Assembly: GCA_964600255.1 (NCBI GenBank) | Contig: CAZRIX010000001.1 | Location: forward strand, 43,948-107,947 | From: an uncultured Candidatus Saccharibacteria bacterium | Lineage (GTDB): Bacteria; Patescibacteriota; Minisyncoccia; Phycocordibacterales; PALSA-1337 | DNA length: 64,000 nt | Reading direction: 5' to 3' | Part shown: piece by piece, positions 1-64,000 of the stretch | Numbering within the stretch: position 1 is the stretch's first letter | Layout of the letters: each line of letters starts with the position of its first letter | Translations under genes and position numbers: made by a program | The notes under the pieces: model-generated | Database searches by the model: none | The model's input: only the letters and a program-made list of their open reading frames with translations | Told to the model about the DNA's origin: nothing

Positions 1-38
1 TAATTAGTTGTGCCGTAATTCGAGCGGTAGTTAATAAA

Positions 39-980
39 ATGAGTAAGCTATTCCACAACATCATATTCAATATCCTAGGAGCTCTAATAGGGTTTGCCTT
101 TGGTGTTATAGCTTTACTATTTTTCCCCGCGCCACTTAGTAGCTATCCAGATTTTTTCTTTGTACTTTCAACTTCGATAATTGGAATAGTAACTAGCTTG
201 GCAATAATTTATTACACCAAGGACAAGCAAGCTATCGCAGAAGAGAAACTTAGAAATGAAGCAGTAGCATTGATTACTCATGAGATGAGAACTTCCCTCA
301 CAACGACTACATGGACTATTGATTACCTTCTACATAACTATTCAGATGTGATGAAAAGTGATGATAAGAAAATGCTAAATGACATAACAAAGTCTATCCA
401 CACTACCGTTATGCATACCGTAAATCTACTTGATGTGAGTTTGCTGGATGTTGGTAAGTTGGCTATATCACTAGAGTGGACAGATCTTGCGGATCTAGAA
501 GCAATGTTTAAAGAAATAGTCGATAAGTACAGCTTGGGAATGAAGAAGGACAATATCAAATTCGAAACGAGTATCAATCTCAACAAGAATATGAAAGTTG
601 AGGTTGATAAATTGAGATTGAGAATCATTATCGAGAATCTCATCGAGAATTCGATACAATACACCAAAGAATCTGGCAAAGAAATCACTCTAGATATATC
701 AAACGACGATCATAATCTAAAAATAAACATATCTGATAACGGCATAGGAATACCCGAAGATGAGAAGGCGTCCATATTTACTGAGTTCTATAGAGCAAGC
801 AATGCACGCGCAAAGCTAAGTAGTGGAAGTGGTATAGGTTTACATATGTGCGCACAATATGTAAAAGCTCATCACGGAACAATAGACTTTGAATCAGAAG
901 AAGGTGTGGGCACAAAGTTTTACGTAACTATCCCTCTCAAAACAACTGCGGATACTAGAGAATTTTTGAAGCAAATATAG
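39..980 (+). CDS. Sensor histidine kinase. N-terminal TM helices, then HisKA and HATPase_c domains.
   Basis: Two N-terminal hydrophobic helices. H-box ITHEMRTSL. ATP-binding motifs DNGIGIPED and GSGIGLHMC. No response regulator lies inside the window. Confidence 0.75.
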   Translation: MSKLFHNIIFNILGALIGFAFGVIALLFFPAPLSSYPDFFFVLSTSIIGIVTSLAIIYYTKDKQAIAEEKLRNEAVALITHEMRTSLTTTTWTIDYLLHNYSDVMKSDDKKMLNDITKSIHTTVMHTVNLLDVSLLDVGKLAISLEWTDLADLEAMFKEIVDKYSLGMKKDNIKFETSINLNKNMKVEVDKLRLRIIIENLIENSIQYTKESGKEITLDISNDDHNLKINISDNGIGIPEDEKASIFTEFYRASNARAKLSSGSGIGLHMCAQYVKAHHGTIDFESEEGVGTKFYVTIPLKTTADTREFLKQI

Positions 981-1048
981 TTTTTCCAGACTAACAAACA
1001 CACTTATCCCACATTACCTAATTGTCGAATTATTGATATAATAACGAC

Positions 1049-1792
1049 ATGAAAGATCTGATTGTATTTGATTTAGATAACACCCTCGTTCCAAGCAAAA
1101 CTATTATGGACGATGAGATGGTCGGACTATTCACCGAGTTAATCAATAAAAAGAAAGTTGCTGTAATGTCAGGTGGAAGTTTGGAACAATTTAAGAAAGA
1201 ATTTATCAATTCCCTGCCAAGCACGGCGAATCTCTCAAACCTACTACTTTTTCCAACTGACGGGGCTGCTTTCTATAAATGGTCAGACTCAATAAAAGAT
1301 TGGGAGAAAGTATATCAAGAGACTCTGACGGTGGAACAAAAATCTAAAATTATAAGTGCTTTTGATGAAGTACTAAGTAGTATAAATTTTGATAGAGAAA
1401 ACATTAAAGGAAAATTGATCGAGGACAAAGACTCGGCAATGACCTTTTCTGCACTTGGACAAGATGCAGAACTTAAAATCAAAGAAGTTTGGGATCCTGA
1501 ACAGAAGAAAAGAGAGGAAATAAAATCTCTACTAGATCCGATTCTGACTGATTTTGAAGTACGAATAGCTGGAACAACATCAATTGATATAACCAAGAAG
1601 GGTCAGGATAAATCTTTTGGGATGCAAAAAATGATAGAATATACAGGAATCAAGGTAGAAAATATTGTTTATATAGGTGATTCCCTATTTGATGGTGGTA
1701 ACGATAATCCAGTAAAAAGTACTGGTGTAACAACGATCTCAGTTAGAAATCCAGAAGGTACTAAGGTTTTTATTAGACAAATAATTCAATAA
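1049..1792 (+). CDS. HAD-IIB hydrolase, eukaryotic-type phosphomannomutase/phosphoglucomutase-like
   Basis: N-terminal FDLDNTL (DxDxT) motif. C-terminal YIGDSLFDGGNDNPV resembles the PMM GGNDxEIF region. Spacing (SGGSLEQFKKE) matches eukaryotic PMM. ~247 aa. Confidence 0.55.
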   Translation: MKDLIVFDLDNTLVPSKTIMDDEMVGLFTELINKKKVAVMSGGSLEQFKKEFINSLPSTANLSNLLLFPTDGAAFYKWSDSIKDWEKVYQETLTVEQKSKIISAFDEVLSSINFDRENIKGKLIEDKDSAMTFSALGQDAELKIKEVWDPEQKKREEIKSLLDPILTDFEVRIAGTTSIDITKKGQDKSFGMQKMIEYTGIKVENIVYIGDSLFDGGNDNPVKSTGVTTISVRNPEGTKVFIRQIIQ

Positions 1793-1795
1793 TAT

Positions 1796-2344
1796 ATGAT
1801 CAAACCATTCGCTGAACGAGGTCACGAGAAAATGAAAGAGGTGTTAATGAATCCGGAAGCTTCTGGTCCAGCTATACACTACTACATGATCCGTGGTGGA
1901 AGTGACAAGAGAAACATAACTGTATGGGAACCTGGCACTATTGGTGGTGAGTACATCAAAGCTTATGGACATTATCATATTGGTGATCTTGAGGAAGACT
2001 ATACTATTTTAGAAGGTGAAGGAATGATACTACTACAAAGCCCTATCGTAGATGGTAGTGTATCTAGTTTCAAGGCTATCCGCGTTAAAGCTGGTGACAC
2101 AATCCATATTCCAAAGAATACAGGACACCTAGCACTAAATACAGGCAAAACATGGCTTGTGACATCAGACAACAGTCCAGTAAATTTTGAAGAGAAGGAT
2201 CCTGTGAGTTTGCCTGGCCACGCGGATTATGAAGTCGTAAAGAGTATAGGAGGATTTGCATATTTTGTCATAGAGCAAGATGGCAAGCCGGCATTTATAA
2301 AAAATCCGAAGTATAACAAGGTCCCTCCAGTAGAATTAGTGTGA
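1796..2344 (+). CDS. Cupin-type (archaeal-type) glucose-6-phosphate isomerase
   Basis: 182-aa cupin with GHYHIGDLEEDY, giving metal ligands H-x-H plus E. A second His motif lies in IHIPKNTGH. This is the pattern of Pyrococcus/Thermococcus cPGI. Confidence 0.6.
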   Translation: MIKPFAERGHEKMKEVLMNPEASGPAIHYYMIRGGSDKRNITVWEPGTIGGEYIKAYGHYHIGDLEEDYTILEGEGMILLQSPIVDGSVSSFKAIRVKAGDTIHIPKNTGHLALNTGKTWLVTSDNSPVNFEEKDPVSLPGHADYEVVKSIGGFAYFVIEQDGKPAFIKNPKYNKVPPVELV

Positions 2345-2357
2345 TATAATTTAAAAA

Positions 2358-3884
2358 ATGACTGCCAATATTCAACTGATGCGTTTTATTAAAAGACAGA
2401 AAGGATTAAAAATCCTCTTTGTGGCAACAGAAGCAGCTCCTTTTGTAAAAGTTGGAGGTCTAGGTGAAGTATTATTTGCTTTACCAAAAGCTCTAAGAGA
2501 ACTTGGTCATGATGCCCGCGTACTCATACCCAAATATTCTAGTATCCCAGCAGACAAATTCTCATTCAAACCACTCATTGATGGGATCAACATTGAAGGC
2601 AATGTAACAGGTAGACCTATCGTATGCAACGTAAGAGTGCTGGATCAAAAACAAGATGAGCCTATACATAACTATTTCCTAGAAAATCAAGAGTATTTTG
2701 AACAGAGAGGAAGTGTATACGGATACGATGATGATGCTGCTAGATGGGCTGTTATGTGCCGCGGGGCTTTAGAATTCGTCCGCACAGAACAAAATGACTG
2801 GAAGCCAGACTTGATAGTAGCTTCAGATTGGCAAGGTGGACTTATACCCAACTTGATGAAAACTGAGTACAGAGATGATCCTGTAATTTCCAAAATCGCA
2901 GTAGTATTTTCAATACACAATTTACACTACCAGGGAATGTTCGATCATCACCACATTAACGAACTAGACTATGATGATGGTCAGTCTCCTGTTCCTCATG
3001 TCGGTGACCCTAGACTCTTCAAAGCTAACTTTATGCGAAGAGGTATACGTTATGCTGATATAGTAAATACAGTTTCTCCAAACTATGCTCGCGAGATAAC
3101 TACACCGGAGTACGGCGAACTGCTCAACAATATTCTACAGGAACGTCGAGCGAGAGTATTTGGTATTCTAAATGGTATCGATTATACAACCAACGATCCT
3201 ATGTCGAATCCACACGTAGAGTTCAAGTATGATTCAAAATCATTGAAAGAAAGAGAGAAAAATAAACTTTTCCTACAGAGAAAATTCAATCTTGAAGAGA
3301 ATGTAGATATACCAATTTTCGCTATTGTTTCAAGACTTAGTGGACAAAAGGGTCTAGATTTATTGGCCGACACAATAGAACCACTACTGAATAACTACAA
3401 GATGCAACTTATAGTTCTTGGAACTGGAGAATCTAGATACCTTTCATTGTTTGACGATTTGGACAAGAGATATCCGCAGGTTGGAACACATCTTTCATTC
3501 GACCGAGCACTTCCCCACACTATTTATGCAGGCGCAGATGTGATAATGGTACCATCAAAGTTTGAGCCGTCAGGACTAACACAAATGGAAGCTATGAGAT
3601 ACGGTGCATTACCACTCGTTCGCAAAACTGGTGGACTAGCAGACAGTGTTGAAGCGTATTGCCCTATCAACAAAACAGGAACAGGATTCGTATTTGATAA
3701 CTATGACAAGTTTGCATTCTTTGGTGCCGTCGTTCAGGCAATAGAGACTTTCAAACATAAGGACGATTGGTTGGCTATCCAGAAACGCGCTATGGCATCC
3801 AATTTCTCATGGGAGAAGTCAGCAAAGGAATATGTGAATCTATTTAAAAAAGCAATTAATTTTAATAACGAGTATAAAGAATAA
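2358..3884 (+). CDS. glgA: Glycogen/starch synthase (GT5)
   Basis: N-terminal KVGGLGEV motif (KTGGL family). 508 aa. GT-B C-terminal half. Confidence 0.8.
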   Translation: MTANIQLMRFIKRQKGLKILFVATEAAPFVKVGGLGEVLFALPKALRELGHDARVLIPKYSSIPADKFSFKPLIDGINIEGNVTGRPIVCNVRVLDQKQDEPIHNYFLENQEYFEQRGSVYGYDDDAARWAVMCRGALEFVRTEQNDWKPDLIVASDWQGGLIPNLMKTEYRDDPVISKIAVVFSIHNLHYQGMFDHHHINELDYDDGQSPVPHVGDPRLFKANFMRRGIRYADIVNTVSPNYAREITTPEYGELLNNILQERRARVFGILNGIDYTTNDPMSNPHVEFKYDSKSLKEREKNKLFLQRKFNLEENVDIPIFAIVSRLSGQKGLDLLADTIEPLLNNYKMQLIVLGTGESRYLSLFDDLDKRYPQVGTHLSFDRALPHTIYAGADVIMVPSKFEPSGLTQMEAMRYGALPLVRKTGGLADSVEAYCPINKTGTGFVFDNYDKFAFFGAVVQAIETFKHKDDWLAIQKRAMASNFSWEKSAKEYVNLFKKAINFNNEYKE

Positions 3885-3888
3885 ATAA

Positions 3889-5382
3889 ATGTACTGGGCA
3901 AACTTTCTTCACATATATCAGCCAGCAAACCAGAGGAAGGATGTAATAGAAGCTGTTATTGCACAGTGTTACCGTCCACTACTTAAACATATACAAAAAT
4001 CCAAGCATGTAAGACTGACTTTGAATATAAATGCATCACTAGTTGAGCAATTCTACGAACATGGTCATCATGATCTCATCGAAATTCTAAAGGAAGTTGG
4101 ACTCGAAGGTAGAGTCGAGTTTACAAGTTCTGCAAAGTACCACGCATTTCTACCCCTGCTATCTGAAGATGAGATAGTACGTCAGATAAGGATGAATGAT
4201 GAGACAAACAAAAAGTATCTAGGTGACGCCTACAAGCCTGTAGGTTTCTTTTCACCTGAAATGGGATACTCTGAGAAACTACCGGCAATAATAGAAGCCT
4301 TGGGATACAAATGGATGATACTGGATGAAATCTCTGCATTCGGAGAGACTGAAAAGGTTGATCATGCAAAGATCTATAAAATAAAGAATACAAATGTTAA
4401 TGCTTTTTTCAGAGAAAGAAGAATAAGTAACTTAATAATGAGTGCCGTAGTTCGTTCTAGAGAGACACTTATAGAGGCAATGAAAGATGATTTGAAAACA
4501 AATAGGTACTTGATAACAGCGATGGATGGAGAGACATTCGGTCATCACAGGCCTGGCTTGGAGAAAATGCTATTTAAAGTATTTGATACACCAGAGTTCA
4601 ACTTGGTTACAATTTCAGATCTACAAAAACACTATCACGATATTGTAGAAATAGTTCCTGTAAAATCAACATGGGCAAGCAGTAAGCAAGATATTGATAG
4701 AGGTGTTCAGTTTCTATCATGGCATGACCCCTCAAACATCATCCATAGCTGGCAGTGGCAACTTATAAATCTAGTGGGGGCTCAGGTTAAAAAAGTTGAT
4801 ACGAAGGACCCAAAATACGAAGAAATCAGAAAGAAAATGGATCGTGCGCTAGCAAGCGATCATCTATGGTGGGCATCAGCGAAGCCTTGGTGGAGTGTTG
4901 AAATGATAGAGGATGGAGCGTTCAGATTGATAGAGACAATACGACTCATTCCAGGAGTAAGCGATACCGACCTAAGTGCTGCAAGTAAGCTATATGAGAA
5001 TATAGTATCGACCGCTTTTGATTGGCAGCGTTCAGGAAAAATATACCAGATGATGCAAGAACAGAATTCAATACTCAGAATTCCCTTCTTAGAAAGGACA
5101 GTTGGTAAAGGTGGTGCTGAGGTTGGTGTATATCATGCAATTATAAGTCTTATGAAAGGTCTCGAGGAGAAAGCAATAGAAAAGCGTGAATACGAGCAAG
5201 CAATACTTTGGAGAGATGCGATGTACAAACTAGAAAACAAGCTCGATATATACGATACAGTAAACGCAATTGACCTAATGAGAACCCATATTCCGAATGA
5301 TGAAGTTGAGAAGGTTATCGAAATGTACAAGGAAAAGTATAGAGAAATACGAGGTGGTCAAGTTGAACAAAGGGGATCATAA
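3889..5382 (+). CDS. GH57-family glycoside hydrolase (alpha-glucan branching enzyme or amylase type)
   Basis: N-terminal HIYQP motif. Downstream DGETFGHH catalytic region is typical of GH57. Confidence 0.7.
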   Translation: MYWANFLHIYQPANQRKDVIEAVIAQCYRPLLKHIQKSKHVRLTLNINASLVEQFYEHGHHDLIEILKEVGLEGRVEFTSSAKYHAFLPLLSEDEIVRQIRMNDETNKKYLGDAYKPVGFFSPEMGYSEKLPAIIEALGYKWMILDEISAFGETEKVDHAKIYKIKNTNVNAFFRERRISNLIMSAVVRSRETLIEAMKDDLKTNRYLITAMDGETFGHHRPGLEKMLFKVFDTPEFNLVTISDLQKHYHDIVEIVPVKSTWASSKQDIDRGVQFLSWHDPSNIIHSWQWQLINLVGAQVKKVDTKDPKYEEIRKKMDRALASDHLWWASAKPWWSVEMIEDGAFRLIETIRLIPGVSDTDLSAASKLYENIVSTAFDWQRSGKIYQMMQEQNSILRIPFLERTVGKGGAEVGVYHAIISLMKGLEEKAIEKREYEQAILWRDAMYKLENKLDIYDTVNAIDLMRTHIPNDEVEKVIEMYKEKYREIRGGQVEQRGS

Positions 5383-5421
5383 TACAATTATTTAATTTTA
5401 AATAAATTCACTCACAAGCAA

Positions 5422-7038
5422 ATGTGGTTAGACAAATTCAAGAAACCAGAAAACTATAAAGGATTTAGAAAGGAACCAGTAGCGTATTTTTGTGCTGAGT
5501 ATGCCCTCTTTGACCATACACCACTTTATGCAGGTGGACTTGGTATTCTAGCTGGAGACTATGTAAAAGAAATGGTAAAAGAAAACATGCCTGCCGTAGC
5601 GGTAGGCCTTTATTACCACAAAGAACATGAACACGGGCTTGATTTGAATAGAGAAAAAAAGACACCTACAGATCTGGGATTGAACTTAGTGAAAGATTCA
5701 AATGGGAATGTAGTCAAAATACCCATCCTACTCGGTGAAAGAACCGTCTATGTTCAAGTATGGAGCTGGAAAAAGAGTGAGTTGAACCTATACCTTCTGG
5801 ATACTCAAGTCGCTGAAAATAGTCCTATTGATTGGGATATTTGTGACTATCTATACGTGGAAGATAGAAATATCAGACTTAGACAAGAAATTATTCTAGG
5901 TATAGCCGGAGTTAGACTGCTTAAAGTTTTGGATATCAGACCATCAGTTTTTCATATGAATGAAGGTCATTCAGCTTTTCTAGCGTTTGAATTGATACGA
6001 CATGAGATGAAGAGTAGGAATATTGATTTCAAGACTGCGGTAAACTTTGCAAAACAGCGCATTGTTTTTACAAACCATACACTAGTTCCTGCTGGTCACG
6101 AATTGTTCAATATTGACACCATAAAAGATGTGGCGGCTGGATTTGCCAAAGATCTTGGGATTGATATAAACGAACTAGTTCAACTAGGATTCAATAGTGA
6201 GACAAATATGTTCTCTATGACGGAATTGGCTTTGACACTATCTACTAAGGTAAATGCAGTGAGTAAATTACATGCAGTTAAAGCGAAAGAAGTTTGGAAA
6301 TCTCATGAAGTGGAAGTAGTTACTAATGGTATATACGTAGATGATTGGGATCAATTGAAACACTATAGCCACAAGGAACTGAAGAGAAAACTGATAGATC
6401 ATGTTAATACAAATTGCGGAGTAAACTTCAGTGAAGATATATTAACACTTGGTTGGGCTAGGAGATTCGTCGATTACAAGAGACCTTTAGCGATTCTAGG
6501 AGACGTTGAGAGACTAAAGAAACTAGGGAAAGTTCAGATTGTATTTTCTAGTGCAATAAATTCTACATATTCCGAGGAGAATGAATACTATAAAGAACTT
6601 TTAAAGCTAAGCGAAAACGAACTTAAAGGTATGGTAGCTATTATTCCAGACTACGACATACATGTTGCAAAACTGATGACTTCTGGTTGTGACGTATGGC
6701 TCAATACTCCAATAGTTGGCCGCGAAGCTTGTGGTACAAGTGGAATGAAGGCCTGCCTAAATGGTGTACTACCCCTATCAACAAGTGATGGATGGGTTGA
6801 TGAAGTTGATCTAACTGATATTGGTTGGAAGGTAGAGGATGGAGAGATAACAAAAAACCTACTAGATGCATTAGAAAAAGAGGTTATACCTGAGTACTAT
6901 AACAATCAGGAAAGTTGGACAAGGAGAATGCGTAAGTCTAGAGAATTAATCGTGCGTGGCTTTGGAATGAATAGAGCCCTAAAGGAATATATCAACAATA
7001 TATACTTGCCAATATACAATACTAGGAAAAATAACTAG
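5422..7038 (+). CDS. glgP: Alpha-glucan (glycogen/maltodextrin) phosphorylase, GT35
   Basis: FCAEYALFDHTPLYAGGLGILAGD N-terminal signature. EACGTSGMKA pyridoxal-phosphate lysine motif. Confidence 0.8.
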   Translation: MWLDKFKKPENYKGFRKEPVAYFCAEYALFDHTPLYAGGLGILAGDYVKEMVKENMPAVAVGLYYHKEHEHGLDLNREKKTPTDLGLNLVKDSNGNVVKIPILLGERTVYVQVWSWKKSELNLYLLDTQVAENSPIDWDICDYLYVEDRNIRLRQEIILGIAGVRLLKVLDIRPSVFHMNEGHSAFLAFELIRHEMKSRNIDFKTAVNFAKQRIVFTNHTLVPAGHELFNIDTIKDVAAGFAKDLGIDINELVQLGFNSETNMFSMTELALTLSTKVNAVSKLHAVKAKEVWKSHEVEVVTNGIYVDDWDQLKHYSHKELKRKLIDHVNTNCGVNFSEDILTLGWARRFVDYKRPLAILGDVERLKKLGKVQIVFSSAINSTYSEENEYYKELLKLSENELKGMVAIIPDYDIHVAKLMTSGCDVWLNTPIVGREACGTSGMKACLNGVLPLSTSDGWVDEVDLTDIGWKVEDGEITKNLLDALEKEVIPEYYNNQESWTRRMRKSRELIVRGFGMNRALKEYINNIYLPIYNTRKNN

Positions 7039-8012
7039 CGTGAGTCGCCGACTTTGTCGATAAACTGACCTAATAGCTTTTCAGTATTAATCTCCCTCTC
7101 ACCAAAATCAGAACGTAGTATTATTACCGCTATTGGATAGCGTTTGTTACCGATCTTTTTGTCGAAAAGTGTAACCATAGCTTCTTTTGCCTCATTTGTT
7201 CTACCAGTCTTCCCTCCTATAAATTCAGGATATGTTACAAACGGATTGATATTTATCAGACTATTTGATCCATGAGTGGTCGTTGTTGCAATATCAATTT
7301 GCTGAACCCTAGAAATCCTGAGTATATCCGGCTCTGAGCGATATAAGTATTTTGCTAATATAAACAAATCATTTGCATTCGAGATATTTCCAGAACTTAA
7401 TCCTGATGGATCCTTGAATGACGTATTACTCATACCAATTTCCTGAGCGAAAGCATTCATACTTTCGATAAATTTATCGTAACCATATGAGTAAGCAAAG
7501 GCTTCTGCCGCATCATTACTCGAAACTAGAAGCAGACTGTGCAGTAGTTCACCTATATTGTATCTCTCATCAAGTTTAAGTCCCCCAGAATCACCGTAGG
7601 CATCTAGCATTGGTTGGGTTATAGCGATACTAATATTTGGATCGAGAATGTGCTTTACCACAAGAGATGTATACAATTTACTAACTGATGCTATTGGAAA
7701 GACTTTACTTGGATTGTACTGTAGGTATCTCTCACCGGTTTCTAGATTGGCCACAAGGTATGACTCTGCCGTTATATATGGTTTTATTACAATTTTTGCC
7801 GGCTCTTTGATTTCTGTCTTTTTAGCAGTAATAGGCTGCTCATGATCATCTAAAAGAATGCTTGAGTCCAGCCTATTATTTAAAGTGCCGACTGGTCTAT
7901 CCAGCTGCACGGCTCGGTTTAGTTCAGGTAATCGAGAATTGATATCCTTGACCGAAGCGACAATCAATACCAAAACTATACAGAAAATTAAAAGGTATTT
8001 ATTGCTATTCAT
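7035..8012 (-). CDS. D-alanyl-D-alanine carboxypeptidase (S11, PBP5/6-like)
   Basis: Signal anchor. SVSKL (SxxK) motif, SSND (SxN) motif and KTG motif. Confidence 0.7.
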   Translation of the reverse strand: MNSNKYLLIFCIVLVLIVASVKDINSRLPELNRAVQLDRPVGTLNNRLDSSILLDDHEQPITAKKTEIKEPAKIVIKPYITAESYLVANLETGERYLQYNPSKVFPIASVSKLYTSLVVKHILDPNISIAITQPMLDAYGDSGGLKLDERYNIGELLHSLLLVSSNDAAEAFAYSYGYDKFIESMNAFAQEIGMSNTSFKDPSGLSSGNISNANDLFILAKYLYRSEPDILRISRVQQIDIATTTTHGSNSLININPFVTYPEFIGGKTGRTNEAKEAMVTLFDKKIGNKRYPIAVIILRSDFGEREINTEKLLGQFIDKVGDSR

Positions 8013-8052
8013 TTAATACATTATACATCATATTTGCATATGAAGTCTGCCC

Positions 8053-8634
8053 CTACCTTGTAGCTTCGATGTTGGGAGTTATTTCACCCGTAGCACTAAC
8101 TACGATACGTCCGTTGGTATCCTTTGATATCAAATACTTTGTATCATAATCAGTAACTGATGTGAATTTGGCTCCAGTAGCTGTTGGATCAAAAGGTAGG
8201 CTCGATATGTATGTTGGAATCAAACATGAAGCGATATCAACACCCTGAGTCGTATCACTACTTATTACCTTTGGTGTACTTGGTATAACAACGGGACAGT
8301 TGAACACTCCGCGATTCTCGGCCATGTTCTGTCCAACGGCATTTAGGATTGCTGTCACATTACTAACCCTTTGTGAATCGTGTGCTAGCTTGAATTGACG
8401 TGATGGATTGATCGCTACTAGAACTATTGCAGATAGTACGGCAATGATACCTATTACCACCAATATTTCGATCAGAGTAAAACCGGAATTAGTTCTGAGA
8501 CTGCCTGACTTACGCGTCACAACAGGATCTCCAGCCCCAACCTTACTCCTTGCATTACTCACACCACCCCTCATTATTTTAATTTTATTATTCATTGTTT
8601 CTTGTATTATTAATAATATGTAAATCTTACACAA
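8053..8634 (-). CDS. Type IV pilin (prepilin with G/FTLIE processing site)
   Basis: GFTLIEILVVIGIIAVL class III signal with Glu at +5. The leader is long, so the true start may be an internal Met. Confidence 0.7.
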   Translation of the reverse strand: MCKIYILLIIQETMNNKIKIMRGGVSNARSKVGAGDPVVTRKSGSLRTNSGFTLIEILVVIGIIAVLSAIVLVAINPSRQFKLAHDSQRVSNVTAILNAVGQNMAENRGVFNCPVVIPSTPKVISSDTTQGVDIASCLIPTYISSLPFDPTATGAKFTSVTDYDTKYLISKDTNGRIVVSATGEITPNIEATR

Positions 8635-8687
8635 AACTAATTAAGGATCTTTAAATTAAAGATTAAAAAGTTATGAATTTTTTATAA

Positions 8688-9056
8688 CTAATTTACTATT
8701 TCCAAATAGCTATCAAAAAGCCTGACTTGTGAAGTCATCTTTACGTCTATATTCATATAATTCCCAGTCACATCAATAGTTACCACGCCATTTTTCTCAT
8801 CAACGCGATCAATACTACAATCAAAGTCAACCATCTGAGTTGATGTCGATACTCTATAGTAGAAATCATATGACAAGTTCAATATCGCTTGATCTATACA
8901 CGAAAGAGCATTGTAGTGATTCATGAGCCTATATTCCTTTGTCCTAGTTTGATCAAAGAAATGAGCTATTGCTATTGTTTTACTAAAAGACAAAGCCAGA
9001 AGTAGACCAGTTACAGTAATTACCAGTGTTATAGATATGAATCCTTTATTATTCAT
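8688..9056 (-). CDS. Small membrane-anchored protein. Possible degenerate pseudopilin.
   Basis: N-terminal KGFISITLVITVTGLLLALSF hydrophobic segment with no Glu at +5. Sits between prepilin genes in the same strand run. Confidence 0.35.
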   Translation of the reverse strand: MNNKGFISITLVITVTGLLLALSFSKTIAIAHFFDQTRTKEYRLMNHYNALSCIDQAILNLSYDFYYRVSTSTQMVDFDCSIDRVDEKNGVVTIDVTGNYMNIDVKMTSQVRLFDSYLEIVN

Positions 9057-9216
9057 GATAGTTTTTTATTAATTTTTCATAGTCAGCATCTGTAAAGTCT
9101 GAATGATTGGTTCCTGACCTAACATAGCTGAGAACAAGTGAAAACACTCCAGTCATGAGCACTGACACCAGAGAGATATAGACTATGAGTTCAAGTATAG
9201 AAAAGCCTTTTTTCAT
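9053..9216 (-). CDS. Small prepilin-like protein (~54 aa), absent from the ORF track
   Basis: Reverse-complement reading gives MKKGFSILELIVYISLVSVLMTGVFSLVLSYVRSG... with a G/FSILE class III signal. Its stop overlaps the start of the next gene. Confidence 0.5.
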
Positions 9217-9217
9217 A

Positions 9218-10534
9218 TTATTTTAAATCGATCATTAAGAAACCTTTCATATCTCCAGTAGCAAAATATAATCTTGAATTGTCACACGTCATTTTTACAA
9301 CCGATCCAACTAGCGGATAGCTTTGTTTCAGATTTAATAGACTAGGATCATACACTTGTAGTTCCTTACCAGTTGCATGAGTTAATAAAAGCAAATCACT
9401 TGGAGTCTGTATAATCCCATACACACCACCAGGAATATCTTTTGAGATAGTCGAGGTACCGAATACAAATACTTCGTGGTTACTTGTAACGTTAAAGCCA
9501 CCGACCGTTCTACCCAACATCAATCTATCCTCAAACATATTGATTGTTTTACCCTCCTGAGTCTGCCATCCGCTCGATGTAAATGAGTCTATTAGTCTAG
9601 GCTGTGATTTATCTTTTACATCAAGTACTCTCATCTGCATTTCGTCTGATGTAGCCAAATAGACCTTATCACCGGTGGCGTATATATCATTTACCAAGGT
9701 ACCAGTCTCATAGCTTCCAACCACAAATGGAAACTTTTTATCCGAGACATTTATAATATTTAACTCTGGACCATTCCATTTTGTCGTACCGAGATATATA
9801 TGGTTTCTATAATAGAAAATTGACGTAGCGATAGGTGGCGTGGTGGTTGGTGTTGGTAAAGGTAATCTCAACTGAGATATAAGTTTTGGATTGGTACGGT
9901 CGCTAATATCAACTATCTGCAACTGATTGGCTGTACTCGCCTGCGCAACAAACATATACGGTCCAGCAACTTCAAGTGACTTTATACCTGGACCAGTATG
10001 CAGTGACGACAGTATTCTTGGTATGTCCGCATCTGAATTATCAACTATATACAAATCCGGCAGGGATACATTACTTGAATCAGTTGATAGATATACGACA
10101 TCGTTTCTTGCCTCTATGTCTGAACTATAGTTACCCACTCCCGTATTTATACCAGTTGTGTATTCCCTTAACTGGCTGGGGTCGAAACTGAGTCTGGGAT
10201 AGCAAGCACCTCTTCCCCATGCATCAGTGTAGTTTGAGTGTGCAAGAGTAAAGATCTCATTAGAATATCTCATAGTACTATTACCATACATTGTTGAACT
10301 GGCGTATATACCGCGATCAAAGTCACGGACTAATAACTCCATTCGGTCTAACTCATTTAATGACCAAATCTTTAACCTTTGCATAGATAGATCAAGACTA
10401 AATATTGATATGGTAAAAATGGTAAAGATTGAAAATGCCAACATTACTTCAACAATCATAAACCCGCGATTTCTTATCTTCATTTTACTTCCACTTACTT
10501 TCACATTATTTTGATAGATGGTTTGAGATCTCAT
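9218..10534 (-). CDS. Large prepilin-like protein (minor pilin or tip adhesin candidate). N-terminal class III signal, repeat-rich extracellular domain.
   Basis: MKIRNRGFMIVEVMLAFSIF prepilin signal. The start is more likely the internal Met at ~10483. ~420-aa beta-rich body. Confidence 0.55.
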   Translation of the reverse strand: MRSQTIYQNNVKVSGSKMKIRNRGFMIVEVMLAFSIFTIFTISIFSLDLSMQRLKIWSLNELDRMELLVRDFDRGIYASSTMYGNSTMRYSNEIFTLAHSNYTDAWGRGACYPRLSFDPSQLREYTTGINTGVGNYSSDIEARNDVVYLSTDSSNVSLPDLYIVDNSDADIPRILSSLHTGPGIKSLEVAGPYMFVAQASTANQLQIVDISDRTNPKLISQLRLPLPTPTTTPPIATSIFYYRNHIYLGTTKWNGPELNIINVSDKKFPFVVGSYETGTLVNDIYATGDKVYLATSDEMQMRVLDVKDKSQPRLIDSFTSSGWQTQEGKTINMFEDRLMLGRTVGGFNVTSNHEVFVFGTSTISKDIPGGVYGIIQTPSDLLLLTHATGKELQVYDPSLLNLKQSYPLVGSVVKMTCDNSRLYFATGDMKGFLMIDLK

Positions 10535-11582
10535 ATACAGGCAAAATTATTGATAGAGCAATAGATCCAACCACTAAGCCCATAAAAACCATTAGCACCG
10601 GCTCTATAAGTGAAGTAAAACTCTTTAATACATTCTCTATTTCTTGTTCAAATATCCTAGCCGTATGTCCGAAAAGCGCACCGAGGTTGCCTGTCTTTTC
10701 CCCAATACTAACCATATCAATCATCAAGCTTGGTATATACAATTTAGATCTATCCAAAGATATTGATAGTGCAATACCATTCAAAGATTCTGCATAAACT
10801 CTATTGAATGTATTCTTCAATACTGAGTTTGAATTTGAATCCCGAGCAAATACAAGAAGCTCCTGAATGCCTCTGCCGGAGTTAAGTAGCATTTCTCCCA
10901 TACTGCATATCGGTATCATCATATTTATTTTTGTATATTTATGAACTATGGGTATAGACAGGATAAGTAGATCGAACTTGTATTTAACCGTGGTGGATTT
11001 TAGGATAAGAATTCGAAGTAGTACACCTAGGACCAAGCCTGAAACAAGTGCATATATTCCAAACTCAGTCATGAGATAGTAGATCTCCTGCACTATTCTA
11101 GTCATGAGTGGTAGCTCAATATCTAGACTAGATAATAGAGGAACTATTTTAGGAAAAATATAAAGGATTAGAAAAAGCGACATAAAGATAGTGGCGATAA
11201 ATATAAATATTGGATACACCAATGCACTAACTATCTTCTTTTTTAACTCACTCTTTTTATAAAGATAGTTGTATGCCTGCAACAGTGAATCTGAAAGAGT
11301 TCCATTCTGCTCTCCGTTTTCTATGAGTATTAGCAGTAAACTATTGAATCTTAAGTTCTGGTTCCTTATAGATTTACTCAGACTTAATCCATGTTGAATA
11401 CTATTCACTATCTCTCCTAGCATATTTTTCTTACCTATAGAATTTTCTATCTTGCGGATCATCTCTAACCCATCGACAAGTGATATTCCGGAATTTAGTA
11501 ATATAGACAATCTCTGTGCAAAGTGTATTTGATCTGCCAGACTAAAAATCCTACTATTCATGTAATGTTCGATTGACTTCAT
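10506..11582 (-). CDS. pilC: Type IV pilus/T2SS platform protein (GspF/PilC family)
   Basis: Two T2SSF-like repeats with polytopic TM topology. Lies directly downstream of the PilB ATPase. Confidence 0.75.
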   Translation of the reverse strand: MKSIEHYMNSRIFSLADQIHFAQRLSILLNSGISLVDGLEMIRKIENSIGKKNMLGEIVNSIQHGLSLSKSIRNQNLRFNSLLLILIENGEQNGTLSDSLLQAYNYLYKKSELKKKIVSALVYPIFIFIATIFMSLFLILYIFPKIVPLLSSLDIELPLMTRIVQEIYYLMTEFGIYALVSGLVLGVLLRILILKSTTVKYKFDLLILSIPIVHKYTKINMMIPICSMGEMLLNSGRGIQELLVFARDSNSNSVLKNTFNRVYAESLNGIALSISLDRSKLYIPSLMIDMVSIGEKTGNLGALFGHTARIFEQEIENVLKSFTSLIEPVLMVFMGLVVGSIALSIILPVYEISNHLSK

Positions 11583-12690
11583 TTTCAGTTGTTATTCCAT
11601 TTTCTACTTTTATCATTGCGTCCTCATACATTGTCTTCATACCTTTGGAACGGGCATAAAGGGTAATATCTGCCATAGATGTTCGAGTCATTATGTATTT
11701 TCTCATTTCATCATCAACCATGAGTGTTTCTGCAACGACGGTTCGACCTTTATATCCAGACCCATCACATACCAAACATCCGCAACCAGCCCCGAAACAC
11801 ACCCTGCAAGTCTTTCTCACTAGTCTCTGGGCAATAACTAGTGAAAGAGTCGATGCTACTAGATACGGATCTATACCCATATCTACAAGCCTAGGAATTG
11901 CTCCTAGGGCCGAGTTTGTATGCAAAGTGGATAGAAGCAAATGACCAGTCAAAGAAACGTTTGTGGCAATGACAGCAGTCTCTTTGTCACGTATCTCACC
12001 TACCATTATGATATCTGGATCCTGTCTAACGATGGATCTCAATCCATTTGCAAAAGTAATACCGTGTTTTGAGTTTATTTGTATCTGCCTTACATCTGGG
12101 ATTGCGTATTCTATTGGATCCTCTAGTGTGATTATTGAGTTCTTGTTGGTAGCAAGTGATGCAATGAGTGTATACAGGGTCGAAGTCTTTCCGGACCCGG
12201 TTGGACCTGTTACCAATATCATTCCCTGATGCAATGACAGACTTGTAAGTATTCTATCTACATCTAGCTCAGAAAATCCGAGACTGCCTAGTGTAGGAAT
12301 TTCTTTGTCATTCTTTAATATTCTAAGTACAGCATTCTCTCCGTAGTGTGTCGGTATGATCGAAACTCTCACGTCACAGTTAAATGATAATTGAGCAAAC
12401 TTAAATCTTCCATCTTGTGGTACAAAATGTATATCTGTTCGTAATCCAGACACTACTTTTATCCTAGCTATTACTTCTTCATGGGTATCGTGCAAAAGTG
12501 TATCTATCACCGTCAAAACCCCATCTATCCTAAACTTAACAACTGTACCGTTTGGTGATGGGTCTATGTGTATGTCGGATGCATTTCTATACAAAGCAAA
12601 GGTAACTATAGAGTCTACCAGCTCTACAACAGAAACGATGTCATGCAACATTTTTTCGTTATTAATAATTTTATATATCTTTTCTTGCAT
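11554..12690 (-). CDS. pilB: Type IV pilus assembly ATPase (GspE/PilB family), short form lacking the N-terminal domain
   Basis: Walker A GPTGSGKTST. Asp and His boxes. C-terminal tetracysteine CRVCFGAGCGCLVC. Confidence 0.8.
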   Translation of the reverse strand: MQEKIYKIINNEKMLHDIVSVVELVDSIVTFALYRNASDIHIDPSPNGTVVKFRIDGVLTVIDTLLHDTHEEVIARIKVVSGLRTDIHFVPQDGRFKFAQLSFNCDVRVSIIPTHYGENAVLRILKNDKEIPTLGSLGFSELDVDRILTSLSLHQGMILVTGPTGSGKTSTLYTLIASLATNKNSIITLEDPIEYAIPDVRQIQINSKHGITFANGLRSIVRQDPDIIMVGEIRDKETAVIATNVSLTGHLLLSTLHTNSALGAIPRLVDMGIDPYLVASTLSLVIAQRLVRKTCRVCFGAGCGCLVCDGSGYKGRTVVAETLMVDDEMRKYIMTRTSMADITLYARSKGMKTMYEDAMIKVENGITTENEVNRTLHE

Positions 12691-12823
12691 GCGAAAAGAT
12701 TAACAAAATGAGATTAAGAGAATATAAAAGATTAATAAAAAAGTGATAAAAAGACCTATATACTGTGAATATCTTTGTAAATTATGTCGTTATACACATA
12801 TACACAGCCATAATTGATTTTGC

Positions 12824-13582
12824 TTGTTTTTTGTTGTATATTACTATCCGGCTGTTCTTCTCGTTTTTAACGTTAAGAAATCTCCAGCTACGCTAGAAAA
12901 TTCGGTGAAAGGAATAAGAGTGAGAAAACTGGTTCACTTTGGCCTCCACGGCCCATCATGCTCCGGAAAGGGCTACGTCACAGGTCACCTATGCGAACGC
13001 TATCACGGACACGTCTTCGTGATTGGTCTAGGTGACATGATTCGTGCTCGGCGCAGTGCCGATCCAGAATTCAGAGCCTATACTGACCAACAGACGCGCG
13101 ACGGTGTGATGATAGATGACGCGATTGTCACAGAAATGACTCGAGTCCGATTCGAGGAAGGCCTTCGTGCCGGATACGACACCTTCATCTGGGAAGGTTT
13201 CGGACGCAACTACACCCAAATGAAGCAGCAAATGGAGTGGTGGGGCAAAAATGATGGTCGTATCTTCAACCTCCTAGCAGGCCTAGACACAGTGGTCGAG
13301 AGACTTCGTAAGGCAATCAGTGAGGGCAGACGATCTGATCGAGAAGATAACGGTGCGATCACTGTACGTTTTGCGCTTCACGACAGTCAGATGAGTGAAG
13401 TTGCGCGGGCGGTAAGGAACGCTGACCGTTTCTTGACCCCGATCGATGCGAGCGTTGATTTGGGGTTGTTTGCTCGCAAAATTGCGTTCTACGCCAACGG
13501 AGTGCGTGGTTTTAGGGAGGCTTCAGCCCCCACAGAATCATACATGAACAGCCAGCGTACTGCGGATGCAGTTGCAGCATAG
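12824..13582 (+). CDS. P-loop nucleoside-monophosphate kinase, adenylate-kinase-like. High-GC foreign gene. True start is probably near 12905-12930.
   Basis: GLHGPSCSGKGY P-loop. GDMIRA and GFGRNYTQ resemble the adenylate kinase GDLLRA and GFPRT motifs. GC is ~53% in an AT-rich backbone. Confidence 0.45.
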   Translation: MFFVVYYYPAVLLVFNVKKSPATLENSVKGIRVRKLVHFGLHGPSCSGKGYVTGHLCERYHGHVFVIGLGDMIRARRSADPEFRAYTDQQTRDGVMIDDAIVTEMTRVRFEEGLRAGYDTFIWEGFGRNYTQMKQQMEWWGKNDGRIFNLLAGLDTVVERLRKAISEGRRSDREDNGAITVRFALHDSQMSEVARAVRNADRFLTPIDASVDLGLFARKIAFYANGVRGFREASAPTESYMNSQRTADAVAA

Positions 13583-13603
13583 TCCCGCCTCTTACAGGCT
13601 CAA

Positions 13604-13637
13604 AGCCGTCGCCCCCTCACGGGACGACGGCTTTTTT
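13604..13637 (+). terminator. Intrinsic terminator after the kinase-like gene
   Basis: GCCGTCGCCCC...GGGACGACGGC hairpin followed by TTTTTT. Confidence 0.6.
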
Positions 13638-13676
13638 CCATCCAATTTTACCTAGAAATCTCTATTTTAAATATTC

Positions 13677-15872
13677 CTACCCAACCCATTCTTCAACCAT
13701 CAACATTTTCTTGTCCTGTATAGGCATATCTTTCCAAATCTCTTCTGTTACATATGGAATAAATGGATGTAGTACTTTTAATATTTTTGCCAACGTATGC
13801 AATAGGAACTGCTTGCGGGATTTTATCTCCATTTCATTTCCCTCTTTTAATATTTTCTTACTATCCTCAAGTATTACATCTGCAAAGTTATGCCATGCAT
13901 AGTGGTACAACTTCTCTGCTGCTAGGTATAGACGATAATTCTCAATGTCACCGGTAATCTCTTTTAGTAGACTTGATAGCTCTTCATTTAGTTTTGCATC
14001 AGCATCACTCCACTTATCAAATCCCTTATCCAATTCTTCCCCATCAACTGAAGTCAAAACGAAGCGAGTGATATTCCAAAGCTTATTTGCAAAATGTTTG
14101 TAACCCTTGATCTTATCTTCAGAAAGTTTCAAATCATTACCCGGTCCATTACCTATGATCAAAGACAAGCGTGTTGCATCAGCGCCGTATTTCTCAATCA
14201 TATCGAGAGGATTGATGTTAGTTTCTGGCTTTGACTTAGACATTTTCTCTCCACTTGCTGTACGTACTAGTCCATGTAAATACACAGTTTTAAATGGGAC
14301 AGTATCAAGCAAACATCCAGTCATTAGTATCATACGAGCTACCCAGAAGAAAAGAATATCGTATCCGGTCTCTAGTAAATCAGTTGGATGGAAAGTATTT
14401 AGATCTACAGTCTTCTCTGGCCAACCGAGAGTAGAGAAAGTCCAAAGTCCAGATGAGAACCAAGTATCCAAGGTATCCTCATCTTGCTTCCAGCCCTCAC
14501 CCTTTGGTGCCTCAACTCCAACATAAATCTCTTCACCCTTGTACCAAACAGGAATTCTATGACCATACCAGATCTGTCTTGAAATACACCAATCTCGAAG
14601 ATTATTTATCCAACTAAAATATGTTTTCTCAAATCTATCTGGAACAATATTTATCTTCTTACTCTCAACAGCATCAATCATCATTTCCTTGAGAGTTCTC
14701 TCCTTCCCATTTTTCTTAAACTTTTTGTTAACAGCGATGAACCATTGCAACATAACTTGTGGCTCTATAATTCCACCAGTTCTCTCGGCCGTCGCAACGT
14801 TGTGAGTATAATCTTCTTCTTTTACCAAAAGACCTTTTTCCTTCAACTTCTCTAGCATCTTTTTCCTTGCCTCAGCAATTTTCATTCCAGCAAATTCTCC
14901 GGCGATTGGAAGTAGTTTGCCAAGTCTATCTATAATCTGTTCACCTTCAAGATTATGTCGTTGGGCGATATCAAAGTCCACCATACTATGGAAAGGAGTA
15001 ATAGTCATAACTCCAGTACCAAATTCCATATCGATAGAATCATCCTTTATGATAGTTGCCGTGATGGGTCCGTTTATCCATTCCAAATCAATTTTCTGTC
15101 CATGCTTGTAATCCTCATATCTCTTATCGTCTGGATGCATTACGACGTACTTATCACCGAACTTTGTCTCAGGTCGTGATGTACCAATAGTAAAAGGTCC
15201 GTACTTGAAATAATAAAACTTTGTCTTCTCTTCAACATAAACAATCTCATCGTCAGAAATGGTTGTCTGTCCTTTTGGATCCCAGTTAACTATTCTATTG
15301 CCACGATAAATGAGACCTAGGTCATACATTTCTTTAAATGCAGTTCTTACGGCTAGATTTCTTTTTTCATCCAAAGTAAAAGCTTCGCGAGACCAGTCTA
15401 TAGATGCTCCCATTTTTATAACTTGCCCGACAATAGTATCGTGACTAGCCAAAGCAAAGTCATTCACTCTTTTCAAAAATTCTTCACGCCCCAAGTCATG
15501 ACGGTTCTTGCCTTCTTTCTTTGTTAAATCTTTCTCAACTTTAGATTGAGTAGCGATTGCAGCATGATCAGTTCCAGGAATCCAAAGAGTTTTGTACCCT
15601 CTCATTCTCTTAAAACGAATCAAAATATCCTCTATAGCAATCATAGCAGCGTGACCCATATGCAAAGTTCCAGTAACGTTCGGTGGAGGCAAAACGATGG
15701 TATATGGCTCTACATGACGAGCAGGAAGCTTGTCAGGATTGAAATACCCACTAGCAAGCCACTCTTCGTAAGTTCGACTTTCGACCTCTAGGTGGTTGTA
15801 TGGCTTTAGGAATTTCTCATTTATGTTTGGATTAATATAACCCTCCTTCTGCTCTTTGATGTCTTTGCTCAT
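13677..15872 (-). CDS. valS: Valyl-tRNA synthetase (short form)
   Basis: PPPNVTGTLHMGHA (HIGH) and KMSKS motifs. Editing-domain region present. 731 aa. Confidence 0.8.
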   Translation of the reverse strand: MSKDIKEQKEGYINPNINEKFLKPYNHLEVESRTYEEWLASGYFNPDKLPARHVEPYTIVLPPPNVTGTLHMGHAAMIAIEDILIRFKRMRGYKTLWIPGTDHAAIATQSKVEKDLTKKEGKNRHDLGREEFLKRVNDFALASHDTIVGQVIKMGASIDWSREAFTLDEKRNLAVRTAFKEMYDLGLIYRGNRIVNWDPKGQTTISDDEIVYVEEKTKFYYFKYGPFTIGTSRPETKFGDKYVVMHPDDKRYEDYKHGQKIDLEWINGPITATIIKDDSIDMEFGTGVMTITPFHSMVDFDIAQRHNLEGEQIIDRLGKLLPIAGEFAGMKIAEARKKMLEKLKEKGLLVKEEDYTHNVATAERTGGIIEPQVMLQWFIAVNKKFKKNGKERTLKEMMIDAVESKKINIVPDRFEKTYFSWINNLRDWCISRQIWYGHRIPVWYKGEEIYVGVEAPKGEGWKQDEDTLDTWFSSGLWTFSTLGWPEKTVDLNTFHPTDLLETGYDILFFWVARMILMTGCLLDTVPFKTVYLHGLVRTASGEKMSKSKPETNINPLDMIEKYGADATRLSLIIGNGPGNDLKLSEDKIKGYKHFANKLWNITRFVLTSVDGEELDKGFDKWSDADAKLNEELSSLLKEITGDIENYRLYLAAEKLYHYAWHNFADVILEDSKKILKEGNEMEIKSRKQFLLHTLAKILKVLHPFIPYVTEEIWKDMPIQDKKMLMVEEWVG

Positions 15873-15960
15873 ATATTTATGTATTGAATAATAGCAGAAA
15901 AAGGGGCCTTTTGACTAGTTTTTTATATAAAAAACATTCAATTTTGTCTAATCTTTACTA

Positions 15961-16082
15961 TTGACTTTTCATATAAAATGTGCTAATATATTAGGAGAAG
16001 TTAGAGAAAACTGAGTACTCTGCCGTGCTTTGCACGGAGTGGAGGAAAAAGTGATCTTTGACAATTTAACAGGAGATAGTGT
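15961..16082 (+). promoter_or_regulatory. Consensus-like sigma70 promoter (TTGACT-17-TAATAT) plus conserved structured leader, copy A
   Basis: TTGACT at 15961-15966, 17-nt spacer, TAATAT at 15984-15989. The leader has a CCGTGC/GCACGG hairpin and GGAGG tracts. Copy B at 17070 is near-identical. Confidence 0.6.
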
Positions 16083-16970
16083 ATGGACATTAGTTTTAAC
16101 AAGGAAACCAACGTTTTGAGATGGACCCCAGTTCTATTAACAGATCGATATGTAGTGAAGATGGAAGGTGGAACTGCTCCAGATGACTGGACTAATGAGT
16201 ACTCAGTCCCTGAAACAGTAACCGGCATTAAACTAGTTGAATCGGCGTACTGGGGCAACATCAAGGAAACTGGTGCGAAGATAACCATCACTGCGCTCGA
16301 TGATAGTAGGAGCACTCTGGATACTGTCGACATCAACATTACCATCCCGAAGCAGAAGTGGCACCAGGGAGCGGCCGTGAGGCTGTTCATGCTACTGGCG
16401 GTCCTACTCGGCGCTTGGGCGTCATACTCACAGTACAAATTGGGTAAGGCCAATGACGTTATGGCTGAGCGGGATGAAGCAAAAACACTTCTTGCTGCTC
16501 AGGTGACACTGACAGCAGACTGGAAGAAGGCACACGACAAAGCTACCAACCAGCCAGTTGTAACATTGTACGAAACCAATGTGGTAACGGTGCCTGTGTA
16601 CGAGAAGATCAAAGTCTACGACATCCCGCAAGGGATGCCGAAGGCTGGACCAGCGACGAATGATACGTTGGTCCATTACTTCTCGCCTACCAACCAGCAC
16701 ACGGTGACGAAGTTCATCACCGATGGAGATGGGACTATGTTCCTCACTCCAAACGACTGGCAGATCAACTGCCTGGTCTACGGTAACGTGGCCGATTTCG
16801 ATCGGCTCGTGAACATCGGGGGACTTACCAACCCCCACTGGATCCATTACGGACCAGGAACAAAACTTCCAGAGGCGACCAAGGTGGTCGCATATTGGAT
16901 TAGAAACCGAGTGCAGAACTCCCACCTCAAGGTGGAGTTCGTGCTCACACCCGTCGCCTCTACTCCATAG
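16083..16970 (+). CDS. Hypothetical membrane protein (single central TM) in the high-GC island
   Basis: 295-aa ORF with RBS AGGAGA. GC ~50%. Central hydrophobic helix AAVRLFMLLAVLLGAWASY. No recognisable motif. Confidence 0.5.
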   Translation: MDISFNKETNVLRWTPVLLTDRYVVKMEGGTAPDDWTNEYSVPETVTGIKLVESAYWGNIKETGAKITITALDDSRSTLDTVDINITIPKQKWHQGAAVRLFMLLAVLLGAWASYSQYKLGKANDVMAERDEAKTLLAAQVTLTADWKKAHDKATNQPVVTLYETNVVTVPVYEKIKVYDIPQGMPKAGPATNDTLVHYFSPTNQHTVTKFITDGDGTMFLTPNDWQINCLVYGNVADFDRLVNIGGLTNPHWIHYGPGTKLPEATKVVAYWIRNRVQNSHLKVEFVLTPVASTP

Positions 16971-16990
16971 CAAAGCGCGACCGGCAAAGG

Positions 16991-17025
16991 GAGCCTGGGA
17001 TTTTATTCCAGGCTCTTTTCTTTTG
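16991..17025 (+). terminator. Intrinsic terminator
   Basis: GAGCCTGG-N9-CCAGGCTC perfect 8-bp stem followed by TTTTCTTTT. Confidence 0.65.
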
Positions 17026-17069
17026 TGTGTTTACTAAATAATTTAAAGATTTTTAAAGCATAATTACCA

Positions 17070-17182
17070 TTGACTTTTCATTTAAAATGTGCTAATATAT
17101 TAGGAGAGTTAGAAGGCCAAGTACTCTGACACGCTGTAGCGTGGAGGGAGGAAAGGAAGAACTTTGACAACAAGGATAATTC
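17070..17182 (+). promoter_or_regulatory. Consensus-like sigma70 promoter plus conserved structured leader, copy B
   Basis: TTGACT at 17070-17075, 17-nt spacer, TAATAT at 17093-17098. The hairpin ACGC/GCGT sits where copy A has CCGTGC/GCACGG, which is a compensatory change. Confidence 0.6.
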
Positions 17183-18112
17183 GTGAAAAAACTATCATAC
17201 GAGTCGCAATTTTGGAGATTAGTCGTCTCCATCATGTCACTGCCCATAACGATGTACGTCATCTACAAGGTCGTATACACGGTTGTTGTATTCATGCGAT
17301 TCGATCCATCGGTGGCCGAGAAGTTAGCGAACTGGGTAGGCCTACCGGCCTCCTGGTATATCTACTTCAAGTTCCTACTCGAACGGTTCTGGATTGATGT
17401 AGCACTTGAAGACGTGGTCCTAGAAGATTCCTTCAGTTTCCGGAACAGGAAGGTCGGTGATCAAGCAGACCCATTGGCTTTGCCGAGTGGTCTGAGGTCA
17501 GTTGGTGGACCAGGGTTCAGAGCGAAGGGTTTCTTTGAGACCGTCAAGACGAGATTACCTGTAGTATCTAAAGAGAAGAATGGTGGCCTCGAAGTCGACG
17601 ACAAGCAAACGAACACCTTCAACGTCAGTTACTCCATGACATTTACTAGGGTCAGGGGTAAATTCTCTGTGATTGGTTCAACCTACAAAGAGGAAGAGGC
17701 AGTTAAAACCCTCGAAGCCATCGTTGAGGCGCGAATTGAGGAATTATTCGCAAACGAGCAGGATGGTAGGAATATCCGGGCTTCACTTGATAAACGTAAC
17801 GAGGATCTCTCTAAGGTCCTCGGCGGCGATCGAGATATCAGCACCGAAGAGATTCGTTGTGGGTTCTTCATAACAAAACTTCGAATCAAGACGGTTGATG
17901 AGGCTGCAGCAACAAAACAGCGTAACCAGACCCAAGCGCTGGCAACAGCTGTGAATTCTGCAGCAGATGCTCTATCAAAGGGTATCGGGGCTGGAGCAGA
18001 TCCAAACCTTATTATGGCCCTTGCTGCAAGTGCAGCTGGGGTTAAGGGTGACGGAGTTAAAGTGAGTATAGTCAAGGGTCTCGAGAAAGGCGGCACATAC
18101 AACGTAAGTTAA
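17183..18112 (+). CDS. Membrane protein with weak SPFH/band-7-like features (GTG start)
   Basis: N-terminal TM helices. Central region and Ala/Gln-rich C-terminal helix loosely resemble stomatin/HflKC organisation. Unknown function. Confidence 0.4.
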   Translation: MKKLSYESQFWRLVVSIMSLPITMYVIYKVVYTVVVFMRFDPSVAEKLANWVGLPASWYIYFKFLLERFWIDVALEDVVLEDSFSFRNRKVGDQADPLALPSGLRSVGGPGFRAKGFFETVKTRLPVVSKEKNGGLEVDDKQTNTFNVSYSMTFTRVRGKFSVIGSTYKEEEAVKTLEAIVEARIEELFANEQDGRNIRASLDKRNEDLSKVLGGDRDISTEEIRCGFFITKLRIKTVDEAAATKQRNQTQALATAVNSAADALSKGIGAGADPNLIMALAASAAGVKGDGVKVSIVKGLEKGGTYNVS

Positions 18113-18113
18113 C

Positions 18114-18554
18114 ATGAACACCACACTTCTCAAAAAACTGGCGTGGTATGGGCCAATCGCGGCGATACTAATCGCTACGATGTTCTACATCCGATCCTAC
18201 AACGGGTCAGAAAAGAAGGTACAGCACGTCCCTGTCACTGGCGGTGGTAAGGCTTCGGCAACCACCACAATCACGATCATCAAGGGGGCAACTCCTAGGA
18301 TGATCGATTACCCACATTTCTCCCGGTTCAGATCGGGAATTGTGGAAGATGACGTTGCGTACGTCATACACATCAATCTCGTCGGTCGGCCTGACCATGA
18401 GATTGAAAAAATATTCGTACCTGCCAGAAACGACAGACCGAGCAATTGGTCTGATCCGCTCGCAGGCAAGAATATTGCGAGGATCGGGTTTACGCTCGAT
18501 CCTTCCTCGGCCAAGGATATTGGCCACATCGAGTACGTAGTCGAGAGGCAGTAG
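18114..18554 (+). CDS. Hypothetical membrane-anchored protein, probably co-transcribed with 17183..18112
   Basis: ORF begins 2 nt after the upstream stop. N-terminal TM. High GC. Confidence 0.45.
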   Translation: MNTTLLKKLAWYGPIAAILIATMFYIRSYNGSEKKVQHVPVTGGGKASATTTITIIKGATPRMIDYPHFSRFRSGIVEDDVAYVIHINLVGRPDHEIEKIFVPARNDRPSNWSDPLAGKNIARIGFTLDPSSAKDIGHIEYVVERQ

Positions 18555-18580
18555 ATAATACCACCACTCGAAAACGGCAA

Positions 18581-18608
18581 AGGGGGACCCTATGGGACCC
18601 CCTTTTAC
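18581..18608. terminator. Bidirectional intrinsic terminator between the island and the pilin array
   Basis: GGGGGACCC-TAT-GGGACCCCC hairpin with an A-run upstream and a T-run downstream. Confidence 0.6.
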
Positions 18609-18636
18609 TTTGCATATTTTATTCTAAACAACTTCC

Positions 18637-18966
18637 CTACTGGAATGGATCAGTAACACCCACTGGTGCAAGTGTACTGACTATAACCCTAATTATCCCA
18701 TATGCCGATACCATGATGAACATTCCCGCCGCACTCCAGAATATACTTCTCTTGCCGTCTTCTCTTGCATCAGAATCCTCCTGACTCGCAATCATTTTGA
18801 ATATGCCGTACACAAATGTTACAAAAGACAGTAGGAACATTACACCAAGAATCGGTGTGATTATGTTCAAAGCAATACTATCTAGAAAACCACGTATAGT
18901 GGGGTTCTTCGATAGAACTTGTGACGCAGACTGTGCGTGAGCAATGTTTATCAAGCTAATCATCAA
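18637..18966 (-). CDS. VirB2/TrbC-like two-TM pilin-family protein, paralog 1
   Basis: Signal peptide ending AHAQS. Hydrophobic helix, short Asp/Glu/Arg-rich loop (QEDSDAREDGKRS), second hydrophobic helix. Confidence 0.5.
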   Translation of the reverse strand: MMISLINIAHAQSASQVLSKNPTIRGFLDSIALNIITPILGVMFLLSFVTFVYGIFKMIASQEDSDAREDGKRSIFWSAAGMFIMVSAYGIIRVIVSTLAPVGVTDPFQ

Positions 18967-18973
18967 ATTGGAT

Positions 18974-19345
18974 TTATGGAATCTGTGGTGGTGGTGGAAG
19001 CTGAATGTTGTTTACCTTGTCTGTTGGAAGATTGTTTTGTCCAAACTGGAATGAGTTTGTTAGAAGATATACAAGTCCCCAGATTGATAGGATTGCAAAT
19101 AGACCTATAACTCCATAAAGTATAGCCTGTCCCCCCTTCTTACGAGCTTCCTCATCATCACTACCTGCGATTAGGTATCTGACAACACTGATTATGATCC
19201 ATAGAACTGCAAATGAGATAGCTAGTCTAACGAGCAAGTTACCAATATTTGTTGCCTTCATTGCAACAGAGTTGATGTCATTTAGCTGTTGAGCAAATAC
19301 AAGCGTAGGTGAAAATGCGATAATGGCTGCGATTATTTTTTTCAT
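18974..19345 (-). CDS. VirB2/TrbC-like two-TM pilin-family protein, paralog 2
   Basis: Signal peptide ending VFAQQ. TM. AGSDDEEARKKGGQAILYGVIGLFAIL loop and TM. ~75% identical to paralog 3. Confidence 0.55.
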   Translation of the reverse strand: MKKIIAAIIAFSPTLVFAQQLNDINSVAMKATNIGNLLVRLAISFAVLWIIISVVRYLIAGSDDEEARKKGGQAILYGVIGLFAILSIWGLVYLLTNSFQFGQNNLPTDKVNNIQLPPPPQIP

Positions 19346-19423
19346 GATAATATATTATTTAATAACTACTAAATTATAACAGTTTAAAGGTTTAGCAACA
19401 AATGGGCTGTGGATACGAGAATG

Positions 19424-19795
19424 CTATATATTAGAATTAATCGTAGGGTCCTGTATTCTCAAATTGTTAAAATTTGGTCTTTGATCTTCAGAGAATCTAA
19501 ATGTATTTACTAGAAGATATACCATTCCCCAAATAGACAAAATCGCAAATAGACCAATAACACCATAAAGTATAGCATCACCACCCTTCTTGCGAGCATC
19601 CTCATCGTCACTACCTGCGATTAGGTATCTGACAACATTTACGATTATAAATACTACAGCCAGTGAAATTGCTAACTGGATTACAAGATTACCAATGTTT
19701 ACACTCTTCTGCGCCACATCATTAATATCTCGTAGCTGTTGTGCTGATGCAAATGCTGGAAATAGGATTGTTGTTAGAGTAAGTATTTTTTTCAT
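19424..19795 (-). CDS. VirB2/TrbC-like two-TM pilin-family protein, paralog 3
   Basis: Same architecture. Loop AGSDDEDARKKGGDAILYGVIGLFAIL. Confidence 0.55.
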   Translation of the reverse strand: MKKILTLTTILFPAFASAQQLRDINDVAQKSVNIGNLVIQLAISLAVVFIIVNVVRYLIAGSDDEDARKKGGDAILYGVIGLFAILSIWGMVYLLVNTFRFSEDQRPNFNNLRIQDPTINSNI

Positions 19796-19802
19796 ATTTT
19801 AT

Positions 19803-20411
19803 TTAATTACCTGATGGGTCCGAACCTGTAGCACCGGATTCTGATGGTTGTGTACCACCAGTACTAGGTGACCCACTCGGAGAGTTTGATGTACTACCAG
19901 ATCCGCTACCATTTGAATTCCCTGTTGCTGGCGATCCGCTTGGTCCATTGAAAACATTACCTGAACCGCTTGGAGGGTTTGTTGTTCCACTAGTGCCACT
20001 TGAAGGGTTTGTTGTAGCTCCACTCACACTTGGAACTGTATTACCACCAGATGTACTGCCACCACCGCCATTGAAATTCACAAATGATGGTACGGTTCCT
20101 GGTTGTCTACTATCTAACTGTAGTGTATTAGTAAATATTGCGACTATTCCCCAGAACGAAAGTATTACAAAGAATCCAATTACACTGAATAATACGTACT
20201 TACCTGCTTCAGTTCTGTCCTTTTCAGTAAAGAAGTAGATGAATACATTCCAAACAAACACCACAACGGCAAGACCTATGATCAGTGATAAGGCTATGTT
20301 TAGATATTCAGCTACTAGACGCGCTAGATCCTTCAGTGACTTGCCCTGCGCAAAAGTAAAACCGGGTAAAAGTAGTGTTAATAGTAATAATTTGCTTTGT
20401 AATTTATTCAT
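19803..20411 (-). CDS. VirB2/TrbC-like two-TM pilin-family protein with Gly/Ser/Thr/Pro-rich C-terminal tail, paralog 4
   Basis: Signal peptide. TM. TEKDRTEAGKYVLFSVIGFFVIL loop and TM. Then a ~100-aa low-complexity GSTPN tail. Confidence 0.5.
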   Translation of the reverse strand: MNKLQSKLLLLTLLLPGFTFAQGKSLKDLARLVAEYLNIALSLIIGLAVVVFVWNVFIYFFTEKDRTEAGKYVLFSVIGFFVILSFWGIVAIFTNTLQLDSRQPGTVPSFVNFNGGGGSTSGGNTVPSVSGATTNPSSGTSGTTNPPSGSGNVFNGPSGSPATGNSNGSGSGSTSNSPSGSPSTGGTQPSESGATGSDPSGN

Positions 20412-20420
20412 AAATATTAA

Positions 20421-20846
20421 TTATTTTTTAAATTGCTGTTCAGTAACCAAACCCGCACTGATGAGTGTGGTCTTAACAACTTCTACCACAACCTTTGAAC
20501 TGATGAGTAAGGCAGTACCTATAACGGCATACATAAACCATTCTTTGGCTTCAGATATAGCACTATCATTACCCTGTGCCATTACAAATTTGAATCCTAT
20601 GTATATAAACATAAGCACGGCCACGATAGATCCAAGATATATCGCCAGATCAACAAGAGTCAGCAGAAGATCACTTATACTATTTACTTTGATTGGATTG
20701 TCGAGTTTGACCACTACTGGTGTCTTGTTGGCAGTTGTATCTAAATTACCTTTATTTGCGGTAGTATCAATAGCAGCATTTGTAATAGGAAAACTATACA
20801 CAAATCCGGAAATTAGTAGAATCGCAATAACTAGTATTTTTTTCAT
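20421..20846 (-). CDS. VirB2/TrbC-like two-TM pilin-family protein, paralog 5
   Basis: Signal peptide. TM. AQGNDSAISEAKEWFMYAVIGTALL loop and TM. Confidence 0.5.
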   Translation of the reverse strand: MKKILVIAILLISGFVYSFPITNAAIDTTANKGNLDTTANKTPVVVKLDNPIKVNSISDLLLTLVDLAIYLGSIVAVLMFIYIGFKFVMAQGNDSAISEAKEWFMYAVIGTALLISSKVVVEVVKTTLISAGLVTEQQFKK

Positions 20847-21298
20847 TTTGATGGTGTATTAATAAATGTACCGATCACAGTTTTATTCTTCTCTGTCACG
20901 AACCAGTTGACTACCGTGATAACTGAAATCCATGCTACAAGCATTATTATAAACCCCTTAGCCACTGATGGGAAGATCTTCTTTGCTGTACTTATATTAC
21001 CAGAAGTACCTGTCATATACAGAAGTCCTGCATAGGCCATAAGCACAGTGACTATTGGCACGGTTATGAAGAACAGCCAATTTATCGTTGATTTCACCAT
21101 ATTCATTAGTGCATTGAAATCACAAACTTGTTGTCTGTCTTTCTCTAATGGATTACCATTTATATCTTTAGCCACAACACCATCACACTTCACCAACCCG
21201 CTATAATCTAGCTTTACCGGCTGTGCATTCTGCGCAAAAGAAAATACTGGGACAATAAGAGATAAAAATATTGTAAGTGTTATTAGATATTTTTTCAT
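20843..21298 (-). CDS. VirB2/TrbC-like two-TM pilin-family protein, paralog 6
   Basis: Signal peptide ending SFAQN. TM. TGTSGNISTAKKIFPSVAKGFIIMLVAW loop and TM. Confidence 0.5.
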   Translation of the reverse strand: MKKYLITLTIFLSLIVPVFSFAQNAQPVKLDYSGLVKCDGVVAKDINGNPLEKDRQQVCDFNALMNMVKSTINWLFFITVPIVTVLMAYAGLLYMTGTSGNISTAKKIFPSVAKGFIIMLVAWISVITVVNWFVTEKNKTVIGTFINTPSK

Positions 21299-22587
21299 TT
21301 GTTTTGTAGTGATAGGTTAAGTTCATCACTTGCATTCTTGATCGCAGTATATGTATCCAAACGACCACTTGTGACAGATTGGACCATATTTGTAAATATT
21401 TGGTTTGATCTTACAGGGTCAGCGTCCAGCCAACCTCGTGAAATAAGCGCTGCATCCAAGAAGCTTGCCATATATGGATTGGTAGATCCTTGAGCTATTA
21501 CATCACGCCTAACTGATGGTAAAAATGTTATCTTGCTCAAGATAGACATAGCGTCGCCTGCTGTAAGTATTCGCATAACATTATATGTATTTGCTTGATT
21601 TTGTGAACTTTTTACCAATGACAATCCATACATATTTCCGTATGTAGTTCGTATTGTACCAGTTCTAGCTTGAGGTATCGGAGCAACATCGTAGTCTATG
21701 TTTGGATTCTTTTGCCTTAATTCATTTACCTCTGAAGCAAAACCAAAATATGTAGCCAGGGTTCCAGCTAGGAAACTTGCTTTTGATGATGGTAATGACC
21801 TATTCCAAGAATAGTGTGAATCTCTAGGATCTGAAAACTGAGTAAAGAAAGTCAGTGCAGGTGTAGAAGTTCTAGAACCTGAATATGAACTGTCACTTAG
21901 CCCACTCTGTATACCAGCTGAACCATATAGTGTTACAGGATTACCAGCCTGAAGGAATAGAGTGCTTAGGATTTCTCTAGCATGATCAATATTTGCGAAC
22001 TCTCCCATAGCTATAGAACTTCTTCTAATATTTGAATTGATATCCTTGATGTCTATTTTCTTTCCTATATTTGCAAACTCATCCCAATACACTGGGTACT
22101 TTGCTATACCTGCATTTGTAAACATTGTTCTATTCCAATACATGACCATAGGATCCACTAGGAAAGGAATAGCTGTGAAGCCTGTTTGTGTAATATACAA
22201 ATCTGATTGGCCAATAAATGTATCTTGATATGCACGCTGTGACAGTGCAGTGTTTGGAATCTCGATAATCTTATCTACTAGACCCAATATGTACTGCTGC
22301 GGTACTAGTATTGCGTCGGGGCCTCTACCATTTGCTAGCTCCTCTATGAACTGTCTTCTAAAGTCTGCTGCGGGTATTTGGACATAGTTGATACTCAATG
22401 CTGATGCACGTGTCTGGTTCAACTGATTGACCATCTCGGTAATAGTAGAAGATGGTAGAGTTCCCCATATCGTTACTGTTGGTAACTGAGTTGATGTATT
22501 ACTACTTTTGAATGTGGCGAAAGCAATAACTCCGATCACGATACAAAAAACAAAAACTCCAGTTAAAATTATTTGAAATTTACTCAT
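21295..22587 (-). CDS. Membrane-anchored protein with periplasmic solute-binding-protein-like fold
   Basis: N-terminal TM anchor, then a ~400-aa alpha/beta domain of SBP-like composition. No ABC permease nearby. Start and stop overlap the flanking genes. Confidence 0.35.
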   Translation of the reverse strand: MSKFQIILTGVFVFCIVIGVIAFATFKSSNTSTQLPTVTIWGTLPSSTITEMVNQLNQTRASALSINYVQIPAADFRRQFIEELANGRGPDAILVPQQYILGLVDKIIEIPNTALSQRAYQDTFIGQSDLYITQTGFTAIPFLVDPMVMYWNRTMFTNAGIAKYPVYWDEFANIGKKIDIKDINSNIRRSSIAMGEFANIDHAREILSTLFLQAGNPVTLYGSAGIQSGLSDSSYSGSRTSTPALTFFTQFSDPRDSHYSWNRSLPSSKASFLAGTLATYFGFASEVNELRQKNPNIDYDVAPIPQARTGTIRTTYGNMYGLSLVKSSQNQANTYNVMRILTAGDAMSILSKITFLPSVRRDVIAQGSTNPYMASFLDAALISRGWLDADPVRSNQIFTNMVQSVTSGRLDTYTAIKNASDELNLSLQNK

Positions 22588-23108
22588 TGTTTTTTAAATA
22601 TAATACCATAATGATGATCTCCGGCATCAAAAGTCTTCTCTATTGTAAGACCTACCTTTTGGAAAATACCTTCAGCAAGCATCTGTGGAACTAGTGTCTT
22701 TGGACTCAATGGACTTCCAGATGACCAATCGATAACTAGAAGCTTACCTCCGGACTTCAGAAGTCTCTTTACCTCAAGTGCTAGGTTGTCTCTATCTGCA
22801 ACTTCTATTTGGAAGAGTGTATTTGAAAGAATTACACGATCAGCGATCGCTTCACGAAGTTTTGTTCCACCTAGTTTTTCTATATTACCCCAAACAACCT
22901 CGATATTGCGTAGACCGGCAAGTGCCCCACTGTTTTTAATCTTGTTCAAAAGATCTTGTTGAACATCTACTGCATATACTCGTCCAGAAGCACCGGCTTT
23001 CTTGGCTGCTTCTATTGTATAGAAACCTGATCCAGCACCTAGGTCGACAACTTTCATACCATGGTCGATACCTAACATTGCTATATTTTTTTGAGGGTCA
23101 GAAAACAT
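22584..23108 (-). CDS. Class I SAM-dependent methyltransferase
   Basis: VVDLGAGSGFYT glycine-rich SAM motif. Acidic residue after strand 2 (AVDVQ). Confidence 0.65.
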   Translation of the reverse strand: MFSDPQKNIAMLGIDHGMKVVDLGAGSGFYTIEAAKKAGASGRVYAVDVQQDLLNKIKNSGALAGLRNIEVVWGNIEKLGGTKLREAIADRVILSNTLFQIEVADRDNLALEVKRLLKSGGKLLVIDWSSGSPLSPKTLVPQMLAEGIFQKVGLTIEKTFDAGDHHYGIIFKKQ

Positions 23109-23293
23109 GCAATTATTATAACATAGGAAATAAAAAACAAGAGCGATTTAAGATATTGTATGCAAAAGAGAATGAAATATACGCCTCAGGACACGCACTA
23201 TCGCCTACTGGCGATGTACTAGTTCTCGACGTCTCCACGTCTCCGAAATGTCCTTCGTCATACATTTCATTCTCTCTTCTTTTTTACCAACAA

Positions 23294-25774
23294 TTATAAA
23301 CAAATAAGTGACGCCAATGAATCCCCATCTCTTAGCTTCATCACACGCACTCCTTGAGTTGAACGGCCTAGAGTTGGAATTTCATTTAGATTTACACGGA
23401 TAACTTGACTCTTCTTTGACATTGCCACCATTTCTTCGATCTCATCTGTAACAACCTTTGCAGCAATCAATGGACCTGTCTTGTCTGTGACGTTCATAGT
23501 TAGAATACCTGAGCCACCACGATTCTGTGTCTTGTATTCTTCAAGTTTTGTTTTCTTTCCATATCCATGAGCACCCATTACGAATAGTTTTGGATTCTTT
23601 GCGTCCTTTGATACAACATCAGCACTGATAACCGCATCGTCTTTACCAAGCTTTATCACACGAACTCCGGCTGCATTTCTGCCCATCTCACGAACGTCTT
23701 CAGCTTCGAAGCGGATTGATTGACCGTCACGAGTTGCAATAACCACATCATCATTCTTTGATACAAATGATGCAGACATTAGCTCATCACCATCTTCTAG
23801 TGTGATAGCGATCAAACCAGAACGACGAACGTCATGGAAATGTGTAGCTGAACTCTTCTTTCCTGTTCCATTCTTTGTAACCATCATCAAAGCTAGACCA
23901 TCTGCTTCCTTTTTGTTCTTTGGCATTGGCAAAATAGATGTGATTTTCTCTGATTCTGAAAGTGATAGGAAATTCATCACTGACTTACCACGAGTAGCTC
24001 TTTTACCCTCTGGAAGATCGTACATTTTGATCTGATATGCCTTTCCTTTATCTGTAAAGAAAAGAAGATCGTTGTGAGCATTGGCATAAACTAGGTGAGT
24101 AATGAAATCCTCTTCCTTTGTATCTAGATCAACAACTCCAACACCGCCACGCTTCTGCTGGCGATATTCATCTGGATTTGTGCGCTTTATGTAACCTCCC
24201 TTTGTAAGGACAAGTACACTTTCCTGATCTGGAATCAAATCTTCTGGATTGAAATCCTTTAGACCATGCTTTATCAAACGAGTACGTCTCTCGTCACCAT
24301 ACTTTGCCTTTATTTCAACCAATTCATCACGTATGATTCCGCGGATCTTTTTCTCACTACCTAGAATCTCTTTCAGCTTAGCGATAAGTTCCTGGATCTC
24401 AGCCAATTCATCTAGAACTTTCTTTCTCTCTAGACCAGCGAGCTTTTGCAAACGCATTTCAAGAATAGCTGTAGCTTGCTTTTCTGAGAATTTGAACTTT
24501 TTCATCAAATTAGCATGAGCCTCAACAGCATCCTTTGAACTACGGATCAAAGTTATGATTTCATCGATATGATCTAGAGCCTTTTTCAAGCCTAATAGAA
24601 TATGCTCGCGCTCTTCTGCTTTATTCAAATCAAATTGTGTACGACGGCGAACAACCTCAACTCTGTGTAGGATGAATTCTTCTAGGATAGACTTTAGAGA
24701 TAGAGTTTGAGGAACACCGTTTACCAGAGCAACTGTATTTACATGGAAAGTATCTTCGAGTTGAGTATGCTTGTAGATGTAGTTTAAAACCTTTTCTGGA
24801 TATGCACCGTTCTTGAGATCGATAACGATACGCATCTCTTTGTCTGATTCATCACGAAGACCCTTGATACCTTCGATAGCTTTGTCGCGAACTAGGTCTG
24901 CGATTCTCACTATCAATTCTGACTTGTTTACACGGTATGGAATTGAACTGATGATGATTTGGAATTGACCTTTCTTGTCTTCAACTATTTCTGCTTCACC
25001 ACGAACAACGATCCCTCCACGACCTGTTGAATATGCATGCTGGATATCCTTTTCTCCATACATAATTCCTCCAGTTGGGAAATCTGGACCCTTAATGAAT
25101 TGCAGTAGATCTTCTGTAGTTGCATTTTTGTTTTCTATCAAATGAGTAGTTGCATCTACAACCTCACCTAGGTTGTGAGGAGCTATATTTGTTGCCATAC
25201 CCACAGCAATACCCAAAGTTCCATTCAAAAGTAGGTTTGGAACAGCGGTTGGTAGAACTACTGGCTCTTTGCGTGTACCGTCGTAGTTTGGACGGAACTC
25301 CACAGTATCTTTCTCAATATCACGAAGAAGTTCAGCAGCAGGACGAGACATCTTGGCCTCGGTATAACGCATAGCAGCTGCTGGATCTCCGTCAATGTTA
25401 CCGAAGTTACCTTGACCTTGGATTAGCTGATATCTCATCTTAAAATCCTGAGCCATACCTACCATAGAATCGTAAACAGCAACGTCACCGTGAGGGTGGT
25501 AGTTACCAAGCACGTCTCCCACAACAACGGCAGACTTACGGAACTTTGCAGAGGCGGTTAGTCCCTTTTCATGCATTGCATAAAGGATTCTGCGGTGCAC
25601 AGGCTTCAAACCATCACGAACATCTGGAAGTGCACGTGCAGTAATAACTGACATGGCATAGTCCAAGTATGACTCACGCATTTCGGCCGTTATGTTTCTT
25701 GCGACAATTCCAAGCGCTGGATCTCGAGCTTCTGGAGCATCATTCTTCTCAGTTATTTCTGGTTTTTTTGCCAT
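23294..25774 (-). CDS. gyrA: DNA gyrase subunit A
   Basis: [15 protein letters not shown] signature. Active-site Tyr region. C-terminal beta-pinwheel repeats. 826 aa. Confidence 0.9.
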
Positions 25775-25887
25775 GGTTTTGTTGTGTTTTTGATAATTTT
25801 ATTTGGAAAGTATAGCAAAAAAATGGAGTTTTGTCGCGGTTATGTCTGTATTGACTTTGTGCCAAATAAATGTTATGATATGGTCTG

Positions 25888-26163
25888 ATGAAAAGAATTC
25901 AAATGGTGGGTGTCGCCATTGCTGCATACACTCTCTTAATTACAGTGGAGTACCTTTACCTAAATATATGGTGGTCGATGCCGATTTGGTTATTATCGGG
26001 CGTGACTGCATATAGACTCTCTAACCAGAAGGAGAGTCGCTACGCAATAATGATCCTGTCCTGCATCGCAGGACTGTTCTCTCTCGCCTATCTACTCGGA
26101 TACGTAGTGGCAGAGTACGACATAGAGAGAATTACAAACCCCGGTAAAAAAACCGGGGCATAA
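25888..26163 (+). CDS. Small hypothetical membrane protein
   Basis: 91-aa ORF with two hydrophobic helices. TTGACT-17-TATGAT promoter upstream. Stem-loops plus T-run downstream at 26140-26210. Confidence 0.4.
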   Translation: MKRIQMVGVAIAAYTLLITVEYLYLNIWWSMPIWLLSGVTAYRLSNQKESRYAIMILSCIAGLFSLAYLLGYVVAEYDIERITNPGKKTGA

Positions 26164-26220
26164 TCAAATTTCGCCCGCGGCACATCAAGTGTTCCGGGCG
26201 ATATTCTTTTTATAAACAAA

Positions 26221-26565
26221 CTATCTCTCCCCTCCTACAATTTCTATTTGCGATGAATACTCTGTTTTGTTTGATCCGAAGATAATACTCTTTACATCAT
26301 CAAAAACTCCAACAGCAGAAGCACTGAGTGAAGAAATTGGTGAATCTACTTTTGCACTTTGTGTCTCTTTCGAATTTGTCTGTGCACCATTTACATCCTT
26401 TGTGGTATTTGCACTTGTATCTGCTAGTACTGGAGAATTGCTAAATCCATATGAAGCAATCCATCCTACAAAAATTAGAGCTGATATAGAAAAAGAAACG
26501 ACAAAGGCATATTTCCTTCGAATATGCTCTGGTTTGCCCTTCATTTTCTCTATGTGTTCAAACAT
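26221..26565 (-). CDS. Hypothetical membrane-anchored protein
   Basis: N-terminal TM (FVVSFSISALIFVGWIASYGF) followed by a Ser/Thr-rich segment. Confidence 0.35.
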   Translation of the reverse strand: MFEHIEKMKGKPEHIRRKYAFVVSFSISALIFVGWIASYGFSNSPVLADTSANTTKDVNGAQTNSKETQSAKVDSPISSLSASAVGVFDDVKSIIFGSNKTEYSSQIEIVGGER

Positions 26566-26637
26566 GTATATATTTTATCACAGAAATCTTTTGCAAACAT
26601 CAACGTAACGGAAATATTCTAGCGGTAGATGAATGTA

Positions 26638-27357
26638 CTACTCATTTACAGAATCCAAAAGCACAATATCACCTTCTTTTCCTTCTAGATCCTTTTTCTT
26701 TAGAGTAAGCTTTGGCTCAGACTTTGGATTCTCCCCTGCTTCTTTTAGGAAAACCTTCAGAGCGTCTTTTTCTCCAATATCACCAAAATGCATTGGGATT
26801 ATAATCTTTGGTTCAAGTGATACGGCTAGCTTGTAAGCCTTTGCAGGATCGAGCACACCATCTCCACCAATTGGAACGAATAGAATATCGATCTCGTCTA
26901 GAGCCTCGACAGTTTCATTCTTTAGCTCAGCGCTATTGTTTGCACCCAAGAAACAAATGTTCATATTCTCAAGAGATACTGTATATATAGTATTTACCAA
27001 ATCTTTGCCACCGTATTTAGACTCTGAAGGAAGGCCTTTGATGAAAACTTCCTTTACCTCATATTCACCGGGACCTGATATTACGAAAGGTTTCTTTTCT
27101 CCGTGAGTCACCTGATCTACTCCATTGAAGTCCTCATGATATGTACTTGTAAGAACAATGTCGGCTCCGAAGCGACTAGACTTTAACTTTGACTCTTTAG
27201 AAATAGGATTAAAAGCAAGCGTTGTATCGCCAAACTGTACCTTAAAAAATTCACCTCCGTAATATGTAATAATCATAGTGAGTGCATTATAACAGAAAGA
27301 TATGATATCGTTAATACATGCAAGAAAATATCTGGGAAAAGGAATATCGCGATCCAA
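26638..27357 (-). CDS. MBL-fold metal-dependent hydrolase (UPF0173-like)
   Basis: ILFVPIGGDG...IIIPMHFGD pattern typical of the metallo-beta-lactamase superfamily. Confidence 0.55.
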   Translation of the reverse strand: MDRDIPFPRYFLACINDIISFCYNALTMIITYYGGEFFKVQFGDTTLAFNPISKESKLKSSRFGADIVLTSTYHEDFNGVDQVTHGEKKPFVISGPGEYEVKEVFIKGLPSESKYGGKDLVNTIYTVSLENMNICFLGANNSAELKNETVEALDEIDILFVPIGGDGVLDPAKAYKLAVSLEPKIIIPMHFGDIGEKDALKVFLKEAGENPKSEPKLTLKKKDLEGKEGDIVLLDSVNE

Positions 27358-27992
27358 CCTTGGTTAGTCTAAGTGACGTACCTGCACAATGTGTGAGGGA
27401 TTTTGCGCGTTTCTTGAGAAAGGAGAAAAAAATAGAGCTAGACAATCTCAATATTCTCGATCTTGGCTGTGGAAATGGCAAGAATAGTCACTATATAGCC
27501 GAGCAAGGTTTGAACAATAAGATTACAGGCATAGAAATATCTGATACCGTTCTCAATCATGCTCGTAAGCTCGTTCCAAATGGGAATTTCATAAAGCAAA
27601 GTATAGGGATCAAATGGCCAGTAGCTGATCAGAGTTTTGATATCGTTCTAGATGTCACTTGTTCAAATTCATTAAATGAACAAGAAAGAGCCGTCTATTT
27701 ATCTGAATTACAAAGAAGCCTGAAGCCTGGTGGTTACTTTTTCCTTAGAGCACTTTGCAAAGATGGGGACAAAAACGCACAGAATTTACTAAAAACAAAT
27801 CCAGGTACAGAGAAAGACACGTATATAATGCCAGGATTAAGATTAACTGAGAGAGTTTTCTCTAAGGAAGACCTGTTGGCGACGTATTCTAGTCTAGGTG
27901 AGCCTTTGTATTTGGACAAAGAAGTCCATTATACGCAGTTCGGAGGAAAGTCTTATAAAAGAAATTTCTGGGTTGGGGTGTGGGGGAAGTAA
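27318..27992 (+). CDS. Class I SAM-dependent methyltransferase
   Basis: ILDLGCGNGKNSHYIA motif I. Acidic motif II IEISD. Confidence 0.6.
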   Translation: MQENIWEKEYRDPTLVSLSDVPAQCVRDFARFLRKEKKIELDNLNILDLGCGNGKNSHYIAEQGLNNKITGIEISDTVLNHARKLVPNGNFIKQSIGIKWPVADQSFDIVLDVTCSNSLNEQERAVYLSELQRSLKPGGYFFLRALCKDGDKNAQNLLKTNPGTEKDTYIMPGLRLTERVFSKEDLLATYSSLGEPLYLDKEVHYTQFGGKSYKRNFWVGVWGK

Positions 27993-28000
27993 ATAGACGA

Positions 28001-28624
28001 TTATTTATCCAGAGATTCTACTGGTCGGAAACTGAAGTCTCGGATTATCCAATTTGCCCATTGTACATTATCTGGATATTTCTTACTCTTTATTAAATAG
28101 TGAATAATCAGTTTCTTCCCTACAGGATTTTCCACCAAAACATAATTGTACATGTCGTTATCTCTCAGAGCGTAACCTGTACCATTTTCTCCATTAAATT
28201 TATCTTCTAAGGTAAATGAATACGCGGGATTACCAGCAAAAGTTATTTGCTTCAAATCTCCAACCTTTGGATCATTACTTTTACTACTATCATCCAACTG
28301 CATGTTTCTAATACGTTGAGCATATTCTAAAAGTGGAGTTGTTGTTGGCTCATTAAGATCAACATTTATAGAGAAAATTTCACTTTCACCTGGAATTTCG
28401 AGATAAATATCTTTTTGAACCTCGAGAGAATTTCTGCCGTAATCATTGTCTGTACCCATTTTCATAAAAGATGGATAATCTAAAATGTATCTGTAAGTAT
28501 TGTTCATATACCTAAAAGAACTTTCTACCTTCCTCTTTTCTTTAGTGCTAGATAAATTTACCAGAGTCAAAACGACAGCTAGTAATATTAGTAATATAAA
28601 CAATAACGTTAAATTTTTCTTCAT
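28001..28624 (-). CDS. Hypothetical exported or lipo-protein
   Basis: N-terminal signal/TM segment LTLLFILLILLAVVLTLVNL. No recognisable motif. Confidence 0.4.
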   Translation of the reverse strand: MKKNLTLLFILLILLAVVLTLVNLSSTKEKRKVESSFRYMNNTYRYILDYPSFMKMGTDNDYGRNSLEVQKDIYLEIPGESEIFSINVDLNEPTTTPLLEYAQRIRNMQLDDSSKSNDPKVGDLKQITFAGNPAYSFTLEDKFNGENGTGYALRDNDMYNYVLVENPVGKKLIIHYLIKSKKYPDNVQWANWIIRDFSFRPVESLDK

Positions 28625-28670
28625 TATAATTAAATACTAGCACTAATTAAAAATTTAAGGAAGAATTAAA

Positions 28671-28760
28671 TTGACTTTGAGCATGACTCGGCTATAATTT
28701 GTACATTATACGGACATGGTCGCATCGAGATTCCCCGCCTTAAAGCGGGGTTTCGTTTTA
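28671..28760 (+). ncRNA. Candidate small RNA unit: promoter TTGACT-16-TATAAT plus ~55-nt transcript ending in an intrinsic terminator
   Basis: TTGACT at 28671-28676. TATAAT at 28693-28698. CCCCGCC-TTAAA-GCGGGG hairpin at 28733-28750 followed by TTTCGTTTT. No ORF between them. Confidence 0.35.
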
Positions 28761-29156
28761 TATAAAAGAGTTCATGCTTTTCTCCTTTATTAATTCAAAT
28801 TCTACTTCTCCAAGTCTCCTGATTAATCTAAGTAACCTGTTTGAGCTGTAAGATCTGATTTGATTCAATAATATGTAATTTAACTCCCCTTTATATAGTA
28901 TTGTGTATTTTAAATCTCTCTTATTTTTCTGTGATGTAATCGGTAAACCGATAAATGAATTTTCATTGAACTTCTTTAAAATTAAAACTGGTCTTTCAAA
29001 ATTATCATGTTTCCCATCAATCTCATTTCCGATATTTACTCCTGTTGATGTCCACCAAATTTCTCTATCCAAGAAAAAGAAAGAGTCTGGTAATACCCTC
29101 TTGTTTAGATCTTTTTTCTTATTGTTCCATTTATCATAATCCTTCTCATAACCCAT
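28758..29156 (-). CDS. PemK/MazF-family endoribonuclease toxin
   Basis: REIWW...ERPVLIL...FIGLPITS...LNQIRSY.. parallels Kid/MazF (GEIWLV, RPVLIV, LPVVPVTS, C-terminal RxxD). No antitoxin ORF adjacent. Confidence 0.65.
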   Translation of the reverse strand: MGYEKDYDKWNNKKKDLNKRVLPDSFFFLDREIWWTSTGVNIGNEIDGKHDNFERPVLILKKFNENSFIGLPITSQKNKRDLKYTILYKGELNYILLNQIRSYSSNRLLRLIRRLGEVEFELIKEKSMNSFI

Positions 29157-29306
29157 CCCTCAATTATGATAAATAGAAAAACTAAAACAATAGTAAAAAA
29201 TATAATAATTTTAACAATTTTTCATTCCGCGGGGATATGTTGGGGATAAGTAGAAAGACCGCTCAAGCTTTCGCTTGGCGGTCTGTTGTGTGGGTTTATG
29301 ACAACC

Positions 29307-29768
29307 CTATTTTCGCAATGTCGCGATAAGTGCAGATCGATCAATGAGCAAATCGAGCGCGTCTAAGATTGAAGTTGTAACGATGTCCGAATTTAAAAGC
29401 ACCTGTACATGTACACCCTCAGACTGAATCGTAACTATTCTGAGCTTGACCACCTTCATGAGCTCTAGATCTATCAAACCGTTGCCAATAGACACGCAAG
29501 TATCGGGATTGAGCTTTAACGCTTCATACCTTTTTGCGTCTCCATTTTCAGCCAAAATCCAATCAATACCCAATTCAGCAGCGATTTGATCTGCATTGTT
29601 GCGTGTATTGCCAGTAAAGAACAGGATATGATATCCAAGGTCCTTTAATCGTGTAAGGCGTTCCTTTACTCCTTCGGGGATTACTCCCATGACGGTTAAA
29701 GTGCCGTTAAGATCGAGAATGAGAGTTTTAAGCTCCAACTGACCGACACCGGGAATTTGGTATACCAT
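29307..29768 (-). CDS. Small HAD-superfamily hydrolase
   Basis: LILDLNGTL (DxD motif I). FFTGN motif II. GNGLID motif IV-like. ~153 aa. Confidence 0.5.
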   Translation of the reverse strand: MVYQIPGVGQLELKTLILDLNGTLTVMGVIPEGVKERLTRLKDLGYHILFFTGNTRNNADQIAAELGIDWILAENGDAKRYEALKLNPDTCVSIGNGLIDLELMKVVKLRIVTIQSEGVHVQVLLNSDIVTTSILDALDLLIDRSALIATLRK

Positions 29769-30028
29769 TGATTGATTATATGAAATTTAAATTTAATATT
29801 CAAATCTCCCCTCGACATTTGCCATCTTTTATACTATAGTATCTCCTACGGCGTATTTGTTATTTATTTAATAAATTAGCCATTATTAACCCCTGTGTAC
29901 GCTAAAACCGCAATTATTTTTTCTTCCGGCAAGCGAGGAGCGTGTGAAAGATTATCTTTCACAACGTCCGAGCGCAGACGGAACAATTACATTACTAGTT
30001 TAAAAAGCGGACCGTATGCATTTAAAAT

Positions 30029-31180
30029 ATGATTAAAAAAACAAAGGACGTTGAGGTTGTGGAGGAAGCTCCAGTCAAGAAAGTTAAGAAGGAGAAGGTT
30101 GTCGTTGTTCCAAAGCTCGACACACAGATGGACAGAATCGTTCACGAATCTGCCAACCCACCACTTGTAGGTGAGCTAGTTGAAGGACCAGTTATTAATA
30201 TTGAGAAGTCAGCAGTTTATATTGATCTCGCACCATTTGGTACTGGTATCATTTATGGACGTGAATATCTTACAGCTCGCGATATTATCAAGAAAATAAA
30301 TATCGGGGATGTTATCGCTGCTAAGGTTATAGAAACAGACAACAAGGATGGATACTTGGAACTTTCTCTAAAGGAAGCTCGCCAGGCACTTATCTGGTCT
30401 GAAGCTGAAGCTGCTATTAACAACAAGACAACTCTTGAACTTCCAATCATCGAAGCAAACAAGGGAGGACTTATCATTCAGTGGCAAGGTATTTCTGGTT
30501 TCCTTCCAGCATCTCAACTTAAGACTGAACACTACCCTCGTGTAGCTGACGGTGACAAGGACAAGATTCTAGAAGAACTGAGAAAGCTTGTTGGAACAAA
30601 GATTTCAGTTTCTATCATTTCAGCAATTCCAAAGGAAGGTAAACTTATCTTCTCAGAGAAGACACCTGAATCAAAAGACAAGGAGAGAATTATCGGTAAA
30701 TACAAAGTTGGAGATACTATCGATGGAACAGTTACAGGTATCGTAGACTTCGGTGTTTTCGTTAAGCTTGAAGATGGACTAGAAGGACTTGTTCATATCT
30801 CAGAAATCGATTGGTCACTTGTAGAAGATCCACGTGCGCTATTTAAGGTAGGACAGAAGATCAAGGTGAAGGTAATCGAGATCAAGGAAGGAAAAGTTTC
30901 TCTATCTCTAAAAGCACTTAAGGAAAATCCTTGGGTAGAAGCTTCAAAGAAATACAAGAAGGATCAAGTAGTAGAAGGTGTAGTTATCAAGTTCAATAAG
31001 CACGGTGCCCTAGCTTCAATAGAAGAAGGAATCGCAGGACTTGTACACATTTCAGAATTTGGTTCAGAAGAAAAACTAAGGAAGACTCTAGAGTTAGGAA
31101 AGTCATACAGTTTCAAGATTACATTGTTTGATGTAAAGGAACAGAAGATGGCTCTATCTTTCACAGGAGAGAAGAAATAA
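30029..31180 (+). CDS. rpsA: 30S ribosomal protein S1 (short, ~4 S1 domains) with Lys/Val-rich N-terminus
   Basis: Repeated S1 domains, for example GDTIDGTVTGIVDFGVFVKL...GLVHISEI. 383 aa. Confidence 0.75.
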   Translation: MIKKTKDVEVVEEAPVKKVKKEKVVVVPKLDTQMDRIVHESANPPLVGELVEGPVINIEKSAVYIDLAPFGTGIIYGREYLTARDIIKKINIGDVIAAKVIETDNKDGYLELSLKEARQALIWSEAEAAINNKTTLELPIIEANKGGLIIQWQGISGFLPASQLKTEHYPRVADGDKDKILEELRKLVGTKISVSIISAIPKEGKLIFSEKTPESKDKERIIGKYKVGDTIDGTVTGIVDFGVFVKLEDGLEGLVHISEIDWSLVEDPRALFKVGQKIKVKVIEIKEGKVSLSLKALKENPWVEASKKYKKDQVVEGVVIKFNKHGALASIEEGIAGLVHISEFGSEEKLRKTLELGKSYSFKITLFDVKEQKMALSFTGEKK

Positions 31181-31195
31181 TAATTCTTTCAAATA

Positions 31196-31222
31196 AAAAA
31201 CCGCCACAAGCGGTTTTTTGTT
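31196..31222. terminator. Bidirectional intrinsic terminator between rpsA and pth
   Basis: AAAAAACCGCCACAAGCGGTTTTTTG: stem flanked by an A-run and a T-run. Confidence 0.7.
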
Positions 31223-31239
31223 TTGTATACAATTTGATA

Positions 31240-31818
31240 TTAGTTAAACTTCGTCATCGCCATATCCTTCCCTTCTTTTATAAGAACTTCAATAGCTTCA
31301 CTCACAGTCTTTGCTGTCTTTTTTATTATCTTCATCTCATCATCCTTAAAACCACCTAAAATAAACTTCTCTATTTTGTCATCTCCATGTGGAACTTTTG
31401 CTAAGCCTTTTGTATTCTCTGGTGCTACCCCTATTCTGATACGTAGAAACGCTTCGGTTTTCACTGCCTTTATAATAGACTCGACTCCATTGTGACCTCC
31501 TGAACTTCTATTGTATGAGATTCGTATTTTTCCTAGTGGTAAATTGAAATCATCGTAGATTACGATTAACTTCTCTGCCGCTTTTACACTTTTTACTAAA
31601 TATGCAATAGACTTACCAGAATTATTCATAAAGGTATCTGGTGCAACTAGCCTCACCTTCTCCTTTCCAACTTTTAATTCACTAATTTGCGCATTTATTT
31701 TTTTATCAAAAGAAAATTCCTCATCAGTTAATGATTGTAAAATAATTCTTCCAGTATTGTGACGAGTTTTTTCATATTCTTGTCCTGGATTTCCTAAACC
31801 TGCGATTATGTATGCCAT
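31240..31818 (-). CDS. pth: Peptidyl-tRNA hydrolase
   Basis: MAYIIAGLGNPG...YEKTRHN N-terminal signature. 192 aa. Confidence 0.85.
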   Translation of the reverse strand: MAYIIAGLGNPGQEYEKTRHNTGRIILQSLTDEEFSFDKKINAQISELKVGKEKVRLVAPDTFMNNSGKSIAYLVKSVKAAEKLIVIYDDFNLPLGKIRISYNRSSGGHNGVESIIKAVKTEAFLRIRIGVAPENTKGLAKVPHGDDKIEKFILGGFKDDEMKIIKKTAKTVSEAIEVLIKEGKDMAMTKFN

Positions 31819-31827
31819 GTAGCTATT

Positions 31828-32454
31828 ATGTCACAAACGAAAATCTTGTGTCAAACGAACATTGGCAGTACAATTGTTGCAATGAATCCTGAAATTAATA
31901 CAAATCAGCCTAAAGAAAATTTCTTTAAAGAAATTATTAAGTTCATCATCATAGCTCTAATAATAGTCATTCCTGTTCGCACATATATTGCTCAACCTTT
32001 CATAGTAAATGGTCCATCAATGGATCCAACTTTCAATACTGGCCAGTATATTATCGTTGATCAACTATCTTACCGATTGAATTCACCTGAGAGGGGTGAT
32101 GTTATCATCTTCAAGTACCCGAGAAATCCAAAAGTTTACTACATCAAGCGTATAATCGGTCTGCCTGGAGAAACTCTAGTATCAAACGGTGGTCGAGTTA
32201 CTGTTCAGAACAAAGAAAATCCTGAAGGTATAGTTCTAAACGATAGTTTTATTGCTGATCGTCACAGAACTAGCGATGATTTCAAAATCTCTCTCGGTCC
32301 AACTGAATACTTCGTTATGGGTGACAACCGTGCAGAGAGCGCGGATTCAAGAACTTGGGGGCCTCTTGATAAAAAGTTAATAGTTGGTCGCGCCTTCATA
32401 CGTTTATTACCACCCACAAAAATATCGATCCTACCTGGAGAATTTAAAATTTAA
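31828..32454 (+). CDS. lepB: Signal peptidase I
   Basis: GPSMDPTF (catalytic Ser), KRIIGLPGE and GDNRAESADSR boxes. Confidence 0.85.
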   Translation: MSQTKILCQTNIGSTIVAMNPEINTNQPKENFFKEIIKFIIIALIIVIPVRTYIAQPFIVNGPSMDPTFNTGQYIIVDQLSYRLNSPERGDVIIFKYPRNPKVYYIKRIIGLPGETLVSNGGRVTVQNKENPEGIVLNDSFIADRHRTSDDFKISLGPTEYFVMGDNRAESADSRTWGPLDKKLIVGRAFIRLLPPTKISILPGEFKI

Positions 32455-32463
32455 TACACTGAT

Positions 32464-33696
32464 ATGCAAAAGAATAATAATTCCACAGAGCAGAAATTCA
32501 TTCCGCACGAAAATTTAGACAAGATTGGTGAAATACCTGTTTACTATGGCTTTACACCACATCAGAGTCCTGAGATCAAAAAAATAGACATAGATCAGTC
32601 AAAAGGTTTGCTTGAAGGTGATCATATAGACGAAGATGAGAAATCTAGTACAAAACTACCACTACATGTAGAAGAAAAAGTGGCTCTTTTGCGCATGTAT
32701 ACAGAAAAAGAAATGCATGCACTACCTCAACCAATAATGTTCTATTTCAAAGAACCATTTAAGGGTTCAATAAAAAAGGGTGCGAGCTTCAATCGTTACT
32801 GTGATTTGGAAATAATGGGAGGATCGAAGAGTATTGCAGAGGCATTACTGATTCAGACAACTCGTGCGATTCTCAAAGAAGAAGGTTATGAGAATATTTG
32901 CCTTGAGATCAATAGTATTGGCGACAAAGAATCCATTAACAGATACACACGTGATCTTAGTAACTACTATAGGAAGCATGTAAACGATATGCATGCCGAG
33001 TGTCGTCAGCTTCTGAAAAAGGACCCTTTTGAACTTTTAACTTGCCAGAATGATAAATGTAAAAAAATAAATGAGAATGCACCAAACTCAATGACATTCT
33101 TGTCAGAGTCTAGTAGAACACACTTCCAGGAAGTTCTAGAGTACGTAGAGGCTCTTGGTATTCCATACAGAATAAATCACCACCTGATTGGTAATAGAAA
33201 ATATTGTACTGAGACAATCTTTTCAATAATAAACCTAGATCATGAGAATAATAAAAAAAGTAAGGAACAAAAAGTCCTAGCTATCGGTGTGAGATACGAT
33301 GGACTATCAAAGAAAATCGGCTACAAGAAAGAAATCCATGGTGTAGGTATATCACTACTTATTAAAGGTGGTAAAGCCGAACTAAGAAAGGAAATAAAAA
33401 AGACAAAGAGACCATTTGCATCTTTTGTTCAGCTTGGATTCGAGTCAAAACTCCTAAGTTTGGGTATCATAGAGAAACTTAGAGAAGTAAAGATACCTCT
33501 TTTTCTGTCATTGGCCCGCGATCGCCTAGGAGCACAGGTTTCAGCCGTTGAAAAATATCATATTCCATATGCCTTGATTATGGGTAAAAAGGAGGCTGTT
33601 GAAGGTACAATAATCGTAAGAAACAACGATACACATGCTCAGGAAGTGGTAAATATAGCTGATTTACCAAAATACATGAAAAAACTTGAAAAGTAA
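32464..33696 (+). CDS. Divergent histidyl-tRNA synthetase-like class II aaRS
   Basis: GVRYDGL (motif 3-like, GGRYD). C-terminal anticodon-binding-type domain (ALIMGKKEAVEGTIIVRN). N-terminal HisRS motifs are degenerate. Confidence 0.45.
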   Translation: MQKNNNSTEQKFIPHENLDKIGEIPVYYGFTPHQSPEIKKIDIDQSKGLLEGDHIDEDEKSSTKLPLHVEEKVALLRMYTEKEMHALPQPIMFYFKEPFKGSIKKGASFNRYCDLEIMGGSKSIAEALLIQTTRAILKEEGYENICLEINSIGDKESINRYTRDLSNYYRKHVNDMHAECRQLLKKDPFELLTCQNDKCKKINENAPNSMTFLSESSRTHFQEVLEYVEALGIPYRINHHLIGNRKYCTETIFSIINLDHENNKKSKEQKVLAIGVRYDGLSKKIGYKKEIHGVGISLLIKGGKAELRKEIKKTKRPFASFVQLGFESKLLSLGIIEKLREVKIPLFLSLARDRLGAQVSAVEKYHIPYALIMGKKEAVEGTIIVRNNDTHAQEVVNIADLPKYMKKLEK

Positions 33697-33723
33697 TAGA
33701 CTTTGTAGTAATATACTAAAAAT

Positions 33724-33969
33724 ATGATAAACGTAGAAATTACAAGAAATGGCAACGAAAACAGCGTAGGGGTTATTCGTCGTTTTACAAAGAAGGTTCA
33801 GGCAGCTGGTATTTTGCCTAGAGTTAGAAGTATTAGATACAATCAGAGAGAACTATCTTCATACAAGACAAAGATGAAGACCCTAAAGTCTCTAAAGCGC
33901 AAGGCAGAAATAGCAGAACTGATCCGACTTGGAAAGATGCAGGAAAAGACTTCTCGTTTCTCTAAATAA
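33724..33969 (+). CDS. rpsU: 30S ribosomal protein S21-like
   Basis: VIRRFTKKVQAAGILPRVRSIRYNQR parallels S21 [27 protein letters not shown]. Basic C-terminus. Confidence 0.55.
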   Translation: MINVEITRNGNENSVGVIRRFTKKVQAAGILPRVRSIRYNQRELSSYKTKMKTLKSLKRKAEIAELIRLGKMQEKTSRFSK

Positions 33970-34355
33970 TGAAGGGAGATAATTTTCATATAACAAATAC
34001 AACAAAATCAAAGTTACCAAACTTTGATTTTGTTGCTATGAAAGAGGCTGTTCTAGGTAAAAAGTATGAACTTTCTGTAATAATCGTTGGCAAGAAGGAG
34101 ATTCAGAAACTAAACAATGAGTATAGAGAGATAAACAAACCTACTGACATTCTAAGCTTCCCTCTTTCAGATAGTTTTGGAGAAATGTATATAAATCCAG
34201 AAATGACCGAGCTCGAGGCCAAAAAATTCGACCGAGATTATGATAATTTTTTCGCTTTTATATTTATCCACGGTTTGGTGCATTTGAAAGGATTCGATCA
34301 TGGTAGTACAATGGAAGGTATAGAGGCTCGTTTCCGAAAGAAATTCGGCATATAA
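33969..34355 (+). CDS. ybeY: rRNA maturation endoribonuclease YbeY
   Basis: IHGLVHLKGFDH zinc-binding motif (H..H...G.DH). 128 aa. Confidence 0.8.
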   Translation: MKGDNFHITNTTKSKLPNFDFVAMKEAVLGKKYELSVIIVGKKEIQKLNNEYREINKPTDILSFPLSDSFGEMYINPEMTELEAKKFDRDYDNFFAFIFIHGLVHLKGFDHGSTMEGIEARFRKKFGI

Positions 34356-34390
34356 ATGCGAATACATTTTGGAGACTCTTCTAACTCCGA

Positions 34391-35596
34391 ATGGCAAGCA
34401 ATATAATCACAGGAATAGATGTAGGAACACATCACGTAAAAGTGGTTATTGCTGATGCTTCAGAAAAAAATGAAAAGGTTGTCAAAGGTGATAACCGAGG
34501 TCAGCCAAAAATAATAGGTATTGGCTTGATAGAGACTCGAGGACTACGTCACGGCTATGTACTAAACATACAAGACGTAATAGCCAGTATTAAACAAGCA
34601 ATCCTTGAAGCTGAGAAAAGAGCTGATGTGAAAGTAAAGAAGGCCTATCTATCTATAGGTGGTATTGGTCTTGGAAGCATTACTTCATCAGGATCAACAA
34701 TCATCACACGTGCAGATTTAGAAATAACAAACCTAGATATTAAAAGAGTGCAGGAGCAGTGTGAAAAAGATATTCCACCCGCAGCGTCTTTGAATAGAAA
34801 AATAATTCATAGTATTCCAGTTCAGTACAAAATAGATGGAAAGCCAGCATTGGGCAAACCTGAAGGAATGCATGGTAGTAAATTTGAAGTTAAGACTTTG
34901 TATATAACATGCCTAGAACAACACCTAAACGACATAATAGAAGCGGTTGAGGAATCAGGTATTAGTGTACAAGACGTAATGGCTTCACCTATTGCAGCAA
35001 GTTTGGTAACACTAACCAAGTCACAGAAAATCGCAGGTTGCGTACTTGCAAACATCGGTGCTGAGACCGTTTCAATTGCCGTCTTTGAGAACAATATTCC
35101 TGTATCACTAGAAGTCTTCCCTATCGGATCTACAGATATCACTAACGATATCGCTCTCGGTCTAAAAGTACCGCTTGAAGAAGCTGAACAAATAAAGATT
35201 GGTGCAATCACTGGAACTTCATATCCAAGGAAGAAACTTGAAGAAATCGTTTCTGCTAGAATGTCAGATATTTTTGAACTTATTGAAGCTCATTTGAAAA
35301 AGATTGGACGAAATGGATTACTTCCAGCAGGAATTATTCTAACTGGTGGTGGTGCAGGTCTATCAGGAATAGAAGATATGGCAAAGTCATCACTTAGACT
35401 TCCAGCTCGTATCGGAAGCCTGAACCTTGGCCTACCAGAGAAAAACGGATTGAAGGATCCAGCATGGGCAGTGGCCTACGGTCTATGTATTCTGGGTATG
35501 CATGCGGATCAGGACACACCTATAGATTCTAGCTCGAGAATTTTTGAAAATTCAAAGAAAACTATACTAGCGTGGCTAAAGCAGTTTTTGCCATAA
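34391..35596 (+). CDS. ftsA: Cell division protein FtsA
   Basis: Actin-fold ATPase. ITGIDVGTHHVKVV phosphate-1 motif. Directly upstream of ftsZ. Confidence 0.8.
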   Translation: MASNIITGIDVGTHHVKVVIADASEKNEKVVKGDNRGQPKIIGIGLIETRGLRHGYVLNIQDVIASIKQAILEAEKRADVKVKKAYLSIGGIGLGSITSSGSTIITRADLEITNLDIKRVQEQCEKDIPPAASLNRKIIHSIPVQYKIDGKPALGKPEGMHGSKFEVKTLYITCLEQHLNDIIEAVEESGISVQDVMASPIAASLVTLTKSQKIAGCVLANIGAETVSIAVFENNIPVSLEVFPIGSTDITNDIALGLKVPLEEAEQIKIGAITGTSYPRKKLEEIVSARMSDIFELIEAHLKKIGRNGLLPAGIILTGGGAGLSGIEDMAKSSLRLPARIGSLNLGLPEKNGLKDPAWAVAYGLCILGMHADQDTPIDSSSRIFENSKKTILAWLKQFLP

Positions 35597-35661
35597 ATAA
35601 TTATATTTGGCTTGATATTAAAGTCTTTTGACTTATCCAAGCCATTTGATAAGATTGGACT

Positions 35662-36870
35662 ATGCCGAATATTACCCCAGAAATTGAAGCTTTTGCCCGT
35701 ATCAAAGTTATCGGTGTAGGTGGATCCGGAAAGAACGCAGTAAACCACATGATCAGCTCAAAGGTTAAAGGAGTTGATTTTATCTCAATAAATACTGACG
35801 CTCAGGATTTACACCACTCTCTAGCAAAGAAACGTATACACATTGGTAAGAATCTTACTCGTGGTCTAGGTACTGGAATGAATCCAGAAATGGGTCGCCG
35901 TGCTGTAGAAGAAACAAAAGAAGAAGTTCAGGAATCTCTAAAGGGTGCTGACATGGTTTTTGTTGCTTGCGGACTTGGAGGAGGAACTGGATCAGGAGCA
36001 AGTCCTGTAGTTGCCCGCACAGCAAAGGAACTAGGTGCGCTTACTGTTGCTGTAGTTACAAAGCCTTTCTTTTTTGAAGGACAAGCTCGTTCAAAGATTG
36101 CAGAATCAGGATTGGAGGAACTGAGAAAAGAAGTTGATGCAATCATTGTTATTCCAAACGACAGACTACTTTCAACAATTGATAAGAACACTACAGTCAA
36201 GAATGCATTCTCTATCTGTGATGAAATACTACGCCAGGCTGTAGAAGGTATTTCAGATTTGATCACAACTCCAGGTATCATCAACATTGACTTCGCTGAC
36301 ATTCGAACCGTTATGGAAAGTGCAGGTTCAGCACTTATGGGTATTGGTTCTGCCATAGGAGACAATCGTGCTGTAGAAGCTGCTAGAATGGCCATAAACT
36401 CTCCCCTACTTGATGTTTCAATACATGGAGCAAAAGGTGTTCTATTCTCTATTGCCGGTGGTGAGGATCTAACAATGTTTGAAATCCAGGATGCAGCAAA
36501 GGTTATTACCGAGTCTGTCGATCCAAATGCAAAGGTTATCTTCGGAACTGTTCGTGATGATAAGCTAAAGAAGAATGAAGTAAAAGTTACTGTTATTGCG
36601 GCTGGTTTCCCAGAAGGCATGCAGATCAATACTCCAGACAAGACAACAAATGCAGTAAACAGTATGCAGGAATTAAAGCCAAAGGAAGACACGTTGAGGA
36701 ATCGAATCTTCAATTCTGCTCCAGCGCCAGCTCGTGAACCAGTACCTACTCCAAAGGTAGTAGAGAAAGTTGTAGTAGAAGAGAAAAAAGAACTAAAGAA
36801 TGATATACAAAGCGACGATGATGATTGGGGTGCTGTTCCTGCCTTCTTGAGACGTTCTAAACTTAAGTAG
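35662..36870 (+). CDS. ftsZ: Cell division GTPase FtsZ
   Basis: Tubulin signature GGGTGSG. IKVIGVGGSGKNAV N-terminus. T7 loop region. Confidence 0.9.
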   Translation: MPNITPEIEAFARIKVIGVGGSGKNAVNHMISSKVKGVDFISINTDAQDLHHSLAKKRIHIGKNLTRGLGTGMNPEMGRRAVEETKEEVQESLKGADMVFVACGLGGGTGSGASPVVARTAKELGALTVAVVTKPFFFEGQARSKIAESGLEELRKEVDAIIVIPNDRLLSTIDKNTTVKNAFSICDEILRQAVEGISDLITTPGIINIDFADIRTVMESAGSALMGIGSAIGDNRAVEAARMAINSPLLDVSIHGAKGVLFSIAGGEDLTMFEIQDAAKVITESVDPNAKVIFGTVRDDKLKKNEVKVTVIAAGFPEGMQINTPDKTTNAVNSMQELKPKEDTLRNRIFNSAPAPAREPVPTPKVVEKVVVEEKKELKNDIQSDDDDWGAVPAFLRRSKLK

Positions 36871-37011
36871 TTAGTAAAATAGAGATAAAATCCGGTGAGG
36901 AAGTCTTTTTATTTTCTAGCATAAGCGTAAAAATAAAAAGAGCTTACGAACGCAAGTGATTTTACCCTATTTTATCTAAACTTTCTAAAACTTGTAGTAT
37001 AATATACTTCT

Positions 37012-37947
37012 ATGATTTACGACTTAACAATAATCGGTGGTGGACCAGCTGGAGTTGCCGCTGGAGTTTATGCTGCGCGCAAAGAACTCAATACCCTTTT
37101 CATTACAAAAGATTGGAATAGTCAGAGTACAGTATCTGAAGGTATCGAGAACTGGATAGGAACAATAAAGATTTCTGGTGCAGATTTTGCAAAGAGTCTT
37201 GAGGGTCATCTTCGTGCATACGCTAAAGATAAGGTAGATATTCATGTAGGAGAAGGAGTAGATTTGGTTGAGAAGTCTGCTAATGGTTTTAAAATCACGA
37301 CGAGTAAAGGTGGCAAAATTGCAACTTATGAATCAAAGACCGTTCTAACAACAGCAGGAAGTTTTAGAAAGAAACTAGAAGCGATTGGTGCTGACAAGTT
37401 TGAACACAAGGGTCTAACATATTGCGCATCATGTGATGGACCTCTTTTTGCTGGACAGGATGTTATTGTGATCGGTGGTGGAAATGCCGGTTTTGAAAGT
37501 GCTTCTCAACTCCTTGCATATTGTAAGACCGTTACTCTAATAAATCGCACAGAAACTTTCCGCGCAGATCCCATTACAGTAGAAGCTGTATCAAAGAATA
37601 CTCACTTTAAAATAATAACAAACGCTATTTCAAAAGAAATAAAGGGTGATAAGTTTGTTAACTCATATGTTTACACAGATACAAAAACAGGCAAAGATAT
37701 CGAAATACCTACAACAGGTATATTCGTAGAAATAGGTTCCCTACCGAATACATATTTTATAAAAGATTTAGTAAAACTTACTCAGTATAACCAAGTGATA
37801 GTTGATCCTAGAACACAGAGAACATCAGTAGATGGCATATGGGCTGCGGGAGATTGTACAGATGGACTATATCACCAGAACAACATTGCAACTGGAGATG
37901 CGGTAAAGGCACTTGAGGATATCTATCTTTATCTAAAGACTAAATAA
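37012..37947 (+). CDS. trxB: Thioredoxin-disulfide reductase
   Basis: GGGPAGVAAGVYAAR FAD motif. Redox CASCDG. GGGNAG NADPH motif. Confidence 0.8.
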   Translation: MIYDLTIIGGGPAGVAAGVYAARKELNTLFITKDWNSQSTVSEGIENWIGTIKISGADFAKSLEGHLRAYAKDKVDIHVGEGVDLVEKSANGFKITTSKGGKIATYESKTVLTTAGSFRKKLEAIGADKFEHKGLTYCASCDGPLFAGQDVIVIGGGNAGFESASQLLAYCKTVTLINRTETFRADPITVEAVSKNTHFKIITNAISKEIKGDKFVNSYVYTDTKTGKDIEIPTTGIFVEIGSLPNTYFIKDLVKLTQYNQVIVDPRTQRTSVDGIWAAGDCTDGLYHQNNIATGDAVKALEDIYLYLKTK

Positions 37948-38662
37948 GACCTTCTGCGTATTCAACTTCCTCTTTGCTATTTAGTCCCATTGCTTCAAAA
38001 AGTCCTATTTCTACTTCTGCAATACTATCTGCCATTTTAATTACGTCGGTTAAATAATACTCTCCTTGTATATTATTTGGTCGAACCTTACTTAAAGAAT
38101 CTCTAAGCCAATCAATACGAAAAGCATAAAATCCTGGATTAATTTTCTTTTGCAAGCGAACATCTTCACTTGCATCCTTATACTCAGTGATTCCTTTTAT
38201 CTTTCCTTCTGGAGAATACATTATTCTGCCCCAGTGTTGAAAAAGTTTTCTCCATCCCTCGAAATCTTCAGAATATGTAGTAGCTATTGCAACTGTGTGA
38301 GATTCTAATCCTTGAATTAGATTATCAATAGTCTGAGAGGATACGAATGGATGATCTGCATAAAGGATGACTACATATTTAGTACCTGGTAAGACAGCGG
38401 GTAGAGCAGTTAATGTTGCGTGACCTGTACCCTTTTGTTCTTCTTGATAAATGTACCTGACACGTTCATTTAAAAAAGCCTTAACCTGATCTGCCTTGTG
38501 ACCGATAACAACAATAGGCTTATGAATGAGTCCATTTTCCAAATTTAAAAGCAAACGATGAATCATAGGTTCACCCTTAACTTCTATTAAACACTTGGGC
38601 AAATCTGATGCCATTCGTGTACCCTTGCCAGCGGCAAGAATAATAATCTCCGTATTTTGCAT
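37940..38662 (-). CDS. Sugar-phosphate nucleotidyltransferase (GlmU N-terminal-domain-like NTP transferase)
   Basis: IILAAGKGTRMASDLPK signature of nucleotidyltransferase family. Confidence 0.55.
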   Translation of the reverse strand: MQNTEIIILAAGKGTRMASDLPKCLIEVKGEPMIHRLLLNLENGLIHKPIVVIGHKADQVKAFLNERVRYIYQEEQKGTGHATLTALPAVLPGTKYVVILYADHPFVSSQTIDNLIQGLESHTVAIATTYSEDFEGWRKLFQHWGRIMYSPEGKIKGITEYKDASEDVRLQKKINPGFYAFRIDWLRDSLSKVRPNNIQGEYYLTDVIKMADSIAEVEIGLFEAMGLNSKEEVEYAEGLI

Positions 38663-38665
38663 GGT

Positions 38666-39280
38666 CTATATACTACTACAACTATTCCATAATCCAAGTT
38701 TTTGCTCACGTGCTTTTTTCGCAAGTTCCTTGAAATCCTTTTGCTTCTGATATGGTGTATTGTAAGTATATTCATGCGCATATCCATTTTCTATCAAATA
38801 CTGATTTACCAACATACCATCATCTCTATATACATATGCTAAAAATCTACCGAACTTGTCTGTAGCACCCTGTGTAGTATCGGTCTCAAGTGTCACAGAA
38901 TGACCCAGGAGAAGCTCTCTGGTCTTGTCTGAGGCTTGCTTACCAAAACACTGAACCGCCTTTCTAGGGTCGACAGTCTCGGGAGTATCAACTCCTATCA
39001 TTCTTACCTTTACTACTCGACCTTCAACCTTAATGTCGAATGTGTCACCATCGACTACCTTTGTGACTTCATACTTCTTACTGAAGTCAATTTGCTCTAT
39101 TTTTGTAGAAAACTTATTATTCTTTGATTTTTGATTTGAACTTTCAGCAAAATATCCCAGAGTTGATGTCGTAATGATAATTAGAATAATAATAAAGGGT
39201 TTCCATTTATTCCTTTTCAAAGATTCGATATTATTTATACCCTTTATCAATTCTTTTTGAATATCATTACTAGTAGACAT
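38666..39280 (-). CDS. Membrane-anchored thermonuclease (staphylococcal nuclease-like)
   Basis: N-terminal TM. VVDGDTFDIKVEGRVVKVRMIGVDTPE SNase motif. Confidence 0.75.
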   Translation of the reverse strand: MSTSNDIQKELIKGINNIESLKRNKWKPFIIILIIITTSTLGYFAESSNQKSKNNKFSTKIEQIDFSKKYEVTKVVDGDTFDIKVEGRVVKVRMIGVDTPETVDPRKAVQCFGKQASDKTRELLLGHSVTLETDTTQGATDKFGRFLAYVYRDDGMLVNQYLIENGYAHEYTYNTPYQKQKDFKELAKKAREQKLGLWNSCSSI

Positions 39281-39339
39281 GTGTATAGGATAGCAGAGAT
39301 ATGATATAGGTAAAAGCCAATTTAATTGATATTAAAAAG

Positions 39340-39373
39340 ATGCGCAGAGATAAATCTCTGCGCATTCGTTGTC
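39340..39373 (-). terminator. Intrinsic terminator of the desaturase gene
   Basis: GCGCAGAGA-TAAA-TCTCTGCGC perfect 9-bp stem. The minus strand is followed by ATCTTTTTAAT. Confidence 0.6.
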
Positions 39374-39376
39374 CTA

Positions 39377-40306
39377 TTACAAGGACTTGAAGATCCCCAA
39401 CTTAATGAGAATCCAGATAGAAATGCCTGACCAATCAAAGCATCTCTCGAAGGTCGTCTCGCCTTGCCAATACAGTTGACTGCGATCAACTCGTGTATTC
39501 CTCCCCTCCCTTACACATTTAAGTGAAGGGTAGGCGTTATGGTGATTGTTGTGCCACCCTTCACCTAATGTAAGAATCGCGCATATCAAACTATTACGAC
39601 TTTCATCTCCGGTGCTATACCTCTGTGTTCCAATCAAATGCATGGCGGAATTAATGAGGAACGTGCCGTGCCAAAGAATCGTCGTAGCGAAGAAATAAGC
39701 ACACAAGGAAAAGATGAAATTCCAAATGAAAGAAGTATATCCACCAATCGAAAGTAGCCCCCCGACTAGTGAAAATATTCCTCCACCTGAAATAATACCG
39801 ATCCATTGGCGATTCTCGATCCACCTCAGAAACATGTTTCTACCTAAAAGAGGTATGAGTGACCAATCAACAACTCTATCACTCCCCTCCTTAACTACCC
39901 AGAGCCAATGGCACCATGGTATACCTCGCTGTTTGCAACTATGGTGATCCTCAGGCTCGTCTGAGTATCTGTGGTGCCATACATGCTCTGCAGCCCACTG
40001 ACAAACACCACGTTGAGCATCTGCAGATGATATGAAAGCAGAGACATTCTCCATCCACTCAAAACGCAGTCTGAATGAACGGTGGGCAAAATACCGATGT
40101 CTCCACACAGTTATGAACCACATCCCGATCTTGTATCTAAAGAACACCATGAACAAAGAGAGTAGGAGGTTCTCAACACTAAGTGATCCCGCAACACCTC
40201 TCCAAATCAAGGAAAGTAGCCAGGCCACTCCTATCACTTGTACACCGAAAAACACATATGTGTTCGGTGACTTCCAATCTACTTGCGATAACGCTTTCAT
40301 GTACAA
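39377..40306 (-). CDS. Membrane fatty-acid (acyl-lipid/acyl-CoA delta-9-type) desaturase
   Basis: Three His boxes: HRYFAH, HVWHHRYSD and WHNNHHNAYP, in the order and spacing of stearoyl-CoA desaturases. GC ~45%. Confidence 0.65.
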   Translation of the reverse strand: MYMKALSQVDWKSPNTYVFFGVQVIGVAWLLSLIWRGVAGSLSVENLLLSLFMVFFRYKIGMWFITVWRHRYFAHRSFRLRFEWMENVSAFISSADAQRGVCQWAAEHVWHHRYSDEPEDHHSCKQRGIPWCHWLWVVKEGSDRVVDWSLIPLLGRNMFLRWIENRQWIGIISGGGIFSLVGGLLSIGGYTSFIWNFIFSLCAYFFATTILWHGTFLINSAMHLIGTQRYSTGDESRNSLICAILTLGEGWHNNHHNAYPSLKCVREGRNTRVDRSQLYWQGETTFERCFDWSGISIWILIKLGIFKSL

Positions 40307-40448
40307 TCCTTGGTTAAGGTCTGTACTAATTTTAACATATGTAACTAGTTGAATAAGGTGGTGTTAAAAACTTCGATAACATAACCTTACATGCCGTCAG
40401 TCAAAAAACCGTATAGTTATTTTGATTGATCATTATATCAAATCTTTG

Positions 40449-40520
40449 TGACCCTACAGAGAGTCGAACTCTGGTTAACGGATTGAAAACCCGCTGTCCT
40501 AACCGTTAGACGATAGGGCC
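40449..40520 (-). tRNA. tRNA-Glu (UUC)
   Basis: 72-nt cloverleaf on the minus strand. Anticodon loop UUUUCAA. D- and T-arms close to bacterial tRNA-Glu. CCA not encoded. Confidence 0.8.
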
Positions 40521-40556
40521 ATTTGGCACTTTCAAATACTAACATATTTTTAAAAA

Positions 40557-40907
40557 ATGGCAAAAAATGCTACAATTTTGACGTTAAAAATAACACATAA
40601 AAATATGAAAGGATTTATTGATTTTATACGTACACAAGGGGTGGTTGGGCTGGCTGTAGGATTCATTTTGGGTAAGGCTGTATCAGACGTAGTGGCATCT
40701 ATAGTAAATGACCTTATAAACCCTATTATAGGCATAGTTTTGGGCCGTTTTGGGGACCTTTCTGCCCTATCTTTGCATGTATTATCAGCCAATATTACCT
40801 ACGGTAAATTCATAAGTATACTAATAAACTTCGCCATAATTGCCGGGGTGGTATATTTTGGAGTAAAGAAGTTGGGATTGGACAAGCTTGATAAGCCGAA
40901 GGTTTAG
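40557..40907 (+). CDS. mscL: Large-conductance mechanosensitive channel
   Basis: GFIDFIRTQGVVGLAVGFILGKA N-terminal signature. Two TM helices. 116 aa. Confidence 0.85.
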   Translation: MAKNATILTLKITHKNMKGFIDFIRTQGVVGLAVGFILGKAVSDVVASIVNDLINPIIGIVLGRFGDLSALSLHVLSANITYGKFISILINFAIIAGVVYFGVKKLGLDKLDKPKV

Positions 40908-40956
40908 AGTTAGTATAAAAAGCAAATCTTCTCGATTCTAACGGATCGAGAATCAT

Positions 40957-41032
40957 GCGCGGTTAGCTCAGTTGGTAGAGCATCCCCTTGACGTGGGGAG
41001 GGTCACAGGTTCGAGTCCTGTATCGCGCACCA
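40957..41032 (+). tRNA. tRNA-Val (GAC), CCA encoded
   Basis: 76-nt cloverleaf GCGCGGTTAGCTCAGTTGGTAGAGC...ACAGGTTCGAGTCCTGT...CCA. Anticodon loop UUGACGU. Confidence 0.85.
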
Positions 41033-42085
41033 ATGATTACATTAGGAATCGAAACAAGCTGTGATGAAACAGCACTATGTTTACTTGAATCAAGCGATAG
41101 TGACCGTGATGTTAAATACCGTGTACTTGGCAACATCGTTCACTCTCAAATAGATTTACATCGTGAATTCGGTGGTGTCTTCCCTATGCTTGCCAAAAGA
41201 GAACACATTAAGAACCTTCCAATTTTATATAAAAAAATAATCGAAGATAGCGGTGTCGATGAAGGCAATATAAACAGAATCGCTGTCACAAAGGGCCCTG
41301 GTCTTGAACCTGCTTTGTGGACTGGAATTCTTTTTGCAAATGATTTGGGTAAAAGACTGAACATACCGGTAATCCCTATAAATCATATGGAGGGTCACAT
41401 CATGGCTTCTTTGATATCAGATTCAAAAGCTAGTAGTGAATTTCAAATGTTAAAAGAAATCCAGTACCCAGCTCTGGCCCTACTTATAAGTGGTGGTCAT
41501 ACAGAAATTGTAAAAATTCACGAACATCAAAAATTCGAAATACTTGGTAGTACGGTAGACGATGCAGTTGGTGAGGCGTTCGATAAAGTAGCCAGAATGA
41601 TGAATCTCCCATATCCAGGTGGGCCAGAGATTTCAAGGCTTGCGGAACAGGCTCGTAAAGAGAATATACCGAATCTAGTCACTCTTCCCCGCCCAATGAT
41701 TCATTCCAAAGATCTTAGATTCTCTTTTTCTGGACTCAAAACTGCGGTTCTTTATGCACTAAAAAAGATTGAGAATCTAGATGAAAATCAAAAGAAAGAT
41801 ATAGCTCGAGAATTTGAAAATTCTGTTACCGAAGTTCTAATATCAAAGGTTAAGTTGGCTATAGAGGATAATGAAGTAAGAACGCTAATAATAGGTGGTG
41901 GTGTGATCGCCAATAAATACATTAGAGAAAATTTTGAGAAGTTGGCAAATGAGAGTAGTTTACCTCTATACCTACCTGGCGCTGGATTGACTGGAGATAA
42001 TGCACTAATGATAGCACTCGTTGGAGCAATAAAACCCTCTGATAGTCATGAGGGCTTTAGAGCTGAAGGAAATTTGTCTTTTTAG
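41033..42085 (+). CDS. tsaD: tRNA N6-adenosine threonylcarbamoyltransferase TsaD (Kae1/YgjD family)
   Basis: MITLGIETSCDETA N-terminus (GIETSCDxT). HMEGH metal motif. The ORF-track start at 40988 overlaps the tRNA, so the ATG at 41033 is preferred. Confidence 0.8.
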   Translation: MITLGIETSCDETALCLLESSDSDRDVKYRVLGNIVHSQIDLHREFGGVFPMLAKREHIKNLPILYKKIIEDSGVDEGNINRIAVTKGPGLEPALWTGILFANDLGKRLNIPVIPINHMEGHIMASLISDSKASSEFQMLKEIQYPALALLISGGHTEIVKIHEHQKFEILGSTVDDAVGEAFDKVARMMNLPYPGGPEISRLAEQARKENIPNLVTLPRPMIHSKDLRFSFSGLKTAVLYALKKIENLDENQKKDIAREFENSVTEVLISKVKLAIEDNEVRTLIIGGGVIANKYIRENFEKLANESSLPLYLPGAGLTGDNALMIALVGAIKPSDSHEGFRAEGNLSF

Positions 42086-42102
42086 AATTGCCTAAATACA
42101 AA

Positions 42103-45100
42103 CTATTTTCCAAATAGTAATTTCAATATCTTAAGGAAATATGTCTTTGTACCTACAACAATAGCTGATGTCACCTTTGAGATCGTGCCTTTATTACCTT
42201 TTACTGCAGTTTTGTTAGCACCAGCATCATTCTTTGTACTTGAGACAACCCCTATTAATCCTGTAGCCTTCTTAGATACTACACTCGTCCCTGACTCACT
42301 AGCTTTTACTTCCTTAGAATTTTTTGAACTTTCTAGTGGCTTTAATGTTGGCGCCTTTGTGACTGGGTCCGGCACAAGACTTGCAAATGGTGAGGTTAAC
42401 TGCCTTACAAAATTAATTGCTTTATGTGGATTTACAGCGGTCACAATAGCAGCTACTGGAGTTACAATCTCAGGTTCTGGATTGTATATAGTTATAACTA
42501 CACTTGTTGTTGCGAAGTTATTTGATGAATCGCGTGCTACAGCATATACAGTATAGCTACCATCAGCATAACTAGTACTATTGAGAGAAGTAAAATATGG
42601 ACTAGCCACATCCTCCACTCCCAAATATACTCCATCAATCATAAATCGAACTCCAGCTAGCGATACATTATCTACTGCAGATGCAACTATACTTACCGCA
42701 TTTCCAGATACCACTTCAGCGTTAGCTGGAGATACGATGGAAATAACAGGGGCAGTTATGTCTGGCACAATATTTGAAACCGTAATACTTACCGATGTTG
42801 TCGCATAGTTATTTGATGAATCCCGGGCAACCGCAGTGACAACATAATTACCATTTGCAACTGAAGTACTGTCAAAAGATATTGTGTATGGACTACTTGT
42901 ATCTTCTGATCCAAGATTTACATTATCGAGTTTAAACTGTACCCCTGCGACAGCTATGTTATCTGTTGCTGTAGCGGCAATGCTGTAAGAGCTTCCTGAG
43001 ACCGTAGCGAGGTCTGTAGGTGATGTAATAGATACAACTGGATCTGTAGTATCGGGTATTACAACTGCCAAAGCAGAAGCCATATTAGAATTACTTGTTC
43101 CACTAGCATCAACTAGTCTTATTCTGTAATAATAATCAATTCCATCGGAAATATATGGATCAGTAAATGTTGTTGTACCCTCTGGCACCAAATCTGAAAC
43201 TATGTTTTGAGTAAATAGGAAATTCGTAGCTCTATCTACATACAACATATGTGATGTTGTAGCATTGTTTGTCCAAGTCAGATCAACTTGATTTGCTCCT
43301 CTAGTAGCATCCAAACTTGTTGCAGCTGGAGTCAAACTTACTGATGGGAATACATCATCTAGATTCCAACTACTGTTCCATGAAATAGACATCGTATTGT
43401 TTGTTGGGAATGTCAAAGGTAACCAAACATGTCTACTGTTATACAATGATCCAGCGAGATTATTACTATAATCAAATCTATCTCCGATATAAATATATGC
43501 ATCACCACGTCCAGGTATATGCTCTATATCCGTTGTCTGGGAACGGTAAGCAATCATTCTATCTTCCTCAACACTAACCTGGAATGGATTTACAAGTGGT
43601 GACCAATTGCCCATAACACTCGTTGAGGTTGAATATTTATTCTCGTTTGGAGCCCATCCTGTTAGTCCAGATGTAAGTAGGAAGTACACACCATTTCGAA
43701 GTATCATCTGAGGACCCTCACGACCAATCAATACATTTGGTCTAACATATGTTCCAGAAGTGGTTAGATAATCATCTGATAGTTTTGAAATAACGAAATG
43801 CGTATTCGGACCGTCTGAGTATAGTAGATATCCTGATCCATCAGTATCCTTAAATAGGTTCATGTCGTTTAGATAGAATCCATCTGGGTTGTAAGATGAT
43901 GAAGCAATAGTGAATGCCCCGTATGGTGTGTCGTTGTAAGCAACCACTGCTGTAGATTTTCCGGATGCGATAACTCGGTGACCCCATAGTACGTATTTTC
44001 CAGTCGTGGCGTTATATAGCACGTGTGGTCTTTCTATCATATAACTTCTACCGAGATAAATAACAGGACCTTCATCTTTCCAATTTATCAAATCACTTGA
44101 TGAGTAACATGATATACCTACTGCTTCGATTTCTGGATCGTTTGCATTAAAAATCTGTCCGTACCAATAGTACTTACCGTTAAAGAATTGTATTTCTCCA
44201 TCATGTGACTCAATCAAATGGTTATCAGTATCTAACCAATCCTGTCCTGGCTTAAAATCGATATCGAACCAATATCTAGATTGAGGCGAGACTTCAGAGA
44301 CGAACATGCCATCACTTATAGCTATAGATTGAACTGTGGATGATGCACTCAGTACAAACGGTGCAGTGTATAGTACCGTTGTACCTTGTGGGACTCCGTC
44401 TACTACACTAGGAATACTACCGTCAGTTGTATAGTAAATAGATGCGTTGGTTGTGATACTAGAAAGTCTTACTCTAATTGGTTGTGCATACTTTCCTCCA
44501 TTTGGCGAAGCTGTAGGGTGAACAGGGGTATATGGAGTGGTTGTGCCAGGATTTCCAATCAATCTAAATTCGGCTAGGTTACCGTAGTTTCCATCTGGCA
44601 TAACTAGTCTGTAAAATCTGTATGCACTACCGCCGGCGTCGATAGCAATCTCACTCATCTGTCGCTGAGCATAATACGGAGGATATGGTTGTATTGTGTG
44701 TATAGTTGTCCAAGGTCCAGTACTAGAACTGACATTTGCTCCTTGCAGATATGCACCGTAAACTTGAACTGTGTATCCTGGTCTTGGTGCAATCTTCATT
44801 CGCGTTACAACAGCTGGTGCCTTTAGATCAAGGCCAACTAGAGAACCGTTTGCACTTTGAGAATCCCACCATGTAGAAGTATTGCCGTCATATACCTTTG
44901 AGTAAACATTTCCACTGTTATTGTAACTTCCTGGAGTTCCAAACTGGTATGCAGGTGAGATACTAAACTGTATTTCTCCAGTTGAAGTCGCTACCGGACA
45001 TGTTGCGGTGGTCAATGTCCTGTTTGGTCCATATGAAGTACCAGATAGGTTTATTGTATATGCTCTGAAGTTATAGACGGTAGCACATGATAGACCACTT

Positions 45101-48100
45101 ACTGTTAATGAGTATGGACCTACTGGATACAATCCAGTTTCAGTAGTTGTAGCTCCATAAGCGGAGTTTAGACCATACTGAAAACCTCTGGCTGTAGAAC
45201 TTGCTGCTCCGTCGTTTGTAATATTACCATTTAGTATTGCAGTGAAGCTTGTCGTTGAACTAGCTGCGGATGTAGTGATTGTTGCAGGCATAGAGTTATT
45301 CACGATCACTCCAATTGATGTAGACGTACTTACATTCCCTGTTGCATCCGCAGCAACAACTGAAATTGTATGATATCCATCTGCTACTGAAGTTGAATTC
45401 CAACTGATTGAATATGGTGATGTAGTTCCAGACGCACCTATACTAGTATTGGTATCAATTTTAAACTGTACACTTCCTATTCTCACGTTATCAGAAGTTG
45501 ATGCTGTAAGAGTTACGCTCGATCCTGTTAATGTTGAGCTGGCTGTTGGGACTACAATTGCTGTAGTCGGAGGAATTGTGTCAGCCAAAACTGTTATGGT
45601 TGTAGATGCGCCAGAATCTGGAGCCGTGATCCTCAATGTACCAGTACTACTACCAGCGGATACGGTGATGTTGGCACTGGTAGAGCTTGATACTACTTGT
45701 GACGTTATTGCTGCACCTGTACCACCACTTATTCCAAATGTAGGCGAACCGGGCGTACCAGAAGTCCAGCTGGTTGCATTTCCAGTCAGTGTTATCACAT
45801 TATTTATTGAGTTCTGATATATAGTCGGAGTATTGGCAGAAACAGTAATCTGGGTGTTTATTAGATTGACCAGAACGTCAGTTGATGTACCTACGTTGCC
45901 TGAAGAGTCGGTAACAATTACTCGTATATTATGAGGACCATCAGCAATACTTGCTGAATTCCATACTATTGAATACGGCGATGTTGTTCCAACCGCGCCG
46001 ATGTTTGTATTATCTACCTGAAACTGGACTGAACTTACACTAGTATCATCACTTGAAGTTGCCGTTAGAGTAACATTACCCAAAAGGTCTGCACCGTTTA
46101 CTGGAGACGTAACTGTTCCGGTTGGTGGAGTAACATCGGCTGATAGCAGGAAATTCGCGATAGCTGTTGTAGAGTTTGAAGTACCTGCAGCAGTCACAGT
46201 TCTGATTCTGTAGTAATATCTAGTATCGTTCACAATGTCAGTATCTACAAAATTTGAAATGGTAGTTGTTGCTCGTATTGAAATAAAGTTTTCAGTAAAA
46301 ATATTGTCAGTTGCCCTATCGATGTACAACTCATAGGAGTTCGTCTCATTATTAGTCCAAGACAGATTCACAGTCAGAGCATTCTTGGTTGCTGTGAGAC
46401 CGGTTGCGGCTTGTGTTGGTATAGAGGTTGTAAAAGCCTCGTCCAAAGTCCAGCCTGGATTCCAAGAGATCGACATGGTGTTGTCGGTTGGAAATGTAAT
46501 AGGTAAAAATAAATATGTACTATTGTATAGCGAGCCACTAGCCGTTGCTGAATTATCAAACCTATCTCCCAAATACATATACCCTTCGGTCCTGCCTTGG
46601 ATGGTTAATATGCCAGATGTATGAGATCTGTAAGCGATCGTATTATCTTCAGTTGCACTTGATTGAAAAGGATTAACTAGTGCAGAAAATGTACCCAGAG
46701 GACTGGTTGATGTTGAATATTTATTTGTTGTAGCAGTCCAACTATTTTGTCCACTATTTAACAAAAAGTAAACTCCATTTCTCTTTACCATTGCTGGCGC
46801 ACTTCTATTTGCATTCGCAGCTGAAATATTGGAAACACCAGACATACCTTCGTATGTACTATCTAGCTTGGAAATAATCATTTTAGAATTATCACTAGAT
46901 GTGTAAATTATGTATGCCGTACCATCTGTATCTTTAAATAGGTTGAGATCGTTCAATCCTAGGGCATCAGGATTAAGAGATGTGGTAACAACCCTAAACG
47001 GCCCGTATGGCGTACTTGATGTTGCGACTATTGCTCTAGAGTTTGTTACGTTTCTTGCCCACATAACATACCTACTTGTAGTAGCGTTATATATAACGTG
47101 TGGTCTTTCTAGTATATATGATGTATTTACATTAAAAACCAACCCCTGACTAGTCCAATTTACTAGGTCGGATGATGTATATAAGTTAACACCAAGTTTT
47201 TCCAACTCAGGTGAAATATTGTTCATTGACTCACCGTACCAGTAATATTTTCCATTGAAATAACTTATACCACCAGTATGTGCGTCTATGATATTGCCGT
47301 TATTGTCATGCCACGTGATTCCAGATCGGATTGCGGGATTGATGAAAAAATACGCTGGATTTGAAACCTCTGAGACATATGTATTTGCACTTACAGCAAT
47401 ACTTTTGATAGTCGTTGTTGCTGTTGTAGTTGCCATGAATGGACCTGTGTACAGACGAGTAGTACCTTGTGGTGAACCTCCACTAAAAGTTGGTGTCGTA
47501 CCATCGTTTGTATAATAAATAACTGCGTCCGTGGTTGAACTAGTAATAGTTACTTGAACTGGTTGTGCAAACTTTCCACCCATAGGACTAATCTTTGGGA
47601 CAACTGGTACGTATGGAGTCGTACTTGAAGCAATACCAATTAGTCTCATTTCTCCTAGAGATCCGTAGGCACCGTTTGGCATGACTAGGCGGTAATATCT
47701 GTAGAACAATCCACCAGTATTTATTGGTATTTCAGAAAATTGTTTCTGAGGATAGAACGGAGGATAACTAGGTATTGTATAAATCGTTGTCCAAGGTCCT
47801 GTAGAAGAACTCACGGTTGCACCTTGGAAAACAGCGCCATGTAGTCTAACCGTGTATCCTGTGCGTGGTGCTACCCACAGTTTTGTAACTTGCGCATTTA
47901 CAGTTAGATCCAATCCTACGTTTGAACCATTGGCAAAAGACTGATTGGCATCCCACCAACTAGTCAAATCTCCATCGAATACTTTGGCAATCGTGTTTCC
48001 GTTATTGAAATAACTTCCAGCTGTTCCTATTTGATATTGTGGAGCAATACTAAACTGAACTTCTCCTGTTGCTGCATATATGATTATAGGGTAAACAAAG

Positions 48101-48183
48101 GCGGAGATGAGCAAAAAGATTACTATGAAAAAGTGATCTTTAATCAACTTTTTTACTGCATAGTAAAATGTGCTCTTTTCCAT
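42103..48183 (-). CDS. Giant (2026 aa) secreted or surface protein with two tandem discoidin-like plus GH43-like beta-propeller modules, then FN3/Ig-like repeats
   Basis: N-terminal signal anchor. Two copies of an F5/8-type-C-like domain (DGDLTSWWDA / DGNTSTWWDS). Two clan GH-F propeller units (NGKYYWYG, SSDL.NW, ERPHV.YNATT..YV.W). Lys-rich C-terminal tail. Confidence 0.6.
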   Translation of the reverse strand: MEKSTFYYAVKKLIKDHFFIVIFLLISAFVYPIIIYAATGEVQFSIAPQYQIGTAGSYFNNGNTIAKVFDGDLTSWWDANQSFANGSNVGLDLTVNAQVTKLWVAPRTGYTVRLHGAVFQGATVSSSTGPWTTIYTIPSYPPFYPQKQFSEIPINTGGLFYRYYRLVMPNGAYGSLGEMRLIGIASSTTPYVPVVPKISPMGGKFAQPVQVTITSSTTDAVIYYTNDGTTPTFSGGSPQGTTRLYTGPFMATTTATTTIKSIAVSANTYVSEVSNPAYFFINPAIRSGITWHDNNGNIIDAHTGGISYFNGKYYWYGESMNNISPELEKLGVNLYTSSDLVNWTSQGLVFNVNTSYILERPHVIYNATTSRYVMWARNVTNSRAIVATSSTPYGPFRVVTTSLNPDALGLNDLNLFKDTDGTAYIIYTSSDNSKMIISKLDSTYEGMSGVSNISAANANRSAPAMVKRNGVYFLLNSGQNSWTATTNKYSTSTSPLGTFSALVNPFQSSATEDNTIAYRSHTSGILTIQGRTEGYMYLGDRFDNSATASGSLYNSTYLFLPITFPTDNTMSISWNPGWTLDEAFTTSIPTQAATGLTATKNALTVNLSWTNNETNSYELYIDRATDNIFTENFISIRATTTISNFVDTDIVNDTRYYYRIRTVTAAGTSNSTTAIANFLLSADVTPPTGTVTSPVNGADLLGNVTLTATSSDDTSVSSVQFQVDNTNIGAVGTTSPYSIVWNSASIADGPHNIRVIVTDSSGNVGTSTDVLVNLINTQITVSANTPTIYQNSINNVITLTGNATSWTSGTPGSPTFGISGGTGAAITSQVVSSSTSANITVSAGSSTGTLRITAPDSGASTTITVLADTIPPTTAIVVPTASSTLTGSSVTLTASTSDNVRIGSVQFKIDTNTSIGASGTTSPYSISWNSTSVADGYHTISVVAADATGNVSTSTSIGVIVNNSMPATITTSAASSTTSFTAILNGNITNDGAASSTARGFQYGLNSAYGATTTETGLYPVGPYSLTVSGLSCATVYNFRAYTINLSGTSYGPNRTLTTATCPVATSTGEIQFSISPAYQFGTPGSYNNSGNVYSKVYDGNTSTWWDSQSANGSLVGLDLKAPAVVTRMKIAPRPGYTVQVYGAYLQGANVSSSTGPWTTIHTIQPYPPYYAQRQMSEIAIDAGGSAYRFYRLVMPDGNYGNLAEFRLIGNPGTTTPYTPVHPTASPNGGKYAQPIRVRLSSITTNASIYYTTDGSIPSVVDGVPQGTTVLYTAPFVLSASSTVQSIAISDGMFVSEVSPQSRYWFDIDFKPGQDWLDTDNHLIESHDGEIQFFNGKYYWYGQIFNANDPEIEAVGISCYSSSDLINWKDEGPVIYLGRSYMIERPHVLYNATTGKYVLWGHRVIASGKSTAVVAYNDTPYGAFTIASSSYNPDGFYLNDMNLFKDTDGSGYLLYSDGPNTHFVISKLSDDYLTTSGTYVRPNVLIGREGPQMILRNGVYFLLTSGLTGWAPNENKYSTSTSVMGNWSPLVNPFQVSVEEDRMIAYRSQTTDIEHIPGRGDAYIYIGDRFDYSNNLAGSLYNSRHVWLPLTFPTNNTMSISWNSSWNLDDVFPSVSLTPAATSLDATRGANQVDLTWTNNATTSHMLYVDRATNFLFTQNIVSDLVPEGTTTFTDPYISDGIDYYYRIRLVDASGTSNSNMASALAVVIPDTTDPVVSITSPTDLATVSGSSYSIAATATDNIAVAGVQFKLDNVNLGSEDTSSPYTISFDSTSVANGNYVVTAVARDSSNNYATTSVSITVSNIVPDITAPVISIVSPANAEVVSGNAVSIVASAVDNVSLAGVRFMIDGVYLGVEDVASPYFTSLNSTSYADGSYTVYAVARDSSNNFATTSVVITIYNPEPEIVTPVAAIVTAVNPHKAINFVRQLTSPFASLVPDPVTKAPTLKPLESSKNSKEVKASESGTSVVSKKATGLIGVVSSTKNDAGANKTAVKGNKGTISKVTSAIVVGTKTYFLKILKLLFGK

Positions 48184-48285
48184 AAAAAGTTACATTCATT
48201 ATATCAAAAATGACACGATTTTTATACAATAAAACCCCCAAGTTATTCACATGAGGGTTTTATTGAAAAATAATTTATTTAGAGA

Positions 48286-49305
48286 TTATTTGTAACCGAA
48301 AATCCACTTTACAAATGACCAAATCTTTCCGAAGAATGATGTATTTGCTAGTGCGGCTGTCTGATTGTTACCGTTTGTACCTACTTCAGGAGAAAGTTGA
48401 ATTGTACCTGTAGCGTTTGTGCCGTCCTCTGCTGAGATGATTCCATTATCAATTGAGTTCTTGTATGCCTCTATTGTCGCCAACTGTGCAGCTGACAATG
48501 TTAGGTTTGTTCTACAATATATTTCATTTACCTTCTTCTGAGTTGTGTAGAATACTTCTCCTGTTGGAGTTGTAACTCCCCAAGGTGCCATAGTATCATT
48601 TACATACTTTGCCTGGAATGCCTTTACAGCATCTAGAGTCTTCTGATCAAACTGTCCGTTTATATCTACGTCTAGCTTCTCAGTATTCTTTAGGAATGAC
48701 TGTAGCTTTGTAACCTCAGCAGAATTATTGTTACCACCGAACTTTAGGAAAGTTGTTAGATAAGAACAATTTGCTACTGGAACAATAGTTGTAAAGTTAT
48801 TCAATGGTGCTGGACCTGATCCACCTGATGAACCACCAGAAACCTGGTTTCCGTTTGAAGAACTTCCACCATCTGTATTTGTATCTACTGGGGCTGGACC
48901 TGATGTATTCCCGTTATCTACTGTAGCTGGAGCTGGAGCATCAGCTGTTGTACCGTTTGATACTGTAGCTGGTGCTGAAGTGTTTCCATTATTTACTGTA
49001 GCTGGGGCACTTGTATTACCGTTATTTACAGTTGCTGGAGCTGCTGCATCTGCTGTAGTACCGTTTGATACTGCAACTGGTGCTGAAGTATTTCCATTAT
49101 CCTGTGTTGCAGGAGCACTTGTATTACCATTATCAGCTACTGATAGCTGTGTAGCAGTTGTGTGGTTTTCCACAGTTGCTGGAGCTGCAGTCGCTGTATT
49201 TCCATTATCAGCTACGTTAATGGCAAACGCTGGTGTTATAAACACAGCAAATGTCAGAACCGTAATTGACAGTAAACTTAGGCTTATTTTGATGTTTTTT
49301 GTCAT
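48286..49305 (-). CDS. Secreted protein with Asn/Gly/Thr/Ala tandem repeats and a C-terminal peptidoglycan-binding (PG_binding_1-like) domain
   Basis: Signal peptide. ~10 copies of the NGNTSAPATV-type repeat. C-terminal ...GGNNNSAEVTKLQSFLK...GQFDQKTLDAVKAFQ pattern. DNA-level tandem repeat at ~48880-49200. Confidence 0.55.
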   Translation of the reverse strand: MTKNIKISLSLLSITVLTFAVFITPAFAINVADNGNTATAAPATVENHTTATQLSVADNGNTSAPATQDNGNTSAPVAVSNGTTADAAAPATVNNGNTSAPATVNNGNTSAPATVSNGTTADAPAPATVDNGNTSGPAPVDTNTDGGSSSNGNQVSGGSSGGSGPAPLNNFTTIVPVANCSYLTTFLKFGGNNNSAEVTKLQSFLKNTEKLDVDINGQFDQKTLDAVKAFQAKYVNDTMAPWGVTTPTGEVFYTTQKKVNEIYCRTNLTLSAAQLATIEAYKNSIDNGIISAEDGTNATGTIQLSPEVGTNGNNQTAALANTSFFGKIWSFVKWIFGYK

Positions 49306-49384
49306 ATTTTTAATTATTATAATTCAACTTTTAACCTCGTTACCCTATCATACTAGAGTTAAAATGTCAATGGGTCAGACAAGA

Positions 49385-49414
49385 GAAAAGACCTACTCCG
49401 AAGAATAGGTCCTT
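49385..49414 (-). terminator. Intrinsic terminator of the high-GC secreted-protein gene
   Basis: GACCTA-N10-TAGGTC stem followed on the minus strand by TTTTCTCTT. Confidence 0.5.
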
Positions 49415-49446
49415 TTGGCGCTGATCGCCTCGAACTGAGTCGAGGG

Positions 49447-50418
49447 TCAGGGCATGAGCCGGAAGAATTGGGCGTCGGCGATTCCACTGACGGCAATCGT
49501 CTGACCCGCCACAATGTTGGTACCGGAAGTCCAGGGTCCGGTAAGTGTTGGGGCCACCTGCACCACATAGGTTCCGGCGTTGCCGTTGGTCTCGGCCCCC
49601 AGGTGCACAACACCATCCATGTTGTGGATGAAGAGGCGCGGGGTGGGAGGGATGAGAGACAACGTAAGCACCTTGGATGATGCTCCGGCAGTAGCCGTAA
49701 ACGTGATGGCAAAGTCGCCCACCACGTATGACATGACATTCTGGACCTCATTCTGATTCGAGACCTGGTAGGATTTGAAACCAACCACCACAACGAGCTC
49801 AGCAACCATCTGGGAAGAACTTCCCGTAGTCACCGTGCCACCATCTGCCCTCCAACCAGGCGACAGATCCGTATAGGAGTTGGACAGAAACGTGACGTCT
49901 TGTCCGAGGCTGTTGTTTCCTCCATCCTGACTCCGCAAAGCTGCGGAGACCATGGACAGACTGACATCGTTTGCGCCAGTCTTGCTCTTGGCTCGGACAA
50001 GGACCCACACAGTCTTACCATTCGCACCTGCGAACGAACCGGAAGGATTGAATCCAGCCCAATATGTCACTCCCGAGGGAGTGGTCATGATGCTGTCCCA
50101 CCTAATATGGTTAATCAGGCGGGGATCCGTCAGGTTGGTCGGAGATCCCATCGGCAATGTGCCAGTGGCTCGAACCACCGAAATGGCCTTCGCGACCAAT
50201 CCAGCGAAGGCGGGATTGAACCTCGGTGACCCTTCGAAGGGCACCAGGGTGATGTCGACCTGGGTGGTGGTATCCGCCGCAGGAGCGGCACCGCGAATTG
50301 CGATGCCTTCTGCAGTAGTATCACCATTGTCGACCACCACCGGCGGGGTCGATGCAGCGCTGACTCCGAAGACCATCGCGAAAGCGACGGCCAACAGGGA
50401 CATGATTTTCTTGTACAT
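49447..50418 (-). CDS. Hypothetical secreted protein encoded in a high-GC (~55%) island
   Basis: Signal peptide MYKKIMSLLAVAFAMVFGVSAAS. Gly/Thr/Ser-rich beta-type composition. No recognisable catalytic motif. Confidence 0.5.
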   Translation of the reverse strand: MYKKIMSLLAVAFAMVFGVSAASTPPVVVDNGDTTAEGIAIRGAAPAADTTTQVDITLVPFEGSPRFNPAFAGLVAKAISVVRATGTLPMGSPTNLTDPRLINHIRWDSIMTTPSGVTYWAGFNPSGSFAGANGKTVWVLVRAKSKTGANDVSLSMVSAALRSQDGGNNSLGQDVTFLSNSYTDLSPGWRADGGTVTTGSSSQMVAELVVVVGFKSYQVSNQNEVQNVMSYVVGDFAITFTATAGASSKVLTLSLIPPTPRLFIHNMDGVVHLGAETNGNAGTYVVQVAPTLTGPWTSGTNIVAGQTIAVSGIADAQFFRLMP

Positions 50419-50617
50419 AGGTTATCCTTAATCAGCTCAAATCATCAGGAAACGACTATAGACATCTGTTGTAAAACCGTTACAACATTTGTTTTTAAGT
50501 CTCTGACCGACAGGCCAATTCATCCTTAATTCAAAGAGCTAGTTGCAAGCAACCTATCATAGTTTGATATAATTGTCAATATGCTTCCCTACCTAATATT
50601 GATGCTATAATATTTGC

Positions 50618-51295
50618 ATGATTTTTCTTTATGCTCTTCTTGCAGGTGTACTTCCAGCACTACTTTGGCTTTGGTTTTGGCTACGTGAAGATAACTTGCA
50701 TCCAGAGCCTAGAGCACTAGTTGCTATTTCCTTTTTGATGGGTATTTTTTCAGTTGTAGTTGCAATAGGTCTTGAAAAAATTGTATTTGACATCACAAGT
50801 GACCAGACTTACAGATACATGGCCTGGGCTGCGATTGAGGAGATATGCAAATTCCTAGCAATCGCTTTTATTTTATTTAACTCAAAGTACATGGATGAAC
50901 CAGTTGATGCAATGATCTATTGTATAACAGTAGCATTGGGTTTTGCTGCGCTAGAGAATACACTTTTCATTCTTTCCCCACTTCACGAAGGTGAATTTGC
51001 AAAAGGAATAATTACAGGAAATATGAGATTCATTGGTGCGACACTTGTTCACACAGTTTGCTCAGCTATTATAGGATTTTTTGTCGGTATAGCTTATTAC
51101 AAGGACTTTTTTACAAAAAGTATATCAGTAATTTTTGGAGTTATCCTCGCTATTGTATTGCATGCTGGCTTTAATTTGTCTATAATTAATGAAACGGTAA
51201 CGAATACACTGAAAGTTTTTAGTTGGGTGTGGTTGGCAGTAATTATTACGCTCATCCTTTTTGAAGAAATTAAAGGAGTTCGGGCAAAGAATTAA
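50618..51295 (+). CDS. PrsW-family intramembrane metalloprotease
   Basis: Polytopic protein with AAIEEICKF (EExxK), FAALEN and HAGFN motifs. Confidence 0.6.
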   Translation: MIFLYALLAGVLPALLWLWFWLREDNLHPEPRALVAISFLMGIFSVVVAIGLEKIVFDITSDQTYRYMAWAAIEEICKFLAIAFILFNSKYMDEPVDAMIYCITVALGFAALENTLFILSPLHEGEFAKGIITGNMRFIGATLVHTVCSAIIGFFVGIAYYKDFFTKSISVIFGVILAIVLHAGFNLSIINETVTNTLKVFSWVWLAVIITLILFEEIKGVRAKN

Positions 51296-51312
51296 TTTAT
51301 TAAAATTGTAAT

Positions 51313-51795
51313 TTGAAATTCAGCAAAATCATGGCAAAAGAAAAAAAATCATTTTTTGAAAGAATCACAGGAACAGTCCGAATGGATGATGACAGTGATG
51401 ATCTACTTGAAGAAGAGCAAGAAAGCACAAAGACTATTTCTGCATGGGAAGATGAGGATGAAAAAGAAGGTGAACTAACTGTAGATGTATACCAAACATC
51501 AGACACTATAGTTATAAAGGCCATGATTGCTGGAGTTCGACCTGAAGATCTCGACATTTCTATCACTCGAGATATGGTGACTATTAAAGGAAAGAGAGAG
51601 GAGGAAAAAGTAGCGCGCGAAGATGACTATTTTATGCGCGAACTATATTGGGGTACGTTTTCAAGAACCATTTCCCTACCAGAGGAAATCGATGTGGACG
51701 AATCAGAAGCTATAGAGAAGCACGGGCTATTGATACTTAAGCTTCCTAAGCTCGACAAGAAGAGACAATCAAAATTGAAGGTAAAGATGCTTTAG
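51313..51795 (+). CDS. Small heat-shock protein (Hsp20/alpha-crystallin family)
   Basis: Alpha-crystallin domain GELTVDVYQTSDTIVIKAMIAGVRPEDLDISI...GLLILKLPK. Confidence 0.8.
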   Translation: MKFSKIMAKEKKSFFERITGTVRMDDDSDDLLEEEQESTKTISAWEDEDEKEGELTVDVYQTSDTIVIKAMIAGVRPEDLDISITRDMVTIKGKREEEKVAREDDYFMRELYWGTFSRTISLPEEIDVDESEAIEKHGLLILKLPKLDKKRQSKLKVKML

Positions 51796-51950
51796 AAAAA
51801 GCCTGGCGACATCTACACTGATTAAAATATACACTATTGACATTTATTGGAAATAGTGTATATTTTAATTCTGTTTGGCAATAAAATACCGTGTGATCGA
51901 TTGCCACACAGGGATCCGAACGCTTCCGCGTCTCGGGTCTTCTTTATTTG

Positions 51951-52023
51951 TGCCAAGGACCAGGATCGAACTGGTGACCCTTCCCTCTTCAGGGGAATGC
52001 TCTACCAACTGAGCTACCTTGGC
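51951..52023 (-). tRNA. tRNA-Phe (GAA)
   Basis: 73-nt cloverleaf GCCAAGGTAGCTCAGTTGGTAGAGC-ATTCCCCTGAAGAGGGAA-...GGTTCGATCC. Anticodon loop CUGAAGA. CCA not encoded. Confidence 0.8.
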
Positions 52024-52127
52024 GTTGGTATATCTAACTATAATATAACTTAAGTTGTTTTGGAATGTATACCTACCAAGACAGCTACTTGGCTTGGTAT
52101 TAAAACTACTATATTATATTTTCAAAC

Positions 52128-52394
52128 CTACTTCAATAAATCCTGTAGCAGTTGAAAACTTTCTTGTGGGTTCATTGTTGAATCTTTTGATCCACTAACT
52201 GTACTGCTCAAGAAATTTATATAAGGCTGTATGAAATATATTGCACCAAAAGATATACTGATTATTACTAACCAATATATAACACGCATTACCATTGAGA
52301 TTCTATTGGATAGACGAATAGACTTAAGAATTTCGTTATTCTCCTCGCATAACCTATACGTTCTCTCTAGCAAAGACCTTTCTTCTGGATTCAT
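52128..52394 (-). CDS. Small hypothetical membrane protein
   Basis: 88-aa ORF with one TM helix (VIYWLVIISISFGAIYFI). Confidence 0.3.
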   Translation of the reverse strand: MNPEERSLLERTYRLCEENNEILKSIRLSNRISMVMRVIYWLVIISISFGAIYFIQPYINFLSSTVSGSKDSTMNPQESFQLLQDLLK

Positions 52395-52443
52395 AAATAT
52401 GAGTATAGCAGATTTTATTAAAAAAACCAGAATTCAATCAGGA

Positions 52444-53085
52444 TTAATTATTGTCAGTGTTAATCACAAGGTCCGCTCTCTTTTCCGGATTATATTTTCC
52501 GATATAACGTTTTAGGGCGATTATTACTTGTCCAAAATATGAATCAGGGTGATCTTCTGAAAAATAATCCTTACCCCACATATTCTTTTCCCTTTCTACC
52601 CTTCTTTTATCAACTTCATCAATATTACCTGTAATGTAAATTCTCTTGTCCCAAAGATCATTCAAGAGCTCTGGGTGAAACATAAATGCACCCTCAATCA
52701 CAAGAATGCTTTTTGATAGGTCAAAAGTCTTTTCGACATCAATGTTTCCGGAAACTGGATTAAATATCTGTGTTCTATACAACGGTTCACCAGACCTATA
52801 CTTTTTTATAATATCTTCAATTTTATTACAATCTATATTTCTTAATTCAAATACGACAGATTTATCATTATTGTTTTTGAGTAAGTTTTCCAGGTTAGCC
52901 TTTGAGATCAAAAAATCATCCTGGTGAATAACCAGAACATCAGAATTAATTTTATCCAGTTCATTTGATATAGTAGTCTTACCAACGCCCGTATAACCAT
53001 CAATAGCTACAACCAGTTTTGGCTTATCTTTATACCAAGATTGGATGCTTTTATTTATCTCAGTTGCTAATTTAGAGATCGACAT
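52444..53085 (-). CDS. P-loop nucleoside kinase, uridine-kinase/phosphoribulokinase-family-like
   Basis: Walker A IDGYTGVGKTTIS. Asp-rich HQDDF. C-terminal ADLVIN as in Udk. Confidence 0.45.
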   Translation of the reverse strand: MSISKLATEINKSIQSWYKDKPKLVVAIDGYTGVGKTTISNELDKINSDVLVIHQDDFLISKANLENLLKNNNDKSVVFELRNIDCNKIEDIIKKYRSGEPLYRTQIFNPVSGNIDVEKTFDLSKSILVIEGAFMFHPELLNDLWDKRIYITGNIDEVDKRRVEREKNMWGKDYFSEDHPDSYFGQVIIALKRYIGKYNPEKRADLVINTDNN

Positions 53086-53096
53086 TTTATTATTAC

Positions 53097-53765
53097 CTAT
53101 TTTACCTTAATTCCTAATAATTGAACTATCTGGGCTGTCTGTGAAAAATCAATTGTAATATTTCTCATCTGTTCTGCCCCCATTTTAATACCATCAATCT
53201 GAGAACTGCTTAGATCAACACCCTTAATATTCGAGTTAGAAAAATCAACGTTACTCATCTTACAATTTATAAAATAAACATTATTTAACTCTGCACCTTG
53301 AAAATCTGAATCATTAAGACTACATCCATCAAATATCACATCTTCAATTATAGAAAAACGAAAGAGCGCGAGGTCGGCCTTACTATTCGTAAACGTCACA
53401 TATCTAAGTGAGGCACTTACCAGCTTTAAACCAGTAAGGCGGCAACTCTTAAATTCGACCCTACTGAAGCTAGCTTGCTCGAAATAAGTATTTAGCAGAT
53501 TAACTGCGTCAAACTGGACATCGGTTAATTTTATTGATTTCAGTTTTGAGCGACTGATTTCAACGTGATTAATTATTGAGTTCTCTATCGATAGATCAGA
53601 AGCTTCAACTAGACTTAAATCCAAATCAGATAATTTAATCTTTTCAAAATTAAAATCATCTACAAATTGTTCTCTGGACAACACAACCACATCCAAACCT
53701 TTAGGTATAATTGGTTTTAATATTGAACGGACTTTTTCAGGTTTTTGTTTTAAGGCTTGAATCAT
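53097..53765 (-). CDS. Pentapeptide-repeat protein
   Basis: Tandem A(D/N)LxF-type pentapeptides through the C-terminal half (FQGAELNNVYFINCKMSNVDFSNSNIKGVDLS). Confidence 0.7.
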   Translation of the reverse strand: MIQALKQKPEKVRSILKPIIPKGLDVVVLSREQFVDDFNFEKIKLSDLDLSLVEASDLSIENSIINHVEISRSKLKSIKLTDVQFDAVNLLNTYFEQASFSRVEFKSCRLTGLKLVSASLRYVTFTNSKADLALFRFSIIEDVIFDGCSLNDSDFQGAELNNVYFINCKMSNVDFSNSNIKGVDLSSSQIDGIKMGAEQMRNITIDFSQTAQIVQLLGIKVK

Positions 53766-53767
53766 TG

Positions 53768-53839
53768 TGCCCTCGGCAGGAATCGAACCTACATCTACTC
53801 CTTAGGACGGAACTGTTCTATCCATTGAACTACGAGGGC
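53768..53839 (-). tRNA. tRNA-Arg (CCU)
   Basis: 72-nt cloverleaf. D- and T-arms nearly identical to E. coli tRNA-Arg(CCU). Anticodon loop GUCCUAA. Confidence 0.75.
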
Positions 53840-53860
53840 AGTACAATGAATATACCACAA

Positions 53861-54097
53861 TTACTTAACTCCTAAAACCTCAGCCAAATGAGCCTCATCA
53901 AAGCCGACTGTAATATCGCCTTCAATATCGATAACTGGAACTCCTAGTTGTCCACTCTTGTCTACCATAACCTTTCTTTGCTCTAGATCTGAAGCTACAT
54001 TGTGTTCAGTATAGTTTACTCCGTGTGCCTTGAAATAATCCTTTGCTAATCCACAATAATGACAAGTTGGTGTTGAATATATAATTACATTTTTCAT
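53861..54097 (-). CDS. Glutaredoxin-like protein (NrdH-type redoxin)
   Basis: IIYSTPTCHYCGLAKDYF CxxC thioredoxin fold. 78 aa. Lies near nrdAB. Confidence 0.7.
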   Translation of the reverse strand: MKNVIIYSTPTCHYCGLAKDYFKAHGVNYTEHNVASDLEQRKVMVDKSGQLGVPVIDIEGDITVGFDEAHLAEVLGVK

Positions 54098-54114
54098 ATG
54101 AATATTCTATCAAA

Positions 54115-54492
54115 TTATCTAAACCAATGGAATACTTTAAAAAGTAAACTTTCTGTGGTAGAACCAGTAGTCGGTACTGATGTCGCTATTGGATCGACGA
54201 TGACTGCGATCTTCTCCCCATCTTTTATGGCACGGAACTTCGTGCGTATCTCATCCTCCACACCCTGATCTGTTTTTAAATAGTCTATAGATTCAGACAA
54301 CTTTTGCTGTCTCAAAGATAGCTTTGCTAATTCCAATTTTTCTCTTTCCAAATTTGCCTTACTGATCCGTGCTTTGCTGTACACACCCCATACACCACTA
54401 ATTAGAATGACGAGCAACAATGACATTATCACCAGCACGACGGGTGAATACATGATCTTTTTTAAATTTCTTTTTCTTTGGAAATCAAGCAT
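54115..54492 (-). CDS. FtsB/DivIC-like septum-formation protein
   Basis: N-terminal TM. Coiled coil (LEREKLELAKLSLRQQKL). Conserved C-terminal beta region. Confidence 0.4.
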   Translation of the reverse strand: MLDFQRKRNLKKIMYSPVVLVIMSLLLVILISGVWGVYSKARISKANLEREKLELAKLSLRQQKLSESIDYLKTDQGVEDEIRTKFRAIKDGEKIAVIVDPIATSVPTTGSTTESLLFKVFHWFR

Positions 54493-54675
54493 TGTATAAG
54501 TTGAAAAGTTTCAATATATAGTATACTATATTGCTCATATGTTATTCCACCAAAACACAAAAAAGGCCTTGCGAGTCGTTATGATTGTTGTAGGTATACT
54601 TATAATAATAAGTATGGTTATAAGTGTATTACCTAACTTAATGTAGTTTTATTCGACGTATATTCTAGGTATACA

Positions 54676-56481
54676 CTAGTCCGAGCGCATCATTTTTATA
54701 AATACTTCCTGAGGGATTGTAACGTTTCCTCTACCTAGTTCCTTCATTTTCTTTTTACCTTCTTTCTGCTTTTCCCATAGTTTCATTTTTCTTGTTCTAT
54801 CACCTCCGTACATATGCTGTGTAACGTTTTTCTGCATGCCTGCTAGGGTCTCTGAGGCTATTATTCTTCCCTGCGCTTTACCCTGAATCTTAACTGTGAA
54901 CATTTGTCTTGGTAGAACTTTATGCAACTTCTCAACCGAAGCCTTTGCTTCTTCTTCCAAACGACGTCTTGATACGACCCTAGTGAATGCAATAACAGGT
55001 TCATCAGCTACAAGCAAATCTAGACGAGCAACGTCTGCTTCGCGCATATCGGTAATCTCATATGAAATGGACGCATAACCTGAGGATACACTCTTGATCT
55101 CATCGAAGAAATTCCTCATCAATTCGCGTAATGGCATAATTAATGTTATTGAATTTCGATTTTCTCCAAAGTTATCTGTCGAAGTTACTTCCCCTTCATG
55201 ATTGAAGACACTTTGCATTATAGGACCTAGATAGTCTGGCGGAGTGATTATTTTCATCTTAACCAAAGGTTCATAGACTTTTTTAACCTCATGATCATCT
55301 GGGAAAAGTGCTGGTGAATACACTACCACTGTTTTGCCATTCTTAAGCTCAACGTTATAGGTAATACTTGGAATTGTAACTACTAGGTTTAAATTAAATT
55401 CACGACGCAAACGTTCGGTAATAATCTCAAGATGTAGCATTCCTAGGAAACCACATCGGAATCCTCTACCCAAAGTTCCTGAAGATTCTTCTTCGTGAGT
55501 AAATGATGAATCAGATAGTCTCAAACGACCAAGTGCCATTCTAAGAGAGTTGAAATCATCCTGACTCTCAGGATATACCGAAGCCCATACCACAGGACGA
55601 GGTGTCATGTAGCCATGAAGTGGTGAAGTTAGATCTTTGATTGAGGCAACCGTGTCTCCTACAGATGCGATTCCGGGTTGTTTGATACCAGTCACTATAT
55701 AGCCAATCTCACCAACACTGAGTGACTCAGTTGGAGTATCATCGGGAGCAAAGATTCCAACTTCTAGAGCTTGGAACTTCTCATCTGAAATTTTGAAAAG
55801 GAGTTGATCATGTCTTTTGACTGATCCATTCATTACGCGAATATACACGATAACACCTTTATGATTTGAATATTGAAAATCGAAAACAAGTGAGCGAAAT
55901 TCATTGGTTGCATTGTCTTCTGGAATCTTTGGGGCTGGAATGCGCTTTACAATCTCGTCTAGCAGATTGGTTACGCCCTCACCCGTCTTACCAGAAACCT
56001 TTAGAATCTCGCTTTCATCACAACCTATTAGCTCACAGACTTCTTGAGTCACCTCAGGGATACGCGCTAGAGGTGAGTCTATTTTTGAAATAACTGGAAT
56101 GATTTTTAGACCAGTTTCTTGAGCCATATGCAAAGTAGTAAGAGTCTGCGCTTGAACTCCCTGAGTCGCATCTACAAGTAGAATAGAGCCTTCCACAGCC
56201 TTTAGAGCACGTGACACTTCGTATGAGAAGTCGATGTGTCCTGGAGTATCGATTAGGTTCAAAATATAGTCCTGTCCTGCAGACTTAAACTTCATTCTAA
56301 CTGGCTGCATTTTGATTGTTATACCTCTCTCACGTTCAAGTTCCATACTATCAAGAACTTGCTCCTGCATTTTTCTTTTTTCTATAGTATTTGTAAGCTC
56401 AAGCATACGGTCAGCCAAGGTGGACTTACCGTGATCGATATGAGCTATTATGGAAAAGTTACGAATATTCTTTGGATTCAT
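54676..56481 (-). CDS. lepA: Elongation factor 4
   Basis: NIRNFSIIAHIDHGKSTL G1. DTPGH G3. 601 aa with LepA-specific C-terminal domain. Confidence 0.9.
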   Translation of the reverse strand: MNPKNIRNFSIIAHIDHGKSTLADRMLELTNTIEKRKMQEQVLDSMELERERGITIKMQPVRMKFKSAGQDYILNLIDTPGHIDFSYEVSRALKAVEGSILLVDATQGVQAQTLTTLHMAQETGLKIIPVISKIDSPLARIPEVTQEVCELIGCDESEILKVSGKTGEGVTNLLDEIVKRIPAPKIPEDNATNEFRSLVFDFQYSNHKGVIVYIRVMNGSVKRHDQLLFKISDEKFQALEVGIFAPDDTPTESLSVGEIGYIVTGIKQPGIASVGDTVASIKDLTSPLHGYMTPRPVVWASVYPESQDDFNSLRMALGRLRLSDSSFTHEEESSGTLGRGFRCGFLGMLHLEIITERLRREFNLNLVVTIPSITYNVELKNGKTVVVYSPALFPDDHEVKKVYEPLVKMKIITPPDYLGPIMQSVFNHEGEVTSTDNFGENRNSITLIMPLRELMRNFFDEIKSVSSGYASISYEITDMREADVARLDLLVADEPVIAFTRVVSRRRLEEEAKASVEKLHKVLPRQMFTVKIQGKAQGRIIASETLAGMQKNVTQHMYGGDRTRKMKLWEKQKEGKKKMKELGRGNVTIPQEVFIKMMRSD

Positions 56482-56533
56482 GTAGAACCTATACTATCAG
56501 AAACGTCAATAAAACTAAAGTTTTACGAAAAGA

Positions 56534-58213
56534 CTAGAGAGTTCCCTGGTCTGGAACAACAACGTTTGACTTCCAGAACTTGTGGTGCAGTGTCTGCCAA
56601 ACTTCCTGTATTTCCTTATTCTTTAGGATCAATAGCATCAAGATTAATACAATTATTCCCACAATTCCAGCCAAGAATCCCTGGAAAAACACGTTCCAAG
56701 CCTTTGTTAGTGGGAAGAATATATTAAAGAATCTCAGAGAAATAAAAGTAACATAACCCATGATTACCGATGCTGCGAAACTTTGGAACAATGTATTTAT
56801 AACTGGTTTTGTAAATCCTGGATAATCCTTTTCAAACATATGCCAATGTAAATATGTATTAAACATAACACCCAAACTGTATGCTAGAGCCAGCACAAGC
56901 ACACTAGTACCAGTCTGACCAGAAACTTTGAATAGATCCTCTAAGAAGAATCTGAACAGTGGGTAAAGGAAGAAGAGCTTTGTAAATATGTATCCCGATG
57001 CAACCATTATCGCTCCTGATACTATGTTTATAAATAGAGGCTTTCTTGTTTTACCTTCGGCATAATATGCGCGAACAAAAAGTAGTATTAGACTTTGTCC
57101 CATCACCGAGATTATAAAAATCGCTAGAACAGCAGCAGTAAGTCTAGTATCTGCCCAGTCGAACTTTCCCGCTCCATATATTGTTCTTACTATCTGTGCT
57201 CTCAATACAATAAACAGAATAGTAACGGGTATAGACCAGAATACGATATGCCTAGCTGAATCAATCATTTGACCCAAAAACTTCTGTCTATTTTTCTCTA
57301 CAAAAAATTTAGATAGTGTTGGAAAAACTGCAGAAGAATAGCTAACTCCTATTATTGATAACGGAACTGATTGTAGATTGAAAGCGAGGTTAAATACTGA
57401 TATTGAGCCTGCACTCATAAACGACGCTAGAGATATTAGAAAAAAAGATGCGAGCTGGTTTGAAGACAGAGTTAGTGTTCTAGGAAGAGAGATTACTGCC
57501 ACCTGTCTGATATCAGCCCAATTTATGTTAAAACTAAATCTTGGAAAAGTATCCTTGTGCATAATAAACGGTATCTGGATCGCCATATGCATAAATGCCC
57601 CAGCAACAACTCCAACTATTAGTCCGTTTAGACCTAGATATGGATAGATAAAAATAATTCCGACGATTATTCCTACGTTATATAGAATAGGACTAATAGC
57701 GTAGATCAGAAAACGTTTGTGCATCTGAGTAATACTTGAAAGAAAATTCGAGATTCCAAGAAATATTGGAGAGAGTAGCAATATTCTGGTAGCAAGAATA
57801 AGTTCGGGTAGTGACTTATCGTTCTTAAATCCCGGAACAAGTATTGTGATAATGTCTGGAATGAATATATAAACAATAATACTTACGAATATTATGATTA
57901 TAAAAAACGCTGAGAAAATACTATCAATAAACTTACGACCCTGATCAGGATCTTTGTTATATCTTTCAATGAAGAATGGTACTAGAACCGACGCAGAGGC
58001 TACTGAGGCTATAGATACGAATATCAAGTCCGGTATTCTAAAAGACAAATAGTATATATCTAGAGCATGATCGGCACCAAACTTGAATGCCAACATTTTG
58101 TCACGCACAAGAGCGAGTATTTGTGAGAAAAATGCAAATAGAGCAAGAAGATAGGCAGCCTCATGTAGGCCTTTTATCTCTTTTCCTACCATCTCGAAAA
58201 ACTTTTTTACCAT
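56534..58213 (-). CDS. murJ: Lipid II flippase MurJ (MviN)
   Basis: 14-TM MOP-superfamily protein with N-terminal SQILALVRDKMLAFKFGA...D.YY..FRIPD signature. Confidence 0.75.
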   Translation of the reverse strand: MVKKFFEMVGKEIKGLHEAAYLLALFAFFSQILALVRDKMLAFKFGADHALDIYYLSFRIPDLIFVSIASVASASVLVPFFIERYNKDPDQGRKFIDSIFSAFFIIIIFVSIIVYIFIPDIITILVPGFKNDKSLPELILATRILLLSPIFLGISNFLSSITQMHKRFLIYAISPILYNVGIIVGIIFIYPYLGLNGLIVGVVAGAFMHMAIQIPFIMHKDTFPRFSFNINWADIRQVAVISLPRTLTLSSNQLASFFLISLASFMSAGSISVFNLAFNLQSVPLSIIGVSYSSAVFPTLSKFFVEKNRQKFLGQMIDSARHIVFWSIPVTILFIVLRAQIVRTIYGAGKFDWADTRLTAAVLAIFIISVMGQSLILLFVRAYYAEGKTRKPLFINIVSGAIMVASGYIFTKLFFLYPLFRFFLEDLFKVSGQTGTSVLVLALAYSLGVMFNTYLHWHMFEKDYPGFTKPVINTLFQSFAASVIMGYVTFISLRFFNIFFPLTKAWNVFFQGFLAGIVGIIVLILMLLILKNKEIQEVWQTLHHKFWKSNVVVPDQGTL

Positions 58214-58236
58214 GTGATCTCAGAAAATATTAGGGA

Positions 58237-60657
58237 TTAATTTGTAACTGACTTTGCTGTACTCTTCTCTTTTATTGGTAAAGTCGTTCGCTTCTCTGGC
58301 TTACTATCTATAGGAGCTGGCGCATCATTGAAAGGTGATCTTCCCTTTCTTAAATTTGATAGGATCAAGTTTACCTCCGCATTGTCTGGATTAGAAACAA
58401 CCAGACTCTCAAACTGATCTATAGCTTCTGCCATCTTATTTAGACGTGCATACGATAGTCCCAAGAAGTACTGTGCGTTAGCATATTTTTCGTCTAATTT
58501 TAATGCTTGTGTTAATGAATCGATAGCTAGCTGGTAATTTTTATCATTATACTGCAACAAACCAAGCTGGAAGTGTAGTAGCGGATTCGCTGGACTAATT
58601 TTGATTGCATATTGTACAGAAGTAATTGCCTCCTTGGTCTGACCTTGGTTGACCTGTATCTGTGATAGTAGGAATATCGGATCTATATAATTTGGTTTTA
58701 ATTGTAATGATACTCCTATATTTCTCTGCGCTTCATCCAGTTTATTCTGTGACACTTCTAGTCTCGCTAGTGATAGATAAATAGAAGGATCATATGGATT
58801 GTATTTTAGAGCTGAAGCATATGCACTTTTGGCATTCTCATATGCATTTTCAACCTTTAGAGAGAGAGCGACTTCAGATATGCGAGCCTCTGCTAGATAG
58901 TTGTAATGATCTGTGTTATCTATAGCAATAGCCTTTCTACTATAATCCACAGCCTGAGTCACTAGATCACTAATCTGCTTTAAGATAGCTTCATTGTCCT
59001 TTGAATTACCGTTTGCTGAGTTTGACTGTAGTTGTCTAGAGAGACTTGAAATTCCAATAATGTTCACTTCAGATAGAGCTTGGTAGTATGAATCTGACTT
59101 ATCAAGCATAACTGCTTTTTCAAATGAAGACTTAGCCTTGTCTATGTCTATCAAACCAGTCGCACTATCTTTAGTATCAAGAATCTTAACACCTCTATGG
59201 AAATATGTGAGTCCAACAATCTTCATACCGAACAACACTACCCACACGACGAGCAATAACAGGAATATTAATATACCTGCAGACAAAATTCTTCGAACAA
59301 ATTTTCCATTATCATCATGGATGTTAACAAGTTTCAGATGCCCGCTATTTACAAGAGATGCAACAAACACTCCACTCATAACAAAGGTTAGCAGTAAAAC
59401 AACATGTGAAGGTACATAAACTAGACATACTAACCACAAAAATACTGAGGAAAAGAAAGCTGATGTAGTAAAGTATTTTGACTGTCCGTTACTTTTTTCT
59501 ATCAGAGAACTGTATCCAGTGCGTATAAATGAAGTCAAGAAAAGTATCCAAACTATGAGTCCTAGTATACCTTGTGTAACTACATAAGTAGGGATCAATC
59601 CAAAACCACTATTGAACTCTGCACTCCACAAGTTCGTTGGGTTTACATCATTGAATGGTTTATACTTCAAATACTGTCCGGCAAACCTATTTGGACCAGA
59701 GCCTAGGATAGGTGACTCTATGATAGTTTTTGAAGTTATATCCAAAGTCATTTGCCATGGTAGAGAAACCTCGGTTGGCAATATATTGAGTTTTGTTTGT
59801 AGCTTTGATAGTACTGGCCCACTACCGACGAATCCTAGAACAAATACTAGAGTAATAATAACAGCCATCCATGGAGTGTTCTTTATGATTGAAGATAGAC
59901 TTTTTATATTTACCTCGGATATGTAGTATTCGTATGCAACTACAAACAAAAATACGATAGATAGAACCCCTAGTATTACTTTATAGTTGACGAGCATTAT
60001 GAGCGCAATCGCAATTGCCATTATTCCAAAAAGAATGCCATTATATAACTTAGTTACATTTAAAACTTTGATCGTGCTATATGAAATCAGTGATACCAAT
60101 CCAGATAGTATAGCCAGGTCTCCCCACTTACCGAGAATCGTTGAAGTAGAGTAAGGTAATATGCCTAGAGATAATGTATCTGATCCGAATGCGAATCTTG
60201 AAATATGAAATACAGCAAGTAAACCGAACGAAGCAATTATCGCCCCGTATATGTAAAAGAATCTATCCTTATTCTTGTAAGTTAGATTGATAGTGGCCAA
60301 TGCAGACAAAAACAATATAAAAATAAAGCTCGCAGTGCCAGACTCAAATCCTTGACCAAACAAAGACTTTGAAATATTTGAACTGAACAAGGTTGAAAGA
60401 GACACGGAGGCAAGTATCAAAATTGAAAAGATTGAAATAGAATGACGAGGTATTGCTACAATTTTGTTCTTAAATATCGATACAGCGAGTACAATTGCAG
60501 TCACCAGCACTCCAAAAGTTATAAACACACTCTTTGCCAATTCGATAGGTACAAACTTTGAAGATACGAATATTAGGGGAGAGATAATAACGGTCAGAAT
60601 TAACAGAAAGTATGCCAGATTCTCGAGTCTACTTTTCTTTGTTGGATGAGTGTCCAT
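58237..60657 (-). CDS. Polytopic O-antigen-ligase/polymerase-like (Wzy_C-type) membrane protein with C-terminal TPR repeats
   Basis: ~12 N-terminal TM helices. ~300-aa C-terminal extracytoplasmic region with multiple TPR units (AQYFLGLSYARLNKMAEAIDQFE...). Confidence 0.45.
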   Translation of the reverse strand: MDTHPTKKSRLENLAYFLLILTVIISPLIFVSSKFVPIELAKSVFITFGVLVTAIVLAVSIFKNKIVAIPRHSISIFSILILASVSLSTLFSSNISKSLFGQGFESGTASFIFILFLSALATINLTYKNKDRFFYIYGAIIASFGLLAVFHISRFAFGSDTLSLGILPYSTSTILGKWGDLAILSGLVSLISYSTIKVLNVTKLYNGILFGIMAIAIALIMLVNYKVILGVLSIVFLFVVAYEYYISEVNIKSLSSIIKNTPWMAVIITLVFVLGFVGSGPVLSKLQTKLNILPTEVSLPWQMTLDITSKTIIESPILGSGPNRFAGQYLKYKPFNDVNPTNLWSAEFNSGFGLIPTYVVTQGILGLIVWILFLTSFIRTGYSSLIEKSNGQSKYFTTSAFFSSVFLWLVCLVYVPSHVVLLLTFVMSGVFVASLVNSGHLKLVNIHDDNGKFVRRILSAGILIFLLLLVVWVVLFGMKIVGLTYFHRGVKILDTKDSATGLIDIDKAKSSFEKAVMLDKSDSYYQALSEVNIIGISSLSRQLQSNSANGNSKDNEAILKQISDLVTQAVDYSRKAIAIDNTDHYNYLAEARISEVALSLKVENAYENAKSAYASALKYNPYDPSIYLSLARLEVSQNKLDEAQRNIGVSLQLKPNYIDPIFLLSQIQVNQGQTKEAITSVQYAIKISPANPLLHFQLGLLQYNDKNYQLAIDSLTQALKLDEKYANAQYFLGLSYARLNKMAEAIDQFESLVVSNPDNAEVNLILSNLRKGRSPFNDAPAPIDSKPEKRTTLPIKEKSTAKSVTN

Positions 60658-60737
60658 AATAAAATTTCAAGCGAATTATTAATAATCGAATATCACTTAT
60701 TATATCAAACAAAAAACCTCCTGTTAAGGAAGTTTTT

Positions 60738-61098
60738 TGATGTAACATATCGATAAGCCGAGTTCTGTACTTGGAAGTTTACACGACCAAGCGACAATCA
60801 TTTATCTGGGATTTACTTTACAGTAAACCTCAAGCGGCACTCTCAGTAGGTATTACTACCTACCAAGCACGGCCTTGCACTCAGGTAAGGATTTTGCCGT
60901 TGCACCTTGTATGTTGCCATACAAACTAATCCTAACGGATCCACTAGTCGTTTCCAACCAGTGCGTCTCTGTTCGCACCTCGCACCTCACGGCGGACGGG
61001 CGTTACCCGCTACCCTTTTAGAAGATTGCTCCTCCAAAGTGCTCGGACTTTCCTCTATTTATGCTTACGCATATACAGCGATTGTCTGATATGTACAA
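60738..61098 (-). ncRNA. rnpB: RNase P RNA (bacterial type)
   Basis: Minus strand carries the P4 halves GAGGAAAGUCCGAGC and ACAGAACUCGGCUUAUCG, plus GGGUAACGCC. P1 pairing UGUACAUAUCAGA with UCGAUAUGUUACA sets the ends. Confidence 0.8.
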
Positions 61099-61151
61099 AT
61101 ACTATACCATATTTTGATTAAAAAGGCTAGTTTGAGGTATTCTTGTTTTAA

Positions 61152-61178
61152 GAAAAAACTCTCTAGTGAGAGCTTTTT
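61152..61178 (-). terminator. Intrinsic terminator of nrdB
   Basis: GCTCTC-ACTA-GAGAGT stem followed by TTTTTTCTT on the minus strand. Confidence 0.5.
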
Positions 61179-61195
61179 CTAATTAGTATTTACAT

Positions 61196-62206
61196 TTACT
61201 CTTCCTTCGGCTTGTCGTCCTTCTTCTTTCCGTGTGCGTGTGAGTCTACTTCATAACTTGTATTCTGAGCTTCAAAAAAGTTCACTAGTTCGAATACATC
61301 GGTTGCTGTACTCATCCACTTTGCTGGATTTGTTACATTATAGAACTTTGGGAAACCTAACTCCTCTAGTCTTCTGTCTGTTACATACTTTACATACTGA
61401 TTTACATAGTCAGCATTCAGACCAAGAATTCCATTTGGGAATAGGTCCTTATTGTATTCAACCTCTAGATTCACTCCCTCAATGATTATATTTCTGATCT
61501 CATCAGCGAATTCTGCTGACAATAGTTCTGGATTTTCTTCTAGAATATTGTGAATCAAGTTCATTCCGAACTTGAGGTGTAGACTTTCGTCTCGTAGCAC
61601 CCAGTTGATCATTGAACCGAAGTTTCTAAGTTGCTTTCTCTGACGGAAAGATAGAACCACCATGAATCCTGAGTAGAACCATATACCTTCCATCACGATG
61701 TTTGTTGCAACAAGATTACGAATGAAATCCTTCTTACCTTCTGGAGTTTCTACGTCTAGAGTGGTCTCTGTCATTCTCCTCATGTACTTGTTTATGTAGT
61801 TCTCCTTTGCAATCATTGATGGGACTGAGACATGGTGATTGAAAACCTTCTCACGATCAAATGGGAATGTTTCTAGAACATACTCGAATGCCACACAATG
61901 GTTGGCTTCTTCCCACATCTGCTTTGCAAGGTAAAGATGACACTCTGGAGATTTCAAATATGGATATATTCCTAAAGCGATTGATCTATTTACAATCAAT
62001 TCTGCTGGATTAAAGAACGCCATCAAGAACTCAACAGCATGCTTTTCATCCTCGGTCATATTCTTCCAGTCATCAAGATCCTCTTTCAAAGTAATCTCGT
62101 GTGGAAACCAGGTATTTCTTACGGCTTGGTTATACAAGTCATAAGCCCATTTATACTTGATTGGGTGTAAACTTGTATCTTCTGGTGCAGCTTTTCCTAT
62201 AAGCAT
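61196..62206 (-). CDS. nrdB: Class I ribonucleotide reductase small (beta) subunit
   Basis: Di-iron ferritin-like EExxH motifs (WEEANHCVAFE, RDESLHLKF). Tyr-radical region. 336 aa. Confidence 0.85.
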   Translation of the reverse strand: MLIGKAAPEDTSLHPIKYKWAYDLYNQAVRNTWFPHEITLKEDLDDWKNMTEDEKHAVEFLMAFFNPAELIVNRSIALGIYPYLKSPECHLYLAKQMWEEANHCVAFEYVLETFPFDREKVFNHHVSVPSMIAKENYINKYMRRMTETTLDVETPEGKKDFIRNLVATNIVMEGIWFYSGFMVVLSFRQRKQLRNFGSMINWVLRDESLHLKFGMNLIHNILEENPELLSAEFADEIRNIIIEGVNLEVEYNKDLFPNGILGLNADYVNQYVKYVTDRRLEELGFPKFYNVTNPAKWMSTATDVFELVNFFEAQNTSYEVDSHAHGKKKDDKPKEE

Positions 62207-62312
62207 ATTTATTTATTATTTAAGATTAATAATTTTAAAATCAACACAACTTTACATCTTCGCTTTGGACATTGCAAGTTCCTGCTATTTAACCGAACAC
62301 TAGCCAGAAACC

Positions 62313-64000
62313 TTACTGACAAGCCTCGCACTGTGCCAACTCTGCAGGATCAACTGGGCATACCAAAGGTTTAGTCTTTACTTGAACACTTGGATTCTTA
62401 CTAAGTTGTTGCATTATCTGCTCCTTTGATAAAGCCTCAGATGATGCCTTGGGAATTTCCTTTGCTGGCTCAGGAGCTTTGAATTCGACTGAAGGAGCAC
62501 TAGATATGGGAGCAGTAGCTATGTTAACTACAGGTGTGGGTGCCTGGGACACAACTGAACTGGCAACTGATACAGGAGTAGTGACTGAAGCAAATGAGGG
62601 TTTCTCTGTCTGCATAACCAATGGAATACTCTGCTGTATTGTTGCTGCTTCCATAATCTCTTCTCGCACTTCCTCTCTAGAAAAATTTGGCTTTACTACG
62701 TTTGTAACTTCAACTAGTGGTACTTGTATTGGACTTTCTATAGGTGCCTTTACTTCAACAACGTTGTCGGTAGCTAGCTTTGCAGAAGCAACCGCCGCAA
62801 ATCCCTTCTTACCGAGCTTCTCAGCTTTGTTCACCTTTACTGTACTTTGTTCTGCAGTATGGCGAGGCTTCATGTGTAGATAGTATGTTGACTTCAATCC
62901 TTTCTTCCAAGCTGTAGTATAGATATCCATAGTCTCATCTATATCGCGAGTTTCAAGATACATATTTCTTGATAGAGCCTGATCAACCCACTTCTGAGCA
63001 CGTGCAGCAACTTCTACGTAAGCATAAGGTGAAGTTGTGAATGAGGTTTTATATACGTCCTTGATGTGCTGAGGGATTCCAGGAATATTTGCAATGTCAC
63101 CTTGATTTTCGATGATAGCATCCTTAACTTTTTCCCAAATTCCCATATTCTTCAAATCTTTTACCAGGTTGTTGTTGATGTCAAAATACTTACCTGAGAT
63201 TTTATTTCTAGAGAAAACTTGAGCGAAGCGTGCATCGATACCTGGAGTAGTTCCTACCACTAGACCGATATTTGCATTTGGAGCAACTGCCATTAGTGTT
63301 GCGTTTCGGATTCCCTTCTTGACCTTCTGTCGTAGAATTTCCCAGTTTAGACCCTTGTGCTTGCTCTGAGTATCCACTGTAACATCAATTCCTCTTTCAT
63401 CTGAGAGTTTCTTTATAGAGTCTACTGGCACACGACCCTTTGACCATTCAGAACCCTCAAAGTTACTATATGATCCTCTCTCCTGTGCTAGATTTGTACT
63501 TTCATCTATAGCCATGTAACTTACGAACTCAAATATTCTATCTGCAAAGTCCCAAGCATGCTCACTGTCATAAGCCATACCAAGCTGTTCGATAGTATCT
63601 GCAAATCCCATCACACCAAGACCTATTGCACGATTTGCTTTGTCTGACTTTGTAGCTTCTGCAACTGGAAGTACGTTTATATCGATCAAGTTATCGAGCT
63701 GTCTTACTGCCAAACGAACACTTTCCTCTAGTCTAGACCAGTTTATTTCTTTGTTCTTAATGTGAGCAGCTAGGTTTAGAGATGCTAGGTTACATACAGC
63801 AATATTATCCTTGTCCTGTGGTAGACAAATCTCAGTACACAAGTTAGACATGTGTATTGTTCCTGTATTGTTGTTTAGAGCACGGAGGTTTATTGTGTCC
63901 TTCCATACCAACCATGGATGTGATGTTGACTGTAGAGATGTAAGAATCTGTCTGTATTGTTCTTTTGCAGGAACTTTCTTGAACATTACCATTTCTCCCT
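62313..64000 (-). CDS. nrdA: Class I ribonucleotide reductase large (alpha) subunit. C-terminal part only; the gene runs off the window edge.
   Basis: Active-site NLCTEI motif. C-terminal Cys pair CEAC. An unusual ~150-aa low-complexity Pro/Ala/Ser/Val linker precedes the C-terminus. Confidence 0.8.
   Translation of the reverse strand, partial: GEMVMFKKVPAKEQYRQILTSLQSTSHPWLVWKDTINLRALNNNTGTIHMSNLCTEICLPQDKDNIAVCNLASLNLAAHIKNKEINWSRLEESVRLAVRQLDNLIDINVLPVAEATKSDKANRAIGLGVMGFADTIEQLGMAYDSEHAWDFADRIFEFVSYMAIDESTNLAQERGSYSNFEGSEWSKGRVPVDSIKKLSDERGIDVTVDTQSKHKGLNWEILRQKVKKGIRNATLMAVAPNANIGLVVGTTPGIDARFAQVFSRNKISGKYFDINNNLVKDLKNMGIWEKVKDAIIENQGDIANIPGIPQHIKDVYKTSFTTSPYAYVEVAARAQKWVDQALSRNMYLETRDIDETMDIYTTAWKKGLKSTYYLHMKPRHTAEQSTVKVNKAEKLGKKGFAAVASAKLATDNVVEVKAPIESPIQVPLVEVTNVVKPNFSREEVREEIMEAATIQQSIPLVMQTEKPSFASVTTPVSVASSVVSQAPTPVVNIATAPISSAPSVEFKAPEPAKEIPKASSEALSKEQIMQQLSKNPSVQVKTKPLVCPVDPAELAQCEACQ

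Follow-up and report, generated by a model that had tools for sequence, protein, structure and literature searches.

A duplicated promoter and putative structured leader RNA, probably acting in cis, upstream of two adjacent non-homologous transcription units

Why should two adjacent genes whose products bear no resemblance to each other be preceded by nearly the same non-coding sequence, and does this sequence function as DNA, as RNA or as both? The question is raised by two ~110-nt elements, copy A (15961-16082) and copy B (17070-17182), within the window, which is the whole 64-kb stretch of DNA, from an uncultured Paceibacteria-like (CPR) bacterium, that was analyzed. Pairwise alignment of the two copies gave a mean column identity of 81% over 161 columns. 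The promoter 29-mer TTGACTTTTCAT[A/T]TAAAATGTGCTAATAT has two exact matches in the window (15961 and 17070), AAATGTGCTAATATATTAGGAGA occurs twice, once per copy, and the pattern GGAGGAAA-N4-GA-N-CTTTGACAA also occurs twice, when shuffled sequence yielded 0.00-0.04 expected matches for the promoter and leader patterns. Pattern searches disclosed no third copy within the window, and covariance model R1 produced one extra match there, at 48079, with an E-value (5.7) that denotes chance. The coordinates and the shared element put forward in an earlier note on this DNA hold, and its description of the pair as paralogous promoter-plus-leader elements is supported by homologous copies in at least eight related contigs and three distant ones. 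Overall, it is highly probable that the element is a real, selected promoter followed by a structured, cis-acting leader RNA.

The two copies precede separate transcription units with the following features:

16083..16970, + strand: ORF1, 295 aa, with an FN3-like N-terminal domain, a TM helix and a conserved C-terminal domain.
16987..17029, + strand: ORF1 intrinsic terminator, with a stem of 15 pairs and then a T-run.
17183-18112, + strand: ORF2, 309 aa, a membrane protein that is possibly SPFH-like.
18114-18554, + strand: ORF3, 146 aa, with an N-terminal TM.

The ORF1 terminator hairpin, which also is found in L002, L003 and L004, splits the two transcription units, and both ORF2 and ORF3 are predicted to be transcribed from the putative copy B promoter. 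No similarity was detected between the ORF1 and ORF2 proteins, which rules out that paralogous genes dragged their upstream regions along. Given that the proteins encoded downstream are unrelated, duplication and retention concern the non-coding part itself. ORF1 and ORF2 gave no Pfam matches at curated thresholds and no sequence matches in the PDB, the AlphaFold model of ORF2 (pLDDT 36) is too low for use, and one distant ORF2 relative shows a sub-threshold Band_7/SPFH match. ORF1 is hypervariable, being mosaic or swapped between near-identical strains with breakpoints in and beside the repeats. Because CPR genomes are rich in diversity-generating retroelements, the template and variable repeats of such an element were considered, but on inspection the repeats lie upstream of the genes and not in 3′ coding sequence and differ in a manner that is not specific to adenine; the Pfam-annotated neighboring genes do not include a reverse transcriptase. 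A phage or mobile origin also was rejected: the region 15873-18640 has no phage match, ORF1 to ORF3 have no PHROG match, and the single viral-contig match concerns the leader 3′ motif in unrelated sequence that is devoid of promoter, hairpin and other leader features. The ORF1 to ORF3 locus adjoins a pilin array.

The upstream half of each copy is a promoter that was located by a consensus scan:

15961..15989, + strand: copy A promoter, with −35 TTGACT (15961-15966), a 17-nt spacer, TG (15981-15982) and −10 TAATAT (15984-15989).
17070..17098, + strand: copy B promoter, with −35 TTGACT (17070-17075), a 17-nt spacer, TG (17090-17091) and −10 TAATAT (17093-17098).

The arrangement TTGACT-17-TGcTAATAT is present in both copies and is conserved in all copies across eight orthologous contigs. 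The −35 is close to TTGACA, the spacer is 17 nt long, the −10 possesses A2 and T6, and both copies bear the extended −10 TGC-TAATAT. As judged from these sequences, the two are strong, near-consensus promoters of the sigma-70/sigma-A type with an extended −10. The promoter position alone places the predicted TSS at ~15996 in copy A and ~17105 in copy B. The promoter half nevertheless is ordinary and of a generic consensus type. When set beside extended −10 (TGn or "−16 TRTG") sigma-A promoters of Firmicutes and CPR, it has the same TTGACT, the same 17-nt A/T-rich spacer ending in TGTGC and the same TAATAT, with no distinctive difference in either copy. The degenerate spacer pattern TTGACTTTTNNTNTAAAATNTGNTARTAT matches 20 unrelated genome stretches (Lachnospiraceae, Ruminococcus, Eubacterium, Saccharibacteria and Parcubacteria), none of which carries the leader, and a scan of the genome collection with the promoter pattern returned unrelated promoters only. 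The near-identical 17-nt spacer emphasized in the earlier note thus is genuinely present in both copies, but its significance was overstated because the promoter is of the generic consensus type. A candidate operator palindrome, CTAATATATTAG, over the −10 was discarded as it is not conserved in L002, L003, L004, L007 and L008. The suggestion that the trailing CTTTGACAA might be a second −35 likewise fails: no −10-like hexamer is situated 15-19 nt downstream in 14 copies, and the best candidates downstream of TTGACA have 2-4 of six matches and are not conserved. Without a −10 partner the trailing TTGACA is not a second promoter. Instead, CTTTGACAA is predicted to form the 3′ strand of helix P1 by pairing with GUUAGA, a conserved sequence close to the leader 5′ end.

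The leaders downstream of the predicted TSS positions comprise these parts:

15996..16082, + strand: copy A 5′ leader, spanning ~87 nt between the predicted TSS and the start codon of ORF1.
16000..16007, + strand: copy A, 5′ strand of P1, GUUAGAGA, pairing with 16055-16062 according to RNAfold.
16018..16021, + strand: copy A, 5′ strand of P2, CUCU, pairing with GGAG at 16041-16044.
16023..16037, + strand: copy A, P3 hairpin CCGUGC-UUU-GCACGG, read from the sequence and from covariation.
16041..16048, + strand: copy A, SD-like purine tract GGAGGAAA, whose first four bases are the 3′ strand of P2.
16055..16064, + strand: copy A, UCUUUGAC, the 3′ strand of P1, then conserved AA; it holds UUG ACA, a possible mini-ORF start at 16058.
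17105..17182, + strand: copy B 5′ leader, ~78 nt from the predicted TSS to ORF2.
17108-17113, 17124-17127 and 17147-17150, + strand: copy B GUUAGA, CUCU and GGAG, respectively.
17130-17143, 17147-17154 and 17162-17170, + strand: copy B P3 hairpin CACGC-UGUA-GCGUG, GGAGGAAA and CUUUGACAA, respectively.

On the + strand the leader is predicted to fold as one long irregular hairpin that consists of P1 (GUUAGA/UUUGAC), P2 (CUCU/GGAG) and the apical P3. For copy A (15996-16066) the MFE on this strand was −25.4 kcal/mol with a z-score of −5.08, none of 200 shuffles being as good, and the opposite strand gave −13.4 kcal/mol (z −2.29). The equivalent values for copy B were −16.0 kcal/mol and z −1.4 to −1.5 on the + strand, a modest gain over shuffled sequence, and z −0.55 on the − strand. 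The closing helix of copy B has two registers, AGAGUU/AACUUU or GUUAGA/UUUGAC, and P1 is not the MFE choice; pairing in P1 is a prediction of the folding model. The same architecture was predicted independently in the distant relatives L031 (z −2.55) and L032 (z −2.09), and the fold of the L033 leader is weak (z −0.5). Both hairpins that the earlier note described exist, but their details required adjustment. In copy A (16023-16037) the loop is TTT and not TTTG, one G having been counted twice, such that the hairpin reads CCGTGC-TTT-GCACGG. In copy B (17130-17143) the stem has five base pairs, CACGC-TGTA-GCGTG, and not four.

The difference between the two hairpins indeed preserves base pairing, as had been claimed, and is multiplied in the orthologues. 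Across copies the P3 loops are TTT, TTG, TGA, GCG, TGTA, GATT, GTGT, AUGU, AUUG and UUG, and the stems remain paired through double-sided changes and G-U pairs. Among close copies 90% of cells are paired, double-sided changes affect three of the six pairs in P3, and eight compensated cells were observed, a number that none of 500 shuffles reached. When distant copies were added, the P2 and P3 core was 97% paired with double-sided changes in five of eight pairs, and none of 500 shuffles matched the percentage paired, the compensated pairs or cells, or the covariation score. The distant P2 variants are CUCC/GGA, CUCU/AGAG and UCCU/AGGA. The alignments used for pair counting were small (8-9 distinct rows) and were registered by hand, helix by helix, after a raw MAFFT alignment, and therefore lean towards structure. 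From the raw MAFFT alignment RNAalifold recovered P2 only, having missed P3 because loops of three and four nucleotides shift the P3 arms out of register. Helix P1 shows one-sided G-U/A-U changes only in relatives and is missing or shifted in copy B of L004. These changes are compatible with pairing but are not compensatory proof, as both strands of P1 simply are conserved. The G-U pairs in P1, P2 and P3 fit the + strand only. Compensatory substitutions indicate selection on pairing. Thus, with loops that vary and stems that are kept paired on the + strand, the data support the selected RNA structure that was proposed for the leader. The earlier note viewed that proposal as vulnerable if only the two copies existed without further covariation; orthologous copies do exist and they covary. 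Unpaired positions are constrained as well. The internal-loop nucleotides AGUA, GGAGGAAA and GA[U/A]CUUUGACAA are invariant among close relatives, which suggests sequence-specific recognition over a generic protective hairpin. None of the 14 close copies deviates from the purine tract GGAGGAAA with its GGAGG, for which distant copies have AGGA or GGAGG. All four distant copies retain [U/A]UGACA, and three of them (L031, L032 and the ORF2-type copy of L033) also have UGACAAC.

Both copies were found in all five relatives whose contigs cover both genes, and one copy each was found on three shorter contigs. The gene order valS, ORF1, ORF2, ORF3, pilins holds in relatives, and L002-L006 and L031-L034 retain ORF2 and ORF3 as a pair. 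The copy A leader is 79-88% identical in relatives in which valS four-fold sites are 48-90% identical; with L003 the leaders are 86-92% identical and the valS four-fold sites 48%. Similarly, the B leader is 69% identical to that of L033, and the ORF2 protein is 27% identical. In L031, L032 and L033 the ORF2 leader is recognizable as a single copy and the ORF1-side gene has a different leader. By these comparisons, the leader has been conserved across genomes to a degree far in excess of the neutral level. A metagenome scan with the leader pattern recovered only one contig, already among the relatives; the collection evidently does not contain L004 and L006, and the scan therefore says little about true abundance. 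Searches of the whole window against Rfam 15 (4227 families) at gathering scores returned only RNase P and four tRNAs. At E-values up to 10 no match within 15880-17260 is confined to either leader and copy A is untouched. The low-scoring matches that extend to the copy B promoter or leader, ncr1015 (− strand), SSRC38 and tsr24, attain 14-23 bits compared to gathering scores of 50-80 and align over the full length of their models, across the ORF1 terminator as well. The leader appears to be undescribed and looks like a lineage-specific, cis-acting element.

The genomic setting bears on how such a leader might work. SD-like motifs precede ~6 of 39 long ORFs in the window, and a TATAAT-like box is situated 6-13 nt before the ATG in 13 of 37 long ORFs; most mRNAs of this genome appear from these sequences to be leaderless and devoid of SD sites. 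Since SD sites and long leaders mostly are absent, the element is exceptional locally, and if SD pairing is hardly used, an explanation by 30S binding is weakened. The conserved P1-P3 hairpin does not include the start regions of the main genes (16071-16085 and 17172-17185). A UUG or AUG follows the purine run by 2-12 nt in all copies. In copy B no start codon is positioned 5-9 nt from GGAGG, the nearest being the mini-ORF UUG 12 nt downstream, and in copy A a GUG follows GGAGG by 5 nt. A conserved leader peptide that initiates at this GUG (16051) was dismissed on inspection as the GUG is absent in B copies. In L002 and L004, gene callers placed starts at TTG codons of the leader.

The reading that we favor, with a probability of roughly 55%, is that the promoter and leader were duplicated as a unit that is shared by two adjacent non-homologous transcription units and that acts in cis at a post-transcriptional stage. 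The strong extended −10 promoter would drive each ~80-90-nt 5′ untranslated leader, in which P1 would close the hairpin, P2 would pair CUCU with the SD-like GGAG, and the apical P3 would need pairing but no particular sequence. One promoter-leader would thereby be common to the ORF1 unit, with its own terminator, and to the ORF2-ORF3 unit, which consequently would be expressed and controlled together. The structured 5′ end and the purine-rich SD-like tract may protect the 5′ end of the mRNA, and the same features may set translation initiation, which would matter in a largely leaderless, SD-less genome. That this role is constitutive, as a stabilizer or in translation initiation as opposed to a responsive switch, is offered tentatively and at somewhat less than even odds. 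Such action has a precedent in Gram-positive 5′ stabilizers. STAB-SD is an SD-like 5′ UTR sequence without a translation start that blocks RNase J1 (PMC4113751). Other stabilizer leaders are the structured ones of aprE and hbs in B. subtilis and the long, structured 5′ UTRs of S-layer gene mRNAs (see also PMC5737220). Like STAB-SD of B. thuringiensis cry3A and the aprE and hbs leaders, each copy has a strong promoter, then a long leader, and an SD-like GGAGG well upstream of the real start. The stem also begins ~5 nt from the predicted 5′ end, and the downstream genes look like those for abundant envelope proteins. In contrast to free STAB-SD, the SD-like tract here is partly base-paired, its GGAG being held in P2. 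Further differences from the Gram-positive leaders are the GUG 5 nt after GGAGG in copy A, a host genome that is largely SD-less and leaderless, and the lack of sequence similarity to any described stabilizer. The element resembles Rfam cis-regulatory leader motifs, candidate RNAs that were discovered by comparative genomics ahead of genes of unknown function, in its hairpin with covarying stems, conserved flanks, 5′ UTR location before one particular gene family and narrow, metagenome-only distribution, although no family among the 4227 of Rfam 15 matches it.

A responsive riboregulator that co-regulates both operons through a trans factor would account for several of these observations, but on balance is rather unlikely. 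Here the leader would toggle between the long hairpin closed by P1 (GUUAGAGA/UCUUUGAC), with the start region of the main gene free, and a fold in which the pyrimidine tract UCUUU(G) pairs with a purine-rich, SD-like element that immediately precedes the main start codon, the fold being chosen by a protein (for instance a CsrA-like one that binds GGA), by a small ligand or by temperature. The unpaired nucleotides that are invariant among close relatives are as expected of a recognition site, each leader has three or four GGA motifs, and a leader of this type is exceptional in a leaderless, SD-poor genome. In copy B, the CUUUG-ACAA-CAAGG hairpin predicted by RNAfold covers the SD-like AAGGA of ORF2, and in A copies UCUUU can on inspection pair with GGAGA or AAGGA. 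However, the CUUUG/CAAGG alternative occurs only in close B copies, and in L031, L032 and L033 the main AUG is not preceded by a purine-rich element; the toggle thus is not conserved. Neither a terminator nor another classical expression platform follows the hairpin, SD sequestration is not conserved, Rfam searches at E-values up to 10 gave no riboswitch or thermometer match, ROSE and fourU included, the P3 loop varies freely although loops are the usual site of protein or ligand contact, and no candidate regulator gene was identified. The leader does share with ROSE and fourU elements a short, G-U-containing helix between pyrimidines (CUCU, UCUUU) and SD-like purines on a stable 5′ UTR hairpin. 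In contrast to those elements, the helix sequesters an upstream SD-like tract instead of the main-gene start region, the ROSE/fourU signature is absent, and distant copies lack any SD at the main gene. A conserved hairpin that excludes the start codon and SD of the main gene argues against a classical thermometer.

The remaining alternatives are less probable still. That the conserved [U/A]UG ACA A.. is translated as an upstream mini-ORF, gated by P1, in which the start codon would be buried, and controlling the downstream gene by coupling, ribosome loading or mRNA protection, is quite improbable, even though each of the 17 copies retains a start codon (16 have UUG; L032 has AUG, UUUGAC being changed to CAUGAC) followed by ACA. 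Purine-rich stretches are located 2-12 nt upstream, the main ORF in L031-L033 lacks its own SD, and the leader TTG starts called in two relatives, as noted above, point the same way. Nevertheless, the mini-ORF ranges from 3 to 77 codons, occupies all three frames relative to the main ORF and has no conserved stop position, SD sites rarely are used in the genome, and conservation of UUUGAC is explained equally by P1 pairing. The presence in every copy of a second TTGAC, 94-98 bp downstream of that at the −35, the high conservation of the promoter spacer and the fact that inverted repeats can be operators might indicate DNA-level signals, namely transcription factor sites or a second promoter, with the RNA fold incidental. 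This interpretation is very improbable: complementary and G-U changes in the stems keep RNA pairing on one strand but would destroy a protein half-site, and the + strand folds much better than the − strand. Moreover, none of 14 copies supplies a −10 for the downstream TTGACA, relatives do not retain the palindrome over the −10, and the conserved spacer is that of a generic promoter type. Least probable of all, if by little, is that the repeats have no function of their own and reflect recent duplication with ongoing gene conversion, or serve as recombination anchors that flank a hypervariable ORF1 cassette. The exchange of ORF1 between near-identical strains described above accords with such anchors, and both L004 copies share GUAUAAGAA after the −10 and the loop GUGU, which are absent elsewhere and suggest gene conversion. 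Yet conservation of the leader far exceeds the neutral level, a single copy survives upstream of ORF2 homologues in L031, L032 and L033, and the compensatory substitutions imply selection on pairing.

CPR/Patescibacteria are uncultured organisms with tiny genomes and few recognizable regulators and, to our knowledge, very little is known about their gene regulation. A leader that is much better conserved than the proteins it precedes, in a genome whose mRNAs for the most part seem to lack leaders and SD sites, would mark two operons as specially controlled, and it offers a concrete, testable RNA element. It also carries a warning about gene calling: in two relatives the ORF2 start was placed within the leader. 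As the genes are adjacent to pilins and ORF1 encodes an FN3-domain protein that is swapped between strains, the element may bear on the tuning of the cell surface in episymbiont-like bacteria. A bolder and unlikely extension is that the leader is an undescribed, CPR-specific protein- or ligand-responsive switch that couples expression of ORF1, as a hypervariable, recombining surface-protein cassette, to that of the conserved membrane operon ORF2-ORF3, with the two copies also acting as homology arms for ORF1 exchange. If that were true, it would be among the very few regulatory RNAs known from Paceibacteria, an otherwise leaderless, SD-less lineage. If the leader instead is only a stabilizing hairpin, it still would provide a useful strong promoter-leader cassette.

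The promoter and leader upstream of ORF1 (copy A) and their counterpart upstream of ORF2 and ORF3 (copy B) were aligned pairwise and displayed 81% mean column identity over 161 alignment columns. In the 64-kb window, exactly two occurrences were found for each of three blocks: a 29-nt promoter block, a 23-nt block over the -10 and first leader bases, and a 24-nt block GGAGGAAA...CTTTGACAA. The chance expectation from dinucleotide shuffles was 0.00-0.04 matches, and the two promoter-leader elements proposed from sequence inspection were thereby confirmed. The locus is organized as follows.

13677-15872, - strand: valS, flanking copy A on one side
15961-16082: copy A
16023-16037: hairpin of copy A, CCGTGC-TTT-GCACGG
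16083-16970: ORF1, flanking copy A on the other side
16987-17019 plus T-run: strong intrinsic terminator of ORF1
17070-17182: copy B
17130-17143: hairpin of copy B, CACGC-TGTA-GCGTG
17183-18112: ORF2, downstream of copy B
18114-18554: ORF3, after ORF2

Copy B is positioned after the ORF1 terminator and before ORF2 and ORF3, and the element serves two adjacent transcription units. As ORF1 and ORF2 are not homologous, the duplicated entity is a non-coding element and not a gene. The hairpins largely matched their description in the earlier note, except that one G had been counted twice and the B stem is one pair longer than claimed. Conservation in relatives also extends to the valS end of the spacer that separates valS from ORF1 (15873-15925, ATATATTTATGTAKTGAATAATAGCAGAAAAAGG...), where the - strand carries a promoter-like site, TAGTCA-18-TATTAT with TG; from this site to copy A the sequence varies. 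At 48120-48134, 15 nt (GAAAAAGTGATCTTT) are identical to the copy A leader (weak covariance-model match, E 5.7); this was judged to be due to chance, with neither hairpin nor promoter.

ORF1-3 produced no Pfam match at curated thresholds, no PHROG match and no sequence relatives in the PDB. ORF1 has an N-terminal FN3-like domain followed by a long transmembrane helix, and the sole SPFH/Band_7 pointer for ORF2 was a sub-threshold match in one remote relative. Five tandem T4SS_pilin (PF18895) genes and then an SBP_bac gene lie at 18637-20846 on the - strand, opposite to ORF1-3; synteny of the pilin array holds across all relatives, the distant locus L033 among them. The nearest named ValRS relatives are ≤74% identical and are annotated as Candidatus Paceibacterota or Patescibacteria, which places the host among the CPR bacteria. 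GC-rich islands (46-51% GC, in a genome of 36-39%) at 12900-13600, 16083-18554 and 49000-50500 contain an adenylate-kinase-like gene, ORF1-3 and a functionally uncharacterized 323-aa protein; foreign origin or an atypical codon usage may account for them. A giant 2026-aa protein (42103-48183, - strand) with GH43, Big_7, F5/8 type C and Fn3-associated domains is unusual for a small CPR genome.

A consensus scan identified TTGACT, 17 nt and TAATAT with an upstream TG in both copies, and transcription is predicted to start ~7 nt after the -10. A degenerate pattern of promoter and spacer matched 20 stretches in a species-representative genome collection, from Lachnospiraceae, Ruminococcus, Eubacterium, Saccharibacteria, Parcubacteria and others, none with similarity downstream of the -10. 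Thus, the near-identical spacer emphasized previously is present in both copies, but its recurrence in unlike stretches without the leader points for the most part to a promoter class, near-consensus with an extended -10, rather than to a special operator. Relatives do not conserve the palindrome CTAATATATTAG located over the -10, which was ruled out as an operator on that ground.

Only eight and four clusters of ORF1 and ORF2 homologues, respectively, turned up among 5.8 billion proteins. The order valS-ORF1-ORF2-ORF3-pilins is kept on their contigs, and both leader copies were found on every contig that spans both genes. Leader conservation was gauged against four-fold degenerate sites of valS, or of ORF1-3 and a pilin gene for related contig L004, on which valS is cut off.

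Leader identity between the window and relatives
Relative; yardstick; leader A; leader B
L003; valS four-fold sites 48%; 86%; 92%
L004; four-fold sites of ORF1-3 and pilin gene 31-45%; 79%; 73%
L033; ORF2 protein 27% identical; not applicable; 69%

Remote ORF2 homologues recovered by profile search (loci L031, L032 and L033/L034) are preceded by a promoter of the same type and a leader with a pyrimidine run, a short hairpin (CACAC-UUG-GUGUG, CACGC-AUGU-GCGUG and GUGC-AUUG-GCAC), a purine run and [U/A]UGACAAC. The ORF1-side gene in these distant genomes has a different, shorter leader; this suggests that the element first stood upstream of ORF2 and was later duplicated to ORF1, within the subclade of the window. 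Both copies in L004 (1455-1580 and 2512-2618) share GUAUAAGAA after the -10 and a P3 loop GUGU, features not seen in other genomes, which suggests gene conversion between the copies in that genome.

The ORF1 cassette flanked by the two conserved leaders was compared with that in related contigs L003, L005 and L006. Between the window and L006, valS is 99% identical in protein and the flanks 95-100% in DNA, whereas ORF1 is 64% identical in protein, with 46-75% nucleotide identity within 16100-16700. Identity with L005 is 100% up to ~16600 and then 61-69%. The recombination breakpoints lie inside ORF1 and near the leaders. By these alignments, ORF1 is a recombination hot spot, hypervariable and mosaic between otherwise near-identical strains.

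RNAfold returned one architecture for all A copies: a closing helix P1 (GUUAGAGA/UCUUUGAC), a small P1a, the short helix P2 (CUCU/GGAG) and the apical hairpin P3. The long-hairpin plan was predicted independently for L031 and L032, and weakly for L033.

Folding of leader RNAs
Leader; strand; MFE (kcal/mol); z
Copy A (15996-16066); +; -25.4; -5.08 (0/200 shuffles as good)
Copy A; -; -13.4; -2.29
Copy B; +; -16.0; -1.49
Copy B; -; -9.3; -0.55
L031; MFE -22.2; z -2.55
L032; MFE -23.5; z -2.09
L033; MFE -17.2; z -0.5

RNAalifold recovered P2 alone from the raw alignment because 3- and 4-nt loops shift the P3 arms out of register, and helices were registered by hand before pairs were counted. Among nine distinct close copies, 90% of cells were paired, three P3 pairs were changed on both sides (C-G/U-A; G-C/A-U/G-U; U-A/C-G), and the eight compensated cells were reached by 0/500 shuffles; the alignments are small and hand-built, so that these and the following pair counts are indicative, not definitive. 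Distant copies were added for P2 and four apical P3 pairs only, giving 97% paired cells and double-sided changes in five of the eight pairs. The values for pairing, double-sided change and covariation were matched by 0/500 shuffles and dropped sharply when partners were slid. P3 loops vary in length and sequence (TTT, TTG, TGA, GCG, TGTA, GATT, GTGT, AUGU, AUUG, UUG), and G-U pairs in P1, P2 and P3 fit + strand RNA only. P1 is a predicted helix that is backed solely by thermodynamics and one-sided G-U/A-U changes; B copies have a shorter version, and in L004 copy B a deletion removes the 5' strand. Taken together, a consensus promoter has been duplicated along with a leader that is conserved and strand-specific, in which the apical hairpin covaries and the purine/pyrimidine flanks are kept. 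The original suggestion that the base-pair-preserving hairpin difference reflects RNA structure was borne out by P3 covariation in relatives, + strand folding and the G-U pairs.

The TTGACA-type motif CTTTGACAA had been suspected to be a second -35, which was contradicted by the lack of a plausible -10 15-19 nt downstream in 14 copies. The motif instead forms the 3' strand of P1 in the predicted fold. The interpretation given in the earlier note was upheld in part. It holds a UUG start codon (AUG in L032) then ACA in 17/17 copies, with purine-rich stretches 2-12 nt upstream. The resulting putative mini-ORF, which may be translated, spans 3 to 77 codons, can lie in any of the three frames with respect to the main gene and has no conserved stop position. 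In public annotations, the ORF2 homologue begins at leader TTG codons in L002 (3335-4282, 315 aa) and L004 (2595-3551, 318 aa), the aligned start being 6-8 codons downstream; calls in L003 and L006 instead are truncated (286 and 294 aa).

GGAG/AGGA-type motifs precede only ~6/39 long ORFs in the window, and a TATAAT-like box, often with TG, ends 6-13 nt before the ATG in 13/37 ORFs. The genome apparently is SD-poor with mainly leaderless or short, SD-less mRNAs, against which an 80-90-nt purine-rich structured leader is exceptional. One other gene, GC-rich and of unknown function (49447-50418, - strand), likewise is preceded by a long leader (~130 nt, within 50419-50585) from TTGACA-17-TAGGTT, which possesses a hairpin UGUUGUAA-CGGU-UUUACAACA and AAGGAUAA before the ATG; leader and protein are unrelated to the A/B leader and to ORF1 and ORF2, respectively.

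The preferred interpretation is that the leader acts in cis after transcription. A stem starting ~5 nt from the predicted 5' end, together with an SD-like tract, is reminiscent of Gram-positive 5' stabilizers (STAB-SD, which blocks RNase J1; PMC4113751) and may act in a like manner. Another possible contribution of the leader is to provide determinants of initiation that are dispensable elsewhere in the genome. Close relatives show no variation in the unpaired leader nucleotides. This invariance may point to a specific partner and argues against a purely protective hairpin, making a responsive switch with a putative alternative pairing the main rival. In close copies, the purine-rich element that precedes the main start offers the UCUUU(G) tract an alternative partner; distant copies lack this pairing. 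A DNA operator would explain the conserved blocks; however, both this proposal and an element without function of its own fit poorly with the compensatory and G-U substitutions and with the persistence of a single leader copy in the distant genomes.

A cis-acting, post-transcriptional leader would resemble known structured 5' leaders, stabilizers and riboregulators, in its mode of working. It lacks the defining features of an RNA thermometer or a riboswitch. Searches of Rfam over the window gave no leader match that reached a gathering score, and relaxing the cutoff to E up to 10 for 15880-17260 brought up nothing credible; the A/B leader belongs to no described family. The leader RNA appears to be undescribed, is narrowly distributed, and credibly adds a new leader RNA to a lineage that is poorly understood.

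What the first reader, a model, noticed from the sequence alone, without database searches (positions are those of the whole stretch)
18637..21298. Tandem array of six paralogous VirB2/TrbC-like two-TM pilin genes
Six consecutive minus-strand genes of 109-202 aa encode the same plan. Each has a cleavable signal peptide, a hydrophobic helix, a short charged loop (AGSDDEEARKKGG-type in copies 2 and 3, related loops in the others) and a second helix with a conserved (I/V)GxxxILxxWG core. This matches conjugative T4SS pilins and the CPR-associated type-IV-secretion pilin families. It does not match type IV (PilA) pilins. No VirB4, VirB6 or VirD4 gene lies in the window. Copies 2 and 3 are ~75% identical at DNA level, so the duplication is recent. 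The array may give a variable or heteropolymeric surface filament. In an episymbiont this could be relevant to host contact or DNA uptake.
Basis: partly seen in the sequence, partly recalled or inferred. Interest (0 to 1): 0.75.

Follow-up and report, generated by a model that had tools for sequence, protein, structure and literature searches.

The report
Pilin gene array with sugar-binding partner
Six neighbouring genes in a tiny symbiotic-type bacterium do encode conjugation-style (VirB2-like) pilin proteins, a kind of array already published, but here they form a strictly conserved operon with a sugar-binding protein and a methyltransferase, which gives a testable clue to what these filaments do.

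Summary
The six minus-strand genes (18637-21298) are real. Five pass Pfam PF18895 (T4SS_pilin). The sixth (c6) is a divergent member, shown through its orthologues. Tandem arrays of 2-11 VirB2-like pilins in Patescibacteria are already published, including an essential six-gene array in Southlakia epibionticum, so the core finding is a new member of a known kind.

Comparison with 78 related species adds four things:
- The array is the tail of an operon: SAM-methyltransferase, then a maltose-binding-protein-like solute-binding protein (SBP), then the pilins. This was present in 66 of 66 loci that could be judged.
- The pilins are five old, position-fixed classes (P1-P5). Copies 2 and 3 are a duplicated P4.
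- The SBP has fused to P1 in at least two independent lineages.
- A conserved promoter-like spacer precedes P4.

All six genes are under purifying selection (dN/dS 0.04-0.12). The "recent duplication" and "variable filament" readings are not supported. A heteropolymer with P4 as the major subunit is plausible. Copy 1 has no classical signal peptide. No VirB4, VirB6 or VirD4 gene lies in the window, and no VirB4 lies within 10 kb of any related array. Dependence on a type IV secretion machine is therefore inferred, not shown.

The parts
23109..23138 (-). Promoter-like element in front of the methyltransferase gene. It is an extended -10 (TGtTATAAT, hexamer at 23115-23120) that ends 6 nt before the ATG, which suggests a leaderless transcript.
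   Evidence: Read directly from the sequence. Function is inferred. This site was not tested for conservation in relatives.
22584..23108 (-). First gene of the operon: a 174-aa class I SAM-dependent methyltransferase. Its stop overlaps the SBP start by 4 nt.
   Evidence: Pfam Methyltransf_31/25/11. Present with the SBP in 66 of 66 related loci that have enough upstream sequence. Overlaps the SBP gene in 32 of 68 loci. dN/dS 0.024 against L004.
21295..22587 (-). 430-aa solute-binding-protein-like gene. It has an N-terminal hydrophobic helix (anchor or signal peptide) followed by a maltose-binding-protein-type fold. Its stop overlaps the start of c6.
   Evidence: Pfam SBP_bac_1/8. AlphaFold2 pLDDT 90.5. 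Foldseek top matches are mannobiose- and maltodextrin-binding proteins, E 1e-22 to 1e-24. Fused to P1 in L021, L022, L024 and L041, in two independent events. The fusion protein P0302 stands for 8 member sequences.
20843..21298 (-). c6, pilin class P1. Signal peptide, then an extracellular N-terminal segment with an invariant Cys pair (C38, C59), then the two-helix hairpin.
   Evidence: PF18895 only 14.2 bits, but 43 of 45 orthologues hit PF18895. hhalign against P4 gives 94.7%. Always the first gene after the SBP. Invariant cysteines.
20421..20846 (-). c5, pilin class P2.
   Evidence: PF18895 43 bits. All 41 orthologues hit PF18895 and 34 of 41 hit TrbC/VirB2 PF04956. Positional orthology.
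19803..20411 (-). c4, pilin class P3. Hairpin plus a C-terminal tail of about 100 aa rich in G, S, T, P and N.
   Evidence: PF18895 29.7 bits. In orthologues the tail is 20-141 aa and rich in G/S/N/T/P. Positional orthology.
19424..19795 (-). c3, pilin class P4, upstream duplicate (P4a). It follows P3 after 7 nt and lies upstream of the promoter-like spacer.
   Evidence: PF18895 44.5 bits. Maps to position 4 of five-gene arrays. 88% identical to its L004 orthologue, dN/dS 0.09. The extra gene in the six-gene arrays is P4-type, normally inserted at this place; L053 is the one exception.
19346..19423 (-). 78-nt spacer carrying a conserved internal promoter-like element: CCACA at 19408-19412, TTGTTG as the -35, and TGtTATAAT with the -10 at 19373-19378, 27 nt before the c2 ATG.
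   Evidence: The junction before P4 has a median length of 93 nt, against 4-11 nt at the other junctions. A -10-like hexamer is present in 48 of 48 spacers (30 are exact TATAAT), a median of 39 nt from the ATG. CCACA is present in 40 of 48, 19-32 nt upstream of the -10, against a background of 7%. Transcription was not measured.
18974..19345 (-). c2, pilin class P4, downstream copy (P4b). This is the candidate major subunit.
   Evidence: PF18895 39.9 bits. 95% identical to its L004 orthologue, dN/dS 0.045. P4 is the best conserved class, with the most uniform length (116-132 aa).
18637..18966 (-). c1, pilin class P5. It is the shortest copy and has no classical signal peptide. The likely start is the ATG at 18963, giving 108 aa.
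   Evidence: PF18895 33.2 bits. hhalign against P4 gives 99%, E 6e-18. Leader of 0-12 aa in 45 orthologues. The orthologue is called as 108 aa in L002-L005.
18579..18605 (.). G+C-rich hairpin (GGGGGTCCC-ATA-GGGTCCCCC) flanked by A and T runs. It looks like a bidirectional terminator shared with the convergent gene that ends at 18554.
   Evidence: Sequence. RNA fold of both strands gives -22.8 and -18.2 kcal/mol for the region. The consensus scan missed it because of one T-T mismatch.

Best explanation
The six genes encode VirB2/TrbC-superfamily pilin-like proteins of the Patescibacteria-enriched family PF18895. They are the distal part of one operon: a SAM-methyltransferase, then a maltose-binding-protein-like solute-binding protein (SBP), then five ancient pilin classes P1-P5. 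In this lineage P4 is duplicated, giving c3 and c2.

Shown:
- family membership of the six genes;
- a tightly packed operon layout with overlapping or near-touching genes;
- the same class at the same position across 47 or more species;
- purifying selection on all six genes;
- two independent SBP-P1 gene fusions;
- a conserved promoter-like spacer in front of P4.

Inferred:
- P1-P4 are inserted through Sec and lose a signal peptide. P5 inserts without one.
- All sit in the membrane as helical hairpins with both ends outside and the charged loop inside. The fusion architecture fixes this topology, because the extracellular SBP domain runs straight into the mature N-terminus of P1.
- The chromosomal Patescibacteria-type type IV secretion machine (VirB4, VirB3/PrgI, VirB6), encoded elsewhere in the genome, extracts them and polymerises them into a mixed surface filament or stalk.
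- P4 is the major subunit. It is the best conserved class, has a uniform length, has its own promoter and is prone to duplication. P1-P3 and P5 are minor or specialised subunits that differ mainly in their externally exposed N- and C-terminal extensions.
- P1 tethers the glycan-binding SBP, so the structure would recognise or capture a sugar-containing ligand on a host cell.

The role of the methyltransferase is unknown. Pilin modification is only a guess.
For: - Pfam PF18895 is above cut-off for c1-c5. c6 is rescued through its orthologues. P5 aligns to P4 at 99%. P2 orthologues hit TrbC/VirB2 in 34 of 41 cases.
- The AlphaFold2 model of c3 is a helical hairpin after a signal helix.
- The module methyltransferase-SBP-5/6/7 pilins is present in 66 of 66 loci that could be judged, out of 78 species.
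- Each window pilin finds its best match at the same position in other arrays.
- dN/dS is 0.04-0.12.
- SBP-P1 fusions occur in four species, from two independent events.
- The SBP has an oligosaccharide-binding fold.
- The internal promoter-like spacer is conserved.
- Literature: VirB2-like arrays of 2-11 genes occur in 383 Patescibacteria assemblies, and VirB4 is present in 2,417 of 3,035 genomes (PMC12102498). The six PF18895 pilins SEML1_0014-0019 are essential and lie beside VirB4, VirB6 and PrgI in S. epibionticum (PMC10633639; PMC12857230).
Against: - No VirB4, VirB6 or VirD4 lies in the window.
- No VirB4 lies within 10 kb of any of the 78 related arrays. Only one locus has a VirD4-like ATPase next to the module.
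- I could not check whether this genome has a VirB4 at all.
- The window proteins themselves do not hit the TrbC/VirB2 model.
- Structure and sequence searches against solved pilins were uninformative.
- No pilus of this type has been seen in this lineage.
- The ideas that P4 is the major subunit and that P1 carries the SBP are inferences from conservation, promoter position and fusions. They do not rest on expression or structural data.
- Synteny is generally high in this lineage (gyrA is also conserved upstream), so adjacency alone is weak evidence.
Confidence: 0.55

Rival explanations
1. The hairpin proteins never leave the membrane. Together with the SBP they form a receptor, uptake or signalling complex that does not depend on a type IV secretion machine. 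It would be a new kind of SBP-dependent device in which small two-helix proteins replace the usual permease.
For: The module is always separate from virB4. The genes are tightly packed with the SBP, and SBP-P1 fusions exist. No ABC permease lies nearby. 12 of 41 P2 orthologues give weak hits to the small membrane subunit DctQ of TRAP transporters.
Against: Family membership points to polymerising pilins. From general knowledge, no known SBP-dependent transporter uses two-helix hairpins. The long low-complexity external tails of P3 and P4 suit a surface-exposed structure better than a channel. The DctQ hits are weak and are the kind expected between hydrophobic helices.
Confidence: 0.2
2. The array is a set of interchangeable variants used for antigenic or host-range variation, as proposed for the virB2 paralogues of Bartonella and Anaplasma. 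One or a few copies would be used at a time.
For: Pairwise identity between the copies is low, 18-36%. The literature suggests this reading for Patescibacteria arrays (PMC12102498). P4 duplicates recur, and the two P4 copies within one locus are 53-99% identical, which hints at gene conversion.
Against: Each class keeps its position and its class-specific features in 47 or more species: the Cys pair in P1, the tail in P3 and the missing leader in P5. All copies are under purifying selection and no copy is decaying. The genes are co-transcribed by layout. No invertible or recombination elements were found, and no recombinase lies near the array in the window.
Confidence: 0.07
3. They are unrelated small membrane proteins, such as holins or bacteriocin immunity proteins, that merely share a two-helix plan.
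Against: Five copies exceed the curated PF18895 cut-off. Profile-profile links join all classes. TrbC hits reach E 5e-11. No lysis, toxin or bacteriocin genes are adjacent.
Confidence: 0.03

Closest known systems
Essential six-gene VirB2-like pilin array SEML1_0014-0019 of Southlakia epibionticum ML1 (Saccharibacteria; Wang et al. 2023, PMC10633639)
   Same: Six tandem PF18895 genes of about 125-190 aa with divergent sequences, in a Patescibacteria chromosome. Some members also hit TrbC/VirB2.
   Different: That array lies inside the type IV secretion cluster, beside VirB6, PrgI and VirB4. It has no SBP or methyltransferase in front of it. The window array is at least 18 kb from any such gene on one side and 42 kb on the other. 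It is coupled to a methyltransferase and an SBP, and belongs to a Parcubacteria/Paceibacteria-type lineage.
VirB2-like pilin arrays of Patescibacteria surveyed by Quinonero-Coronel et al. 2025 (PMC12102498)
   Same: Arrays of 2-11 genes found with PF18895 and PF04956. Within-array identity is low, with a mean of 25%. In 813 of 1,948 assemblies the pilin genes are not near virB4.
   Different: The survey does not mention the SBP or methyltransferase linkage. It is not known to report position-fixed classes, SBP-pilin fusions or an internal promoter. It reports a maximum identity of 54%, whereas c2 and c3 are 62% identical and some relatives reach 97-99%. It reports arrays as most abundant in Microgenomatia and Saccharimonadia.
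Canonical conjugative pilins VirB2 (T-pilus), TrbC (RP4) and TraA (F), Pfam PF04956
   Same: Small proteins with a leader and two hydrophobic helices joined by a short loop, with both termini on the outer side of the membrane. P2 orthologues hit PF04956.
   Different: Canonical pilins are single-copy genes inside a virB or tra operon of diderm bacteria. Here there are five classes, no adjacent machine, a monoderm-type host, no hit of the window proteins themselves to PF04956, and one class without a leader.
virB2 paralogue arrays of Bartonella and Anaplasma
   Same: Tandem amplification of VirB2-type genes.
   Different: Those arrays are interpreted as variation for immune evasion. Here the classes are ancient, ordered and under purifying selection.
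Major and minor pilin gene sets of type IV pili (works-like comparison only)
   Same: One abundant subunit plus several specialised low-abundance subunits encoded together, sometimes with an adhesin carried by a minor pilin.
   Different: No homology. The six proteins lack the N-methylation motif, and a separate true type IV pilus locus lies at 8053-12690.
Mbov_0395 family pilin-like conjugal transfer protein of Mycoplasma integrative conjugative elements (NCBIfam NF045849)
   Same: c1-c4 align over nearly the whole 80-position model.
   Different: Scores of 22-31 bits are below the cut-off of 40, so this is a lead and not a membership.

Membership tests
Pfam PF18895 T4SS_pilin | Score at or above the curated gathering cut-off (26.6 bits) | tested here: met
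   c1 33.2, c2 39.9, c3 44.5, c4 29.7 and c5 43.0 bits. c6 alone fails at 14.2 bits, but 43 of 45 of its positional orthologues match at E of 0.01 or better, and its profile aligns to P4 at 94.7% probability.
Pfam PF18895 T4SS_pilin | Leader followed by a two-helix hydrophobic hairpin with a short polar loop | tested here: met
   Hydropathy and alignment. AlphaFold2 model of c3. Exception: c1/P5 has no classical leader.
TrbC/VirB2 pilin (Pfam PF04956) | Match to the family model | tested here: inconclusive
   No window copy matches at E of 1 or better. 34 of 41 orthologues of c5 and 3 of 45 orthologues of c6 match, best E 5e-11.
TrbC/VirB2 pilin (Pfam PF04956) | Encoded with the type IV secretion machine (VirB4, VirB3, VirB6) | tested here: not met
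   None in the 64 kb window. No VirB4 within 10 kb of 78 related arrays.
TrbC/VirB2 pilin (Pfam PF04956) | Fold similar to solved pilins and polymerisation into a pilus | tested here: inconclusive
Patescibacteria VirB2-like pilin array (as defined in PMC12102498) | Two or more pilin genes in tandem, or separated by one gene, in a Patescibacteria genome | tested here: met
   Six in tandem. Relatives carry the labels Taylorbacteria, Paceibacterota and Parcubacteria.
Type IV (PilA-type) pilins | N-terminal prepilin cleavage and methylation motif | tested here: not met
   None of the six hits N_methyl or TIGR02532, whereas the ORF at 8053-8634 does.
Holins or bacteriocin immunity proteins | Match to a holin or immunity family, with lysis or toxin genes nearby | tested here: not met
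   No such hit for the six proteins. The neighbours are a methyltransferase, an SBP and gyrA.
ABC-type solute-binding protein (for the linked 430-aa gene) | SBP fold, and a partner permease and ATPase | tested here: inconclusive
   The fold test is met: Pfam SBP_bac_1/8, and Foldseek E 1e-24 to oligosaccharide-binding SBPs. No ABC permease or ATPase gene was found in the window.

The most novel reading that the evidence does not exclude
The methyltransferase-SBP-P1..P5 operon could be a self-contained derivative of the conjugative pilus, in which a dedicated pilin (P1) carries a maltose-binding-protein-like glycan receptor. That would make it a sugar-recognising filament used by Parcubacteria-type episymbionts to find, hold or feed on a host. 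It would be the first link between a solute-binding protein and a VirB2-type pilus.
Probability: 0.3. Interest if true: 0.75.

Novelty: new variant of a known kind. Interest (0 to 1): 0.45.

Why it matters
The type IV secretion system and its pilin array are essential in the one Patescibacteria species that can be manipulated genetically, but their role is unknown (PMC10633639, PMC11665869). This locus shows that, in a different and very large branch, the pilin set is an ordered five-class kit. It is hard-wired to a glycan-binding protein, and in two lineages physically fused to it.

That turns an open question into concrete experiments:
- which sugar the SBP binds;
- whether P1 displays the SBP;
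- whether P4 is the bulk subunit;
- whether the distant VirB4 machine is needed.

It also argues against the antigenic-variation reading, at least for this lineage.

Tried and rejected
- I looked for VirB4 in three ways. All large ORFs in the window belong to other families. All ORFs of 450 aa or more in the 78 related loci were listed, the recurrent gene clusters were identified and ten of the large ORFs were scanned; these yielded only a VirD4-like ATPase, in L054, and no other listed ORF of VirB4 size carries a Walker A motif. I used that ATPase to look for T4SS genes on the window's own contig, but none of the 120 listed homologues had the window contig's length. In a relative it lies about 190 kb from the array, with no T4SS neighbours.
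- Trying to walk beyond the window with an exact-match look-up returned only a 24 kb contig.
- The three convergent neighbour genes have no Pfam or NCBIfam family. Only a profile search suggested an SPFH fold for the middle one.
- The consensus promoter and terminator scan found no more sites than expected by chance. It missed both the internal promoter-like element and the terminator hairpin. Those were found by reading the sequence and by comparison with relatives.
- The "recent duplication" reading was rejected from orthologue comparison.
Full report
**Observation.** The region 18637-21298 holds six consecutive minus-strand ORFs of 109, 123, 123, 202, 141 and 151 aa. I number them c1-c6 from low to high coordinates. 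Transcription therefore runs from c6 to c1. Junctions are 4-nt overlaps or 7-9 nt gaps, except for a 78-nt gap between c3 and c2. All six proteins show two long hydrophobic helices separated by a short charged loop. An AlphaFold2 model of c3, built on 58 sequences, has pLDDT 76 and gives a signal helix at 2-16, helices at 24-59 and 65-98, and a disordered tail.

Pairwise protein identity between copies is 18-36%. The exception is c2 against c3, at 62% in protein and 67-69% in DNA, with 80-90% only in nt 151-270. Apart from the start Met, one Gly is the only residue invariant across all six. c1 has no classical signal peptide.

**Family.** Pfam PF18895 (T4SS_pilin, cut-off 26.6 bits) is exceeded by c1-c5, with scores of 29.7-44.5 bits. 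c6 scores 14.2. NCBIfam gives sub-threshold hits for c1-c4 to a pilin-like conjugal transfer protein of Mycoplasma elements. None of the six has a type IV prepilin motif, whereas a genuine one lies at 8053-8634.

c6 is a member through its orthologues. 43 of 45 positional orthologues hit PF18895. The c6-type profile aligns with the c3-type profile at 94.7% probability, E 6e-8. The c1-type profile aligns at 99%. Orthologues of c5 link the set to canonical TrbC/VirB2 (PF04956) in 34 of 41 cases, best E 5e-11.

Structure searches could not add to this, because a helical hairpin matches thousands of unrelated chains. A profile search of PDB sequences found nothing.

**Surroundings.** The window is an ordinary chromosomal stretch of a Patescibacteria-type genome. 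It holds gyrA, a class I tRNA synthetase, ftsA/ftsZ, ribonucleotide reductase, lepA, murJ, RNase P RNA, four tRNAs, a type IV pilus locus at 8053-12690, and a 2026-aa glycoside-hydrolase surface protein. No VirB4 or VirD4 is present. The only unassigned polytopic membrane protein corresponds to a PrsW-protease gene in a contig that matches this part of the window.

Directly upstream, with overlapping stop and start codons, lie a 430-aa solute-binding protein (SBP) at 21295-22587 and a 174-aa SAM-methyltransferase at 22584-23108. An extended -10 element ends 6 nt before the methyltransferase ATG. A strong hairpin at 18579-18605 closes the operon. No Shine-Dalgarno motif precedes any of these genes.

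**Relatives.** A close relative, whose GyrA is 98% identical, has the same six genes in the same order. A scan of one genome per species with the c3-type alignment returned 78 loci. They are labelled Taylorbacteria, Paceibacterota or Parcubacteria, plus generic labels.

The pattern methyltransferase, SBP, then pilins was present in 66 of 66 loci with enough upstream sequence. Arrays had five pilins in 53 loci, six in 16 and seven in 1. GyrA identity to the window across these loci is 75-92%, so the lineage is moderately deep. Synteny is generally high, since gyrA is also conserved upstream. Adjacency alone is therefore weak evidence.

**Ordered classes.** Each window pilin finds its best match in every other array at the same position. 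c2 and c3 both map to position 4 of the five-gene arrays. The array is thus five ancient classes: P1 = c6, P2 = c5, P3 = c4, P4 = c3 and c2, and P5 = c1.

Each class has its own features:
- P1 has an invariant Cys pair in an extracellular N-terminal segment.
- P3 has a C-terminal tail of 20-141 aa rich in G, S, N, T and P.
- P4 is the most uniform in length (116-132 aa) and the best conserved.
- P5 has a leader of only 0-12 residues, without a basic n-region.

Against the close relative, dN/dS is 0.04-0.12 for all six genes. dS is 0.7-1.7, near saturation, so these ratios are approximate. In the six-gene arrays the extra gene is P4-type, and it is normally inserted between P3 and the spacer. 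Identity between the two P4 copies within one locus ranges from 53% to 99%. This indicates recurrent duplication or gene conversion at this one position.

**Link to the sugar-binding protein.** In four species the SBP and P1 are one protein of 560-597 aa. The SBP domain runs through a linker into the mature N-terminal segment of P1 and replaces its signal peptide. Three of the four fusions form one clade. The fourth has unfused nearest neighbours, so there were at least two fusion events. One fusion protein stands for 8 member sequences in the large protein collection.

The fusion also fixes the topology: the mature N-terminus of P1 is on the outside. The window SBP models with pLDDT 90.5. It matches mannobiose-, mannotriose- and maltodextrin-binding proteins at E 1e-22 to 1e-24.

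**Internal promoter.** The junction before P4 has a median length of 93 nt (range 65-215), against 4-11 nt at the other junctions. All 48 spacers have a -10-like hexamer, 30 of them exact TATAAT and 26 with a TG extension. The hexamer lies a median of 39 nt before the ATG. 40 of 48 spacers have CCACA 19-32 nt upstream of the -10, against 7% in random 93-mers from the same loci. In the window this spacer lies at 19346-19423, in front of c2. By layout, c2 and c1 should get extra transcription. This was not measured.

**Interpretation.** What is shown is family membership, operon layout, ordered classes, purifying selection, the fusions and the conserved spacer. What is inferred is that a type IV secretion machine encoded elsewhere polymerises these proteins into a mixed filament or stalk. 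In that model P4 is the major subunit and P1 is the carrier of a glycan-binding protein.

The inference rests on homology and on published work. VirB4 is present in 2,417 of 3,035 Patescibacteria genomes, and pilin arrays of 2-11 genes occur in 383 assemblies (PMC12102498). An essential six-pilin array lies beside VirB4, VirB6 and PrgI in S. epibionticum (PMC10633639 and PMC12857230).

Against it, no VirB4 lies within 10 kb of any of the 78 arrays. Only one locus has a VirD4-like ATPase next to the module. I could not inspect the rest of this genome. A membrane-embedded complex with the SBP that does not use the secretion machine is the main rival. Antigenic variation and a holin-type function are poorly supported.

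**Novelty.** Three searches of the held literature that combined Patescibacteria or Parcubacteria with VirB2, pilin or type IV secretion terms, and PF18895 itself, turned up no report linking an SBP to these arrays. A text search of the main survey found no mention of an SBP or of the methyltransferase link. I did not search specifically for the five ordered classes or the internal promoter. I therefore rate the whole module as a new variant of a known kind, of moderate interest.

Noticed in passing
window 16083-18554 (+ strand): Three convergent genes of 295, 309 and 146 aa, each a membrane protein, lie in a patch with higher G+C (0.48 against about 0.38). They are syntenic with the array in most relatives and match no Pfam or NCBIfam family. 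A profile of 32 orthologues of the 309-aa protein hits prohibitin-1 (E 3e-4) and stomatin, so it is probably a very divergent SPFH scaffold protein. The 146-aa partner might be NfeD-like, but that is a guess.
   Followed up: partly
window 16083-16970; position about 12.4-15.4 kb in L007, L047, L059, L064, L085 and others: The outermost gene of that trio evolves fast: 57% identity and dN/dS 0.39 against a relative whose GyrA is 98% identical. The gene at this position varies from 295 to 987 aa between species (only some were confirmed as homologues). This fits an exposed surface protein under diversifying pressure.
   Followed up: partly
window 8053-12690 (- strand): A separate type IV pilus locus: a prepilin with an N-methylation motif, an LVIVD-repeat protein, a PilC-like protein (T2SSF) and a PilB/PilT-like ATPase (T2SSE). 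The cell therefore encodes two unrelated kinds of pilin.
   Followed up: partly
window 42103-48183 (- strand): A 2026-aa protein with glycoside hydrolase family 43, bacterial Ig (Big_7), F5/8 type C and chitobiase C-terminal domains. It is a giant glycan-active surface protein.
   Followed up: no
window 18963-23138: None of the eight operon genes has a Shine-Dalgarno motif. The methyltransferase gene has TGtTATAAT ending 6 nt before its ATG, which suggests a leaderless transcript.
   Followed up: partly
L054 126-2894; protein family P0090-P0209; L089 10001-12760: A highly conserved 920-aa VirD4/coupling-protein-like ATPase (DUF8128 plus T4SS-DNA_transf, 60-78% identity across the lineage) abuts the module in only one species. 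In another it lies about 190 kb from the array, next to ribonucleotide reductase, a TPR protein, murJ and lepA. The same genes sit at the right end of this window.
   Followed up: partly
L018, L020, L023, L025, L028, L030, L031, L040, L049, just upstream of the methyltransferase gene on the opposite strand: An extra pilin-like ORF hit by the lineage HMM lies divergent from the operon. I did not check whether these are real genes or shadow ORFs. The window has no such ORF.
   Followed up: no
c1-c4 (window 18637-20411): Sub-threshold but near full-length matches to NCBIfam NF045849, a pilin-like conjugal transfer protein of Mycoplasma integrative conjugative elements. This hints that monoderm MPF-FATA-type systems may have VirB2-like pilins after all.
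   Followed up: no
window 21295-22587, residues 1-32 of the SBP: The N-terminal helix of the SBP ends in an invariant F-A followed by T-x-K, and the model has a low-confidence linker at 26-32. It could be a cleaved signal peptide rather than an anchor. In that case P1 might be what keeps the SBP on the cell.
   Followed up: no

What the first reader, a model, noticed from the sequence alone, without database searches (positions are those of the whole stretch)
28662..28760. Stand-alone promoter plus terminator unit between a lipoprotein gene and the MazF-like gene: candidate ~55-nt sRNA
On the + strand, TTGACT (28671-76), a 16-nt spacer and TATAAT (28693-98) are followed ~35 nt later by a GC stem (CCCCGCC/GCGGGG) and a U-run. 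Both flanking genes are on the minus strand, and there is no ORF between them. The RNA's 3' end would abut the MazF-like stop codon. It might act as an antisense or antitoxin-like regulator.
Basis: seen in the sequence. Interest (0 to 1): 0.5.

Follow-up and report, generated by a model that had tools for sequence, protein, structure and literature searches.

The report
Small RNA partner of MazF toxin
The flagged promoter-plus-terminator is a real, conserved gene for a ~55-nucleotide RNA lying tail-to-tail with a MazF-type toxin gene that has no protein antidote, so the RNA is probably the antidote; the same pairing occurs in many uncultured CPR bacteria and on Campylobacter plasmids.

Summary
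TTGACT-N16-TATAAT (28671-98), +1 at A28705, a GC hairpin and a U-run define a ~55-nt + strand RNA. Its tail contains the complement of the stop codon of the MazF/PemK-like gene (28758-29156, -).

In this window alone the unit is no rarer than chance (1 found, 0.7 expected). Comparison shows it is real:
- All 19 distinct loci found through toxin homologues (30-70% identity) carry a convergent promoter, two hairpins and a U-run at the toxin's 3' end.
- A 20-mer from the RNA retrieved 67 metagenome loci, all with this architecture; 54 of the 63 with enough sequence to judge have the toxin.
- Hairpin 2 covaries (14 of 15 pairs of the two-hairpin structure change on both sides). G-U/U-G pairs outnumber A-C/C-A 82 to 3, which fixes the strand. 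Promoter hexamers keep their position while the spacer varies.
- No protein antitoxin recurs.

The same toxin subfamily on C. jejuni plasmid pVir has a Northern-verified convergent sRNA, CJpv3. Its start site is ~580-fold stronger than the toxin's.

Best reading: an RNA antitoxin. It acts either as a 3' antisense RNA (type I-like, favoured) or by binding the toxin (type III-like). No Rfam family matches. This is a new variant of a known kind.

The parts
28671..28676 (+). -35 hexamer TTGACT of the sRNA promoter
   Evidence: The position is conserved: TTGAC(T/A) with a 16-17 nt spacer in 66 distinct upstream sequences, while the spacer sequence is unconserved.
28693..28698 (+). -10 hexamer TATAAT
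   Evidence: The consensus TAtA(a/c)T ends 6 nt before the +1 in 44 of 66 relatives.
28705..28760 (+). Predicted sRNA, ~55-56 nt: 5' leader AUUAUAC, hairpin 1, linker, extended terminator hairpin 2, U-tail. The +1 is A28705.
   Evidence: Covariance-model hit at 28705-28763, 46.5 bits, E=6e-12. The +1 is A in 58 of 66 relatives, preceded by a pyrimidine. Fold.
28713..28721 (+). Hairpin 1: GAC-AUG-GUC here; GGC-UUCG-GCC in most relatives
   Evidence: Fold. Other stems seen in relatives are GCC/GGC, CCUC/GAGG, CACC/GGUG, UGCC/GGCA and GGG/CCC, always complementary. The C-to-U change in L008 keeps a pair (G-U) only on this strand.
28726..28755 (+). Hairpin 2, the intrinsic terminator: basal CGAGA/UUUCG with a UU bulge, core CCCCGC/GCGGGG (28733-28750), loop CUUAAA
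   Evidence: All 11 pairs of this helix show changes on both sides in relatives. Close relatives have CCUCCC/GGGAGG and CCCGCC/GGCGGG.
28756..28760 (+). U-tail UUUUA. Its last three bases are the complement of the toxin stop codon TAA.
   Evidence: In 22 of 30 distinct relatives the stop codon lies 5-8 nt beyond the last paired base of the stem.
28758..29156 (-). MazF/PemK-family toxin gene (132 aa) with an extra N-terminal helix (motif DYDKWNNKKK); no MazE-like partner
   Evidence: PF02452 at E=1.6e-9. Profile against PDB: B. subtilis EndoA/MazF at E=1e-7, with the ERP Arg and PITS Thr/Ser aligned to the catalytic residues. AF2 pLDDT 82. Top Foldseek hits are all MazF. No recurrent upstream ORF in 42 loci.
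29241..29249 (-). TTATCCCCA, a DnaA-box-like 9-mer ~85 nt upstream of the toxin start codon. Possible regulatory site; membership in the module is uncertain.
   Evidence: It is duplicated in relatives L008 and L011. Similar boxes sit just upstream of the sRNA -35 in 20 of 52 distinct relatives, against ~0.9 expected.

Best explanation
The unit is the gene for a ~55-nt structured sRNA. Together with the convergent MazF/PemK-type endoribonuclease gene it forms a two-gene toxin/RNA-antitoxin module with no protein antitoxin.

Proposed working:
- A near-consensus constitutive promoter makes the sRNA in large excess.
- The toxin strand has no U-tract after the hairpin, so toxin transcripts should run on through the sRNA gene. 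Their 3' ends would then be fully complementary to the sRNA.
- sRNA:mRNA duplexes starting right at the stop codon would be cut (RNase III type) or would otherwise destabilise or silence the toxin mRNA. This is how the 3'-overlapping type I systems work.
- Loss of the module or a shut-off of transcription would let the toxin act.

Shown: the sRNA gene is real and conserved, it is linked to this toxin subfamily, no protein antitoxin recurs, and a homologous sRNA is expressed in Campylobacter.

Inferred: toxin read-through, duplex formation, neutralisation, and toxicity of the protein.

My estimates: RNA antitoxin of some kind ~0.7; mainly 3'-antisense ~0.4; mainly direct toxin binding ~0.25.
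For: Linkage to the toxin:
- All 19 distinct loci found through toxin homologues carry a convergent promoter, two hairpins and a U-run at the toxin 3' end. These include TGA-recoded genomes, and divergent variants that the covariance model (CM) misses under default filters or scores only marginally.
- 54 of the 63 RNA-anchored loci with enough sequence to judge carry the toxin.
- No conserved small ORF lies next to the toxin in 42 distinct loci.
- The decay pattern fits an antitoxin. Truncated or frameshifted toxin genes with an intact sRNA gene occur (L203, L161/168, L170/181/213, L149, L162). An intact toxin gene without the sRNA unit was never seen.

The RNA itself:
- 94.8% of cells are paired against 79.1% in shuffles. 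14 of 15 pairs change on both sides. The covariation score is 0.380 against 0.136 in shuffles and <=0.086 in slid controls.
- G-U/U-G pairs outnumber A-C/C-A 82 to 3.
- The promoter is conserved in position but not in its spacer.

Geometry:
- The stop codon lies 5-8 nt past the stem in 22 of 30 loci.
- In several loci the ORF runs into the sRNA gene (L002-4, L012, L159, L163, L166, CJIE4).
- The toxin strand has no U-tract after the stem.

Mobile, multi-copy behaviour:
- A relative carries two modules 2.5 kb apart, and the window lacks the second. Flanking genes vary.

Experimental data for a homologue:
- The pVir PemK-like protein matches the family profile at 99.6% probability, E=9e-24.
- Its convergent sRNA CJpv3 (31119->31043, 77 nt) was detected by Northern blot.
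- Its start site has step height 16164 against 28 for the toxin mRNA, and the RNA ends 5 nt from the stop codon.
Against: - There are no expression data for any CPR locus, and toxicity of this subfamily is untested here.
- The 3' end of the toxin mRNA is unknown. Overlap beyond the stop codon is inferred only from the missing U-tract.
- A purely cis-antisense role does not explain the conservation of hairpin 1. It is identical (GGCUUCGGCC), and with its linker nearly so, across loci whose toxins are only 37-68% identical and whose hairpin 2 stems all differ.
- The loops are mostly UUCG or GNRA tetraloops, which are poor sites for starting antisense pairing.
- There is no excess complementarity to the toxin translation-initiation region (-12.2 against -12.1 kcal/mol) or to the ORF (mean z = -0.7).
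- 9 of 63 RNA-anchored loci (6 distinct contexts) lack the toxin. There the RNA faces other genes, such as a Fic/DOC-like gene and a class II Asp/Asn-type aminoacyl-tRNA synthetase gene.
Confidence: 0.4

Rival explanations
1. The sRNA is an antitoxin that binds and inhibits the MazF-like protein directly (type III-like). Hairpin 1, the linker and the base of hairpin 2 form the recognition surface. The upper part of hairpin 2 serves only as the terminator.
For: - Hairpin 1 and the linker are invariant while hairpin 2 stems, the promoter spacer and the protein diverge. This points to a sequence-specific trans partner, and the toxin is the only consistently linked gene.
- The base of hairpin 2 keeps a conserved non-Watson-Crick motif (5' CCGAG / 3' CGAU).
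- This toxin subfamily has its own basic/aromatic N-terminal helix (FDxWNxxKK; W10 invariant, K14 nearly so) that canonical MazF lacks.
- From established knowledge: the type III toxins ToxN and AbiQ have a Kid/MazF-like fold and are inhibited by RNA.
- Orphan copies make sense as trans-acting immunity genes.
Against: - The fixed convergent position abutting the stop codon is not needed for a protein-binding RNA.
- There are no tandem repeats and no sign of toxin processing sites, unlike all known type III systems.
- No RNA sequence is conserved between the CPR and Campylobacterota versions, although the proteins are conserved.
- No binding data or modelling is available.
Confidence: 0.25
2. 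The sRNA unit is not an antitoxin. It could be a transcriptional insulator, in which a strong convergent promoter plus terminator stops read-through out of and into a mobile toxin gene. Or it could be an independent regulatory or housekeeping RNA that the toxin gene tends to sit beside.
For: - The unit occurs without the toxin in 9 of 63 loci, next to unrelated genes.
- DnaA-box-like sites lie at its promoter in 20 of 52 loci, which suggests regulation of its own.
- No pairing to the toxin translation-initiation region or ORF was found.
Against: - An insulator does not need a conserved hairpin 1 and linker.
- It is not a single-copy housekeeping RNA. Two diverged copies, each with its own toxin gene, occur within 2.5 kb in one relative, and similar second copies occur in L156 and L166.
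- The toxin has no other candidate antidote.
- An intact toxin gene without the unit was never found (0 of 19).
Confidence: 0.15
3. There is no gene here. The promoter match is chance and the hairpin is simply the terminator of the MazF-like gene, or part of a short ORF (28716-28793).
For: Within the window alone the promoter/terminator combination is not rarer than chance. The fold z-score is -1.49.
Against: - The U-run is on the + strand only.
- G-U/U-G pairs outnumber A-C/C-A 82 to 3.
- The hexamers and the +1 are conserved in position in 66 distinct sequences.
- The covariance-model hit has E=6e-12.
- The reading frame across the hairpin shifts between relatives because of indels.
- The homologous RNA has been seen on a Northern blot.
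Confidence: 0.02

Closest known systems
sRNA candidate CJpv3 next to CJJ81176_pVir0047 on plasmid pVir of Campylobacter jejuni 81-176 (Dugar et al. 2013, PMC3656092, Tables S5 and S12)
   Same: The toxin belongs to the same subfamily, including the N-terminal FDxWNxxKK helix (hhalign 99.6%, E=9e-24). It is solitary, with no annotated antitoxin. The sRNA is convergent and has its own TATAAT promoter. I predicted its start site from the sequence before looking, and it matched the published position 31119. The RNA ends 5 nt from the toxin stop codon. Its last two hairpins are joined by a short linker (the model predicts a single unpaired U).
   Different: It is 77 nt long with an extra 5' hairpin, and hairpin 1 is 9 bp. 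It has no detectable sequence or covariance-model similarity to the CPR RNA. The paper lists it only as an sRNA candidate with no assigned function.
cjrA/cjpT type I toxin-antitoxin system of pVir (Shen et al. 2016, Mol Microbiol 101:909). Known to me only from memory and from citing sentences in PMC10470494 and PMC7826846.
   Same: An antisense sRNA antitoxin and a protein toxin on the same plasmid, shown experimentally. It may be the CJpv3/pVir0047 pair.
   Different: I could not verify which genes it comprises, because the paper is not held. pVir also carries another Northern-detected sRNA, CJpv2, beside small hydrophobic ORFs, and that pair would be a more typical type I system.
3'-overlapping type I systems: B. 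subtilis txpA/RatA and bsrG/SR4, and E. faecalis par (Fst / RNA II). From established knowledge.
   Same: A convergent small RNA with a strong promoter whose 3' part overlaps the toxin transcript. Both RNAs share a terminator region.
   Different: Those toxins are small membrane peptides, whereas this one is a 132-aa MazF-fold RNase. par also uses 5' repeats that mask the ribosome-binding site. I tested for equivalent pairing here and found none.
Type III systems ToxIN, CptIN and TenpIN. From established knowledge.
   Same: An endoribonuclease toxin of Kid/MazF-like fold controlled by a small structured RNA, with no protein antitoxin.
   Different: In those systems the antitoxin is a tandem repeat array upstream on the same strand, processed by the toxin. 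Here it is a single copy, convergent, with its own promoter and terminator. The toxin is a true PF02452 member and gives no ToxN or AbiQ match and no PADLOC hit.
Canonical type II MazEF/PemIK
   Same: The toxin fold and the catalytic Arg and Thr/Ser positions.
   Different: There is no MazE/PemI gene, and the toxin has an extra N-terminal helix.

Membership tests
MazF/PemK toxin family (Pfam PF02452), for the partner gene | Sequence match above the curated threshold | tested here: met
   38.4 bits against a cut-off of 23.1, E=1.6e-9.
MazF/PemK toxin family (Pfam PF02452), for the partner gene | MazF/Kid fold with the catalytic Arg and Thr/Ser | tested here: met
   AF2 pLDDT 82. The top 50 Foldseek PDB hits are all MazF, MoxT or EndoA. 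The profile alignment places ERP and PITS on the B. subtilis MazF VRP and ITA motifs. Activity was not tested.
Type II MazEF/PemIK operon | An adjacent co-transcribed protein antitoxin gene | tested here: not met
   No recurrent small same-strand ORF upstream in 42 distinct loci. Neighbouring genes differ between loci.
Type I toxin-antitoxin systems | The antitoxin is a cis-encoded RNA complementary to the toxin transcript | tested here: inconclusive
   The sRNA gene is convergent and reaches the stop codon. In some relatives the ORF runs into it. Overlap elsewhere depends on the unmapped 3' end of the toxin mRNA.
Type I toxin-antitoxin systems | The toxin is a small hydrophobic peptide (usual but not universal) | tested here: not met
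   The toxin is a 132-aa soluble MazF-fold protein.
Type I toxin-antitoxin systems (par/Fst or hok/Sok style) | The RNA pairs with the toxin translation-initiation region | tested here: not met
   Duplex energy of -12.2 against -12.1 kcal/mol for shuffled controls over 37 loci.
Type III toxin-antitoxin systems (ToxIN, CptIN, TenpIN) | The antitoxin is an array of tandem RNA repeats upstream of the toxin on the same strand | tested here: not met
   Only two trivial 9-nt x2 AT-rich repeats occur in 28400-29500. The RNA is single-copy and convergent.
Type III toxin-antitoxin systems (ToxIN, CptIN, TenpIN) | The RNA binds and inhibits the toxin protein | not testable with these tools
   This needs binding assays or protein-RNA modelling.
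Any Rfam 15 family (including the pemK motif, which I recall from memory, and ToxI) | A covariance-model score at or above the gathering threshold | tested here: not met
   No hit at the element in the window or in L002-L007 at E<=1. The best sub-threshold match is BjrC68 at 24.3 bits, below its gathering score of 39.
CJpv3/pVir0047-type module (Campylobacterota) | A homologous toxin with a convergent sRNA that ends at its stop codon | tested here: met
   The same layout occurs in Helicobacter and Nitratiruptor plasmids and in a CJIE4 prophage.
CJpv3/pVir0047-type module (Campylobacterota) | RNA sequence or profile similarity | tested here: not met
   The CPR covariance model gives no significant hit in six Campylobacterota loci. 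The best is 13.3 bits, E=0.05.

The most novel reading that the evidence does not exclude
A true MazF-family endoribonuclease is neutralised by direct binding of a single-copy, two-hairpin sRNA. That would be an evolutionary bridge between type II MazEF and type III ToxIN. It would be widespread in CPR bacteria (596 toxin clusters at 50% identity with E<=1e-30) and in Campylobacterota mobile elements. The sRNA promoter may also be wired to DnaA-box-like sites, which would couple toxin release to replication status or to phage-induced transcription shut-off.
Probability: 0.25. Interest if true: 0.8.

Novelty: new variant of a known kind. Interest (0 to 1): 0.62.

Why it matters
MazF/PemK toxins are the textbook case of protein-antitoxin (type II) control. 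This subfamily is large: 596 clusters at 50% identity with E<=1e-30 and 2062 with E<=1e-10. It appears to have replaced MazE with a small RNA.

The RNA family is absent from Rfam and is not annotated in CPR genomes. In those genomes these genes are labelled 'type II toxin' and look like unguarded orphans.

The finding yields a defined RNA family with a working covariance model, and it gives CPR bacteria their first candidate RNA antitoxin. Because the same module sits on C. jejuni pVir and in CJIE4 prophages, where the sRNA is already Northern-verified, the mechanism can be tested directly in a culturable organism.

Tried and rejected
- Viral-contig scan with the 16-mer GGCTTCGGCCTCCGAG. All 120 hits were unrelated GC-rich phage coding or chance sequence, so the 16-mer is not specific. 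I used the 20-mer for the metagenome scan instead.
- par/Fst-like pairing of the sRNA 5' part with the toxin translation-initiation region. No enrichment.
- Trans pairing with the toxin ORF. Mean z was -0.7. A recurring partial match to the IGAE codons (GGAGCCGA) could not be separated from shared ancestry or chance.
- A coding reading of the 25-codon ORF or of the 'KRNPA(L/V)RRGIS' frame across the hairpin. The frame is not kept between relatives.
- A K-turn, box C/D-like or sarcin-ricin-like reading of the CCGAG/CGAU motif. There is no 3-nt bulge and the 3' A is replaced by C or U in many loci, so I describe it only as a conserved internal mismatch motif.
- A closing helix between the 5' AUU and the 3' GAU. 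It is only 3 bp and is broken in the CGC/CGU variants, so it is not established.
- Rfam, PADLOC and NCBIfam. No informative hits.
- Literature. I could not obtain Shen et al. 2016 or the supplement of Weinberg et al. 2017.
- Looking for a published start site beside the CJIE4 prophage homologue in the Dugar tables. It was not found; the files were truncated when stored.

Full report
**1. Observation**

The + strand carries TTGACT (28671-76), a 16-nt spacer and TATAAT (28693-98). About 35 nt further on lies the stem CCCCGC/GCGGGG (28733-50), followed by TTTCGTTTTA.

- The flanking genes are both on the minus strand. One is a 207-aa protein with an N-terminal hydrophobic segment and no family match (28001-28624). 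The other is a 132-aa PemK/MazF protein (28758-29156; PF02452, E=1.6e-9).
- The toxin's TAA stop codon is the complement of the UUA that ends the U-run.
- On the toxin strand the stem is followed by AAUCUCGAUG, so the hairpin is a one-way, + strand terminator.
- Taken alone the unit is not statistically remarkable. Promoter-like and terminator-like sites occur at shuffle frequency. The combined unit occurs once in 64 kb against 0.7 in Markov resamplings. The fold z-score is -1.49.
- No Rfam family matches.

**2. Relatives found through the protein**

- The organism is a CPR/Patescibacteria bacterium.
- Six genome loci encode toxins 39-47% identical, from Saccharibacteria, Adlerbacteria and Doudnabacteria. 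All show the same thing just 3' of the toxin gene on the opposite strand: a -35/-10 pair, a short leader, a small hairpin, the motif YCGAG, a GC-rich hairpin of unrelated sequence, and a U-rich tail.
- Further loci fetched through exact protein look-ups gave the same result. These include two TGA-recoded genomes (L142, L145).
- Some variants are scored only marginally by the covariance model, or missed under its default filters, but are clear by eye: L012, L166 second copy, L156 second copy, L216 and L217.
- In total, 19 of 19 distinct protein-anchored loci have the convergent unit.
- In the syntenic relatives L008 and L011 (70% and 64% protein identity) the core of hairpin 2 changed from CCCCGC/GCGGGG to CCUCCC/GGGAGG and CCCGCC/GGCGGG. 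Hairpin 1 changed C-G to U-G.

**3. Relatives found through the RNA**

- The 20-mer TTAGGGCTTCGGCCTCCGAG (leader, hairpin 1 and linker of the commonest type) retrieved 67 metagenome loci. Every one shows the full architecture.
- Of the 63 with room downstream, 54 have a MazF-like ORF in the convergent position. Nine loci (six distinct contexts) do not. In those the RNA faces, for example, a Fic/DOC-RhuM-like gene inside a type I restriction operon, the C-terminal end of a class II (Asp/Asn-type) aminoacyl-tRNA synthetase, or an aspartyl-protease-like gene.
- Several loci have truncated or frameshifted toxin genes beside an intact RNA gene. The reverse, an intact toxin without the RNA unit, was not seen.

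**4. Structure, strand and promoter**

- I tested a two-hairpin structure on 46 distinct sequences. It pairs 94.8% of cells, against 79.1% in shuffles. Fourteen of 15 pairs have changes on both sides. The covariation score is 0.380, against 0.136 in shuffles (0 of 500 reach it) and <=0.086 when partners are slid.
- All 11 pairs of hairpin 2 covary. RNAalifold finds hairpin 2 independently.
- Hairpin 1 is nearly invariant in the RNA-anchored set, by construction. In other loci it appears as GCC/GGC, CCUC/GAGG, CACC/GGUG, UGCC/GGCA, GGG/CCC and GAC/GUC.
- G-U/U-G pairs outnumber A-C/C-A 82 to 3, so the promoter strand is the folded strand.
- In 66 distinct upstream sequences the -35 (TTGAC), the -10 (TAtAaT, ending 6 nt before the start), a pyrimidine at -1 and an A at +1 are fixed in position, while the spacer is unconstrained. 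This places the window's +1 at A28705.
- The covariance model R1 hits the window once, at 28705-28763 (46.5 bits, E=6e-12). It also finds a second module beside a second PemK gene 2.5 kb away in L008/L009, which the window lacks.

**5. The partner protein**

- A family profile matches B. subtilis EndoA/MazF and S. aureus MazF (E~1e-7), with the catalytic Arg and Thr/Ser positions aligned.
- The AF2 model (pLDDT 82) has a MazF core plus an extra N-terminal helix at residues 7-19, which carries the conserved FDxWNxxKK motif. Foldseek's top hits are all MazF-type.
- No small ORF recurs next to the gene in 42 distinct loci.
- The subfamily is large: 596 clusters at 50% identity with E<=1e-30.

**6. 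Tests that bear on mechanism**

- Pairing of the sRNA 5' part with the toxin ribosome-binding region is at background level. The same holds for pairing with the ORF.
- The stop codon lies 5-8 nt beyond the terminator stem in 22 of 30 distinct loci. In some loci the ORF reads into the RNA gene.
- Hairpin 1 (GGCUUCGGCC) is identical in seven protein-anchored loci whose toxins are 37-68% identical and whose hairpin 2 stems all differ. Six of these seven also share the 16-mer GGCUUCGGCCUCCGAG (hairpin 1 plus linker).
- Among RNA-anchored loci the adjacent toxins are 36-83% identical.
- A cis-antisense role alone does not explain this constraint. It suggests a sequence-specific partner.

**7. Known relatives**

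- tblastn found the same subfamily on Campylobacter, Helicobacter and Nitratiruptor plasmids and in CJIE4 prophages. hhalign gave E=9e-24 for pVir and E=6e-39 for Nitratiruptor.
- Each locus has a convergent TATAAT, hairpin 1 (with compensatory differences between Helicobacter species), a short linker (1-3 nt) and a GC hairpin abutting the stop codon.
- From the pVir sequence I predicted a start site at 31119 in NC_008770 coordinates. Dugar et al. 2013 list exactly this. CJpv3 runs on the minus strand from 31119 to 31043, is 77 nt long, and was detected by Northern blot. Its start site has step height 16164, the highest on pVir, against 28 for the toxin mRNA start at 30608.
- pVir is also the plasmid on which Shen et al. 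2016 described the type I pair cjrA/cjpT. I could not read that paper, and a second sRNA (CJpv2) beside small hydrophobic ORFs is an alternative candidate for it. The identity is therefore left open.

**8. Conclusion**

- The best-supported reading is a toxin/RNA-antitoxin module built on a MazF-family toxin (about 0.7).
- I favour a 3'-antisense, type I-like mode (about 0.4). The reasons are the fixed convergent position abutting the stop codon, the missing terminator on the toxin strand, and the likelihood that duplexes form given a large sRNA excess.
- Direct toxin binding (type III-like, about 0.25) is the main rival. It is the only model that explains the invariant hairpin 1 and linker and the subfamily-specific N-terminal helix.
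- No CPR expression, toxicity or binding data exist, so every functional step is inferred.

Noticed in passing
L152, L155, L159, L185, L194, L199, L201, L202, L204, L212 and others (positions -47 to -62 from the sRNA +1); window 29241-29249: A DnaA-box-like 9-mer (<=1 mismatch to TTATCCACA, usually TGTGGATAA) lies just upstream of the sRNA -35 in 20 of 52 distinct loci, against ~0.9 expected from the background rate. The window has one (TTATCCCCA on the toxin strand) upstream of the toxin gene instead, and it is duplicated in L008 and L011.
   Followed up: partly
L008/L009 5235-5691; window 25800-26200: A close, syntenic relative carries a second toxin-sRNA module (142-aa PemK plus an element with hairpin 1 GCC-UUCG-GGC) 2.5 kb from the first. 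The window has an unrelated 91-aa membrane ORF there. L156 and L166 also carry two diverged modules.
   Followed up: partly
L192 4198-5243 (orientation with the RNA on +): An orphan copy of the sRNA gene faces a 323-aa RhuM/Fic-DOC-like gene (HPFTDGNKRNG motif) that sits between hsdM-like and hsdS-like genes of a type I restriction operon.
   Followed up: no
L002 3001-3954; L003, L004, L012, L159, L163, L166; L224 (CJIE4): In several relatives the toxin ORF has no stop codon before the sRNA gene and reads through its complement. In L002 it runs in frame into the downstream RNase H-like gene. Many family representatives are 160-400 aa long, consistent with such read-through calls.
   Followed up: partly
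L142, L145-L147: Toxin homologues with in-frame TGA codons at conserved Gly/Trp positions come from recoded (code 4/25-type) genomes. They still carry the convergent sRNA unit, with fully different hairpin 1 stems (CACC-GUAA-GGUG and UGCC-AUAC-GGCA).
   Followed up: partly
L005 3376-3434: The consensus element gives a sub-threshold match to Rfam BjrC68, a Bradyrhizobiaceae sRNA (24.3 bits against a gathering score of 39). The shared layout is hairpin, CGAG, terminator hairpin. It is probably a generic resemblance.
   Followed up: no
L219 (pVir) 25268-25700: pVir's other Northern-detected sRNA, CJpv2 (start 25268, +), faces small hydrophobic ORFs (35-71 aa) that RefSeq does not annotate. This looks like a classical type I toxin layout, and it could be the published cjrA/cjpT pair.
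   Followed up: no
window 28001-28624 and 29307-29768: The 207-aa signal-anchored protein and the 153-aa HAD-like hydrolase that flank the module in the window are absent from the syntenic relatives L008-L011, where the order is S1 - toxin - sRNA - methyltransferase. The toxin-sRNA pair therefore stays together while its neighbours change.
   Followed up: no
window 60737-61097 (-); 40448-40520, 40957-41032, 51950-52023, 53767-53839: A bacterial class A RNase P RNA (135.6 bits) and four tRNA genes (Glu, Val, Phe, Arg) are the only Rfam or ARAGORN hits in the window.
   Followed up: no
L185 and L202, upstream of the toxin gene: Two loci have a LexA/S24-peptidase-like ORF directly upstream of the toxin gene on the same strand. 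It does not recur elsewhere.
   Followed up: no
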